The position numbers and the translations under genes were made by a program. A stretch of DNA of 64,000 nucleotides from Macrostomum lignano (lineage: Eukaryota). Under the pieces are notes generated by a model. It had not been told where the DNA came from and did not search any database. It saw only the letters and a program-made list of their open reading frames with translations. The DNA lies in the NCBI GenBank assembly GCA_002269645.1, contig NIVC01000042.1, positions 1 to 64,000 on the forward strand, read 5' to 3'. This document shows positions 1 through 64,000 of this stretch, in pieces (the stretch's first letter is position 1; every line of letters begins with the position of its first letter).

Positions 1-3000
1 CAATCTCACCCGATAATCGCAGCACGATAAACTCATATCAAAAGTTACCCAGATTCTGCAGCAATAATCCCAACTGCCATGAAAACCACCCCAGTGAGCA
101 GAGCAGCTCAGCGCCAAACGCGTCTGACTCGACCCTGGTTCGACTCCGTGAGTATAGCCCATTAATTTGAGGCTCGGCACGAAAAATTGAGACCGGGTTG
201 TTGTGACATTCACACCCATGAGTGCCAACCTCTTCGATGGCACGCCTTACGTGCGTGATTGGTTTAGATTGATTTGCACCCACTGTCCCAGCCGCGCTCG
301 AGATTTTGGACAATAAAAAACAGAACAGAAAAATTATCAATCAACTGCATGCCCTTCAAGACTTCTCCAAGAAGCTCCCCTCATCCAATTGACTTTCAAA
401 GAAGAAGCTTTGCAATGCAATCGAATCCAAGAACAGATTGCAGCTATGGGGCTTCTGGAAATCTTGTTTTCTTTTCTTGGAAATCCCTAAGTCTCGCTTT
501 CTACCCTCATTTCTCTCTTTCCCTTCTGACGCTTCATCAAGTTCACGGGGGCCTGGCATGAGGATCTAAGATTCCTTTGGGCTTCGAGCTTCTGGTCGCT
601 AATTGCTTGTTGCTGGCCTCCGATGCGCGGAGGGTTTCCAAGTCCATTCTGGCAGGCCGGCCGAAATCCCCCTCCACCTCTTCCTGTGTCCATCCCGGCT
701 TGCAATTCCCTCTGTTGAGTGACGCGTGAGCGACCTCCCCCCCACCCCCCAGGATTTTGGCACTTTCAGTCAGTCTACTGAAAGAGAGAATTGTTGAATC
801 GGGCGGCCCAACGCGAACACGTAGACCTGACAGAATCACACGCTTCCTTTCCAAGGGGAGCTTCTTTTTTCTCTCCGATGTTTCGCCTCAGCTCCCGTTT
901 CCATATCTGTTTAGTGCATTAAAGTTTCCCGCGGTGTTGATGCGTCTGGCAAACAAGGGCGATAAACAGTGCTTCAGAAATGAAGATAGAGAGGAAATAA
1001 TGGGGCCTACAGATGAAGAAACAGGTTGCAGAAATATAATAGCTGTACTTTGCTCATTTGTCAGAGCCGTGATAACGTTTCTTGTCTGCCAGATAACTAT
1101 AAAAGAAAGTTTTAGAAAATCTTTGGCTACTGTTATCAGCAAAAAACAACTTTCCAAGAGTAAATGTTTGAACTTTTTTTCGAATGGCATCCGCAGAGAG
1201 TCGAGTTAATGAAAAAGTCGAAGTAAGGCATCGCTTTTTAACTTTGTACGTAGAGCTAATTTAAATTGGATTGAAATGCACTTAGTGTACTCAATATCCG
1301 CCTTAAATTTTTATTGGTTCGAGGGTAGGAGAATTCAGGGGTGAGGGGCTACGACTCCGCATTCTCGACCTTAATTCTGATTGGCTGAAGCCACTCACAG
1401 GAGGGGTTGAAAATTTGGGGTGAGGGGCTGCGACTCCGCATTTCCGACCTTAATTCTGATTGGCTGAAGCCACTCACGGAGGGGTAGAAAATTTGGGGGT
1501 GAGGGCTACGACTCCACATTCCCGACCTTAATTCTGATTGGCTGAAGCCACTCACGGAGAGGTAGAGAAAATGGGAGTAAGGGGCTGCGACTCCGCATTG
1601 CTTATTTTATTGGCTGAAGCCTGAAGGCTCTACATATATTTTTTTAGGTCTGTTATTACACTAGTTTTCCGAAATTTCACTTAATTTATTTTCAATTTTC
1701 CACAGGCTCCTATCAGCGACTGTCGCTCATCTTTAGACTCCGCAGAAATGTTGGCTTCTTTGTATTCCAAACGTACCTGCCGTCCATTCTAATCGTTATG
1801 CTGTCCTGGGTGTCATTCTGGATTAATCACGAGGCAACTTCGGCTCGCGTAGCACTCGGTATGTACGCGTGCATCGCTACTCATGGCAGTAGTAGTATAG
1901 CAGTATAGCACTATTGGAGACGGTAGTTCTGGGCGTTTTCTGCTTGGATTTCTTGTAGAATGCATCGAATAGGAAGCATACGTAAATTGTATCCGTCGAA
2001 AACTGCATTCGAATCGAGCACATAGCCCTGGAAATTAGGCAGAAATAAGTAAGAGAAAAAAACCGCGGATAAAATCTTTATTATATCAGGAAATGTTTTA
2101 TTTAGCTGCTCTCATATCAAGGTAAACTACTCGTAGTTCGGGTTCCCAGCCGTTACATTTTATAATTTACCGATAAACGGCTTCTCCGTTACTATATTAC
2201 TACAGGCATCACCACCGTTCTCACCATGACTACAATCAGCACAGGCGTTCGTTCCTCCCTGCCTCGTATCAGCTACGTAAAAGCCATAGACATTTACCTG
2301 GTGATGTGTTTTGTGTTTGTGTTCGCCGCTCTGCTGGAGTACGCCATGGTGAATTACACTTATTGGGGCGCCAGGGCCAAGCGGAAGGCCAAACGGTTGA
2401 GAGACGCCAGCAGCGGAAATAACACACGAGGCAACTGCTCTGGAGACTTCATTGACAACTCGGTGAGGCCTCCTGCTAGGGATAAAAAATTCTCTGTTTA
2501 ACCGGCTTAGTTTTAGTAGTATTTTACGAGCTAGAAGTATTTGAGAGCTTAACTAGTTGGATTATAATTGGCTTGCGTACTTTTCTGGGTAGAGTAGAAT
2601 TTTCGAAACCAAAGCTTTGGGCTCTGATTGGCTGACAGGGAGTAGAAAAGAAGGTCTGAGTCAACGAGATGGGTTCTGATTGGCTGACATGGGGTATAGA
2701 GAACTTTTTTAGCCAATAAAGTCGGACTCGGATTGGCTGACCCTAAAGCAGCATTTTAGATCCTAGAAACGGTGTTTCTTATTGGTATAGCCAGATCGGC
2801 GTTCATATGGCTTTATCTGTCTGGTTTCAGAACACAGAGCTTTTTTAGTGCGTAGCCAAAACACCATGAGTGTCAAAATTAGGGCTCTAAAACCTTTTAA
2901 AGAAGGATTTAACTTAACGTAACCTCATCCGCATGCCTTAGTACTTTTCCTGTCAGCTAAGTTGTTCTCTGATTGTCTCCATCAAACTCCTCTCTGCAGC

Positions 3001-3581
3001 ACTCGGGCGTTGATCTGAACAATCAGCGCATGTCGCCGATAATTGGCCTACGAATTCGACGCTTGAATCAGCAGCTGCACCAGCAGCAGCAGCAGCAGCA
3101 AAGCGAAGACGAAAGCCGAGAAGAGGAGACCAGCATTCAGTCGTGCCCTCAGCAGCAGCAGCAGCAGCCGGAGCCGCCGCCTCCATCATCCGTGCCCGTC
3201 TACCCGATGAGTCCCCATGTGCCCTACATCAGCCGGCCGGGCTGCTACCTGGGCGCCAGTGGATCTGGTCTCGGCGGCAGCAGCGGCGGCAGCGGAGGCG
3301 TCGGCGGCGGCATTGCAGGCGTTGGTCGCAGCTACCTTCGCCAACGTCGCGTAACCGCTGGCAGCCTTGGTGGGGGCGGCTTCGACAGGCGGCATCAGCA
3401 CCAGCGAGCGGCTGCCGCGGTCATCGGGCAGCAGCTACGACAGCGGGCGTTGCAGATCCGGGCGCGAATGCCGCGCATCAAGGATGTGAACAAGATTGAC
3501 AAGTACTCCAGGCTGGCCTTCCCGTCGCTGTTCGTCCTGTTCAACCTGTGCTACTGGTGCTTCTACCTGCTCACCGGCTGA
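1..3581 (+). CDS. LCCH3: GABA-gated Cys-loop receptor beta-like subunit (LCCH3/GAB-1 type), 5'-partial. Exons 1706-1858, 2206-2462 and 3000-3581, plus a probable upstream exon <1-147.
   Basis: Spliced translation [105 protein letters not shown] is the M1-M3 region typical of LCCH3/GAB-1. The final exon ends with M4 ([25 protein letters not shown]). All junctions are GT-AG and phase-compatible. The M3-M4 loop has polyQ and polyG runs. Confidence 0.93.
150..1200 (-). mobile_element. Possible degenerate LINE endonuclease (EEP) fragment in an intron
   Basis: Minus-strand frames give [24 protein letters not shown]...[10 protein letters not shown] (like YRPP...GDFNA) and [12 protein letters not shown] (like PTRV...STLID). 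The frames are broken. Confidence 0.35.
1320..1620. repeat. Intronic tandem repeat, ~78-79 bp x ~4
   Basis: GACCTTAATTCTGATTGGCTGAAGCCACTCAC recurs at ~78-bp spacing. Confidence 0.85.
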
Positions 3582-4859
3582 GCCAAACGGCCTTGTCTCT
3601 TCCCTTTGCTTCAGCGATTTTATGTTGTTGTCCCGCTGGTCAGCTGCTGTTTTGCTAACGATTTGGCTGCAAATCCTGTCGATTCTTTAGATAATATTTT
3701 ATTAGAATCTTAATCGCGAGCAGTTCACTGGCCCCTTGTTTGCAGCATACATTCTTAACCAAAACAGACAACATTGAGGGCAATAAAGCCTTCAGTCCTA
3801 AGCAGTTGAATTCGGCCATTTTACGGAATATTTTAGTCCACAGTGCTTTTATACACTATACCAATACAGCATAGATTTCTGGCTATTGTGGACTGCTCGT
3901 GGCTTTTCAGTCGTGTTACTTTTTCTCAAACAGAACAGATTGGCATTGCAATGTTAACTCAAGAGCCATTCGAGCGTAAAGTAACATGTAATTAGTTAAC
4001 AAATTTTTTATTTAGTATATTTTCTTACAATCGCTTGAGCCTTCAAAATAGTACGTGGCAATTACGTTATAACAAATTAAGCTACAATTAACTATATTAC
4101 GGCTTAATCGCTACCGTGCTGACAAGTCATAAGTTCATACTCATGACAAAGATTCAGTTCCATTATTTATGTCTACGTCAGACACAAGACTCATAAAATT
4201 TGTAAGTGGATGATTAAACAGAATGAACGCAAAACTGCTGTAAATTCTCTCTGATGACATGTTTTAGTAGATTAATGTTTCTATTTAACTGCAAAATTTG
4301 ACAAAATTTATTTCATTTACGAAGCAACCTTCACACACATTGACAGATGAAGTTTGAGTTTCCCAATAAAATGGCTTTACATGAATAGTATATTTATATG
4401 CATGATTATCACTTTTTAATTTACGAAACCGTGACAGAATATACGACTAATTATAGCTGCACTTTCTAATCCACTATGATCCTTAGTTAGGTATTGAAAA
4501 TATATAAAACAGAAACTCATATTACACAGGAAACTAATTGAGTTAGGAGTATTATAACAAAATAATTAAATAAACATATTATTAGGTACGGAGAATTTCA
4601 AGGTTTTTTCTGTTTTTTGTAAAAAAATCTGCGCAATATGCCTCTACGCTAGATTATTGTTCTAACAAAAATTTGAAGACATATTTTACTGATGATAGTG
4701 ACGCTCGTACTACACAAAAAGCAATAATGTAGCTTACACAAACGTATACACAATAATAGAGTAAAATAAGCAGTAATTGATTAAGAATTGGATAATAATG
4801 AACCCTTTTCACAAGTTTTACACCATTCGACCCTACGCATATAGATATGAATATAGCAT

Positions 4860-7338
4860 CAGCGACAGACATCGATATAGCCTCGATGATAGGCTTCATA
4901 GAACTTGATACACATGTACTCGTAAATTTATTCAGAGCTAATTATGGCATGGATGTCAAGCCAAGATACAAGGCCAAGTGCAACTGCCAACTTCCGCGAC
5001 GAACTGACCAAGCCGATAGTATAGTTAAGACTGCTGCTGTCGGAGAGCTTTGAGTTGCCTCTACCTGCTTCTCAATGTGACTCTCTCGATGGAAGCAACG
5101 CGACACTCCGGTCTCTAATTGAACGCGTATCAGTGCTTTACCAGAGAGCTGAAGTGTTTTTAACGCCAACTTTGATTCATATGAACTGCGATTTACTCGT
5201 GCATTTCAGAAATGACGAACGAGACTTGGCTTGGTTCGGCCACATTCCATAAGATGACGTCACGGAGTCAGCGCGTCGCTTGCACAGTCGCTTCGCGGAG
5301 CACGAGTCGGACTTGGAGCTGTTGCCGCCATCGACATCCAGACGCGCTTTCACGGACGCCTTCATGTTTCGATGAATTGCTTCTTCAGTTTCAGCCGCTG
5401 TGAGGTTCAGGCACAGAGGGAGATGTCTAAACTCCCAGGTTGTAGGCTCAGGTGTCGGGCTGCAGTTGTACCTCTGCTGTCTGTCCCTCGCCATCTCCGA
5501 ATAGTAGCAGTGAGCCTCGCTGTAGCTGAACGCATCTGCGGCGCCGTTGTACGGGTTCAAGAACAGAACTGGGTCGTCGTGTTTCTCAACGCACTGGCCG
5601 GGAAAGTCCGCCGGTGTCATCTGGGCATCTTGCATTGCGATGGAGACGTCGTAGGCTCGACCGGGACCCAGGCTGATCACATTAGAGGTGAATCGAGACG
5701 GGTAGTGACCTCTGGGCGTCAGGTAGAGATACATTCCGCTGCCTTTATCGAACCCGATCGGATTCTCCAGGTTCCAGTCGAATGGATATAATGTTATCTG
5801 ATGACCAGATACGACAACAGACATTGTTGGAAGCCGGTCTGTATGGTTTGAAAACAGGCCAAGCTTATCGAAGTCAAAGAAGTAAGGATCGAGAAGCAGG
5901 TCGAGCTGCAATCTGTTGTTCGTATTCTGCATCCGAGATAACTCAGCATCGGTGAGGGCAAGCTTGAAGCACTTCAGATGGTTCGGGTGGAACAGCGTCT
6001 CTACCGCGATCGGGGAATTCAGACTGCGATCTGAGCCTGCACTGAAGATTCCGTAGTTTCCGTAGAATGTCTGCAGCTTTCTCTGACCCACAATGTCCGC
6101 CAGAGTTCTGTAGGGCAGAGACTGGATCAAGCTTGTTGGCCGAAGTTCGCGCAGTGTTGTGTTTTCACTCTCCGACGCATTCAGAGATCCGAGAGCGGCA
6201 TCGAATGCAGTCTGAGCAGCATCGACCGGTATGTTCACCTGGTCCGCCTCTGACCTGTTCAGTCGGTAGCAGGGGCGTCGCCATGGATTTTATGGTGGGG
6301 GGACAAAGCCAATAATTATACTAGTACGTGTACATGACAAAATTCTTACATGTACATTATTTTCAGAATCGGTGTTGTCAGCACTCATTTTGGCGCCGCA
6401 GGCATTCATTTTAGCGCCGCAGGCACTCATTTTAGCGCCGCAGGTTACTCATTTTGGCGCCGCAGCCACTCATTTTAGCGCCGCAGGCACTCATTTTAGC
6501 GCCGCAGGCACTCATTTTAGCGCCGCAGGCACTCATTTTAGCGCCGCAGGTTACTCATTTTGGCGCCGCAGCCACTCATTTTAGCGCCGCAGGCACTCAT
6601 TTTAGCGCCGCAGGCACTCATTTTAGCGCCGCAGGCACTCATTTTAGCGCCGCAAGCACTATGTATTGTCGCCCTGCAGAAAAATTATTGATTTCCATAA
6701 CGGTTCACAGGGTGGAGTGGGGGACAAAGAATTGGCCCCCCTGTCCCCCCCCCCCGTTGGCGACGCCGCTGGTCGGTAGATAAACGAGCCAGCGGCTTGG
6801 AGACTGTTGCAAAAGTAGACATCGGGAACTCGAATGGAACCTTTTCCGCTTGGAACTCTGACCTTACGCTCGGACTGTTCAGGCGTCGAATGTAGACGGT
6901 ACAGGTGTTTAGCAGAAGGCCCAGGAAGCTCAAGAATGCCAGAAGCCAGAAGATCCTCTGCACAACGGTCCTCTGCTTGCAGGGTCAATATGTTGTATTT
7001 TCTTCACAATGAAGAACTCGCGTGCGGTCAGATCAGTAACCGGAGAGTTTTCCCGCGTCAAATTAGTACCTCAGCTGTTTCCAGACTTGGCGTATGCGGA
7101 TACAGCTTTGCATCGAAGCTGAGGGAAGTATTTTGAGGGCACAGAAGCTCAGAATCCCAAAAGCCATGGATACAGATGATCCTCTGCACAACGGTGCGAC
7201 TTGCAGGGGCCTCACGGCCGATGGTGTGAGCTGTGTGCAGTGGTGTTCGCCACGGATTTTTTCACTATCCCGGACAGAGAGGCGCTGGGCGTCCATTCCC
7301 CGGCAATTTCTGGGGGGAGGCTTGATGACAGAGTACAA
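4860..7338 (-). pseudogene. Intronless DEG/ENaC (ASIC-like) channel pseudogene, or a disrupted allele
   Basis: NTTAH-like pre-M1 motif, TM1 QRIFWLLAFLSFLGLLL, FP/DVYFCN split by a 1-nt frameshift near 6825, a 353-aa Cys-rich ectodomain ORF (5177-6238), and TM2 remnants QFVAEVG and LALYLGLT in different frames. A MITE is inserted in the coding sequence. Confidence 0.85.
6270..6771. mobile_element. hAT-like MITE, 502 bp, with an internal 21-bp tandem array
   Basis: TIRs CAGGGGCGTCGCCA / TGGCGACGCCGCTG; perfect 8-bp TSD GTCGGTAG (6262-6269 and 6772-6779); internal ACTCATTTTAGCGCCGCAGGC repeats. Confidence 0.93.
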
Positions 7339-8132
7339 TCTTGCTGTGCAGCAGCTGGTAGGAAATTGGAGCTTGGCATTTGCTTGTCGATCAGCTCACC
7401 ATTCAAAAATAAAAAAGAATTTCTATTTGCATACATGTACATGTACTTAGGGTACTTGGCAAGGTTGTCTCGGAAACGAGTGAAGCAGATGGCTGGTGCA
7501 GGTCTATTTTCTGGGCTGTTGAGCTTCTGCTCGATGACGAAATTCAAAGCAAATCGAACATGTCGCACTTTGCAGAAATTTAGAGTTTGCTTTCTTCTTA
7601 ATTCATACGCAGCAGCAGCAGCTTCACTGTATAATGCAATCTTTTTCTAGGATTATCACGGCATCCAGAGCATAGTTCAGCGCTTTCCAGAATCTTCTCG
7701 AGCTCTATATGAGACGCCGCATCCCGTGACCGCTGGTGATCCTCCTGCGAAATTTCGGTTGAATATGCTCAAGCTGGATTTATCTAGTTGGTATAATAGC
7801 TCGATCGTATTCAGTTTAATTTTTGTTTTTCTTTGATCCTTGTTTAAGATTTCGACACTGACAGACACAAATATAATCTGGAAATACGAGTACATGCATG
7901 TAAAGCACGATGGACCCTTACGATCGGGCAGTTGTGCCATTTGCCAGGAAATTTTTATTGTCTGGAAGCCTGTAGAATATGCATTTATTAACTATTATAT
8001 ATTTTCGTAAAGCCTGTGTACTCAAAGACCACTGTATACAGTGGTCCTTGCTAGTACTATAGTGGTCCGTGATAACAATGTGATGCGATATGACGTGTGA
8101 AGTGGTAAATTGGTAAATATGCATGCACGTTG

Positions 8133-8862
8133 CAAGGACGACTGGAGTAGAAGGACAGGAAACCTCGTTTCTTAGAAAATTTTAGAAGGCAGGTTTTCCT
8201 GAAAAAATACACTATGGAGATAGGAAGTTTTCATTTTTTTACAACAAAAATTGTTAATTGCTTTTGATAGGAGACAGTTCATCTTTTGATATGTTGTGCC
8301 TTTCTTATTGCTCGATTGATATTCTGATATTCATACAGCTTTTCGTTCAAAAAATTAGGATTCTAAGCATACAAACCTTAGAGATTTAGTATATTTAGAT
8401 GTTAATTTTTTATTCTACGTACATTTGCACGTGTCTTGTGCCTAAAACCATTAAAATTGCACGGCCGGCTCGTCTCTTTGGCCTTATGATTCTATTTTAT
8501 CATTCTTAGCTGACTGTGTAACAAATGTGTAACAGAGATGATAAAATAGGTTCATAAAACCATAGATTGGAGCTGTGCTATGCATTTTTATGAGTTTTAG
8601 GTACAGCAAAAAACGTTGAATAAAAATTTACATAGAATACTAATTTTTTGAACGAAAAGCTTTACGATGGATAGAGCAATAAGAAAGGCACAACATATCA
8701 AAAGATGAACACTGGATCTGCCTCCTATCAAAAGCAATAACAATTTTTGTGCTGAAAAAATGAAAACTTCCTATCTCCGTAGCGTATTTTTTTCGGGAAA
8801 ACCTGCTTTCTAAAATTTTCTAAAAAACGTGGTTTTCCGTCCTTCTACTTAAGTCGTCCTTG
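8133..8862. mobile_element. Foldback MITE (P- or hAT-like), 730 bp, nearly fully palindromic
   Basis: Ends CAAGGACGACT / AGTCGTCCTTG; perfect 8-bp TSD GCACGTTG (8125-8132 and 8863-8870); arms ~270 bp plus an inner inverted segment. Confidence 0.9.
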
Positions 8863-9051
8863 GCACGTTGCATATCCTCAATATAAGACAATATTTTAAT
8901 TTTTAATTATTAAAACTTGTCTCTTAGACATCGATATGTAAAAAGTCCTAGTTTTTAATATATTTTTTTAAAAGCCTGCTATCTTTAATATCAATACAAT
9001 TTGAGTTTTGTTTTACTTTGATCTTTGTTTAATATTTTGAGACTGAGAGGC

Positions 9052-11100
9052 CACCCGAGTGGCATCGATCTTATCGGGAGTAGATGTACCATTTTTTACC
9101 GATGTTATCGGGTTGAAAACATGGCGGGAATGTCGGCAACATGTCATCATCCCGATATAATCGGGGCATAATGCTTTTAAATTGAGCATGTTTTGCGTTT
9201 ATTTGAATTTCACGTTGCTAAATGTATAGAACTGGCCTAGCGTATTCATTTGCATAAAATATATATTATGCTTGTGCTTCATGTGTTTGAAACTTTACTC
9301 GAGGTCAAGGCTCCCCTCAGTGTGGAGAGTTTTTGTATACAGGCTACAGGTTTTTATAACTATGACAAATATTAATTAATGCTTTTACTTGGGTGCTTTT
9401 ACAAATTCATCACCATTTACTCTAACCAATAAAATATTAATATTATTAATGTTACCTAAGAGTGACAAACTGCAAAACTTCTTCAAGTTAGGCCTACCTA
9501 AAAATTGTTTGAAACCTTTAGACCAAAATAGGAAGAATTGATTTTAATTTATTGTCTATATATTTGATTATTTCTGCAAAGCCAAAATTATTAAATTCTT
9601 AAATTCTTCTAGACCTTATAGAAGACTTCTTTCCTTAATTTATATTAGGAAAACTTTTGAAATATTAATATGGTCATGGATTAACTTAACTATAGCTAAA
9701 AACTTTGAAAAGGAAGACAGAATAGGAGTCTAGACTATAGTCCTAGAAGGGGACAGATAGGGTATATCTATATTATATTGTCCTTTTATTGTCTATACTA
9801 CCAATATATTCCTTATCCTTATGCTAGGCTCCTACTCTCTATATCCCTATATCCTCCTTGCCTTCCTACTAGCCCCCTAACCTCTCCTAACCTCCTAAGG
9901 ATTCCCATATCCTTATTGCTCTCCTACTAGGCTTTTATCCTCTATACCTTCTATATATTTTTCCTTACCCTATTGCTAGGTTCTAATCCACCAAACACTA
10001 TGCCCTCATTATCCTCTATATCCTCCTTTCCCATCTACTGGGTCTTACCTTCTATAATATATATCCTCTTGACCTCTTATCCTCTTGCTGGCTCCTATCC
10101 TCCATATCCTCAATATCCTTCTCTTTTTACTAGGCTCCTACCCTCTATAGTCTATACCCTCCTTACCCTCCTTCCCCACCTGCTGGCTCCTACCTTCCAT
10201 ATCTTCTTATTCTCTTGCTAGGCTCCTACCCTCCATGCCTTCCATACCCTCTATGTCTCCTCCTAGGCTCCTTTCCTCTATGCCTTCCATGTCCTCCATG
10301 TCTCTACTCTCCTAGGCTCCTACCCTCCATGTCCTTCTTACCCTCCATACCCTCCATGCCCTCCATACCCTCCATGCCTCATAGGTTCTTACCCTCCATG
10401 CCCTCCATACCCTCTATGCCTCCTAGGCTCCTACCCTCCATGCCCTCTATACCCTCCATACCCTCCTTGTCCTCCTACCCTCTATACCCTCTTATCCTCC
10501 TGCTAGGCTCTTACCCTCCATGCCCTCCATACCCTCCATGCCTCCTCCTAGGCTCCTACCCTCCATGCCGTTCTTACCCTCCATACCCTCCATGCCTCCT
10601 AGGTTCTTACCCTCCATGCCCTCTATACCCTCCATGCCCTCCATACCCTCCATGCCCTTCTTACCCTCCATACCCTCTTACCCCCTCCTAGGCTCCTACC
10701 CTCCATGCCCTCCATACCCTCCATGCCTCCTCCTTGGCTCCTACCCTCCATACCCTCCATGCCTCCTCCTAGGCTCCTACCCTCCATGCCCTCCATACCC
10801 TCCATACCCTCTTACCACCCTGCTAGACTCCTACCCTCCATGCCCTCCATACCCTCCATGCCTCCTCTTAGGCTCCTACCCTCCATGCCCTCAATACCCT
10901 CCATACCCTCCTTGCCTCCTCCTAGAGTCCTAGGCTCCTATCCTCCATGCCCTCCATACCCTCCTTTCCCTCCTTGCCCTCCTTGCCCTCCTACCCTCCT
11001 TGCCCTCCTTACTCTCCTGCTAGCCTCCTACCCTCTATGCCTCTATCCTCCTTGCACCTGCCTTTCCCCCTACCCTCCATACCCCCCTCCATCTCCCCCG
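9052..11100. repeat. Left TIR of the KDZ element: ~730 bp AT-rich arm followed by a CCCTCCAT(A/G)/CTAGGCTCCTA pyrimidine-rich array
   Basis: Reverse complement of the right end. The predicted ORF 9973-10221(+) has the same translation as 23224-23472(-). Only small indels are visible, e.g. 6 bp near 9580. Confidence 0.92.
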
Positions 11101-11177
11101 GCCCCAACCCCCATATCCTTCATAGCCTCCTTGCCGCAGCTCTTTTATCTTACATGCTTCTATCCTATTTGTTCCAG

Positions 11178-14100
11178 GGTCGTCCGAGCAAGCGACTTAA
11201 AGTGTGCATTAATGGGCGCACTGTATATCTGCAGAGCATCAGAAAGCAATCTATAATTAGCGCCCTACCTCTTGCGCAGTCGCAACTCTCTGTTCCTAAT
11301 GCTACACGTGATGGTCCTTCCAGTCAGTCTGAATTTAGTCAGGATCCGACTTCTGAAATCCGTGAAGACTGCGACTGGGAGGCTCTGAATCCGAATTCAG
11401 AGCCAGACGTATTGGCGGCATTTATGCACTTCTTTAAGGATGGACGTGGACGGTGTGCTGAATGTTCGCAGGATGCCAACGTATACTGCCCACAGTGTGC
11501 GGATTATTTCTGCTCTGTTTGTGTTGACACTCGTCATCTTGGCCTTGTGCACACCATTCTTAAAGTAAGCCTTAATTTATGTTAAACGCTCTGACCACTT
11601 ATAGGAACGAGGGATGCAGAATGCGGAAAAATATACTTCTTATTTAGTGGCACATATCAGTTTTATCGTCAAGCTAATTACAATTCATCTACGGGCTATG
11701 CATAAAAGTAAGCAGGGTCTTATCCTTTAATGTCTATTTAAGGATGGAACTCCTCTAAATCAAGCTGTGACCCTAGCGTGCGGCTGCTCCGATGAAGCGG
11801 TGTTTGGAGACGTTCAGATTGTCGACGCCTATGGAGGTGAGATTGTAAAATCTATTTATACTTTTGTTATTACATTTTTGTTAGACCGAGCTCAAATCAA
11901 TGAACCAGTCACCTCTTAATTAATACAATTTAGGGTACCATACAGCCTGCTTGAAGTCTTGCACACTGCAGCACTATCGATCATTCCTTGTCAGCCGTGG
12001 TTTCTTTCCTGCTGCACCTACTAGTGCTACATTCATATCTTGTGAACTGCTACTTAACTTGGATTCTATTATGATAAATGGGATCACATCTTTGGACAAA
12101 GCTTGTGCGACTATACAAAATCGCCGATTAGCTTTTGGGCAGCATCCGCAGGTATGCTTGTGCAGTACTTATTGGTAATTGAAAGTAGTGAGTTTTATTT
12201 ATGTTCTCTGCAGTATAATCCGTTATTGTATATACTTAAGGTGTTAGGTTCCCATTATTTGAGATATCATCAGCGTCAATCCGAATTTTTCAGCGAGATC
12301 TCTATTACGATTTGAAACGCTATAACACTATTGGCTACTTTCGACAGTTCATGTCGTCCATTGTAAAGTTTCCAACAAGCTGCGCAATGTGTACGACGGG
12401 CGATTTGGTGAGAGCTTATTCAGATTTTGCAATGTGTGCTATGCTACTTAACTATTTTTAGTATCCTTGAGGTTAATTTTTAATATTCCAACTATCTCAA
12501 ACTATGTGCATAATTGTTTTTCCTTTTCAGGGCCCAATCCTGCACGGAGATGCCCTGATGGGCTGGAAACATCGAGCCTCAGTTGCACCTGGCTTGGCCT
12601 CTGTGCCTATTGGTGATCTTCCTTTTCCGTTTGCGCATGTCGATGTCGCATCTGAAAATATTGCGCCTGCGAGCGGTGCGTGTCCAAACTGGACAGCAGG
12701 CGAAACGTCTCGCATTACTACGAGTTCTAGGAAGCTGGACGTAACAGGCTTTTTCATCGTAGCCTGTCGCCACGGTTTCATTTGGGCCTGCTCTGATGTG
12801 CGCACTCCCGGAGAGCAGTAAGACTTTTTATTCGACTCATGCATTTATTTTTCATTTTTGCTCCGTTGTCCTTATTTAAAAATGAAACTTGGCAACACAT
12901 CTTTAGGCTTGTCTACCCTGTCAAGCTCCTTAAAGCCGCTGTGCAGCGCATCGGTGTACCAGAAGAAGCTGTGACATTTGTCTATGATGTCGCATGCAAA
13001 CTCGGCAACAAAGTCACTTCGAAGTTGGCCGTACCAGTTTTTCATGCATACGGTCACGAGTCTAAGTGTCGCGTGAGTCTTTACCATTTTACTCATAGCA
13101 TTTTGTGGGCATTATTTTGTGTTCATAGCTTTAATCAGCCCCAAATAATTTAAAAGAGCTTTTCATGTTAGTCGGTGTTGTCATTTTGCGGGCTTCTCAG
13201 TTTAGTTCTGAATAAATTTTTAATAAATTTTTTCCTCTCAGCTCAACAACTCCATCCGCGTCGTGTCTGGCACTGGTATCACAGACGGAGAAATCTGCGA
13301 GCGCATATTCTCCTTTCTGCGTCCTTTCGGGCGAATCTTGAAAGAAATGCGCATTGACCGTCGTACACGGCTTGTCTCACACATTATTAACATGTATCAT
13401 CTGCGTCTTAACCCGGGTGCGCATCAAGCTTTCAGTCAAAATAAGAATAGCTGATTTTTCATAAGGTTTTAAGTTTCTAGCTAACATTCACATTTTATTA
13501 CTGTAGATGCATGGATAAAGTCACGACAGAAGCTTCTGGAGAAGAAGGATCAGCTCGTCATTCAACATGTTAATGAAATAAATCGACTTCAGCCCCGGCA
13601 CGGTAAGTGATTTTTCTTTCAATATCCTCCCATCAGCATACTCGAAAATTCAGTTTTTTCTACCTACGTTTTTTGCATTACAGAGCTTAGTCTTCAACAA
13701 TTAATTTCACTGGGAGAAAAATGGCTTTGCGAAGATGCAATCGCTTCCGCTCTGCGGTCAGGAGATTGGCTCCAAAGCATGCGTCGAATGGTGGTCGAAG
13801 AACGGAAAGTTCTCAAAGAGCTTCATCGAACAATTGGTGTGTAAGCTCCTATTGGAACATAAACATCTTCCTTTGAAAGGAAAGAAATTAAATTTGAATA
13901 CAAAGAGATAGTATAATAGTCCTTTATTGAAGATAAAGGATAGTATTCTTGCTATCCTATTTGAAATCCCCTCAATGACCCACATGACCCCCCTCCCAGC
14001 TGGCGTGACCCTCCAGACCAAAATCTTGCTACGCCACTGACAGGTATGAGATATGAAGTAGCAAAGTAAGAAAACAGTTAATAAAATCACTTGCTCGATT

Positions 14101-14511
14101 GCCCGATAACGTATCAGCTATCTTCACAAGTAGGCCACATTATTTCCATTGCATTTACCAGGCATCCATCAGTATCGACTGCTGTTGCGCAAGGCCAAGA
14201 AGCTGGCACTGGAGATGAATCAACTTCGGTCTCTCAACGGAAACCAGTATTCAATAGCAACGCTTCGAGACACGACTTCGGAAGCATACTCACGATTGGA
14301 CCGCCACGTCAGCCGCCGGTTTCCAATTCCTGTCCAGCTTTTGGTCATTGAGGTTTACATCCTTTCCATTCGTTCTACCGAGGAGCGCCGTCGAGTCAAT
14401 GCTGAGCAGAGCAGCCTGATGACCAAAACCGAAAGCGTTTGTGACTTCCCAGAATACTTCAGTGAAAGCTCCTCTAGCTTCTCTGGTGTATCCGATTCCG
14501 AAGACGAGTAG
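11178..14511 (+). CDS. KDZ transposase, ~680 aa. Exons 11178-11564, 11743-11836, 11934-12151, 12294-12407, 12531-12817, 12907-13072, 13242-13416, 13507-13602, 13684-13836, 14162-14511.
   Basis: B-box-like CAECSQDANVYCPQCADYFCSVCVDTRHLGLVH; CxC-type GYHTACLKSC...RGFFPAAP...ELLL; CAMC; core motifs LHGDA, KLDVTGFFIVACRHG...PGEQ, FVYDVAC, VPVFHAYGHESKC, GTGITDGEICERIFSFL. All ten junctions are phase-consistent (2040 nt) with no internal stop. Confidence 0.88.
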
Positions 14512-17500
14512 GATTTTTCCGATTGTAGCCATGAACTGTGGCAAATGAGAAACTCAATGCAATGACTTTATGAAGTCTAAATTGTTCTAAATTATTTGTA
14601 TGCTCTTGAAGTAAAGTACATGTAATACTAGCGTATGCTTTGTTGTAAATGCAAAGCAAATGCCGTTTTCTGTACCTTAATGCGTGTGTGATTGTACTGC
14701 CACTCATGCATATTTAGTTAAAGTTAGCCTTAGTCCTAGTACTTGTATTTCCTGTAACTTCTGTATTTGAAGTTACATTACTTATATTAGCTTCTGCTTC
14801 GCAAGCAAGTCATACAAATGTATACAAATTTGCGAGTGTGTATAATGTATTTGCTTAAAATTTGATATAGAAGTGTGTTTTGTCAAATACAAATTGTACA
14901 TGTGCGTCACTCTAAATTGATTGGTTTAAGGTTGTACATTAAGCGAGAAAGTTAAATCCTGCTTATTTTTTGCTTGCTTCTTTACTTCGCAATGCTGTTT
15001 CAGGTGAGTAGCTAAATTTTGGGGCTTGAATCGAAACAATCACTCACAGAATTATGGAATCAATCCTGGAATCGATGGAATGTACACCAGCTGCCAGAGA
15101 CAGCAAGAAGCGATGCAAGAGATAAGAGTTGAGCCGATTCAATTGCCTGGGTGGCTCGTCCCGTAACTACGAATGAGTTAAGTTGCCTGCAGTCCGGTGC
15201 AAGGAAAGTGGAAAGAATTGAAGAAATGATTGGCGGAGAGGTGGCTGGGGTTGTGCAGATTGGGCCGGGTCTTTTGGAGGATTAGTGTGGATTTCCGTGA
15301 GGGGTATAAGGGCAAGTTTGCAAAGCTGCCGCTTCGGCGCTATGCGCGCCATTCTGCCGCCGCTTGCGTCGGCTGATAGGGCAATAGTTGAAGTGTCATT
15401 TGGCGCTTGCGGCGCGCTGATAGCTGCATCCGTTATGTTGGACCAGCATGCCAAGTCAAACGTAATAATCGCCTCACTCCATTCAAAGCGATCTATTTTG
15501 TGTTTCAGACTCGGACTTTAATGGACATGGCTTCCACATTATCCCAGAGTGCGGGACGTCAAATCCCGCCAAGATCTGTCCGGATTAAGGGGCATTCAGA
15601 AATCACTTTTGCACCTGGTGGTGCTCCAAATATGCAAGTCTATATAGACAGGCTTAGTTTAGTCCAACTTTGTCAGGCTGCCATTGAAGAACCGCTTGGC
15701 CTAGACAGGTGCGACTTGCGCACTCACTGGTGCACTATATAGTCCAGATTGTCCCGGTTTTAATCTTCAGGTACAGCTTAGTCTTGCATCCTGTAATTTC
15801 CAGCTGTCAATCTACATGTATATGTACATCTACACCTCTTACCCGCCGAAGACGCGTCCACGAAGTCTACCCACAGGGGGTCCCGTGCACACCGGCAACC
15901 AGCCCACCCTACACCCCCCGATCGGTCTTGCGAAATGAGTGGTACCGTTGTGGACGTCAGTGCCTTCGCTAAGGTAACTGAGCGCGGTCTGCATGGCTAG
16001 CAATAGCAGCGGTACATCCTGGCCAAGGACTTCATCACCGACTCCTCTGGTCGTGCAAGCAATAGGCTCCGGTTGAGCCTTGTCTGCCTTCGACTGCAAC
16101 GACTCCGACTGCGACTCACCTCCGGTCTCGCGCCCGCAACCGGCGCTTCCGGCCTCGCCCGCCAGTTTTCTGCGCACTTGGCATCGCCCTCCAAACGCCT
16201 CTTGCGCTAGCCTGCAACCTCGCGCACCATGTATTTCTGACTGTGCTGTCGCACCCGCCAATGCCTGGCCAATCTACACACCTGCCAGTGATACCCCGGG
16301 CATCGAGGCTGCGGTTGGCCAACGCGCTTTAAAATCTAGATTTAAGATTGAGGTTTGCAGATGAGGTTTGATTTCTAGATCTAGAAATCCTAATTTACTG
16401 TATCCACATTCTTCCTACTGGGGATCACAAAATCGTAGAGAGATGGGATTTTTGATGACTCTACACTCGTTGCCCGTGAAGTGACTGAAAATGACAATGA
16501 TTTTCTATCAATGCGATATCCAACAATGCGTCCCGTATTATGCATCTCAAGCAACATTTTATCCTCTGGCATTATTGGAAGGTTGACTGGAATGCATGAT
16601 TTAACTTTTCAATAGGATAGGCTTGCATTATTCGTTGGGACGCTGGGTCTAATGGGATGCGTTCTTTATGTTTTAAAAGGAGTTTTCGGACTGGAAGTGA
16701 CCTGCCCCCTCCTTTTCCTTCGCTTTTGCCCTCTTGTACACTTTTGCCTTCTGCCTATTACACTTAGGAAAGTTTTAATTACCCTTTGAACATTCTTTCC
16801 CTGAGATCAAGGACAACCCAAGTCTGAGACATCTACCCAGTCTACCGTGAGTATCTAAGTCCATCGTAACTGTTTGTCAGTTACTCCTTAGCACTACAAG
16901 GTTCACATACCAGTCCTAAAATATCTTGGGACTACAAGGGTTTTAGTTAACATCTTACACCGCATTATCTTACACCGCTTGTTAGACCATCACGTGTTTG
17001 CATTATTAAATAAATTGTAAGCTTGACACCATCAAGAGATTGACACCATCAGGAACGAAGGTCGTACCCTTTTCTAGATTCATTTGTGCCCATAGGATTA
17101 GGGGCACTGGTCAATAGGTGCCCAGTCGAGATACGGCACAGACCATAAAACGTATATTTCAGTGATTTCACCCGTCCAAATCACGCTTAAGCTCACATCC
17201 TTCACATTCTTACTCTTACAACCCGGTTGGTGAACTGGATGACTGGAGTCTCTTTGTGACGGAGCAATATCCGCAGAATTGAACTCCTTACAATAATAGA
17301 ATCATTATAAAAAGCCAACCCCACCCATCAATAGCAACTTCATGCCCTGTAACAATAACTTTGCATTTCAACAAAATTATGTTACGTGTATTATAGCAAC
17401 TTCTGAGGAAATATCGTTTGATCAAGCCTTATATCGAACTACTCGTACTTTAAATTTTCAAATAGAGCTGCACCGGTTAATTTTTCAGAATCTTTTTCAA

Positions 17501-18719
17501 CGGCATAATTAATTTTCTTGCAGCTCAAATTAAATACATTTATCAGGGGCACAAATTGACCGGAAATTTACATGATTTTACTTTGCACTTTGCCTGTCCC
17601 TAGCCCGATGCGCAATTGTGAGTTAAATCAGGCTCAATATCATTCTTGCTGCAACATCAACAGACAGGCTCACAGTATTGGACCGAACTGAAAAAGCACT
17701 ATCCGGCCTTTTTCGCCGTACAAACAAGAATTTTTATGCTCTAAAGTACGAGTAGATTACTATTACCAGTCCCATCGGGCAAATGACACGCGCAGTTCCT
17801 TCAGTGCCCAACTGTGAGGACAGGCGCGAACTCGGCTCTTCGTTGACTGACTGCAGGCGGCGCGGCCTTCACCCGTGACCATGCAGGTCTCAAGGCATGC
17901 CCCGAGATGCTGCACCAAGGACCTTGACAACTTGCTTTTCTATTCTGTTAAGACTGCAGTTCATTTGGAGAAGTGGACACTTAACACCCAGTGCATCTGT
18001 GCACACGTGGACATGCAGACTATGCATGTTTGATATGGTATGGTACATGTATAGCTCAACAAACGTTGATTTTTAACTTGTCTTATAAAGTGTCTTCTAA
18101 AAGAGAATTTAACCTCTTTTTCGTTTCTCCCAATTTTTTTATTTCCATATACGAATATCCAAGCTGCCGGATCGAGTGAAAAGAAGTGGAAAACAAAAAT
18201 ATCTGAAATAAAGTGAACACATTCTCAAAAGATGGAACAACCGGCCATAAGGAGTAAAATTGCATATCTTGACCTAGAAATGAACTAACAGATTTTATTT
18301 AATAACAATTTGGTGCAGGAAATTGGGGCGCAAGTATAAAGTGCAACACGCACTATAACTACATGCGTCTTGAAAAAATAGCTGCCAAAATGATTGCGAA
18401 ATTCCAGGCACAAAAATAACTGCAGGGATAATTTGCTGTCTTTTGCTGTTTTGCACAAGCGTCTTCAAAATCGACAATCTGAAATTAACAACTGACAACC
18501 AACGTTCTATCGGGTGTGGGGTGTCCAAGAAGGGCCACACTTTGTGCGCAAACTCTGGTCTTAAAAATGATTACTTTCTGCAATTTTTTCAGAATTCATT
18601 AAACTGTCTTCTCCAATACGGGATAACATTTGAAACCTGCTCAATGTGATGTTCCGATCCTGACACCTGGCTTTTAAGATTTATTTAACTGGAACTAAAT
18701 AAATCAAACAAAATAAGCA

Positions 18720-21543
18720 TCAGAAAACCACTTCGACGTCGTCGGTGCTGAACCCAGCCTTTGTACTGGACGTCGAAACAGTGATGGTCGGAATGCCGAC
18801 AGATGGCGTCACAGTGGCCGGTTTCGCTCGCAAAGCGGCTCGATTTGCCCGCACAGCAGTCGGCGGATTCGGCACGATCGGCGGATTCAGCACGGTCGGT
18901 GGATTCGGCACGGTACGCGGATTCAGCACGGTCGGCGGATTCGGCACGATCGGCGGATTCGGCACGGTACGCGGATTCAGCACGGTCGGCGGATTCGGCA
19001 CGATCGGCGGATTCGGCACGGTACGCGGATTCGGCACGGTCGGCGGATTCGGCACGGTACGCGGATTCAGCACGGTCGGCGGATTCGGCACGATCGGCGG
19101 ATTCGGCACGGTCGGCGGATTCGGCACGGTCGGCGGATTCGGCACGGTACGCGGATTCAGCACGGTCGGCGGATTCGGCACGATCGGCGGATTCGGCACG
19201 GTACGCGGATTCAGCACGGTCGGCGGATTCGGCACGATCGGCGGATTCGGCACGGTACGCGGATTCAGCACGGTCGGCGGATTCGGCACGGTCGGCGGAT
19301 TCGGCACGGTACGCGGATTCAGCACGGTCGGCGGATTCGGCACGGTCGGCGGATTCGGCACGGTACGCGGATTCAGCACGGTCGGCGGATTCGGCACGAT
19401 CGGCGGATTTGGCACGGTACGCGGATTCAGCACGGTCGGCGGATTCGGCACGGTACGCGGATTCAGCACGGTCGGCGGATTCGGCACGGTCGGCGGATTC
19501 GGCACGGTCGGCGGATTCGGCACGGTCGGCGGATTCGGCACGGTCGGCGGATTCGGCACGGTCGGCGGATTCGGCACGGTCGGCGGATTCGGCACGATCG
19601 GCGGATTCGGCACGGTCGGCGGATTCGGCACGATCGGCGGATTCGGCACGGTACGCGGATTCAGCACGGTCGGCGGATTCGGCACGGTCGGCGGATTCGG
19701 CACGGTCGGCGGATTCGGCACGGTCGGCGGATTCGGCACGGTCGGCGGATTCGGCACGGTCGGCGGATTCGGCACGGTCGGCGGATTCGGCACGGTCGGC
19801 GGATTCAGCACGGTCGGCGGATTCGGCACAGAAAAATCGAGTGTCATGGATTCACTCTCGTCCTGAGCGTGTTCTGCTGTGCCGCCAGAAGCCTGCACAT
19901 TGTGATCATTGTCTTCCTGACCATTTTCATGCCCTGGAAGGAACACTAGGTCGAGGCGTGTGTCGTATGCTCGACGCAAAGCTAGTCCTTTTAGCTTTGA
20001 TGGGTTGCTTAGATGAGGTCGAAATACCCCCTGAAGTTGGCGATAATTTACTTTCGCACCCATTCCGGCCTTCACTAAAACGGGGCAGGGAGTAAGGAGA
20101 AAGTGTTTTAATTGAATTGTACTTTGCATAAAAGTTTAACATAATTTTTTGCATAAAACTTTAGCTATTAAGAACATTACGAACTTTGCCATAATTTCAG
20201 GATTCGTAATCATGCTGTTTGATCCAGGTACTAAAAATTCATTTTCATTAATTTTCAAAAAATTAAACTAACTGTATGCGGCTCTTGCTTCAGCTCGGAC
20301 TTCTTTTCGCATTTCGTCAACAGTAGGCTTCCTGGTAGACACGCCATTGCCAGAAGGCTCTTGGGATGAGAGCAGTTCAAACTGCTGCAAGGAAAGGCGT
20401 AGAAAATAATTCAGGGTAATTTTACCAAAATTGTACTCTGTAATTCAATACAAAAAACCAAGATTTTATAATAAATATTATGTAATTTAAGGCATCTTAC
20501 CTGGAGAAGGCCATTCGCGTCGTTAGAGTGCAGTAATGGCAGCACTTCGGGTGATGCGCATGATTTTGTGTTCCTGCCATTACGTCGCTTCACAATAAGC
20601 AGCACATGGTGGTCCTTGAAGAGAGACCGAGCCTAAAAATAAAGTTAACATGCTACACGTAAGAAGTCATCGTCCCTCTAGAAATCAGCGGAAGCCTTCA
20701 AAGAAGGAGAAGCCAGGGGAAACACATGGGCGTAGCCAGGATTTCTGATTGGGGGGACGCACGGAAGAGGCGACAATGGGGCGCTAAAATAGCGCCAACT
20801 GGGCGCTAAAATAGCGCCAAATAGGCGCTAAAGGGCGTCAAATCGGCGCCAAAGGGCACTAAATGGGTTCAAAATGAGCACTTAAGCTGCTCCCCAGGGG
20901 CGCGGCCCCCCTTAGCTGCCTTGCCCACCCTCCCGGGCCCCCTCAGCGGCCCCACCCCCCAGGCGATTGGGGGGCCGCGGCCCCCCGCCCCCTGGCTACG
21001 CCACTGGGGGAACATGGGGTGGGAAATTTGACACGCGCCCGCTCCCACTACGACAAGCAACAAATGATCAATGATTTTCAGTGCAGTGTATGCAGTTTGA
21101 TTCATTTTTACTGGCTAAAAAGAAGAAATTTATATGACACTGCAATTTATAACAAACCATTCGATCCAGATCTGCGACAGACGGACCGCTCCTCTGTTCG
21201 TTGGCAATACTTGCGTAATTAGCTTTTTCCTCATCAGTAAGACCATTGTAGTAAGCTTTTAGCCGATTTATGTGTTCCGCTGAGAAATTGCCTAAAGTAA
21301 CGAAAGGAATGATATTAATAAGTTTTACTACGTAGACGTAGATTACGTATCTAATGTTCACTCTCACACACGCACGATGTACATTTAATTTGCGTGACAA
21401 ATGCAATGCAACATTTTCCTGACACAGGCACGCTTATCCTATAGGAAAGCCAAAAAGAGAGAAGGAACCTTACGTGTGCCATGTATCTTATACACCCCAG
21501 ACCAGGCGCTGACCTTACGCTGCTGGAACACCTTCTTCGTCAT
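18720..21543 (-). CDS. Second gene of the KDZ element: HMG-box-like N-terminus plus Pro-rich PNPPTV repeat, ~620 aa. Exons 21543-21474, 21291-21158, 21114-21052, 20632-20501, 20384-20273, 20074-18720.
   Basis: Spliced MTKKVFQQRKVSAWSGVYKIHGTRNFSAEHINRLKAYYNGLTDEEKANYASIANEQR resembles an HMG box (helix-3-like LTDEEKANY). Junction phases are consistent (1866 nt). The 3' end could splice further. Confidence 0.62.
18860..19830. repeat. 18-bp coding minisatellite (CGGCGGATTCGGCACGGT), ~50+ copies
   Basis: In-frame PNPPTV/LNPRTV/PNPPIV repeats on the minus strand; open in three frames. Confidence 0.95.
20725..21006. mobile_element. hAT-like MITE nested in an intron of the KDZ second gene
   Basis: Ends CATGGGCGTAGCCAGG / CCTGGCTACGCCACTG; TSD GGGAAACA / GGGGAACA (7 of 8 match). 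Confidence 0.85.
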
Positions 21544-21859
21544 CTGAAATTGTTTGCAAATATGCTACCAATTTCTAAATAGAGCCGATGGAGTACCATC
21601 ACATAGAGGGTACAAGGTGGGGAAATATAGCATTTTGCAGTCAAGTTTGAACAACAGGCAGTCAAGTTAGACGCTAGTGAAGCCGACCGAGTTAAAAAAG
21701 CAAAAACTACCTATGGTCACAGAAAAAAATCACATTAACTGGCAATCAAGTTAGACAGAAAGCACTCAATCCAGACACCAATTGCTTGTTGAAACCTAAT
21801 ACACGGATGACTTTGAACATTCAACAACCTAGCAATTTCAGACACAAGATCACCACGCG

Positions 21860-24396
21860 GACAAGCCAAGCTTGTACGATTATAGCAAGTATAGCAAGAA
21901 GGGTACAGAGGGTATGGTAGGTAGAAGCCTACCAGCATGGAAGGACGAAATAGAGAGTAGGATCCTAGCAGGCAAGTAAAAGGGTATTGAAGGTATGGAG
22001 GGTACAGCGAGTAGGAGCCTAGCAGGCGGGGAAAGAGGGTACAAAGAGTGGGAGCCACGGGCTCCGAGCCAGCAGGAGGGCAAGGAGGGAATGGGAGATA
22101 GAAACCTAGCAGGCGGGGAAGGGGTGTAAGGAGGGTAAGGATGGCACGTAGTGTAGGAGCCTAGTAGGAGGGCAAGGAGGGTATGGAGGGTTGGAGGTAG
22201 GAGGACAAGGAGGGTATGGAGGGTTGGAGGTAGGAGGACAAGGAGGGTATGGAGGGTTGGAGGTAGGAGGACAAGGAGGATATGGAGGGTAGGAGGACAA
22301 GGAGGGTATGGAGGGCATGGAGGATAGGAGCCTAGGAGGAGGGTAAGAGGGTATGGAGGGCATGGAGGGTAGGAGTCTAGCAAGTCTAGCAGGGAGGTAA
22401 GAGAATATGGAGGGTAGGAGGGCAAAGAGGGTACGGAGGGTAGGAGGGCTAAGAGGGTATGGAGGGTAGGAGGGCAAGGAGGGCAAGGAGGGTATGGAGG
22501 GTATGGAGGGCATGGAGGGTAGGAGCCTAGGAGGAGGCATGGAGGGTATGGAGGGTAGGAGCCTAGGAGGGGGTAAGAGAGTATGGAGGGTAGGAGGACT
22601 AGGAGGGTATGGAGGGTAGGAGGGCAAGGAGGGTATGGAGGGCATGGAGGGTAGGAGCCTAGGAGGAGGCATGGAGGGTATGGAGGGCATGGAGGGTAAG
22701 AGCCTAGCAGGAAGATAAGAGGGCATGGAGGGTAAGAACCTAGGAGGCATGGAGGGTATGGAGGGTAAGAACGGCATGGAGGGTAGGAGCCTAGGAGGAG
22801 GCATGGAGGGTATGGAGGGCATGGAGGGTAAGAGCCTAGCAGGAGGATGAGGGTATGGAGGGCATGGAGGGTAAGAGCCTAGCAGGAGGATAAGAGGGTA
22901 TAGAGGGTAGGAGGACAAGGAGGGTATGGAGGGTATAGAGGGCATGGAGGGTATGGAGGGCATGGATGGTAGGAGACTAGGAGGCATGGAGGGTATAGAG
23001 GGCATGGAGGGTAGGAGCCTAGGAGGCATAGAGGGTATGGAGGGCATGGAGGGTAAGAACCTATGAGGCATGGAGGGTATGGAGGGCATGGAGGGTATGG
23101 AGGGTAAGAAGGACATGGAGGGTAGGAGCCTAGGAGAGTAGAGACATGGAGGACATGGAAGGCATAGAGGAAAGGAGCCTAGGAGGAGACATAGAGGGTA
23201 TGGAAGGCATGGAGGGTAGGAGCCTAGCAAGAGAATAAGAAGATATGGAAGGTAGGAGCCAGCAGGTGGGGAAGGAGGGTAAGGAGGGTATAGACTATAG
23301 AGGGTAGGAGCCTAGTAAAAAGAGAAGGATATTGAGGATATGGAGGATAGGAGCCAGCAAGAGGATAAGAGGTCAAGAGGATATATATTATAGAAGGTAA
23401 GACCCAGTAGATGGGAAAGGAGGATATAGAGGATAATGAGGGCATAGTGTTTGGTGGATTAGAACCTAGCAATAGGGTAAGGAAAAATATATAGAAGGTA
23501 TAGAGGATAAAAGCCTAGTAGGAGAGCAATAAGGATATGGGAATCCTTAGGAGGTTAGGAGAGGTTAGGGGGCTAGTAGGAAGGCAAGGAAGGCAAGGAG
23601 GATATAGGGATATAGAGAGTAGGAGCCTAGCATAAGGATAAGGAATATATTGGTAGTATAGACAATAAAAGGACAATATAATATAGATATACCCTATCTG
23701 TCCCCTTCTAGGACTATAGTCTAGACTCCTATTCTGTCTTCCTTTTCAAAGTTTTTAGCTATAGTTAAGTTAATCCATGACCATATTAATATTTCAAAAG
23801 TTTTCCTAATATAAATTAAGGAAAGAAGTCTTCTATAAGGTCTAGAAGAATTTAAGAATTTAATAATTTTGCAGAAATAATCAAATATATAGACAATAAA
23901 TTAAAATCAATTCTTCCTATTTTGGTCTAAAGGTTTCAAACAATTTTTAGGTAGGCCTAACTTGAAGAAGTTTTGCAGTTTGTCACTCTTAGGTAACATT
24001 AATAATATTAATATTTTATTGGTTAGAGTAAATGGTGATGAATTTGTAAAAGCACCCAAGTAAAAGCATTAATTAATATTTGTCATAGTTATAAAAACCT
24101 GTAGCCTGTATACAAAAACTCTCCACACTGAGGGGAGCCTTGACCTCGAGTAAAGTTTCAAACACATGAAGCACAAGCATAATATATATTTTATGCAAAT
24201 GAATACGCTAGGCCAGTTCTATACATTTAGCAACGTGAAATTCAAATAAACGCAAAACATGCTCAATTTAAAAGCATTATGCCCCGATTATATCGGGATG
24301 ATGACATGTTGCCGACATTCCCGCCATGTTTTCAACCCGATAACATCGGTAAAAAATGGTACATCTACTCCCGATAAGATCGATGCCACTCGGGTG
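21860..24396. repeat. Right TIR of the KDZ element (GGAGGGTAT/GGAGGGCAT purine-rich array plus AT-rich arm)
   Basis: Reverse complement of 9052-~11100, with a longer array than the left copy. Confidence 0.92.
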
Positions 24397-24816
24397 GAGA
24401 GGCTCTTCATAATTGCTTGTTCTGGTTCTAGAACAGAACCAATTTGTAAAGTATAACTTTTTGTCTCCTAAACTAGGGGGATATCAGTGCTTTAAAATTG
24501 TGATTATTGAATGGCAATAGCCAAGAAGAAAATGAGAAATCGTGCAAAGTGAGGCTGTTAAGGCAGTCAAACATTCAACAAAGTTAAATAGTTATACTGC
24601 TTTTTTTTCTTGGAAATCCAAACCGATTCTGGTTCGAGAATCGATGCCGTGACTTGAGGCTCTGACTGACTGACTGACTGACTGGAAGTAAGAAGTCTGA
24701 TCCAAGACCGGCGGCTGAGTCACGGTCACAAATAAATCTCAAAATTTAAATGACTTACTTTTACCATACCCATGTGTTCTATAAATGTAACCACTAATTT
24801 TTGTGTTTTGTAAATG

Positions 24817-26829
24817 TAGGGACTCCAGTGAGATTTTGAAACTTTAAAATTTATATATTTTCAGATTTGTATCTGATAGAGGACAATAACAGCATCACAA
24901 AATGGCTTCACTTATTAAATTTGGTTGAGTAATAAAAAAGTTATAGCATTTTTTGTGCCCAAAAAATTACGTTTTTTAGATAGGAAAAATACATTATAGA
25001 TTGTTGCCATTAGATGTACGAAAACAAAATTTTTCACTTTTTGTTGTCATATCTTTTTTGCTATTCAATATACAATATTGAGTCTGGTATCATTTTAAAG
25101 ACCAAGCAGTTCTACATAAGATTAACAAATTGTTTTTATTCTTTCTAATGTATCTTTCTTGGGGTTTGCATTTGAATTTTTAAAAAGTGAAAAATGCACA
25201 TCAAAAATAGAGCAAAATTAAAATTTCAAATGACTATTATTTAAAAGTTAATTGCTTTTTCTGAAATCTTTTTTATTTGTTTACTCCACAACATATAAAA
25301 GTATATATTTTTATACCATTTTTTCCTATATATTGACAAAGGTTAAAAAATTCACCAATTTTGTGACTTTTTTGCTACTGGAACTTGATAGCATATCTTA
25401 AAATTGCACATTTTTCAACTTTGAATGATTATATTTTTTAGACTAATGAATATATATAAAGTTTGATTTGTTTTTTTAATGAAAAACATATGAAAATGTT
25501 TTTTTGTGTACTTTGGTTTATTTAAAAGCTCTTGTTCTTTTTTTTCCAATATTATTGCTTGTTGAGTAGCTGCAACTGAAGACTGAAGTTAGTATATATT
25601 TAATGCTTATTGTCTTTACACACATAATGTATATTGTCTGCTTTGCTTTTTAACTGTAAAACATATAGGTAAATAATTGTTGATACTATTATTGTCTTGT
25701 ATATTTTTTTATTGAGCCTATCCTTATTGTAAAATTGTATATTGTGAATAAAGTTACCGATGAACATTTCTGTAAACAAGTGTAAAGAAGTATTTAAAAA
25801 TATATTGTACTTAAAATTGTATATTGTGAAGTTGCTTATTAAACTTACAAATGGAATAAACACAATTTCTTATGAAATTCAGTTCATTTTTATGGGAGTT
25901 TGAATTGCAGACCAAGGTTACGTGCATTCAAGGGGTCATTTATTGGGATTGCAATTGCTATAGCTCAATAAGCTAAAGCATACATTTATTTGTATTATTT
26001 TGCCTTCAAAACTAATTTGCAATGGTAAAACGTCTTCTTTTTGGTTAAGAAAAGCCATAATAAGCCACTTTTTATATAAGTAGTATGTAAGTAGTATCGC
26101 TACTAAAAAGCAAACATTGCTGCTGCTCCTCGGCGGATGTATGTGGAAAGATATAAAAGTGCTGTGAAGAATTCCTATAAGTTCCTCTATTAAATGCAGT
26201 AGAAGAATAGTCTTCGGAAATTACTGCTAGAAAAAAATTTAAATTTTCTGTTTTATCCGTCTATTTTACACTGAAGAGATAGGAAAAAAACAGGCTTCAA
26301 TAACTTTTTGGCGGATGTAGATAGACATGTGCGGTTTTTTTTAATGTAATCATATTACGGAGTAGCATTCATTTCCGGGTTTTACTAAGCTTCGGAAATA
26401 CGGGTACGATTTTTATTCAACTTTAATTTTTTTATACTGTCTAAATAAGGAGAAAAGAAAAAAAATTTCTTCTTAAAATGTCAAAAAATGTTTGTAAATA
26501 TAGTTGTTTGTATCAATAAATAGTTATATTTTGTTAAAATAATTGCTTTCTAACAAAAAAACGAACTTTCGAAAGTCACTTTTTTGGCAACAAAACGAGT
26601 GTATTAAAAAAAAGACGAAGTTCAGTGGGACATTACTCGGCATACAATGTATATATTTTTTGTTTCTTTATCTCATTAAAAAGAATAGAAACTCTTCTTT
26701 AACTTGTATATTTTGTTTTTACTATAAACATTTTCTATGCATGGCAATTTCATTTTTAAAAAACAATAACATTATTTTACGATTTTTCGTGTAATTATCA
26801 GCTTTACGGTAACCTCACTGGAGTCCCTA
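24817..26829. mobile_element. Non-autonomous hAT-like element, ~2.0 kb, with TAGGG ends
   Basis: TIRs TAGGGACTCCAGTGAG / CTCACTGGAGTCCCTA; 7-bp direct flank GTAAATG; AT-rich interior with no convincing ORF. Confidence 0.8.
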
Positions 26830-26991
26830 GTAAATGTTTGTTTTCACCATTATAGACTTGGTCAAGCTCTAAAATTTTGATTTTGCCATTCTTATGAGAA
26901 ATCTATGCTTTTGAGATAATCAAGATTTTATTGAATAAATTTGAGACTTGATATTAAGTATAATTAGCATCTAGTAGGCATACATGCACAA

Positions 26992-29186
26992 GGTACCTGT
27001 CCATTTCGGCGACAAACCATTTTGGCAATACCCATTTTGGTGACAGGTCAATTCGGCAACAACCATTTCGATGACAATTCTTAAATAGGATTTCAAGTGT
27101 ATTCTTATCTCATAGCAACAAAAAATTCAAAACTTACACAAATTTACAACCTTTGTTTAAATGTTGTTAAAATGAATTATAGTGTAAAACTTTACATTAA
27201 TGATTAAACTTTAAAAGCTTTGTTAAAACTATGTTTAAATTTTTAATGTAAAACTTAATTTTCAATGCATTGGCAGTATAAAACCTGGACACTGATGGAC
27301 ATTTAGACACCAAAAGTACAGTTAAAACAAATGGATTATAATAAGAAATTAATTTTTTAAGAAACAACATGAAAAAAAGCTTGTAGAGGACTTTAAACGT
27401 TAGTCCATTCAAATTACAATTCGTGTACAATGTCTACTCTTCCATAGGGGCATTCATGCCACTGCATGCAAGCAGCAATGCCTCAAGAGTTCTAGTGCCG
27501 GCTTTGTACTCCACCCAGAGGCGAAAGAAGGCCTCCTGCCTCGCATGTACTGCTGGCCTCATTTCCAAATGTTGGCACCCTGGCCAACCAATGCTGCATC
27601 AGCATTAACATTATAAGTTGTGTTGTGGCTAAGAAATTGCTTGATGCTAAAGGGATTAAATATTCGAAAAACATGCTTTTTTGCAAAGGTCAAGCAGCTC
27701 TTTCGACTTGAAATGCATCGTAAGAATGCTAGCAGAAAAACTGACTGGTTGAATTCTGATTCTGAAATAGATTGCATCACAATACACTTTATTTATCGTC
27801 TGTGTACTGGCTGAATTTGACACTCAATTGAATTGCGTCACAGCTTTGAGTGTGAAAGCATAGCGCAGTACTGAATTTATATTACGTAACCATATTGTAA
27901 ACTTTCATAGACACTGGTACTGACTTGCCTAAGAAATTGATTATGTCATAACTGCTTCGTTAGACTTTTTACTCTACCTGACTTGGTGTGAGTGTTGAAT
28001 TATATAAGTGGTACAACATCACTGATAACTTCAATGAGAGCTAGCCTAGAGCTGAACAGACCAGACTGCTAATGCAGCGACCTAGATTCGAATCTAAGTA
28101 GTTTAAAAGTAGTAGTGTAAATTTTTTTATTAAAAGGTTTTATTAAAGGACTAAATAAAAACACTTAGATTACTGCACTCGATAAGCCAAGGATTATTGC
28201 TATTAATAAACCAAGGACTACTGCACTCGATAAACCAAGGACTATTGCTCTTGGCAAACCAAGGATTACTGCACTCAAGAAGCATGAAAAAAAGCTTGTA
28301 GAGGACTTTAAACGTTAGTCCATTCAAATTACAATTCGTGTACAATGTCTACTCTTCCATAGGGGCATTCATGCCACTGCATGCAAGCAGCAATGCCTCA
28401 AGAGTTCTAGTGCCGGCTTTGTACTCCACCCAGAGGCGAAAGAAGGCCTCCTGCCTCGCATGTACTGCTGGCCTCATTTCCAAATGTTGGCACCCTGGCC
28501 AACCAATGCTGCATCAATCTCGACCAAGAGGGCCTCTTCGTGCAGCAGCTTTAGCAGCTGGTAGAACTACACATTGGCCCTCATTGCACAGTGCTACAGC
28601 TTATTGTGCCATCCCTCGGTGTTGTTGTTCATTCTAATTGATAACCGGAAGACTGAAAGTTCATGCACTCGCCAGTTAGAGTTAGAGATACATGTAAGCA
28701 ACTGACTACGCACACTGCAAGACTTGCATGCTTTGAATTGTGCATGATGAACTTTGAGAGTAGCACAATGGTAGCGCGCTGTTATATTTACGCCATTATT
28801 CCACTCTGCCATATACGCTCGTACTATACCAATCAGATTGGATTTGATTAGGCGAGAGAGATAGGGTGGGTGAACTGATATTCACTTGGGCAGAGCATGA
28901 TGTACATGATGTACATGTGCATGACATTTTTGTACGTGTGCAGACAGAGGGATAGTGAAAATATCAATCAGATAATATAATAAGGCAAGTCTGAAAATTA
29001 GGCATTCAATTCCTAAGAGTGTCCTTTTTTTCTATGAGATAAGAAAACATTCAAAATTCTATTTAAGAATTGTCGCCGAAATGGTTGTCGCCAAATTGAC
29101 CTGTCGCTGAAATGGTTGTCGCCAAATTGACCTGTCGCCGAAATAGGTGTTGCTGAAATGTTTTGTTGCCAAAATGGACCGGATTC
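26992..29186 (-). mobile_element. MULE-derived deletion element with a transposase C-terminal relic
   Basis: Inverted subterminal arrays (CCATTTCGGCGACAAACC / GGTTGTCGCCGAAATGG); imperfect 9-bp flank CATGCACAA / CATGCATAG; minus-strand RMNNNTEGWHNKL, FYQLLKLLHEEA and QEAFFRLWVEYKAG in broken frames (28360-28690). Confidence 0.7.
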
Positions 29187-30066
29187 CATGCATAGCACTT
29201 GTCTAACTATGGACAGGTGAAATGGCTGCCAGCCAAGATAAGTTGCAAAATTGAAAATGCAAAAAAACAAAAAATTGGGGGAAGAAAAAAGGAAAGGAAG
29301 AGAAAAAGAAAAAAAAGGGAAAAGCGAAAGAGAGGAAAGAAGAGAGAAAAAAAAGAGAAAAAAAAGAAAAAGGCAAGAAAAGTCATACAAAGTGAAAATT
29401 AAGTTGCAATTGGGGGAACTAAGTTGCATTCAAGAGGAACTAAGTTGCAATTGGGAGAAACTAAGTCATAATCAGGAGGAACTAAGTTGCAAATCTGGAC
29501 AAAACTACGTTGCATTAGATGGATGAAATTTTGAGGTTGGGCATAATAATGATCTTTTTCAGTGTTTATGCCAATTTATTCCCTATCATTATATCTATCA
29601 AATCTACTAGGCCTATTATCAATTTATCAAAAAACCATTGTTGGGTTATACCAAATTCATCAGTATCTAATTTGTCAACAGACCTAAGTTTAAGAAATTG
29701 GAAGAAATCAAATTCGTCAACAATTAAAACAAGCTAAGCAAATTTGTCAACAATAAGATAGACTTTCCTAAGGACAAAAGTGGTTTCCTAACTTAATAAT
29801 GTAAATTTCTATAATTCAATGAGCAAAATATTGCTAAATACTTCAACATGACTTGAAGGTAATTGGAATTCAATATTTAATTTAATATTGGAATTCTATT
29901 GGTTTAAAATATACAAGTATTATAAATAGCTTGTAAAAAATAATATCAAATAAACCATTTTCCTTTGTTATCTTGCATGTATCTTTTCAATAGGCTTTGT
30001 CTTTCAATTTTTAGCATATAGTAAATATACTAGTCAATAGCATATTATCAGGTAACTGAATTTGTC

Positions 30067-30300
30067 CAGTGGCATAGCCAGGAATTTCAATTGGAGAGGG
30101 GTGGGTTGGCCTGGCTGGCTATGCCTTATGCCATTGCCACTTTTGGTGCCATAGGCATTCATTTTGGTGCCACAGGCACTTATTTTTAGCACTGCAGGCA
30201 CTCAATTGCCTCATGGTTTTTGGTACTCGCCACGCCTAACCCTACCCCCCTCTCCTAGGCAGTTGGGAGGGGGGCTGCAGCCCCCCTAGCTATGTCACTG
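30067..30300. mobile_element. Degenerate hAT-like MITE of the same family as 6270-6771
   Basis: Ends CAGTGGCATAGCCAGG / CTAGCTATGTCACTG; TSD AATTTGTC / AATTTGTT (7 of 8); interior resembles the GCCGCAGGCACTCATTTT repeat. Confidence 0.78.
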
Positions 30301-30516
30301 AATTTGTTAATAGTGCATAGTAAGGTAACAAATTCTGTAGCACCCCCATTGTTAAAGGTAATGCTATGCAAAAAATGGGATAAATATGCAACAAAGTGCT
30401 ATAATATAGAATATGCTAGGCTATTTGCTTTATATTGTAGATAAGTATCTGTGACTATGAGTTAAGTTAAAATAAAAGCTAAAGCCAAAGCCAAATAGAA
30501 TGATTATAATACAATA

Positions 30517-33500
30517 TCCTATATACTAAAAATGAAATGTCTGTAACTAACTAGCTATGCGATAGATTTCAGAAAAAATGGCTCAACCGATTTTCTTCAA
30601 ACTTGCACCATTCGATCAGAAATTTTCCTGGGACGGTACATGCATCCTGGCTAAGAAATTGCTCAATTTTAAAGGGATTAAATATTCGAAAAACATGCTT
30701 TTTTGCAAAGGTCAAGCAGCTCTTTCGACCTGGAATGCATTGTAAGAATGCTAGAGAAAAAACTGACTGGCTCAATTCCGATTGTGATAAAGATTGCATC
30801 ACAACAATTTGAAAACAGTGTCGATGAAATGCACACCCGACTTGATTAAAATTGCGTAACTATATTGCTAACTTAAATTGAGACTGATACTGGCTGACTG
30901 AGAAATTGATTATGTCATAACTTTCTACTCCAATTGACTTGCTGTAAGAATTGAATTATAAGGGCCACAATTCATGTTCTCCAAATGAAAAGAGATAGCC
31001 AGATGCGAACAGACTGGGATGCTAATGTAGTGACCTGGGTTCGAATCTTAGTAGTGCAAACATATTTTTTTATTAAAACATTAAAAACACAAAACTGCTA
31101 AACATAAAAGAACCACAATGTCAAACATAGAAGAGCCACCATGTTGAACATTAAAGAGCCACCATGTCGAAAATTAAAGAGCCACCATGTCAAGCATAAA
31201 AGAGCCACCATGTTGAACATTAAAGAGCCAACATGTCAAACATTAAAGAGCCACCATGTAAAGCATATATGTGACTCCATGTCAAACATATACGTGACTC
31301 CATGTCAAACAAAAAAGAGCCACGATGTAAAACATATACTTATGACTCTTTGTCGAACATAAAGAGCCACCATGTAAAGCATATACGTGACTCCATGTCA
31401 AACACATACGTGACTCCATGTCAAACATTAAAGAGCCACCAAGAAAAAAATTAAAAGCCACTATGTCAAACATTAAAGAGCCACCATGTCAAACATTAAA
31501 GAGCCACCATATCGAACACTAAAGAGCCACCATGTCAAACATATAAGTGACTCCATGTCAAATATATACGTGACTCCATGTCACACATAAAAGAGCCACC
31601 ATGTAAAACATATACATATGACTCCATAACAAACATTAAACAGCCACCATGTCGAACATTAAAGAGCCACCATGTCAAACATAAAAGAGCCACCATGTCA
31701 AACACTAAAAAGCCACCATGTCAAACAATAAAGAGCCACCATGTCAAACATATACGTGACTACATGTCAAACATATACGTGACTCCATGTCAAACATAAA
31801 AGAGCCACCATGTAAAACATATACTTATGACTCTTTGTCGAACATAAAGAGCCACCATGTAAAGCATTTACGTGACTCCAGGCCAAATATATACATGACT
31901 CCATGCCAAACACATACATGACTCCATGTCAAACATTAAAGAGCCACCATGTCACACATTAAAGAGCCAACATGTCAAACATTAAAGAGCCACCATGTAA
32001 AGCATATATGTGACTCCATGCCAAATATATACATGACTCCATGTCTAACACATACGTGACTCCATGTCAAACATTAAAGAGCCACCATGTCGAACGTTAA
32101 AGAGCCACCATGTCGAACATTAAAGAGCCACAATGTAGAACATTAAAGAGCCACAATGTAGAACATTAAAGAGCCACCATGTCGAACGTTAAAGAGCCAC
32201 CATGTCGAACATTAAAGAGCCACAATGTAGAACATTAAAGAGCCACCATGTCGAACATTAAAGAGTCACAATATTTAGAACATTAAAGAGCCACAATGTC
32301 AAACATTAAAGAGCCACCATGTCAAACATTAAAGAGCCACCATGTCAAACATTAAAGAGCCACCATGTCAAACATATATGTGACTCCATGTCAAATATAT
32401 ACGTGACTCCATGTCACACATAAAAGAGCCACCATGTAAAACATATACATATGACTCAATAACAAACATTAAACAGCCACCATGTCGAACATTAAAGAGC
32501 CATCATGTCAAACATTAAAGAGCCACTATGTCAAACATTAAAGAGCCACTATGTCAAACATTAAAGAGCCACCATGTAAAGCATATATGTGACTCCATGC
32601 CAAATATATACATGACTCCATGTCTAACACATACGTGACTCCATGTCAAACATTAAAGAGCCACCCTGTCGAACGTTAAAGAGCCACCATGTCGAACATT
32701 AAAGAGCCACAATTTAGAACAATAAAGAGCCACCATGTCGAACATTAAAGAGCCACCATGTCTAACATTAAAGAGCCACCATGTCGAACATTATAGAGCC
32801 ATCATGTCAAACAATAAAGAGCCACCATGTTGAACATTAAAGAGCCACCATGTCAAATATTAAAGAGCCACAATGTAGAACATTAAAGAACCACCATGTA
32901 GAACATTAAAGAGCCACCATGTCAAACATTAAGGAGCAAAAATGTAGAAAATTAAAGAGCCACAATGTAGAACATTAAACAGCCACAATGTCGAGCATTA
33001 AAGAGCCACCATGTCGAACATTAAAAAGCCACCATGTCAAACATTAGAGAGCCACCATGTTGAACATTAAAGAGCCACCATGTCAAACATTAAAGAGCCA
33101 CCCTGTCGAACATTAAAGAGCCACCATGTCGAACATTAAAGAGCCACCATGTCGAACATTAAAGTACTGCCATGTCGAACGTTAAAGAGCCACCATGTCG
33201 AACATTAACGAGCCACGATGTCAAACATAAATGAGCTACCAAGTTAGACATAGAAGAGCCACCATGTGAAACATATATGTGACTCCATGTCAAACATTAA
33301 AGAGCCACCGCTTCTAACATTACTGAGCCACCATGACAAACATAAAACTGGCACGATGTCATAACACAGGAGAGACATTTTCAAACGTAATAAGAAGCGT
33401 CATGCCAATCATAAAGCAGCCACTAGAAAGCTAAGGAAATGTTGCACTATATACTTTTTGTCTGGTGGATGCTTGCTATTTAAGGATAGATACTTGCTAT

Positions 33501-33798
33501 CAATTGGATGCTTGCTATCTGGGGGTTCTTTCTATCTGGGGTGCTTGCTATATGAGGGATGCTTGCTATCTGGGGGTGCTTGCTATCTGGGGGTGCTTGC
33601 TATCTGAGGGTACTTGCTATCTGGGGGGGGGGGGGAGGGGGATGCTTGCTGTCTTGGGATGTTTTATTTTTGCATTGTGCTTCATTTGAGCAGTTTTTCT
33701 GTTGTCTTTGTGAAGACTCTATTTGGCTGTCTTTTTGTTACTTGTAGAGAACAGAAGTTCTATCCAGATGTCCCCCATCGGGGGGCGAAGATTGCTAG
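30517..33798 (+). mobile_element. Non-autonomous Helitron, copy 1, carrying a 23-bp satellite
   Basis: A|TCCTATATACTAAAAATG 5' end; GGCTCAACCGATTTTCTTC motif; 3' hairpin CCCCCATCGGGGG followed by GATTGCTAG. Confidence 0.8.
31100..33350. repeat. 23-bp satellite (AAAGAGCCACCATGTCAAACATT, variant ATATACGTGACTCCATGTCAAAC)
   Basis: Direct tandem array. Confidence 0.95.
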
Positions 33799-36700
33799 TC
33801 CATATACTAAAAATGGTCTGTCGGTATGTGTGTGTGTGTATGTGTGTGTGTGTGATCGATTTTAGCAAAAACGGCTCAACCGATTTTCTTCGAACTTGCA
33901 CTGTTCGATCAGAAATTTTCCCGTGACAGTACATGCATCGTGGCTAAGAAATTGCTTGATGCTAAAGGGATTAAATATTCGAAAAACATGCTTTTTTGCA
34001 AAGGTCAAGCAGCTCTTTCGACTTGAAATGCATCGTAAGAATGCTAGCAGAAAAACTGACTGGTTGAATTCTGATTCTGAAATAGATTGCATCACAATAC
34101 ACTTTATTTATCGTCTGTGTACTGGCTGAATTTGACACTCAATTGAATTGCGTCACAGCTTTGAGTGTGAAAGCATAGCGCAGTACTGAATTTATATTAC
34201 GTAACCATATTGTAAACTTTCATAGACACTGGTACTGACTTGCCTAAGAAATTGATTATGTCATAACTGCTTCGTTAGACTTTTTACTCTACCTGACTTG
34301 GTGTGAGTGTTGAATTATATAAGTGGTACAACATCACTGATAACTTCAATGAGAGCTAGCCTAGAGCTGAACAGACCAGACTGCTAATGCAGCGACCTAG
34401 ATTCGAATCTAAGTAGTTTAAAAGTAGTAGTGTAAATTTTTTTATTAAAAGGTTTTATTAAAGGACTAAATAAAAACACTTAGATTACTGCACTCGATAA
34501 GCCAAGGATTATTGCTATTAATAAACCAAGGACTACTGCACTCGATAAACCAAGGACTATTGCTCTTGGCAAACCAAGGATTACTGCACTCAAGAAGCCA
34601 AGGATTATTGCTATTAATAAACCAAGGATTACTGCACTTGGAAAACCAAGGATTACTGCACTCGATAAACCAAGGACTATTGCTCTTGGCAAACCAAGGA
34701 TTACTGCACTCAGGAAGCCAAGGATTATTGCACTTGGAAAACCAAGGATTACTGCACTCGATAAACCAAGGACTATTGCTCTTGGCAAACCAAGGATTAC
34801 TGCACTCAAGAAGCCAAGGATTATTGCTATTAATAAACCAAGGATTACTGCACTTGGAAAACCAAGGATTACTGCACTCGATAAACCAAGGACTATTGCT
34901 CTTGGCAAACCAAGGATTACTGCACTCAAGAAGCCAAGGATTATTGCACTTGGAAAACCAAGGATTACTGCACTCGATAAACCAAGGACTATTGCACTTG
35001 ATAAACCAAGGAATATTGCACTTGATAGGCCAAGGATTACTGCACTTGATAAACCAAGGATTATTGCACTTGATAGGCCAAAGATTACTGCGCTTGATAA
35101 ACCAAGGATTATTGCACTTGATAAACCAAGGATTATTGCACTTGATAAGCCAAGGATTACGGCGCTTGATAAACCAAGGATTATTGCACTTGATAAACAA
35201 AGGATTATTGCACTTGATAAACAAAGGATTATTGCACTTGATAAACAAAGGATTATTGCACTTGATAAACAAAGGATTATTGCACTTGATAAGCCAAGGA
35301 TTATTGCACTTGATAAGCCATGGATTATTGCACTTGATAGTAAAGAATGTTGCACTTGATAAGCCAAGGATTAATGCACTGGATTATTCAAGGATTATTG
35401 ATATTAATAAACCAAGGACTACTCCACTCGATAAACCAAGGATTATTGCACTTGATAGGCCAAGGATTACTGCACTTGATAAACCAAGGATTATTGCACT
35501 TGATAGGCCAAAAATTACTGCGCTTGATAAACCAAGGATTATTGCACTTGATAAACCAAGGATTATTGCACTTGATAAGCCAAGGATTATTGCACTTGAT
35601 AAACCAATGATTATTGCAGTTGATAAGCCAAGGATTATTGCATCTGATAAACCAAAGATTATTGCACTTGATAAACCAAGGATTATTGCACTTGATAAAC
35701 AAAGGATTATTGCACTTGATAGGCCAAAGATTACTGCGCTTGATAAACCAAGGATTATTGCACTTGATAAACCAAGGATTATTGCACTTGATAAGCCAAG
35801 GATTATTGCACTTGATAAACCAAGGATTATTGCAGTTGATAAGCCAAGGATTATTGCATCTGATAAACCAAGGATTATTGCACTTGATAAACCAAGGATT
35901 ATTGCACTTGATAAACCAAGGATTATTGCACTTGATAAACCAAGGATTATTGCTCTTGGCAAACCAAGGATTACTGCACTCGATAAGCCAAGGATTATTG
36001 CTCTTAATAAACCAAGGATTACTGCACTTGGAAAACTAAGGATTACTGCACTCGATAAACTAAGGATTATTGCTCTTGGCAAACCAAGGATTATTGCACT
36101 TGATAGGCCAAGGATTACTGCACTTGATAAACCAAGGATTATTGCACTTGATAAACCAAGGATTATTGCACTTGATAAGCCAAGGATTATTGCACTTGAT
36201 AGGCCAAGGATTACTGCGCTTGATAAACCAAGGATTATTGCACTTGATAAACCAAGGATTATTGCAGTTGATAAGCCAAGGATTATTGCACTTGATAAAC
36301 CAAGGATTATTACACTTGATAAACCAAGGATTATTGCACTTGATAAATTAAGGATTATTGCACTTGATAGGCCAAGGATTACTGCACTTGATAAACCAAG
36401 GATTATTGCACTTGATAGGCCAAAGATTACTGCGCTTGATAAACCAAGGATTATTGCAGTTGATAAGCCAAGGATTATTGCACTTGATAAACCAAGGATT
36501 ATTTCACTTGATAAACCAAGGATTATTGCACTTGATAAACAAATATTGCACTTGATAAACCAAGGATTATTGTACCTGATAAGCCAAGGATTACTGCGCT
36601 AGATAAACCAAGGATTATTGCACTTAATAAACCAAGGATTATTGCACTTAATAAACCAAGGATTATTGCACTTGATAAACCAAGGATTATTGCACTTGAT

Positions 36701-37641
36701 AAACAAAGGATTATTGCACTTGATAAACCAAGGATTATTGCACTTTATAAGCCAAAGATTACTGCACTTGATAAACCAAGGATTATTGCACTTGATAAAC
36801 CAAGGATTATTGCACTTGATTAATCAAGGATTATTGCTATTAATAAACCAAGGATTATTGCACTAGCTGAGAAGCTGATTACTGCGCTGTCTAAAAAAGA
36901 GATTATTGCGCTCGCTGAGACGTGGATTGTTGCACAACCTGAGAAAGCGATTATTGCATTAGCGGAAGTAACATTTGCACTAGCTACTTGCTGTCTCGTG
37001 GATGCTTGCTCTCGAGGGGGATACTTGCTATTTGGGAGAGGGGGTACTGGCTACATGCATGGGATTCTTTCTATCCAGGGATGCTTGCTATTCAGGGATT
37101 CTTGCTATCTGCAGGATGCTTGCTATTTAGGGATTCTTGCTATCTGCAGGATGCTTGCTATCTGGGTGGATGCTTCTATAATATCTGGGGGGTGCTTGCT
37201 ATCTGCAGAATGCTTCTATAATATCTGGGGGTGCTTGCTATCTGCAGAATGCTTGCTATCTGGGTGGATGCTTCTATAATATCTGGGGGGTGCTTGCTAA
37301 TCTGCAGATGCTTGCTATCTGTGGTGATTCTTGCTATGAGCATTAGAGGATGCTTGCTATCTGCGATTGTTCACTTTTGGAGGGGGTTGCTTGCTGTCTT
37401 GGGAATATTTTCTATTTAGGGAAACGATATTTTGTTGACTGTTTGTTAATTTTAGAGAAAAAGTGATTTTTTAATTTTGCAAACATCTTAGTCCGTGACA
37501 ATTTTACACGAATAAGGTGATTTTTAAAATGTGAAGAAGGAATTAGTGTTTAAGAAAATGTGTTTTTTTATTGTTTTCCATGAACTATTTTTGCTCCTTT
37601 CTTATTGGGCGCCCCGAAGGGGGGCCGCACTAGATTGCTAG
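33799..37641 (+). mobile_element. Non-autonomous Helitron, copy 2, head-to-tail with copy 1, carrying a 24-bp satellite
   Basis: Starts TCCATATACTAAAAATG immediately after the CTAG of copy 1; (TG)n; shared 5' region; 3' hairpin GCGCCCCGAAGGGGGGC and GATTGCTAG|T. Confidence 0.82.
34480..36950. repeat. 24-bp satellite (AAACCAAGGATTATTGCACTTGAT)
   Basis: Direct tandem array; explains the spurious 696-aa ORF. Confidence 0.95.
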
Positions 37642-38598
37642 TAATATACTAAATACAGGTATAATTTTATACAAATTTATAGCATCTATCTCTCTAAGAC
37701 TCAAAGATCTAGGATCTACACCTAGTACTAATGGTAATTGTTATTGTTTTGGTGATTATAAAAAATGATATAACTTTTTCTAGCTTAAAGCTTACTCACA
37801 TAATTGTTAATTTTAACTATTAATGTAATTGAAATTTCTTCCCTGACTATAAAAATAGCCATTTTGCTTCTTGCATATAGTAACCATAAAAATAATAGTT
37901 TCACTATATGGTTACATTAAGTAAAAGTCTCAAGTCCAAACAGTATCTTATGCATTGACTATAAAAAACTTTTTGCTATATATATGGTCACCATAACAAT
38001 AACTGCCAATACTACTTACTGCCAATAGGAAATAAATTAAATATATAGAACCAGGCTTATTGTTATCTACTCGTATTTAGACATTTAGAGTTATGGCCAT
38101 CTTGGTCATGCACTATCTAGTAGGCCTATTTATATTATTCTATCAAAGCTAATATTATTTGTTAAATGTGTAAAATAATGATTATTGAAGGAAAAACAAT
38201 TATTATATAATACTGAGCTTGTCAAAGGGATTTTTTCTAGAGGGGTGCTAATTTTGTTTGCCAATAGTTTGTCTATTGAGTAGAGGAAAATTTTTCTCTT
38301 TCTAAAACCATTCATCTGCTAGGAAATGAAGATGGGAATATAGAGTGAGATGGGAACTGCAAGGGTTAGTCTCTGAATATGACAATCTATATTAGTTTAT
38401 AGACATACCATTAGGAAAAAACAATTTTGAAGAGAAGCAAAATATGTTATATAACAACTCTAGTTTTGAAATGACTTATGTCTTGCATTTGAGAATTGTT
38501 GAATCAGAAAAACAATTTGTTGTTTTTATCTATAGAAAATGTTAAACAGTTTTAGTTCTACTGGTTTCTAATCAAGCTTATTACTCTTTCTATAGATG

Positions 38599-38644
<46 letters not shown>

Positions 38645-39388
38645 TGAAATTATTTGTTAAAATAATAGAACCAACAGCATTTTAAAAATATTAGTTTGCT
38701 ATTAGCATACATTTTTAAGCAGCTTTTTACCCCATTCCCCATCCTACCCAACTCCCTTTTCTGGCCCTATTTCCTAGCAAATGAATAGTTTTAGAAGAAA
38801 AGGGCTTTTTTTCTACTTAGAAGATAAACTGTCAGCAGACAAATGAACTGGAAACCTTCTAGAGTATGGCCTTAACCTAGCCTTATTTGTCCTTGTCCTA
38901 TCTTTGCTTTACCTTGCCCTAACCTATATTGTACCTTGCCACACCCTGCCTTGCCTTACTTTACTTGGCTCTGCCCTAGGTTAAATTTGCCATGAATTTT
39001 TAATGAAAAAAGCTATGTTCTTGACTATAGAGACACCTAGGGAGAAAAAAGACTTTTAGGCTGTTTTAGGGAATACATCTCTCCCAACGTCCCCCCTCTT
39101 TACACCCCTGTTACATGCACCCCACAAAGCCTCTATATTTGGCACTTGGGTCATTTAAAACTTCACAATAGCAATCTGGTCTGCTTAGGGTTTTTATATT
39201 CTCATCTCTCTTTAGTTCTCTCCTCTCTCTCCCTTTATCTCTCCTCTCCTCCATGCCTCCTCTCTTATTTTCTTTTTCATCTCACCTCCATCTCTTCTCT
39301 CTCCTCTATTCCCTCTTCCTCTCTAATTTGGCCCACAGCAATGATCTAGATTCTGTTTAATTATTTCCACATTTCATGTTTAAAAGTC

Positions 39389-39799
39389 ATGGCCTCCGGT
39401 GTAACTGTCGATGCCAGTCTCAAGGACGACTTTAATGCCATTAAGCTGGGCCACAAGTACGCCTACATGGTGTTCAAAATTGAAGGCGAATCGCAAATCA
39501 AAACCGAACGAGTGGCTGAGAACTCCACATACGAAGAGTTCATTGGTACTCTGCCGCCGAATGAGTGTCGCTACGTTGTGTACGACTACAAATACACCTT
39601 GGACGATGGCGCCAAGCGGGAGAAGCTGCTGTTTATCCACTGGGCTCCGGACAGCGCCAGGATTCGCGACAAGATGCTGTACGCCTCGTCCAAGGACGCT
39701 ATTAAAAAGGAGCTGAAAGGCATAGTGGAAATTCAGGCCAACGATATGTCCGAAGTTGATGAGGCCGCTATTAAAGAGAAGGTCAAGGCTTCCGGTTGA
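39389..39799 (+). CDS. CFL: ADF/cofilin, 136 aa, single coding exon
   Basis: MASGVTV..., ECRYVVYDY, KLLFIHWAPDSARIRDKMLYASSKDAIKKEL and IQANDMSEV are hallmark ADF-H motifs. Confidence 0.97.
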   Translation: MASGVTVDASLKDDFNAIKLGHKYAYMVFKIEGESQIKTERVAENSTYEEFIGTLPPNECRYVVYDYKYTLDDGAKREKLLFIHWAPDSARIRDKMLYASSKDAIKKELKGIVEIQANDMSEVDEAAIKEKVKASG

Positions 39800-39930
39800 A
39801 AGTTAATAACTGTGCACGCTTTACGTGTCATCAATTTACGCAAATAGGGGCTTTTTGTGCTTTGGGATTAGCGTTTTTGGGTAAGTTCATATGCAGAGGT
39901 AGTTAGGATGGATTCCTTAATCAATTGTAG

Positions 39931-40030
39931 AGGCTGGGCCAGCCTCTCCCAGATCCTCAGTTGCTGGGCCAGCCTCTCCCAGATCCTCAGTTGCTGGGCC
40001 AGCCTCTCCCAGATCCTCAGTTGCTGGGCC
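39931..40030. repeat. 30-bp minisatellite (GCTGGGCCAGCCTCTCCCAGATCCTCAGTT) x3, interrupted by a transposon
   Basis: The unit resumes at 43310 (GCCAGCCTCCCAGATCC). Confidence 0.85.
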
Positions 40031-42234
40031 CCCGGTTAAAAAAAAGACGGTCGCCAAAATGGCTTGCGACTGTTCATTCCGCGACCGTTGGTCGACCGTA
40101 TGTCGACCGTTCGTCGACCGTTGCCTGTCACGCGTCGACCGTTGATTTTCGACCGTCGTTTTCGTCGACCTTTGCGACTAACAATGCGACCGTTTGGGGA
40201 CCTACTCCTGCGACCGTCCATCGACCGTTCCCACGACCGTCCATCGACCATTCCCGCGACCGTCCATCGACCGTTCCCACGACCGTCTATCGACCGTTCC
40301 CACGACCGTCTATCGACCGTTCCCGCGCCCGTTCCTGCGACCGTCCATCGACCATTCCTGCGACCGTCCATCGATCATTCCTGCGACCGTCCATCGACCG
40401 TTCATCGACTGTTCCTGCGACCGTTCATCGACCGTTCCTGCGACTGTTCATCGACCGTTCATCGACCGTTCCTGCGACCGTCCATCGACTGTTCATCGAC
40501 CGTTCCTGCGACCGTTCATCGACCGTTCCTGCGACCGTTCATCGACCGTTCCTGCGACCGTTCATCGACCGTTCCTGCGACCGTCCATCGACTGTTCATC
40601 GACCGTTCCTGCGACCGTTCCTGCGACCGTTCCTGTGACCCGTCCTGCGACCGTTCGTCCTCCTTTCATCGACCGTTCAGCGACTGTTTGGATTGCTCCG
40701 GCGACCCTTCGTCGCCCTAGATCGTATTGTGTTCTAAAAGTCTAAAAATGAAAAAAAGCGTGTAAAGACGGAAACTTTCTTTCGCTACTAATTATTACTT
40801 TCGACAAATTGAAGATTTAACGCGTCGAAAATGTAGGAAGCGTAGACAGTGTAGACATTCTTCCCTGTTTATTTTCTACTTTTTGTTATCAATAATACCA
40901 AAAAACAAAAACATTTGCGTATATAAACGAAGCGCATAAAGGAACAAATGCCAAAGGAGTGACAGAGAAGTGGCCAGACGGAGGGGAGAGATGAAATTGT
41001 AAGATGGGTATTTTAGGTTAATGCAGTGCTAAATGCTAAACGCCCAGGCGCATGTGTCTCGCATTTTCGGAAACTGCACGTTCAAATTCGTGTGAGCAAG
41101 TAATTAATAGCTACATACTTCACGCTGCTCGCGAACATTTGTGACACTAATTATAACTACTGCTTTAACTGCTATAACTGCTACTGCTATAACTATAACT
41201 ATTGCTGCTGCTATTTTACCCACCACGGCTGCTCCGTGTTGGGCAAGTAGCATAAATTTTTAAATATCGAGCTGGTGCTAGATTTAATGTAGGTGGAGTA
41301 AGGGAAAGAAAAAACTGGTGCTCACATTGCCCAAGTAGGAAATTGCCACGAGCAAGTGTTAGTTTAAGTAGTAAAAAAATAATTCATTTTTTCAATAACT
41401 TGCCACACACTGAAGCTGCTGCACTTGTTGCCGTTTCGTTGTTGGTTTATTGTGCTGTTCTAGATGAATAAATACATTCGTCACATATATGGAATTCCAT
41501 CATCTATGGTAGTGTCACTGAAAGGTGTGGAATAATGGCCACATCGATTAATTATTGCTTCTGGCTAAAAGTATACATACAATGAGAGAACACAAGCGTC
41601 AGGTAAAATGCACAGGTTCGTATAATGGAACAACAAATGTAATTAAGTAGTTGGGCTCCGTAGTAGGATGGGATAAAGCTAGGATAGGCTTAGAAAACGA
41701 GGCACAGTTTGCCATGAATGAAAAATATACGAATATTTTGTTATGAAAGCAGAAAATGGCAGAAAGGCCCCTTAATTAGAGGCACAAAATGCAGAAAATA
41801 CTTTTATAAGGGATATAAGGCTTCAGTAAAAGGGACTTGCAGCATATTGGAAGTTTACCTGGAGCTGATTACACAAGTCTATTTTTATAGGATTAGTTTC
41901 ATTTTCAGGAAGTACTTCCAATAGACAGTATGCCTTTCTTAATCCCGTAAATATAAGGTAGCATAAAAAACATATAGTTAAAATCGTGACATGGGTCAGC
42001 TGGCGTTCTGCAGAAACAATTTTCAACGTGTCCCGATCCGATTTCGTTGCTTCCATTGCGAATAGACGACCTGATCATGTGCTTCTTTCCATACGTTGTT
42101 GGACATTAAGTCACTTGCACTTTTTCATTCTCTAAGTAGCTAAGTAAAGAAAGGGCAAAAACGATGAGTTGGTGAAGCCATCGTGGGGGGGGGCTTCTCA
42201 AGGCGGATTTTTCTGCAACTGTTTCCACCTGGCT

Positions 42235-42275
<41 letters not shown>

Positions 42276-42284
42276 CAGACAGAG

Positions 42285-42317
<33 letters not shown>

Positions 42318-42354
42318 GAGAGAGAGACAGAGAGGGAGAGAGAGAGATCCAGAG

Positions 42355-42405
<51 letters not shown>

Positions 42406-43309
42406 TAGATAGAGAGAGATCTGTAGAGGGATAGAGGCAGTTCTCCCTCCATCTGGATCTCTCTTTAATGTAACTGTAACTGTTTTTAACTTTTTTAACT
42501 CTTTAACTGTTTTTGGCTCACAGATGGTCACAAAAACCGTTACACAGAAAAGTTCTACAACAGTGGCAGCGGTAGAAATGGTCGAAGAACTGTACCACAA
42601 GGGGTCCAAAATGGTGTGAAAGTGTCTGAGGAGGGTGTGAAAATGGTTCGAAAAACAGCCGAGAGAGGGTCGAAAACGGTAGAAAAAACGGTCGACAAAA
42701 GCCCAAAAAACAGTCGAAGTGGAGGGACGGTGGACGGTGAAACCGTGGTGGGAAAAACGGTCGAAAGAGTGGTCGATAAAACAATCGACGGACGGTCGAC
42801 GAAACGGTCGACGGACGGTCGACAGAACAGTGGACAGAACGGTCGACAGATGGTCGCAGAGACGGTCGCCGAGATGGTCGACAAGACGGTCGACAGAACG
42901 GTCGGCAAGCCGGTCGGCAAAACGGTCGACAAAACGGTCGACAGACGGTCGACAGACGGTCGACAGACGGTCGCAGAGACGGTCGCAGACAAGGTCGCAG
43001 ACAAGGTCGCAGAGATGGTCGAAGTAACGGTCGCAGAGACGGTCGCAGAGACGGTCGCAGAAGAACGGTCGCAAAAACAGTCGACGGAACAGTCGCTACC
43101 AACGGTCGCATGCCACGGTCGCAAGAATTAGTCGCACAGTCGCACACATCGACCGTGCAGAATGGTCGACTACTCGGTCGTTCACATGGTCGCATCCGGC
43201 GACCGTGCTTAACGGGCGCTGGAATGGTCGCAATAATAGTCGACGCCGGCCATCACGGTCGCAGGACGGTCGAGGGCCCTGAAATGCGACCGTTATTTTT
43301 TTAACCGGG
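40031..43309. mobile_element. Non-autonomous EnSpm/CMC-like element, ~3.28 kb, with CGACCGT subterminal arrays
   Basis: TIRs CCCGGTTAAAAAAA..ACGGTCGC at both ends; 3-bp TSD GCC; ~0.7-0.8 kb inward-facing CGACCG(T) motif arrays; internal (GA)n at 42241-42420. Confidence 0.8.
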
Positions 43310-44409
43310 GCCAGCCTCCCAGATCCTGTTTCTGGGCCGCCCTCGCAGATTTCCAGATCCAGCTCAATCCCAAATAAGGTTCTTATTTTTACTCAAGAAG
43401 CCTACGTTGAGTAATTCTTGAATAACTCTCCATTATAAAACTAATTACGAGTACTCATTCACACTAATAATTTTAACTATATTTATTTTTGTACTTATCA
43501 ATTGTGTTTACCAGCGCTTGTTTAAATGGTTTAATAACAAATTATTTATACTACATTTTTATTAAATTAAATTTGAAGCATTAAGCAAAAAAGTATCCCA
43601 TTTGCGTCAAAGGTTACTTGATTATTGTACTGTATCGTACTAATACTAGTAATAAGATCAGGCTATCGCTATTCAACAAATTCCACAGCATTCACTAATT
43701 CCTAATAGTTTAAAGTTAATTAATTACTTAGCAATATATTATTTATACTGTTTTTATGGCCTGCTTGCTTTCGTTTCATATCCGGTTAAATTTTGATTCT
43801 TTCTTCCCGTTTTTTCTAGAAAAATTAAAACAAATTGATTATGTAACCGCCTATCCATGTCGGCTCATTGTTTTAAATATAGGAATTCTATGAAGTAACT
43901 AACCAGGTAATATTGATACATAATTAATCAATAGTTGCATGCTTCGTCAGAATCAAAAGCAATCAAGAAAATAATAATTTTGTCAGTTTACTTTTTTGCA
44001 TCCTAAATTACCTACTGTTAGTAGTTTCAAGTTATTAACCAACCCCATTCAATGCGCCAATCAATGCTTGCTCTGTGTACTCGTGTGTGTGTCTGTGTTC
44101 TCTGTGCGTGCCCCTTGCCTTGTTAAAACAGGCCATTCTAACTGCTTATCTCTTTACGTAAATAAACAACTTTTTCAATTGCCCTCACCTCCTAATTTGC
44201 TGAATCAAAGAAACAAAAAATGAAGTTTAATTTGAAAAAATCTATTATATAGTTAATCATTTGTCAAATGTATGTTTTGACTCAAATAAGCGACCATCTT
44301 CGTTTGTTTTTTATTTTATATGTTTAAGATTATCCTAATTGTAGGTTTTCGATTGTAAGCTTTTTTGTTTTATTATGGTTTAGAAGGCGCTTTCATATCT
44401 CCAAAATTT

Positions 44410-45830
44410 CATAGCTCCGACATTTCTTATCTCTGACAGCACCTCTTTTATAGCTCCGACATTTCTTATCGATCCGACGGCACCTCTTTTTATAGCTCCG
44501 ACATTTCTTATCGATCCGACAGCACCTCTTTTATAGCTCCGACATTTCTTATCGATCCGACAGCACCTCTTTTATAGCTCCGACATTTCTTATCTCTGAC
44601 AGCACCTCTTTTATAGCTCCGACATTTCTTATCGATCCGACAGCACCTCTTTTATAGCTCCGACATTTCTTATCGATCCGACAGCACCTCTTTCTATAGC
44701 TCCGACGTTTCTTATCGATCCGACGGCACCTCTTTTTATAGCTCCGACATTTCTTATCGATCCGACAGCACCTCTTTTATAGCTCCGACATTTCTTATCG
44801 ATCCGACAGCACCTCTTTTATAGCTCCGACATTTCTTATCTCCGACGGCACCTCTTTTATAGCTCCGACATTTCTTATCTCCGACAGCACCTCTTTTATA
44901 GCTCCGACATTTCTTATCTCCGACGGGACCTCTTTTATAGCTCCGACATTTCTTATCTCCGACAGGACCTCTTTTATAGCTCCGACATTTCTTATCTCCG
45001 ACGGGACCTCTTTTATAGCTCCGACATTTCTTATCTGCGACAGGACCTCTTTTATAGCTCCGATATTTCTTATCTCCGACAGCACCTCTTTTATAGCTCC
45101 GACATTTCTTATCTCCGACGGGACCTCTTTTATAGCTCCGACATTTCTTATCTGCGACAGCACCTCTTTTATAGCTCCGACGTTTCTTATCTCCGACAGC
45201 ACCTCTTTTTATAGCTCCGACATTTCTTATCGATCCTACAGCACCTCTTTCTATAGCTCCGACATTTCTTATCTGCGACAGCACCTCTTTTATAGCTCCG
45301 ACATTTCTTATCTGCGACAGGACCTCTTTTATAGCTCCGACATTTCTTATCTCCGACGGGACCTCTTTTATAGCTCCGACATTTCTTATCCGCGACAGGA
45401 CCTCTTTTATAGCTCCGACATTTCTTATCTCCGACGGGACCTCTTTTATAGCTCCGACATTTCTTATCCGCGACAGGACCTCTTTTATAGCTCCGACATT
45501 TCTTATCTCTGACAGCACCTCTTTCCATAGCTCCGACGTTTCTTATCGATCCGACGGCACCTCTTATAGCTCCAACGTTTCTTATCTCCGACAGCACCTC
45601 TTTTATAGCTCCGACATTTCTTATCGATCCGACAGCACCTCTTTTATAGCTCCGACATTTCTTATCTGCGACAGCACCTCTTTCTATAGCTCCGACATTT
45701 CTTATCTCCGACGGCACCTCTTTTATAGCTCCGACATTTCTTATCTCCTACGGGACCTCTTTTATAGCTCCGACATTTCTTATCTCCGACGGCACCTCTT
45801 TTATAGCTCCGACATTTCTTATCTCCTACA
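44410..45830. repeat. 39-41-bp minisatellite (TATAGCTCCGACATTTCTTATCTCCGACAGCACCTCTTT)
   Basis: Direct tandem array. Confidence 0.95.
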
Positions 45831-46436
45831 TTCCATCTCTCCGACACTTCATATCTCTGGCAAGCTTGTCGAAACATCTAGCTAAACTGATTTGTCGGAG
45901 ATATGAATCCCCCCCCCTGATTTTAGTGCGCCCATCAAAGGCTACAATAGTCAATAATTGCTTAATTAGCTCAGCCCGTATAGGCGGGGGTGGCTGGGTG
46001 GCTGCGCTAACCAAATCCGAGGGTAAATGTACAATGCAATGTACATTTATCAAGTTTTGTTTGCCTTCCAGATCAGCCAACCAATTGTATACGACAATTA
46101 TAGTTTCGTTGGTGGGTTGGAGGCTGAATCGCTAGAAATATGTACATACATAAGCGACGAGAACTTATATGTGCAGAAATTTGTCGTAATTGATAGCAGT
46201 ATAAATGACATCGTCAATGCTATTCATTTGGTATTTTGGTTAGCGTTGAATTTAAGTTAAAAAAAGTGTCAGACTCATTAGCTATTAATTTAGTCATTCA
46301 CTCTACCATATCTGTTCTGCAAGGGTTATACGTGTAAGCCTTCGGAATCTTTCAGTTTTATGTTTTTTTTTCTAATGTCTCGGCTAGCTCCTATTTTATT
46401 TAAAATAAAATAACGGTTACACATATTTTCAAACGA

Positions 46437-47030
46437 TCACTGGATCGCCAATAAACCAACCCATTGTATCACCAATAAACCAACCATTGTATCATCAATA
46501 AACCAACCCACTGTATCGCCCTTAAACCAACCCATTGGATCGCCCTTGAACCAACCCTTTGGATTGCCCAAAAACAAACCCGTTGGATTGCCAATAAACC
46601 AACCCATTGGATCGCCCATAAACCAACCCATTGGATCGCCCTTGAACCAACCCTTTGGATTGCCCAAAAACAAACCCTTTGGATTGCCCAAAAACAAACC
46701 CGTTAGATTGCCAATAAACCAACCCATTGGATCGCCCTTGAACCAACCCTTTGGATTGCCCAAAAACAAACCCTTTGGATTGCCCAAAAACAAACCCGTT
46801 GGATTGCCAATAAACCAACCCATTGGATCGCCCATAAACCAACCCATTGGATCGCCCTTGAACCAACCCTTTGGATTGCCCAAAAACAAACCCTTTGGAT
46901 TGCCCAAAAACAAACCCGTTAGATTGCCAATAAACCAACCCATTGTATCGCCCATAAACCAACCCATTGTATCGCCCATAAACCAACCCATTGTATCGCC
47001 CTTAAACCAACCCATTGGATCGCCAATAAA
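46437..47030. repeat. 24-bp minisatellite (AACCAACCCATTGGATCGCCCATA and variants)
   Basis: Direct tandem array. Confidence 0.93.
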
Positions 47031-47200
47031 CTAGTCCATGAAATCGTCAACCATTTGAGTATCCCTAAAGCAACGGCCATCATGTGTCATCTTATATCCT
47101 CATTTTAAAACTAATTACATAAGGCTTTGTTGCGCAATTCACCTAGCTGCCTAAATTAATATTTATTAATAATTTCTGGTTCCAGCTCCATCAATCAACA

Positions 47201-47833
47201 ATGAACACCCAGCTGGCTCCAGGTGCGGTCAGGAACACCCCCGTTCACCGCCAGCTTCCCCGGGCCAAGATCTTCCAACAGAATGAGCAGCAGCCAGCCA
47301 CTCCGGCTACGCCTCGCACCGGCCTGGCGTTGCTTAGCAACCGAAACGATAATAACAGTACAAACGTCTCCAAGCCGTCGGGCCCGGCTGCAGCTGCAAA
47401 GCCGTCAGCCAATCAGGCCGCGGCTGCAGCTGTTCACCCACCGCCTCCAGTTGAGAAGCCGCCGCCAGATCCAGCCGAATTTGAGGCTCCCTACGAGTGG
47501 GAATTTCTGCCCGACACGGCTGACTGGCTCCGCCTGTTGGGTCGCATCGGCTCCGCCGGCTGTCCCGGCGGCCTGCCGTTCCGCGGCCGTCTGGCAACTA
47601 TCGACCAGTCGCCGCAGCCGCTGGTCTCCGACAACAAGGAGAATGTACCGCCGCCGTCGCCCTCGTCTTCAGAGTCGCCTGGCGGGCATCACTGGGACGA
47701 GTCGCCAACTAGAAGCGGCTGTCGTCGTCGGAAGGGCTATCGGCAGTCCAGCCTGGGCAGCAGCGACAGTCTGGACAATGATGTTGACGAGGATCGAGTG
47801 GCGATCTGTTTCGACATTGATAGAATCCTGTGA
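47201..47833 (+). CDS. 210-aa low-complexity protein with D-box and KEN box; securin (PTTG)-like
   Basis: GC-rich single ORF after an acceptor-like TTCCAG; RTGLALLSN (RxxLxxxxN); KEN at aa 146-148; VEKPPPDPAEFE segment; several S/T-P sites. Confidence 0.65.
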   Translation: MNTQLAPGAVRNTPVHRQLPRAKIFQQNEQQPATPATPRTGLALLSNRNDNNSTNVSKPSGPAAAAKPSANQAAAAAVHPPPPVEKPPPDPAEFEAPYEWEFLPDTADWLRLLGRIGSAGCPGGLPFRGRLATIDQSPQPLVSDNKENVPPPSPSSSESPGGHHWDESPTRSGCRRRKGYRQSSLGSSDSLDNDVDEDRVAICFDIDRIL

Positions 47834-48436
47834 CAGTTGGTTGCGGCACTGTGCAACTTGATTTATGACCAGTATAACAAGTGCGTTTATTTATATTTTA
47901 ATCACCCTGCTCAATTAATTTAGCTCAATTATGTAATTAGAAACCCCTCTTTATTATACAATTTTCTGTTGCATTTTATATAGCTCATATTCTGTCTATC
48001 CATTGATCAATTGCTAGTTTCCGTCTTCATCATTTCTAATTGACTTTTTTTGCTTTCGCTCATTCTATCAGCTTTTTTCATATATACTCCTCTTCGCGTA
48101 TATATCTGCAGTGAAGAAATATGTGCAACAAAATTATTCAAAAGCATTTGTACTTTATGCTACAACTATTATTTGCTATTATTTATTATTCACTTTGCTA
48201 CCCCATATCATAAATCGCACTTTATTTTTTGTCTATTATTTGTTTCATAAAATATGCCAATAACTGGACACCAGCAAAAATATTACATATTAATAACATA
48301 ATAAACATTCATACGTCGATTATTAATAAATTTTTTCTCGTATGGTGGGCTGCAATTTTTTTGCTGTTTTTTGTCTTGTGGGGTTCCAAGTTCCAAGAAT
48401 CCATTCTAGACATTCCTGTAAATGGCCAGATTTGTA

Positions 48437-48975
48437 GCTGTCAGATGGGAGTTCCAGCAGTGTCACATGGGAGTTCCAGCAGTGTCAGATGAGAGTTCCA
48501 GCTGTGTCAGATGGGAGTTCCAGCAGTGTCAGATGGGAGTTCCAGCTGTGTCAGATGGGAGTTCCAGCAGTGTCAGATGTGAGTTCCAGCAGTGTCAGAT
48601 GGGAGTTCCAGCTGTGTCAGATGGGAGTTCCAGCAGTGTCAGATGGGAGTTCCAGCTGTGTCAGATGGGAGTTCCAGCAGTGTCAGATGGGAGTTCCAGC
48701 AGTGTCAGATGGATGGGAGTTCCAGCAGTGTCAGATGGGAGTTCCAGCAGTGTCAGATGGGAGTTCCAGCTGTGTCAGATGAGAGTTCCAGCTGTGTCAG
48801 ATGGGAGTTCCAGCTGTGTCAGATGGGAGTTCCAGCTGTGTCAGATGGGAGTTCCAGCTGTGTCAGATGGGAGTTCCAGCAGTGTCAGATGGGAGTTCCA
48901 GCTGTGTCAGATGGGAGTTCCAGCTGTGTCAGATGGGAGTTCCAGCTGTGTCAGATGGGAGTTCCAGCAGTGTCA
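48437..48975. repeat. 22-bp minisatellite (GTCAGATGGGAGTTCCAGC[A/T]GT)
   Basis: Direct tandem array. Confidence 0.95.
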
Positions 48976-49069
48976 GGGGGAGTTACAGCTTCAAGCTAGT
49001 TTAATCGGAGGACTATCTTTAGTGTAGTATAAAACAACGAAGCGATACCCAAACCCGACCATTCATGCC

Positions 49070-52000
49070 ATGGCCGACCTCCTGTTTGAGGAGAACTCCA
49101 GCGAATTCGATGACGAGCAGCAGCAACAGAAGACTTCGAACGAAGCTAGCGGCGGCGGCGGTGGACGAGCGGCGGCCGGTGATGAAGACACCGAGCTGCG
49201 GGACGACCCCGAGCTGGAGAGCATCAGGCAGAAGGTGCGCGAGATGGAAGCCGAGGCGGAGCGGCTGCGCATGATGCAGTCAGACATGGAGAAGCCCATG
49301 GCCGGCTCGTCTGTTGCTATGCCAACCGCCGTGTTAACAGACGAGGAGCGCTTAGATACGGACTCGCGCTCAGTTTACGTTGGCAACGTCGATTACGGAG
49401 CCACGGCTGAGGAGTTGGAGACGCATTTTCATTCCTGCGGCGCTATTAACAGGATTACTATCCTGTGCAATAAGTATACAGGTGCGGCATGGGGTTCGAG
49501 TCCCTCTGGTGTGGGAACATTGTCTGATAAATCGAGCACGTGTGTACATTGAGCATGTGTGTACATCATCAGTGTGGCACATTGAGCATGTGTGTACATT
49601 TATCAGTGTGGCACATTGAGCATGTGTGTACATTTATCAGTGTGGCACATTGAGCATGTGTGTACATTATCAGTGTGGCACATTGAGCATGTGTGTACAT
49701 TTACGAGGGTCACTCAGAAAGTCTTTAGCCTGAGTAGGATCCACGAGACGTAGAAGCATGAAATTTGTCTATGGTAAAGACCAACTTTTAAAAGTATCGC
49801 AGCAAAAATTTCAAACAGAAGCAGCCACTTTTGAGTCCACTGCAGCGAGTTAAAGTCAGTTCACCCCCTGAGATCTTCAATTCAACAATGAAGCTGGAAA
49901 ATCGCGACTTCAGAGCAATGATGTACCTGCACTTCAAGCAAGGCAAGTCGCCGGCCGAATCGTATCAAACTTTACAGAACGTTTTCACCCATGTATGTCC
50001 TTCATACGCAACCGTCAAAAACTGGTTCGCTGAGTTTCGCCGAGGTCGAGAAAGCCTCGAAGATGAACATCGATCCGGGAGACCCTGTGACGCAGTGACT
50101 CCAGAAAATATCTGCGCTGTGTCCAGCATGATTGCCGCTGACCGGCGAGTGACCTACCAGCAGATCCAGCAGGAGATCGGTATTGGATCGGGGAGTGTGC
50201 ACGCCATTATGCACGAACACCTTGGAGTGCGGAAGCTGGCTTCCCGGTGGATCCCCCATCAGCTGTCGGACGTGCAGAAGGACACCAGGGTGGCTTGGTG
50301 CCGATTCATGCTGCAGAAATTCGAATCCGGGACCAGCCGGCGTATCTGGGACATCCTCACGGGCGATGAGACCTGGATTTATCAATACGACCCCGAAAGC
50401 AAGCGCCAGTCAGCCATGTGGACCTTTGGAGACGAGGACAGCCCCACCAAGTTTCGACGCAGCCGGAGTGTCGGCAAGCAGATGGTGGCCTGTTTCTTCA
50501 TGCGCACTGGGCATGTGGCTTCCGTTTCACTTGAAGATCGCCAGACAGTCACCGCTGACTGGTACACAACGGTTTGCCTGCCCAAGGTCTTTTCTGCTGT
50601 GAGCCAGAGGCGCCCAAGGTGCGGAATGCGTGGGGTGCTTCTGCACCACGACAACGCCAGCGCGCACACGGCGGCTCAAACTCTGGAGTTTCTGGCTGAC
50701 TGTGGGGTCCAGCTGATGACTCACCCTGCTTACAGTCCAGACCTGGCACCGTGCGACTTTTTTCTGTTTCCGAAGTGCAAGGAGATTCTGAAGGGCCAGG
50801 TCTTTTCTTCACCGGAAGAAGCTGTGAATGAGTTTAAAAACATCATCGAGGAGCTCCGGGATGAGGATTGGCGGCAGTGCTTCGACAGCTGGTTTCACAG
50901 GATGCAAGCCTGTATCAATGCCGGTGGAGAGTATTTTGAGCACTTGTAGTCGTTTTTTAGTTCATTTGTTGCTGTTTTCGTGTTCAAGCTAAGAACTTTC
51001 TGAGTGACCCTCGTATCAGTGTGGCACATTGAGCATGTGTGTACATTATCAGTGTGGCACATTGAGCATGTGTGTACATTTATCAGTGTGGCACATTGAG
51101 CATGTGTGTACATCATCAGTGTGGCACATTGAGCATGTGTGTACATTTATCAGTGTGGCACATTGAGCATGTGTGTACATTATCAGTGTGGCACATTGAG
51201 CATGTGTGTACATCATCAGTGTGGCACATTAAGCACGTGTGTACATCATCAGTGTGGCACATTAAGTACGTGTGTACATCATCAGTGTAGCACATTAAGC
51301 ACGTGTGTACATCATCAGTTTGGCACATTAAGCACGTGTGTACATCATCAGTTTGGCACATTAAGCACGTGTGTACATCATCAGTGTGGCACATTAAGTA
51401 CGTGTGTACATCATCAGTGTAGCACATTAAGCACGTGTGTACATCATCAGTTTGGCACATTAAGCACGTGTGTACATCATCAGTTTGGCACATTAAGCAC
51501 GTGTGTACATCATCAGTGTGGCACATTAAGCACGTGTGTACATCATCAGTGTGGCACATTAAGCACGTGTGTACATCATCAGTGTGGCACATTAAGTACG
51601 TGTGTACATTATCATTGTGGCACATTATGCAGCCCCCAAGGCACATAGTGTACATGCCTGACGATCAGAAAGTCAGGGCCGGTGTACACCCTGTGTGAGC
51701 GTGTGCATGAATGCGTGCCTGCGTACTGAGGGTGGAATTGCTGTCAGCTCTTGTTGTGAGACGATTTCCTGCTGCAAATATTACACTACTAACCAGTAGC
51801 ACCACATGACTATAATCCCAATTGTCGCAGGCCAGCCCAAAGGTTTCGCCTACGTGGAATTCGCCGAGAAAGACTCTGTAGAGGCGGCCCTCGCCCTAGA
51901 CGAGAGCCTGTTCCGCAATCGTTCCCTCAAAGTGATGGCTAAGCGAACCAACACGCCCGGCATGTCTGTTACTAACCGGCCGCCGAGGGGCCGATTCCGC

Positions 52001-52984
52001 GGTCGCATGGCCCGAATGTACGGCGGGTCCGGTATGGCGCCCCGGGGAGGTCGCGGATTCAGGTATATAAATATGCTGAGAGCTCTGCGGTTATGTTGAT
52101 GGCTTCGGCTTTGTTTGCGATTCTTTGCATTACCTGTTTGTGACTAAAGTACAGTGAGTACTATTAGTGTGCACCATTATTGTGATCATAGGGTCTATCC
52201 GATACTCTATTGCGGTATGAGATTAGGGATCTCAGTGCTCAGATTGGGGATCTCAGGTGCTCAGATTGGGGATCTCAGTGCTCAGATTGGGGATCTCAGT
52301 GCTCAGATTGGGGATCTCAGGTGATCAGATTGGGGATCTCAGTGCTCAGATTGGGGATCTCAGGTGATCAGATTGAGGATCTCAGGTGATCAGATTGGGG
52401 ATCAGTGATCAGATTGGGGATCTCATGTGATCTGACTGAGGATCTCAGTGATCAGATTGGGGATCTCAGGTGATCAGATTGGGGATCTCTTTGATCAGAT
52501 TGGGGATTTTAGGCGATCAGATTAGGTACCTCAGGTGATCAGATTGGGAATATCAGTGATTAGATTGGGGATCTCAGGTGATCAGATTGGGGATCAGTGA
52601 TCAGATTGGGGAACTCTGTGATCAGATTGGGGATCAGTGATCAGATTGGGGATCTCAGGTGATCTGACTGGGGATCTCAGTGCTCAGATTGGGGATTTTA
52701 GGTGATTAGATTGGGGATCTCAGTGATCAGATTAGGGATTTCAATCCCAAATTGTGCTTTCATATTTTTATTTTCAATACGGTATTTACTTACAACGTTA
52801 GTAGTTATACAATAGTTGCATTTAATTACCCAGGTGCTGTGAAGTTAAATGAATTTTTTATTACATTTTTGTCGCATTTGGCTTATTAGATTCAATTAGG
52901 TATTGATTATTTCTAGAGTATGCTGCAACGCTCATCACCACTTGCAGACGCCGCCCACCACCTTACTGGTACGCGCCCTACTGA
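49070..52984 (+). CDS. PABPN1: Nuclear poly(A)-binding protein. Exons 49070-49481, 51831-52062, 52948-52984.
   Basis: Acidic/coiled-coil [21 protein letters not shown]; [24 protein letters not shown]...[11 protein letters not shown]; RG-rich tail ending WYAPY*; phase-consistent junctions. Confidence 0.95.
49704..51013 (+). mobile_element. Full-length mariner transposon, 1310 bp
   Basis: TIRs CGAGGGTCACTCAGAAAGT(CT/TC)TTAGC; TA duplication on both sides; intact transposase. Confidence 0.97.
49888..50949 (+). CDS. Mariner DD34D transposase, 353 aa
   Basis: [38 protein letters not shown]; 34 residues between the second and third Asp. Confidence 0.97.
   Translation: MKLENRDFRAMMYLHFKQGKSPAESYQTLQNVFTHVCPSYATVKNWFAEFRRGRESLEDEHRSGRPCDAVTPENICAVSSMIAADRRVTYQQIQQEIGIGSGSVHAIMHEHLGVRKLASRWIPHQLSDVQKDTRVAWCRFMLQKFESGTSRRIWDILTGDETWIYQYDPESKRQSAMWTFGDEDSPTKFRRSRSVGKQMVACFFMRTGHVASVSLEDRQTVTADWYTTVCLPKVFSAVSQRRPRCGMRGVLLHHDNASAHTAAQTLEFLADCGVQLMTHPAYSPDLAPCDFFLFPKCKEILKGQVFSSPEEAVNEFKNIIEELRDEDWRQCFDSWFHRMQACINAGGEYFEHL
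52226..52745. repeat. 21-22-bp intronic minisatellite (GATCAGATTGGGGATCTCAG[G]T)
   Basis: Direct tandem array in PABPN1 intron 2. Confidence 0.93.
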
Positions 52985-55921
52985 TTCGTCGCTCAGCTTG
53001 AAAAAAATAACGAAAAAATGATACAAAAGAGTTAAAAACAATAAAATATTATTGTGCAAGAAAAAAGAAGAATCAAAGCAGCAACAGCAACTGAAAAAAT
53101 GAAACAATAAAAAAGAGTGAATATTTTGCGCAGAAAAAATACCATTAATTCACTGCGCAGGCGTTTGTTGACTGAGAATTGCTGAGCAAATTTGGCGCGT
53201 TGTGCTTTTCTTTAAGTATAAATAATATTTAATAACCAATGTTCAATTATAAAGTGCATCCGCCTATAACAGGGGTCGAGAAACTCATCTCTATACCCAC
53301 TCTGGTTTTGCTTGACCCCTTTGTTGTGTCATTTTAATTTCATTTCTTGTCGCTGTTTTCAATGAAGTCATCTGCTTCAATCGACAATATTTGTCTATCT
53401 GTATGTGTTATCTAATTATAATAAGATAATAATAATAGGCTTGTTGTAATTAAATTGCTGGTCTGCCATCCCACGATGGGATGCAGCGATCAATGAATTG
53501 ATTGTCTTGTATTCTTTGTTTTATTTCGTTACGCAGGGTAGGTCTTTTTTAGAATTTTTAATAACATTCTAAGCGATTGAATTTCTGTGTTATTAGCATT
53601 CTAGAGGATGGGATTTCTGTGTTATTAGCATTCTAGAGGATGGGATTTCTGTGTTATTAGCATTCTAGAGGATGGGATTTGTCTTATTAGCATTCTAGAG
53701 GATGGGATTTCTGTGTTACTAGCATTCTAGAGGATGGGATTTCTGTGTTATTAGCATTCTAGAGGATGGGATTTCTGTGTTATTAACATTCTAGAGGATG
53801 GGATTTCTGTGTTATTAGCATTCTAGAGGATGGGATTTCTGTGTTATTAGCATTCTAGAGGATGGGATTTCTGTGTTATTAGCATTCTAGAGGATGGGAT
53901 TTGTCTTATTAGCATTCTAGAGGATGGGATTTCTGTGTTACTAGAATTCTAGAGGATGGGATTTCTGTGTTATTAGCATTCTAGAAAATGAGATTTCTGT
54001 GTTATTAGCATTCTAGAGGATGGGATTTCTGTGTTATTAGCATTCTAGAGGATGGGATTTCTGTGTTATTAGAATTCTAGAGGATGGGATTTCTGTGTTA
54101 TTAGCATTCTAGAGGATGGGATTTGTCTTATTAGCATTCTAGAGGATGGGATTTCTGTGTTACTAGCATTCTAGAGGATGGGATTTCTGTGTTATTAGCA
54201 TTCTAGAGGATGGGATTTCTGTGTTATTAACATTCTAGAGGATGGGATTTCTGTGTTATTAGCATTCTAGAGGATGGGATTTGTCTTATTAGCATTCTAG
54301 AGGATGGGATTTCTGTGTTACTAGCATTCTAGAGGATGGGATTTCTGTGTTATTAGCATTCTAGAAAATGAGATTTCTGTGTTATTAGCATTCTAGAGGA
54401 TGGGATTTCTGTGTTATTAGCGTTCTAGAGGATGGGATTTCTGTGTTATTAGAATTCTAGAGGATGGGATTTCTGTGTTATTAGCATTCTAGAGGATGGG
54501 ATTTGTCTTATTAGCATTCTAGAGGATGGGATTTCTGTGTTACTAGCATTCTAGAGGATGGGATTTCTGTGTTATTAGCATTCTAGAGGATGGGATTTCT
54601 GTGTTATTAACATTCTAGAGGATGGGATTTCTGTGTTATTAGCATTCTAGAGGATGGGATTTCTGTGTTATTAGCATTCTAGAGGATGGGATTTCTGTGT
54701 TATTAGCATTCTAGAGGATGGGATTTGTCTTATTAGCATTCTAGAGGATGGGATTTCTGTGTTACTAGCATTCTAGAGGATGGGATTTCTGTGTTATTAG
54801 CATTCTAGAAAATGAGATTTCTGTGTTATTAGCATTCTAGAGGATGGGATTTCTGTGTTATTAGCGTTCTAGAGGATGGGATTTCTGTGTTATTAGAATT
54901 CTAGAGAATGGGATTTCTGTGTTATTAGCATTCTAGAGGATAGGATTTCTGTGTTATTAGCATTCTAGAGGATGGGATTTCTGTGTTATTAGCATTCTAG
55001 AGGATGGGATTTCTGTGTTATTAGCGTTCTAGAGGATGGCATTTCTGTGTTATTAGCATTCTAGAGGATGGGATTTCTGTGTTATTAGCATTCTAGAAGA
55101 TGGGATTTCTGTGTTATTAGCATTCTAGAGAATGGGATTTCTGTGTTATTAGCATTCTAGAGGATGGGATTTCTGTGTTATTAGCATTCTAGAAGATGGG
55201 ATTTCTGTGTTATTAGCATTCTAGAGGATGGGATTTCTGTGTTATTAGCATTCTAGAGGATGGGATTTCTGTGTTATTAGCATTCTAGAAGATGGGATTT
55301 CTGTGTTATTAGCATTCTAGAGGATGGGGTTTCTGTGTTATTAGCATTCTAGAGAATGGGATTTCTGTGTTATTAGCATTCTAGAGAATGGGATTTCTGT
55401 GTTATTAGCATTCTAGAGGATGGGATTTCTGTGTTATTAGCATTCTAGAGAATGGGATTTCTGTGTTATTAGCATTCTAGAGGATGGGATTTCTGTGTTA
55501 TTAGCATTCTAGAGGATGGGATTTCTGTGTTATTAGCATTCTAGAAGATGGGATTTCTGTGTTATTAGCATTCTAGAGGATGGGATTTCTGTGTTATTAG
55601 CATTCTAGAGGATGGGATTTCTGTGTTATTAGCATTCTAGAGGATGGGATTTCTGTGTTATTAGCATTCTAGAGGATGGGGTTTCTGTGTTATTAGCATT
55701 CTAGAGAATGGGATTTCTGTGTTATTAGCATTCTAGAGAATGGGATTTCTGTGTTATTAGCATTCTAGAGGATGGGATTTCTGTGTTATTAGCATTCTAG
55801 AGGATGGGATTTCTGTGTTATTAGCATTCTAGAGAATGGGATTTCTGTGTTATTAGCATTCTAGAGGATGGGATTTCTGTGTTATTAGCATTCTAGAGGA
55901 TGGGATTTCTGTGTTATTAGC

Positions 55922-56912
55922 CAAAAAACTTACACAGAATGCTCAATCAGCGATTTAATGAAATTAAACTGCGTAGAAATAGATATGCGTACAAACTACT
56001 AATCCGGTGAAGAAACATAAGTAGCCATAGACTATTACTCAAGTTTGTAGCACAAGACCGCCTGATTTATTAAGTCAGTAACCAGAAACCATGCAGCAAT
56101 CGAAACGTAAAACGTGAAACGTAGAAACCAGTTAAACTGGAGCACAAAAAGTTTTGAAGTGATGCAACTCAAAAAGTTGGATAAAAAACGGACTGTGTGG
56201 ACAAAATCGGGCTGTGTGGAGTGCAGAAGCAGATTGAATGACTCCATGGGCGTGATAGGTTCTTAGAGCTTGCGCCATTGTACGAGACAACACCTGCGCT
56301 GCCAATTTGACACTCATGTCTTTATACAGCTTCAGTGTTGGATGCGCATTCCAGACAAGTCGACTGTGCGGCTCATGACGGTCTCTCGGGCACATATACA
56401 TGTGATCAGCGAAGTGCTGACTGCACACCACTGCAGTCGCCCATTTGTGCTCATACTTCTTCCCCAGAAGGTCAGCACGGAAGATGCGACGAGCCCAGTC
56501 TTCACACCTACAGCGTAAAATTCAACATAAATCGTACACAAGTTTTCATGCAAATAATATTAGTCACGATTCGACTAAGCTTACCGGGCACGGTTTGAAG
56601 GAAAGCTGTGAAACCTGGTTTCTGGTGGACAACGACAACGATAGGAATAATTTGGACAGCCATAGGCAGCACACTGTTTTCGCGATTTTGCAGAAGGCAT
56701 ACTTCACTGCAGCAAAACCAAACATCCACATTCTTTGTGAAAAGACAATGCTGCTGCAAGTAATTCTATTAAATGAATATATCTTGTGCTACACACTTAA
56801 GTAATAGTCTATGGCTACTTATGTTTCTTCACCGGATTAGTAGTTTGTACGCATATCTATTTCTACGCAGTTTAATTTCATTAAATCGCTGATTGAGCAT
56901 TCTGTGTAAGTT
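55922..56912 (-). mobile_element. Internally deleted P-element-like transposon, ~990 bp, with ~115-bp TIRs
   Basis: TIR 55927-56039 matches 56801-56912; the right terminus lacks its last few bases. Carries THAP and P-transposase motifs. Confidence 0.88.
56132..56700 (-). CDS. THAP-domain truncated P transposase, 163 aa. Exons 56700-56585 and 56507-56132.
   Basis: CAAYGC...FHSFP...W...VCSQHF...NAHPTL (complete THAP) runs in frame into DMSVKLAAQVLSRTMAQAL, a central P-transposase motif. The 77-nt intron is GT-AG. Confidence 0.8.
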
Positions 56913-58083
56913 CTGTGTTATTAGCATTCTAGAGGATGGGATTTCTGTGTTATTAGCATTCTAGAAGATGGGATTTCTGTGTTATTAGCATTCTAGAGAA
57001 TGGGATTTCTGTGTTATTAGCATTCTAGAGGATGGGATTTCTGTGTTATTAGCATTCTAGAGAATGGGATTTCTGTGTTATTAGCATTCTAGAGAATGGG
57101 ATTTCTGTGTTATTAGCATTCTAGAGAATGGGATTTCTGTGTTATTAGCATTCTAGAGAATGGAATTTCTGTGTTATTAGCATTCTAAAGAATGGGATTT
57201 CTGTGTTATTAGCATTCTAGAGAATGGGATTTCTGTGTTATTAGCATTCTAGAGAATGGGATTTCTGTGTTACTAGCATTCTAGTGGATAGGATTTCTGT
57301 GTTATTAGCATTCTAGAGGATGGTGTTTCTGTGTTATTAGCATTCTAGAGAATGGGATTTCTGTGTTATTAGCATTCTAGAGAATGGGATTTCTGTGTTA
57401 TTAGCATTCTATAGAATGGGATTTCTGTGTTATTAGCATTCTAGAGGATGGGATTTCTGTGTTATTAGCGTTCTAGAGAATGGGATTTCTGTGTTATTAG
57501 CATTCTATAGAATGGGATTTCTGTGTTATTAGCATTCTAGAGAATGGGATTTCTGTGTTATTAGCATTCTATAGAATGGGATTTCTGTGTTATTAGCATT
57601 CTAGAGGATGGGATTTCTGTGTTATTAGCGTTCTAGAGGATAGGATTTCTGTGTTATTAGCATTCTAGAGAATGGGGTTTCTGTGTTATTAGCATTCTAG
57701 AGAATGGGGTTTCTGTGTTATTAGCATTCTAGAGAATGGGGTTTCTGTGTTATTAACACTCTGAGGGATGGGGTTTCTGTGTTATTAGCATTCTAGAGAA
57801 TGGGGTTTCTGTGTTATTAGCATTCTAGAGAATGGGGTTTCTGTGTTATTAACACTCTGAGGGATGGGATTTCTGTGTTATTAACACTCCAGTTTAAGCA
57901 ACGCGAGGTTCAGTCGGAAATCTCCCTACACTATGAAATTTCCTATAGAAAATCCATTCTACATGTCAGTCAGAAATGATTGTTTGCAGTTGGCGCAACT
58001 AGTTAACTATTTAATTATATTATAATTTAAAACCCGATCCAGCCTACTTTCGAGTAGACACAGCGTGAGAGAGACAGAGAGAG

Positions 58084-59073
58084 ATGAGCGCAGGCGAGGA
58101 GGAGCTCCAGAGCGAGTCACCAACAGCGAGTCTGTGCCAGCTGCTGCCGCTGTGGTTCGACGATGACGACGCCAGCGGCGGGCAGCGGAAGCACCGAACC
58201 GCCAGCTCGATCAGCCTTAACATGTGGGGCGACTGTCGGCCGGCCAACTATGCCAAGTCTGTCCGGCGAGCCCGCCTGTTCCGGCCGGCTCGTCTGGCGC
58301 TGTTCGCCAGGGTCAAGTCCGAGCTGGAGTCGGCCGGGGTTGAGTACGCCCTGTACGGCGGCAGCGCCCTGGCTGTGCACCGCGAGTCCGGCCGGATGAT
58401 TCCGCACGACTCCGATATCGATCTGGTTGTCCGCGAGGTCGACTTTGCCCGTCTGGTTGCTATTGGCAACCGGTTGACGGCGGCCGAGCCGGGCGCTGCT
58501 CATATCGCATTCGATGCCAGCTGCAGTCTGAGCGGTAAGCCGTGGTTCGAGTCCGGTTCGACTGTTGAGATCCCCTACGCTGGTCGGGGATGCAAGCGGG
58601 TGAAGTTCAGCCTCACCGAGGCCGGTTGGGCAGCCGTTGGTCTCAACTGCGGGCCTAAGCGGTTTCCCTTCGATCCCTGCCTGGTGCACCTGGACGTGTT
58701 CACCGTGTCGCCGCATCCGCTGGATCCAAACGGCTCGTTGCGCGTCAACTGGTCCGTACCTGGCATCTACGACTGCATGGACAAGCGATTCCCTGCGGAC
58801 TGTCTCTTCCCAGCTGTGCCCTGCACCTTTGAGTCTGTACCAACTTTTGCGCCTAGGGACCTGCTGGCCTACCTGACTGTCGAGTACGGCTACCTGGGGC
58901 GCGACGCCATGTACGACTCGTCTACTGGACTGTACGTTAAAATTCCGCCTGAGCTGAGAACTCAGATTCCTGGCGCGGCTGCCCGCTGGGCCGACTCTGC
59001 TGGGGCCGATGCGGAGTCTGCGGATGTTAATGGGAGCGCTGATGCTGATGAAGACGATCCAGATGAAGAATGA
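58084..59073 (+). CDS. LicD/fukutin-family nucleotidyltransferase-like protein, 329 aa, single ORF
   Basis: YALYGGSALAVHRESGRMIPHDSDIDLVV matches the LicD G-T/S-L-L-G-A-x-R...IPWDxDxD pattern; HLDVF; FPAVPCTFESVPTFAPRD...YLTVEYG. Confidence 0.8.
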   Translation: MSAGEEELQSESPTASLCQLLPLWFDDDDASGGQRKHRTASSISLNMWGDCRPANYAKSVRRARLFRPARLALFARVKSELESAGVEYALYGGSALAVHRESGRMIPHDSDIDLVVREVDFARLVAIGNRLTAAEPGAAHIAFDASCSLSGKPWFESGSTVEIPYAGRGCKRVKFSLTEAGWAAVGLNCGPKRFPFDPCLVHLDVFTVSPHPLDPNGSLRVNWSVPGIYDCMDKRFPADCLFPAVPCTFESVPTFAPRDLLAYLTVEYGYLGRDAMYDSSTGLYVKIPPELRTQIPGAAARWADSAGADAESADVNGSADADEDDPDEE

Positions 59074-59730
59074 TGATGCGGATGTAGATTCAGATGAAGG
59101 ATGTTGATGCGGATGTAGATTCATATGAAGGATGTTGATGTGGACGTAGATTTAGATAAAGGATGCTGATGCGGATGAAGGATAGTGATGAGTATGTAGA
59201 TTCAGATAAAGGATGCTGATGAGGATGTAGATTCAGATAAAGGATGTTGATGCGGATGTAGATTCAGATGAAGGATGTTGAAGGGAATGTAGATTTAGAT
59301 CAAGGATGTTGAAGGGAATGTAGATTCAGATGAAGGATGCTGATGCGGATGAAGATTTAGATGAAGGATGCTGATGCGGATTTAGATGAAGGATGCTGAT
59401 GCAGATTAAGGATACTGATGAGGATATAGATTCAGATGAAGGATGCTGATGAGAATGCAGACTCAGATGAAGGATGCTGATGAGAATGCAGACTCAGATG
59501 AAGGATGCTGATGAGAATGCAGACTCAGATGAAGGATGCTGATGAGAATGCAGAATCAGATGAAGGATGCTGATGAGAATGCAGACTCAGATGAAGGATG
59601 CTGATGAGAATGCAGATTCAGATGAAGGATGCTGATGAGGCAGACTCAGATGAAGGATGCTGATGAGAATGCAGACTCAGATGAAGGATGCTGATGCGAA
59701 TGCAGACTCAGATGAAGGATGCTGAGGCAG
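59040..59730. repeat. ~31-bp minisatellite (GATGAAGGATGCTGATGAGAATGCAGACTCA)
   Basis: Direct tandem array overlapping the end of the LicD ORF. Confidence 0.9.
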
Positions 59731-60797
59731 ATTCAGCTGGAGGTTGCGGTTACATCAGCTGCTTAGTCTCAAGAGACGCGAACTGTTTTGCATTTTATTT
59801 GCCTCTAGTGCTGGCACATCTGCTGAATCAAATATATGCGGCTCCAGACTGAATGTCTTTGTTTCAATTGGTGAATTCATGCCTTCTGAATAGTAAAACG
59901 TGCGAACTCGATATTAAAATGAATCTACAGTCTCAACTGCTGTTTATCGAAATTATGGAAAATATACACTTAAGAGTTTTTACAATTCCAGTTTTGGACT
60001 ATACTACTTGCATTAGTAAGTTGTAACCATGCACTGCTCGCAGTTCAGCGGCGACTTAAATAATTTTTAATTCAACTACAAGCAGCAGCAGAGCGTATCT
60101 CTTGGATGCGGGCTTCTATTGCTCCATATGGACAATTATTACTAATAATTGCTACGGAGCTATTGACTATATGCCATGCAGTTTTGCCCGAGACCGAACC
60201 ACCGTGAACGGACATGAGAGAGTGGATTTTGTGGGCGGCATTGCTAGGGGAGAGAGAGAGACAATGACGCGGGCTGCTCTGCGGTGCTCTCCTCTTCTCT
60301 CTCTCTCTCTCTCTCTCTCGCTTTGGCGCAGAAATCAATCAATGTTATCGATTGAAAAATACTGCCTGCCTGACTGCAGTGGCCTGGAGGGCTGAAGAGA
60401 GAGAGAGACGGAAGTCAAGTGTAGATTAATATAACTTGACTGCTTTTGCGCTATCTCGGAGCGCGCTGTTATCTGTGCAAAGCGAGCCTGGCTATCATAC
60501 AAAAATCGCTTTTTCCTCTCTGAATCGTGTGGATTTTTGCCAGATATCGGCGCAGCAAGGCCTCAGCCATGCGGTGGGCCGAGTCGAGAGCTTCGGTTTG
60601 AAACATCTGGCATAGTTTGCAGCGAGAAAGAATATTGCTCTCGTTCTGAGCCTTTAACTGCAGTCGCCCTACAGCTTGGGTGGATCCACGAAGCGCGCAC
60701 TTGTTTCGTAGCTGCTCCTGTCCGAGTGCGATCCATGGCCCCCCGTCTGGCTTGGATTGAAACCCGCTATCGTTAAAGTTGAGATCGCTCGGCAATC

Positions 60798-63248
60798 ATG
60801 AGTATTATAACCATCACGGTGAAGTGCGACCTCGACAATGATGAGATATTCGGTCGGGTGCACGTGCAGACCACGGCGGACCGGACACTGGACTGGTTGT
60901 TGGACGAGTTTTGCACTGAGAAGCGGGTTAAACGCAAGGAAACGTTTGCATTGCGCAGGAACGCCGCTAATCCTGAGCTGGACTTGGCGAAGACCATCGC
61001 CGAATCCGGCTTGACTGATGGCGAGACCATCTTTGCCTATAATAAGAGTGAGTCGCGCTGTCCATGTGACTTGCTTGGGGCGATGTCGGGTGCTGATCAG
61101 ATGCAGTCCCTCAGCTTGCAGGCATGCTGCAGTTGGTGCAGATCCCATGCAGTCCCTCAGCTTGCAGACATGCTGTACTGGACATCCAGACTGTTACCGT
61201 GACTTCCCAAATCCCATTATCCCCACCTCGCAGATCCGCCGCCACCTCCACCGGACCTGCCGAAGGTGCCGCCGCCGGCCCTGTCCACCTGGTGGATTCT
61301 GGCAGCTCTGGCGCTCGCCATCGGAGCTATTGGACTCATCGTCCTGGTTGTGGTGCACCTCACCTTGAGTCGGCCGGCTGTGACTGTAAGACTCTCTGGA
61401 TTTATCTGTCTGTTTGGGAGGGTCATCTTGGGGCAGGGCATGCCAGCGATAAACGTACCTGACTCTTGCGCTGTCTTCCCACAGTTCGGGGTCATCGTGG
61501 ACGCGGGCGCGCACTCCACGAAGGCCTACATCTACGCTTGGCGCTCAAGCAAGTACCGCGGCAACGGAGTGGTGCTCCAGAAGGCCACCGCCCACACTTG
61601 TAAGAGATCTCGAGCCTCAAGTGCTTGACCTCAAGCCGAAGTGACTTGGCTTTGTTCATCATCATTTTCATTTATCATATTTATTTTATTACTTTCAGCG
61701 CTCCCTATACAAGTGGCCGGAGGCCTGAGTCAAATGCGAGAGGCCGTCAGCGCCGTGAGACCGGCGGTGCCAGAGAAACTTGAGAAGCAAACCAAACTGT
61801 ATCTGGGCGCCACTGCCGGGATGAGGATGTACAGGTAAGGCTGATGAGCTGTTTGACCGATTGCTTAGCTGTGTGACCCATTGCTGAGCTGTGTGACCCA
61901 TTGCTGAGCTGTGTGACTGATTGCTGAGCTGTGTGACCGATTTCTGAGCTGTGTGACCGATTGCTGAGCTGTGTGACCGATTGCTGAGCTGTGTGACCGA
62001 TTACTGGGCTGTGTGATCTATTGCTGAGCTGTATGACCGATTGCTGAGCTGTGTGACTGATTGCTGAGCTGTGTGACCGATTGCTGAGCTGTGTGACCGA
62101 TTGCTGAGCTGTGTGTCTGACTGCTGAGTTGTGTGACTGATTGCTGAGCTGTGTGACCGATTGCTGAGCTGTGTGACCGGTTGCTGAGCTGTGTGACCGA
62201 TTGCTGAGCTGTATGACCGATTGCTGAGCTGTGTGACTGATTGCTGAGCTGTGTGACCGATTGCTGAGCTGTGTGACCGATTGCTGAGCTGTGTGACTGA
62301 TTGCTGAGCTGTTGTGACCGATTGCTTAGCTGTGTGACCGATTGCTGAGCTGTGTGACCGATTACTGGGCTGTGTGACCGATTGCTGAGCTGTGTGACCG
62401 ATTGCTGAGCTGTGTGACCGATTGCTGAGCTGTGTGACCGATTACTGGGCTGTGTGACCGATTGCTGAGCTGTGTGACCGATTGCTGAGCTGTGTGACCG
62501 ATTGCTGAGCTGTGTGACTGATTGCTGAGCTGTTGTGACCGATTGCTGAGCTGTGTGACCGATTGCTGAGCTGTGTGACCGATTACTGGGCTGTTGTGAC
62601 CGATTGCTGAGCTGTGTGACCGATTGCTGAGCTGTGTGATCTATTGCTGAGCTGTGTGACCGACTGCCAACTGTGTGACCGAATCGATCTCAGTTCTCAG
62701 CAGTTCCACCCACCGCCACCCAAACGCCCCCCCCCCCCCCTGCTCTCAGATCCGTGAACGCCTCTAAAGCTAAAGCCGTTCTCTCGGATGCCCGGAAAAT
62801 TCTGCGGCCGGACGGCAGCGGCGGCTTCCACTTTGAAGTCGGCGGCGTGCGCATCCTTGAAGGTGACGAGGAGGCGCGCGCCGGCTGGCTGGCCGTCAAC
62901 TTCCTTAAAGGCGGATTCGGCGACCTGCCTGCGCGGGAGGCGGCGCAGAACGCCGGTTCGACCGCCAATCCGCCGCCAGATCTGCCAGCAACCTTCGGGA
63001 GCCTCGACCTTGGCGACGGCAGCGTCCAGGTCGCCTTCGAGTCGCCGCCGGACTCGCCGCCCGACTCGCCGGACACGCAACCGCTGACTGTCTATGGCCG
63101 CACCAGGCGGGTCTACGCGCACAGCTTCGGCTGCTACGGACTCGGCGCGGCCCAGCGGCGAGCCATCGGCCGGGCCATCGCCGACGCAGGATATGACGAT
63201 GGCAAACCCGTGGATTTTCCCTGCTGGCAGCTGGGTTACTCGGACAAG
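60798..63248 (+). CDS. ENTPD: GDA1/CD39-family NTPDase with an N-terminal ubiquitin-like domain, 3'-partial. Exons 60798-61047, 61234-61385, 61485-61599, 61699-61834, 62750-63248.
   Basis: TM WWILAALALAIGAIGLIVLVVV; ACR1 FGVIVDAGAHST; ACR2 LYLGATAGMR; ACR3 ILEGDEEARAGWLAVNFL; ACR4 TFGSLDLGDGSVQVAF; YAHSFGCYG; FPCWQLGY. Junction phases are consistent. Confidence 0.88.
61845..62690. repeat. 20-bp intronic minisatellite (TTGCTGAGCTGTGTGACCGA)
   Basis: Direct tandem array in NTPDase intron 4. Confidence 0.95.
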
Positions 63249-63329
63249 GTGCGACAGGAGCTCCGGTATCCCGTGCCATCCCTGGTCCCTTATCTCCCCA
63301 GGCTATTCTCACAACCCATCCCCATCCCT

Positions 63330-64000
63330 ATGCCTCACACCATACCACACCATGCAATACCAATACCACACCAATACCACACCATGCCACACCAATACCA
63401 CACCATGCCACACCAATACCACACCATGCCACACCAATACCACACCACGCCACACCAATACCACACCATGCCACACGAATACCACACCATGCCACACCAA
63501 TACCAAACCATGCCACACCAATACCACACCATGCCACACCATGCCACACCAATACCACACCATGCCACACCAATACCACACCATGCCACACCATGCCACA
63601 CCAATACCACACTAATACCACACCATGCCACACCAATACCACACCATGCCACACCATGCCACACCAATACCACACCATGCCACACCATGCCACACCAGTA
63701 CCACACCATGCCACACCAATACCACACCATGCCACACCATGCCACACCAATACCACACTAATACCACACCATGCCACACCAATACCACACCATGCCACAC
63801 CAATACCACACCATGCCACACCATGCCACACCAATACCACACTAATACCACACCATGCCACACCAATACCACACTAATACCACACCATGCCACACCATGC
63901 CACACCAATACCACACCAATACCACACCAATACCACACCATACCACACCAATACCACACCAATACCACACCATGCCACACCAATACCACACCATGCCACA
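63330..64000. repeat. Intronic CCACACCAATA/CCACACCATG minisatellite, running off the window end
   Basis: Direct tandem array after the donor at 63249. Confidence 0.95.

Follow-up and report, generated by a model that had tools for sequence, protein, structure and literature searches.

The element and its ends

The stretch of DNA analysed here (64,000 nucleotides, contig NIVC01000042.1:1-64000; hereafter the window) comes from Macrostomum lignano, a laboratory flatworm and model of regeneration. Window positions 9052-24396 are occupied by an element of 15,345 bp that is flanked by a target-site duplication (TSD), bounded by long terminal inverted repeats (TIRs) and equipped with two genes—a plus-strand transposase gene of the KDZ group (Kyakuja, Dileera, Zisupton; Pfam PF18758, Repbase entry name ‘Zisupton’) and a second gene on the minus strand. 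Features are listed in Table 1. An earlier note on this DNA had described kilobase TIRs, a 7-bp TSD and two convergent genes, all of which were recovered.

Table 1. Coordinates of the features of the element, given as window positions.
Feature	Position	Strand	Basis or detail
TSD, left copy, GAGAGGC	9045-9051		Direct sequence reading; same as 24397-24403
TSD, right copy, GAGAGGC	24397-24403		Direct sequence reading
18-bp terminal motif CACCCGAGTGGCATCGAT	9052-9069	+	Mirror copy at 24379-24396
Three subterminal 13-bp near-palindromic motifs CGATNTWATCGGG	9066, 9100, 9153 (9066-9165)	+	Repeat family D5; mirrored at the right end
Left inverted repeat, perfectly conserved part, 1,484 bp	9052-10535	+	0 mismatches, 3 indels against 24396-22850
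Left subterminal array, degenerate 9-bp units (CTCCATACC), plus strand C-rich	10218-11131	+	Tandem-repeat search; GC skew -0.45
KDZ transposase gene, 10 exons, 687 aa	11154-14511	+	GT-AG introns throughout, open frame
Transposase exons 1-5	11154-11564, 11743-11836, 11934-12151, 12294-12407, 12531-12817	+
Transposase exons 6-10	12907-13072, 13242-13416, 13507-13602, 13684-13836, 14162-14511	+
Spacer between the convergent genes	14512-18719		No recognisable coding content
Second gene, 5 exons, 600 aa	18720-21543	-	Splice model; ATG at 21543, ends at 18720
Second-gene exons	21543-21474, 21291-21158, 20632-20501, 20384-20273, 20074-18720	-	Splice model
Coding 18-bp minisatellite, 53.9 units, (PNPPTV)n, last exon of second gene	18859-19829	-	Tandem-repeat search
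Right subterminal array, 9-bp units (AGGAGGGTA), plus strand G-rich	22111-23128	+	Tandem-repeat search; GC skew +0.63
Right inverted repeat, perfectly conserved part	22850-24396	-	9- and 60-bp extra segments relative to the left arm

The duplication around the window element is exactly 7 bp long on direct reading of both flanks, with no extension to 8 bp. The termini are of the CA..TG type, and the terminal 27-mer is confined to the two ends of the element (chance expectation, 0 matches); six of the nine window matches to TATCGGG lie within ~110 bp of the two termini. Over their perfectly conserved part the arms pair without a single substitution, the only differences being three indels (6, 9 and 60 bp). 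Beyond that part, BLAST (9052-11131 against 24396-22265) found the arms to be ~90% alike through the degenerate 9-bp arrays, extending the homology to 11131/22265, or ~2.1 kb, with the left array marking its inner limit.

Every family-1 copy (the window element and its closest relatives) ends in the motif CACCCGAGTGGCATCGAT, as do copies of a sister family, family 2, whose transposase is only 65% identical and whose arrays, built from 34-bp units, are unrelated. Divergence between the two families starts directly inside these 18 bp, and the motif is probably the end that the transposase recognises and cleaves.

In the spacer between the genes, the ten longest open frames gave no Pfam match, tblastx against family 2 found no conservation, and neither an Rfam family nor a tRNA was found. 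The window as a whole is rich in other kilobase minisatellite arrays, including an inverted pair at 40206-40654 and 42756-43095.

The transposase and the second gene

Two NCBI models match the transposase model exactly: P0001 (100% identity) and P0030, a 679-aa protein covering window positions 11178-14511. As the earlier note had proposed, the gene starts just inside the left TIR: the candidate ATG lies 23 bp beyond the inner end of left-arm homology, although this start is uncertain because the frame runs open upstream into the array. Its assignment to KDZ was upheld by the Pfam KDZ profile, which matched with 110.5 bits (E=1.3e-31, profile positions 42-213; curated cut-off 26.6 bits), consecutive parts of the profile being matched by three separate exons.

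When the transposase was aligned with 15 KDZ proteins from fungi, residues D286, D402, E447 and E450 are invariant or conserved in >90%, as are C358, H360, the H421-H425 block (HAYGH) and C429, and the motifs LHGD, ACRH, PGE, YDVAC, HAYGH..C and TDGE..ER line up. A low-confidence structure model gave as best Foldseek matches the Mos1 transposase, an Argonaute PIWI domain and the HIV integrase core, all of them RNase H-fold enzymes. A B-box-like zinc finger occupies aa 100-135. The Pfam CxC domain was not matched in the window transposase, even when the isolated region was searched at E<=10; a CxC...LVxxGxFPxxP block aligns with the fungal consensus, and CxC1/CxC2 is present at the corresponding position in the nearest animal relatives. 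SWIM, CxC4 and Peptidase_C48 gave no Pfam match in the 687-aa transposase or in those relatives. Judged by these alignments and profiles, the domain layout is B-box-like finger, probable CxC1/2-type region and KDZ domain, unlike that of Zisupton proper, whose canonical transposase combines CxC4 with a SWIM zinc finger (PMC11343200).

The second-gene model agrees in coordinates and length with a 600-aa product annotated on L005, the database record whose coordinates match the window. Its exons and intron phases are kept in family 2 (tblastx), where the independently annotated P0025 is spliced in the same way, and a third family has a homologue, P0027. For these reasons we take the gene to be real on comparative grounds. 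Across the three families its proteins are 47-49% identical, and searches detected no homologue outside M. lignano. The minus-strand position described earlier stands, while ‘just inside’ the right TIR is approximate, the gene starting ~0.7 kb inside the right-arm homology.

The encoded protein consists of a weakly HMG-box-like N-terminus, a conserved middle and a repeat tail. Minisatellite units in the tail number 54 (window), 17, 11 and 7 by copy, and their counterpart in family 2 is a 45-bp (15-aa) repeat at the matching place. By family, 6-aa units occur with 9-bp terminal arrays (family 1) and 15-aa units with 34-bp arrays (family 2).

The earlier description of this gene as HMG-like was only weakly supported. 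In its favour, the family-2 N-terminus hit Pfam HMG_box_2 (E=0.0038) and HMG_box (E=0.01) with scores below the cut-offs (18.3 bits, cut-off 22.4; 16.7 bits, cut-off 25.4), and hhalign against a manually entered HMG-box set gave a probability of 40.7% (P=2.9e-4), the match spanning helices 2-3 in the correct register. In the predicted structure, three helices are formed at residues 13-54 (pLDDT 66-85). On the other side, the window protein has no Pfam HMG match even at E<=10, a profile search found no HMG protein among PDB sequences, and Foldseek with the predicted structure returned nothing significant and no HMG match. UniRef labels P0026 and P0027 ‘HMG box domain-containing protein’ and exon-skipped family-1 models of the gene ‘MADS-box domain-containing’. 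A MADS-box identity was rejected (no Pfam SRF-TF match; hhalign probability 0.3%); MADS structures head a non-significant Foldseek list (E>0.5).

We infer that the product is most likely an accessory protein specific to the element, DNA-binding or architectural in nature, which would assist in pairing or regulating the long repeat-rich ends. Its proposed role resembles that of the Myb-like second protein of PIF/Harbinger, or of HMGB1 in the RAG and Sleeping Beauty reactions, in that a separate DNA-binding or DNA-bending protein aids the transposase; there is no sequence relationship to either, the Harbinger partner being Myb/SANT-like and HMGB1 host-encoded.

It is possible, if unlikely, that the gene is instead a passenger, a self-regulatory gene (for anti-silencing or copy-number control, as VANDAL Mutator elements have) or a DNA-binding gene taken over from the host. 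Comparison of the protein with curated families gave nothing significant, and its tail, wholly different between families and ranging from 7 to 54 units among near-identical copies, varies in a way more usual for a fast-evolving interaction or regulatory protein than for an enzyme cofactor; extra genes whose role is unknown are also found in fungal KDZ elements (PMC11343200). However, position, orientation, exon structure and ~47% identity have been kept where the transposases are only 65% identical, the protein persists in a third family, and no host paralogue turned up outside these elements. Such conservation points to a function tied to the element.

Copies, target sites and age

Family 1 is represented by four loci with unrelated flanks—the window, L006, L007 and L008—that are 99.3-99.95% identical. 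The window and L006 differ by five mismatches in ~9.7 kb (~0.05%), with every exon of both genes identical, and L007 and L008 differ from the window by ~0.5-0.7%. The 679-aa transposase protein is the same at two loci, and both genes are intact at two; the other half of the loci are damaged. The second gene is truncated in both L007 and L008, and in L007 transposase exons 7 and 9 are also frameshifted.

Copies with consistent ends and duplications, on which the earlier note had made its reading depend, were found. All five independent insertions across the two sister families carry a TSD, and the copies have CACCCGAGTGGCATCGAT in common. The duplications are GAGAGGC (window), AATAATCG (L006/L001), GGTGGCGC (L003 and L004), GTTTTCGG (L002 and L009) and CAATAAA (L010), thus 8 bp in three insertions and 7 bp in the remaining pair, of which one duplication adjoins an A-run, in a long-read assembly with 1-bp indels elsewhere. 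With 8 bp in three of five insertions, a length of 7 bp is not a lineage trait and does not set the lineage apart from Zisupton, as the note had suggested; both lengths are reported within KDZ, 7 bp for Kyakuja and 8 bp for Zisupton and Dileera (PMC12730594).

Since this architecture recurs with its own duplications elsewhere in the assembly, at loci on different contigs (L006, L010, L002 with L009, L003 with L004), the inverted arms are real and not an artefact of assembly, a concern that the note had raised. Identical arms, the high identity of the copies and intact genes at two loci all indicate a young, recently mobile element, as had been proposed; its integrity and low divergence suggest that it is probably active.

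We think it very doubtful that the window copy is a recent but now immobile relic, its near-identity to other copies stemming from segmental or whole-genome duplication (the genome is partly polyploid) or from redundant haplotigs. Duplicated loci do occur in the assembly, L001 and L006 being one locus on two contigs, and only a handful of loci are retrievable. Nevertheless, the flanks of the four family-1 loci are unrelated, the TSDs differ between the window and L006 and among three family-2 insertions—the product of transposition rather than duplication—and the window and L006 have hardly diverged. Far-fetched by comparison is a composite in which two independent foldback-type repeats, inverted, bracket a KDZ transposase gene and its neighbour by chance: it could appeal to the other minisatellite arrays of the window and to arms that consist mostly of tandem repeats, but the whole 15.3-kb unit, with the unique outer 1 kb of both arms and the interior, recurs at other loci, the TSDs adjoin the outer termini directly, and the sister family has the same 18-bp terminus despite its unrelated arrays.

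Place among transposons and proposed mechanism

A single mobile unit, the element is classified by its sequence features as a KDZ-superfamily DNA transposon with unusually long inverted ends and a conserved second gene. Our literature search found no published description of it, so to that extent the earlier view of a probably undescribed element in an animal host holds.

Features in common with the superfamily are the KDZ domain and its motifs, CA...TG termini, 7-8-bp TSDs and a multi-exon transposase gene, the last also reported for animal Zisupton relatives (PMC9297572). Cryptococcus KDZ1 (10.9 kb, 236-bp TIR, 8-bp TSD, extra genes; PMC11343200) is likewise large with additional coding capacity. 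In contrast to the 236 bp of KDZ1, and to Kyakuja, which as characterised has a 7-bp TSD and CA..TG termini without TIRs (PMC12730594), the inverted ends here measure 1.5-3.3 kb and are mostly tandem arrays. The element also differs from known KDZ elements in its N-terminal B-box-like finger, in having no SWIM, CxC4 or Ulp1 protease module, in its conserved, convergent second gene, whose product starts with a weakly HMG-box-like region and whose last exon holds a coding minisatellite, and in its flatworm host. An Ulp1-type protease occurs in some Zisupton members.

Four other placements were rejected. The missing CxC4, SWIM and Peptidase_C48 domains argue against Zisupton in the strict sense, for which an 8-bp TSD is reported (PMC12730594), the length in three of five related insertions though not in the window copy. 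Kyakuja fits the CA..TG termini and the 7-bp TSD of two of five insertions, but not the kilobase TIRs. CACTA/EnSpm would fit termini that start with CAC, but not a TSD of 7-8 bp (against 3 bp) or a KDZ transposase. For MuDR/Mutator there is no MULE match in the transposase, and the TSD is too short (7-8 against 9-11 bp).

The MuDR-like two-gene design suggested earlier survives as a likeness of layout. Maize MuDR, in which promoters within the TIRs have been demonstrated, also has two convergent genes that each begin beside one long TIR; its MULE transposase is unrelated, its TSD is 9 bp, its TIRs are ~0.2 kb without arrays and its mudrB is dissimilar to the second gene. Foldback-type elements (Drosophila FB, and Galileo of the P superfamily) also have kilobase inverted ends made largely of short tandem repeats, and belong to other or unknown transposase superfamilies.

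The statement that KDZ transposases are described mainly from fungi and fish Zisupton needs revision: relatives are already reported from many metazoans (PMC9297572). The nearest outside flatworms are uncharacterised proteins of a priapulid (Priapulus caudatus XP_014669631), a sea urchin (Lytechinus variegatus XP_041481377) and an amphioxus (Branchiostoma lanceolatum XP_066271123), with the same B-box/CxC1-2/KDZ order and ~30-34% identity over most of the protein. As metazoan relatives are known and the closest share this layout, the lineage is not an isolated animal oddity. M. lignano has at least five further KDZ lineages; in a distant one, L011, the transposase gene is directly preceded by a 3.5-kb tandem array, and a search of the 10 kb downstream of that gene detected no second-gene homologue.

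We hold it highly likely that the element is an autonomous cut-and-paste KDZ-superfamily DNA transposon in M. lignano, one of a few near-identical copies. Its transposase, with a predicted RNase H-like core and acidic residues D286, D402 and E447/E450, would recognise the terminus CACCCGAGTGGCATCGAT and the nearby CGATNTWATCGGG motifs, and the whole 15.3-kb unit would be excised and re-inserted at a target cut with a stagger that is usually 8 bp and in some cases reads as 7 bp. Because each gene begins beside one arm and transcription is convergent, the arms probably supply putative promoters for both.

A bolder reading, which we rate as quite unlikely, is that the flatworm KDZ families form a two-component transposition system undescribed for the superfamily, in which an element-encoded architectural protein—a divergent HMG-like head with a hypervariable repeat tail—would be required alongside the transposase, the kilobase end arrays would be its binding platform, and protein repeats and DNA arrays would co-diversify.

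Few eukaryotic DNA transposons are as poorly characterised as the KDZ elements. According to a 2025 survey, Zisupton alone has been well characterised, ends and duplications included (PMC12730594), and direct proof of KDZ mobility comes from the fungus Cryptococcus only (PMC11343200). With exact termini, a conserved 18-bp end motif, a clean transposase model and a conserved second gene, the locus appears to be a complete, functional animal KDZ element. For annotation of the genome, the M. lignano database proteins labelled ‘hypothetical’, ‘B box-type’, ‘HMG box’ and ‘MADS-box’ are thereby identified as products of transposon genes. The locus offers a substrate for the biochemistry of KDZ transposition, lets one ask whether ends built from such long arrays depend on a DNA-binding partner encoded by the element, and may serve as an endogenous vector for mutagenesis or transgenesis.

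Structure, boundaries and setting of the element

The 15,345-bp element is a real, well-delimited, young KDZ transposon, the structure of which can be observed directly. Its left end, starting at 9052 with CACCCGAGTGGC..., is matched by the reverse complement terminating at 24396 and the duplication GAGAGGC lies immediately outside both ends, with no extension to 8 bp, so that the coordinates 9052–24396 proposed in an earlier note proved exact. The terminal 27-mer is absent elsewhere in the window. Gapped alignment of the two inverted ends, or arms (9052–10535 against 24396–22850), revealed no substitutions across the first 1,484 bp and just three indels (one of 6 bp in the left arm, two of 9 and 60 bp in the right), bearing out the claim of near-identical inverted ends of more than 1.4 kb. 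Further in, both arms turn into degenerate tandem arrays built from a 9-bp unit (CTCCATACC in the left arm and its complement in the right one); these arrays can be aligned at ~90% up to 11131/22265 and account for the opposite strong GC skews of the two arms.

The first 18 bp, CACCCGAGTGGCATCGAT, are identical in all loci of family 1 (the window element and its near-identical copies) and family 2 (a sister family with a transposase 65% identical), while the two families diverge directly inward; this sequence pattern singles out the motif as the putative functional terminus. A 13-bp near-palindrome, CGATNTWATCGGG, occurs three times within ~110 bp of each end. Promoter activity may lie within or adjoin the arms. 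In the arrays (10218–11131 and 22111–23128), the G-rich strand (GGAGGGTATGGAGGGCATGGAGGG...) has GGG runs spaced ~9 nt apart; it serves as the template for both genes and could therefore form G-quadruplexes.

The element sits in AT-rich sequence (~30% GC) between fragments of host genes (Table). Elsewhere in the window there are a mariner-type transposase frame flanked by arrays, another foldback-like structure and many minisatellite arrays, some of them paired; long arrays are general to the region and not confined to the KDZ element.

Table. Features of the window, with the target-site duplications of all five insertions that yielded one
Feature	Position in window	Strand	Details
Neurotransmitter-gated channel, host gene fragment	2973–3581	+	
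Amiloride-sensitive sodium channel, host gene fragment	5177–6238	-	
Duplication, window insertion	9045–9051, 24397–24403		GAGAGGC, 7 bp
Duplication, L006/L001 insertion			AATAATCG, 8 bp
Duplication, L003+L004 insertion			GGTGGCGC, 8 bp
Duplication, L002+L009 insertion			GTTTTCGG, 8 bp
Duplication, L010 insertion			CAATAAA, 7 bp
Coding minisatellite, last exon of second gene	18859–19829		18-bp unit x54, in frame, encodes (PNPPTV)n
Second gene	21543–21474, 21291–21158, 20632–20501, 20384–20273, 20074–18720	-	5 exons, 600 aa
Minisatellite arrays	31100–36864, 44407–45830, 53558–57883, 61845–64000		many arrays of 1–2.4 kb, 20–39-bp units
Foldback-like array pair	40206–40654, 42756–43095		reverse-complement units (...GACCGT... 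/ ...ACGGTC...), ~2 kb apart
Mariner-type transposase frame	49831–50949, within 49546–51631		Pfam HTH_48, Transposase_1, DDE_3
Arrays flanking mariner-type frame	49546–49703, 51015–51631		33/34-bp units
LicD, host gene fragment	58084–59073	+	
GDA1/CD39 nucleoside phosphatase, host gene fragment	62754–63761	+	

The transposase and its relatives

Plus-strand frames between 11.1 and 14.5 kb can be joined into ten exons, with introns that are all GT-AG, to encode an uninterrupted protein of 687 aa. The spliced model is 100% identical to an annotated M. lignano protein and agrees at every residue with two independent annotations, P0001 and P0030, the latter a 5′-partial model of 679 aa (window 11178–14511). 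A candidate microexon at 12214–12240 was rejected, as annotated P0001 splices exon 3 straight to 12294.

An HMM check upheld the proposed assignment of this protein to KDZ (Pfam KDZ, 110.5 bits, E=1.3e-31); Pfam also gave a weak match to a B-box-type zinc finger (residues 100–135). Alignment with fungal KDZ proteins recovered the blocks LHGD, ACRH, PGE, YDVAC, HAYGH..C and TDGE..ER and revealed conservation of D286, D402, E447 and E450. No CxC, SWIM or protease module was detectable in domain searches of the window transposase; the defining features of the KDZ superfamily that we tested are present, apart from a CxC module, for which these searches gave no demonstration. The predicted structure (mean pLDDT 48.5) is too weak for firm fold assignment and its Foldseek list provides a weak hint, the best neighbours being the RNase H-fold Mos1 transposase, Argonaute PIWI domain and HIV integrase core, none of them significant. 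A DDE/D-type RNase H-fold transposase would cut and paste the element by acting at the 18-bp termini, with a staggered cut that would usually span 8 bp.

An exhaustive profile-free search returned 761 relatives of the transposase. After the sister family, the closest came from at least five further KDZ lineages of M. lignano (29–35% identical), some annotated with dozens of gene copies, followed by proteins from Priapulus, Lytechinus and Branchiostoma (~30% identical, E around 1e-26) that have a common B-box-like + CxC1/CxC2 + KDZ layout; fungal KDZ proteins were further off (E around 1e-13). In L011, a locus from a distant M. lignano lineage, a 3.5-kb tandem array lies directly upstream of the transposase gene and in family 2 the ~3.3-kb arms hold 94 copies of a 34-bp unit, so that kilobase array-type ends seem to recur among these flatworm elements.

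The element falls within the known KDZ superfamily and is not a categorically new system. Its transposase lacks the CxC4 + SWIM layout of Zisupton proper (PMC11343200), and the presence of TIRs sets the element apart from the Kyakuja families that have been characterised. Cryptococcus has large KDZ elements that carry additional genes and are flanked by 8-bp duplications (10.9 kb, 236-bp TIRs; PMC11343200), and several animal phyla contain multi-exon relatives of Zisupton (PMC9297572). The MuDR-like design suggested in the earlier note holds for the layout of two convergent genes, but the resemblance to maize MuDR goes no further. In the literature searched, we found no report of this flatworm family, of its 1.5–3.3-kb array-type ends or of its conserved convergent second gene, which agrees with the suggestion that the element is probably undescribed.

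Copies, duplications and age

Further loci came to light through the clusters to which the annotated proteins belong. At least four loci carry family 1 (the window; L006 and L001, which represent one locus on two contigs; L007; and L008) and at least three carry family 2 (L002+L009, L003+L004 and L010). The window locus itself in the assembly record, L005 (NIVC01000042.1:1178–24511, GCA_002269645.1), is identical to the window across the entire element, with record coordinates equal to window coordinates, which places the window at the start of this contig as its first 64 kb.

Target-site duplications were observed directly at five insertions; L007 and L008 yielded none, as both depart from the element within the second gene and their right ends lie beyond the sequence covered. 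The 7-bp duplication reported earlier stands for the window copy but not as a trait of the lineage: three of the five are 8 bp long, the one at L010 adjoins an A-run and there are 1-bp indels between copies in the assembly (for example, the L001 right terminus lacks its G). The lineage therefore mostly produces 8-bp duplications and the 7 bp in the window copy is not diagnostic. In published accounts, Zisupton and Dileera have 8-bp duplications, and Kyakuja has CA..TG termini with duplications of 7 bp (PMC12730594).

Copies of family 2 measure 18.9 kb (L002+L009), 23.7 kb (L003+L004) and 15.6 kb (L010), the largest carrying a ~4.8-kb internal duplication that takes in the 3′ portion of the transposase gene. 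At its left junction (L003:4898–4921, NIVC01000038.1), the target site holds a solitary 12-bp copy of the right terminus, GCCACTCGGGTG, the last 4 nt of which overlap the 8-bp duplication to create a perfect 26-bp palindrome; this may be the footprint of an earlier element or reflect re-insertion at a former donor site.

Over ~9.7 kb of unique internal sequence, five positions distinguish the window from L006, and divergence from the window is ~0.5–0.7% for L007 and L008. In the outermost 1 kb of the arms, 0–5 sites differ between copies and none within a copy. All exons of both genes are intact in the window and L006, which encode an identical 679-aa annotated transposase (P0030). These results support the youth claimed for the element. 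With copies only 0.05–0.7% apart, and so few differing sites in the outer arms, gene conversion is not required to explain arm identity. In the L001 allele, transposase exon 3 has lost 10 bp, L007 is frameshifted and both L007 and L008 have lost the second gene. Judged by sequence, this is the pattern expected when a family is small and young and some of its copies, probably including the window element, are autonomous; it is no proof of current activity. L001 also contains a nested 1.3-kb element (L001:11612–12912, ~window 13680) that has inverted ends of ~30 bp (CGGGTGTCCGGATTGAACGGAAACGCTGC) and is flanked by a TAC duplication; its insertion point coincides exactly with the acceptor of transposase intron 9.

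The second gene

The assembly annotation places a 600-aa product at exactly the coordinates of the second gene. Its conservation was observed directly: in a translated comparison of the window with family 2, its exons are kept and almost nothing else is conserved outside the transposase gene. Exon junctions and phases are shared by P0025, the protein annotated for family 2, a third family has a homologue (P0027) and the three proteins are 47–49% identical across ~200 residues. Searches found no homologue beyond M. lignano or beside the distant L011 lineage, nor any third gene or RNA gene in the 4.2-kb spacer between the two genes. The minisatellite is in frame in every copy compared, with 54 units in the window, 17 each in L001 and L006, 11 in L007 and seven in L008, in copies otherwise >99% identical; an unrelated 45-bp (15-aa) repeat occupies the same position in family 2.

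Evidence for the HMG-like identity claimed for this gene is mixed. In its favour are sub-threshold Pfam matches at the family-2 N-terminus in the expected register (HMG_box_2 E=0.004, HMG_box E=0.01), an hhalign comparison with an HMG-box set (probability 40.7%, P=2.9e-4), three helices predicted with moderate confidence at residues 13–54 and the UniRef name ‘HMG box domain-containing’ on two homologues. Against it, the window protein has no Pfam match, a profile search of PDB sequences returned chance matches and no HMG protein, and Foldseek returned no HMG protein for the structural model (mean pLDDT 61.8), which is too weak for firm fold assignment and makes Foldseek a weak hint. ‘HMG-like’ is therefore a reasonable lead, not a result. 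A MADS-box identity, an idea arising from UniRef names of exon-skipped models and from MEF2, SRF and SEP3 heading a non-significant Foldseek list, was rejected for want of support (hhalign probability 0.3%, no Pfam match). The protein would have an accessory DNA-binding or architectural role, the main alternative being a regulatory or passenger role.

Several transposon genes (P0002, P0003, P0021–P0024, P0026, P0027 and P0029) are filed in public protein databases as ‘B box-type’, ‘MADS-box’, ‘HMG box’ or ‘Secreted protein’, and one such entry is a fusion model of 2,138 aa named ‘protein kinase domain-containing’; such names probably arose as artefacts when transposon genes were annotated. The element should be of use to flatworm researchers and of some interest to transposon specialists.
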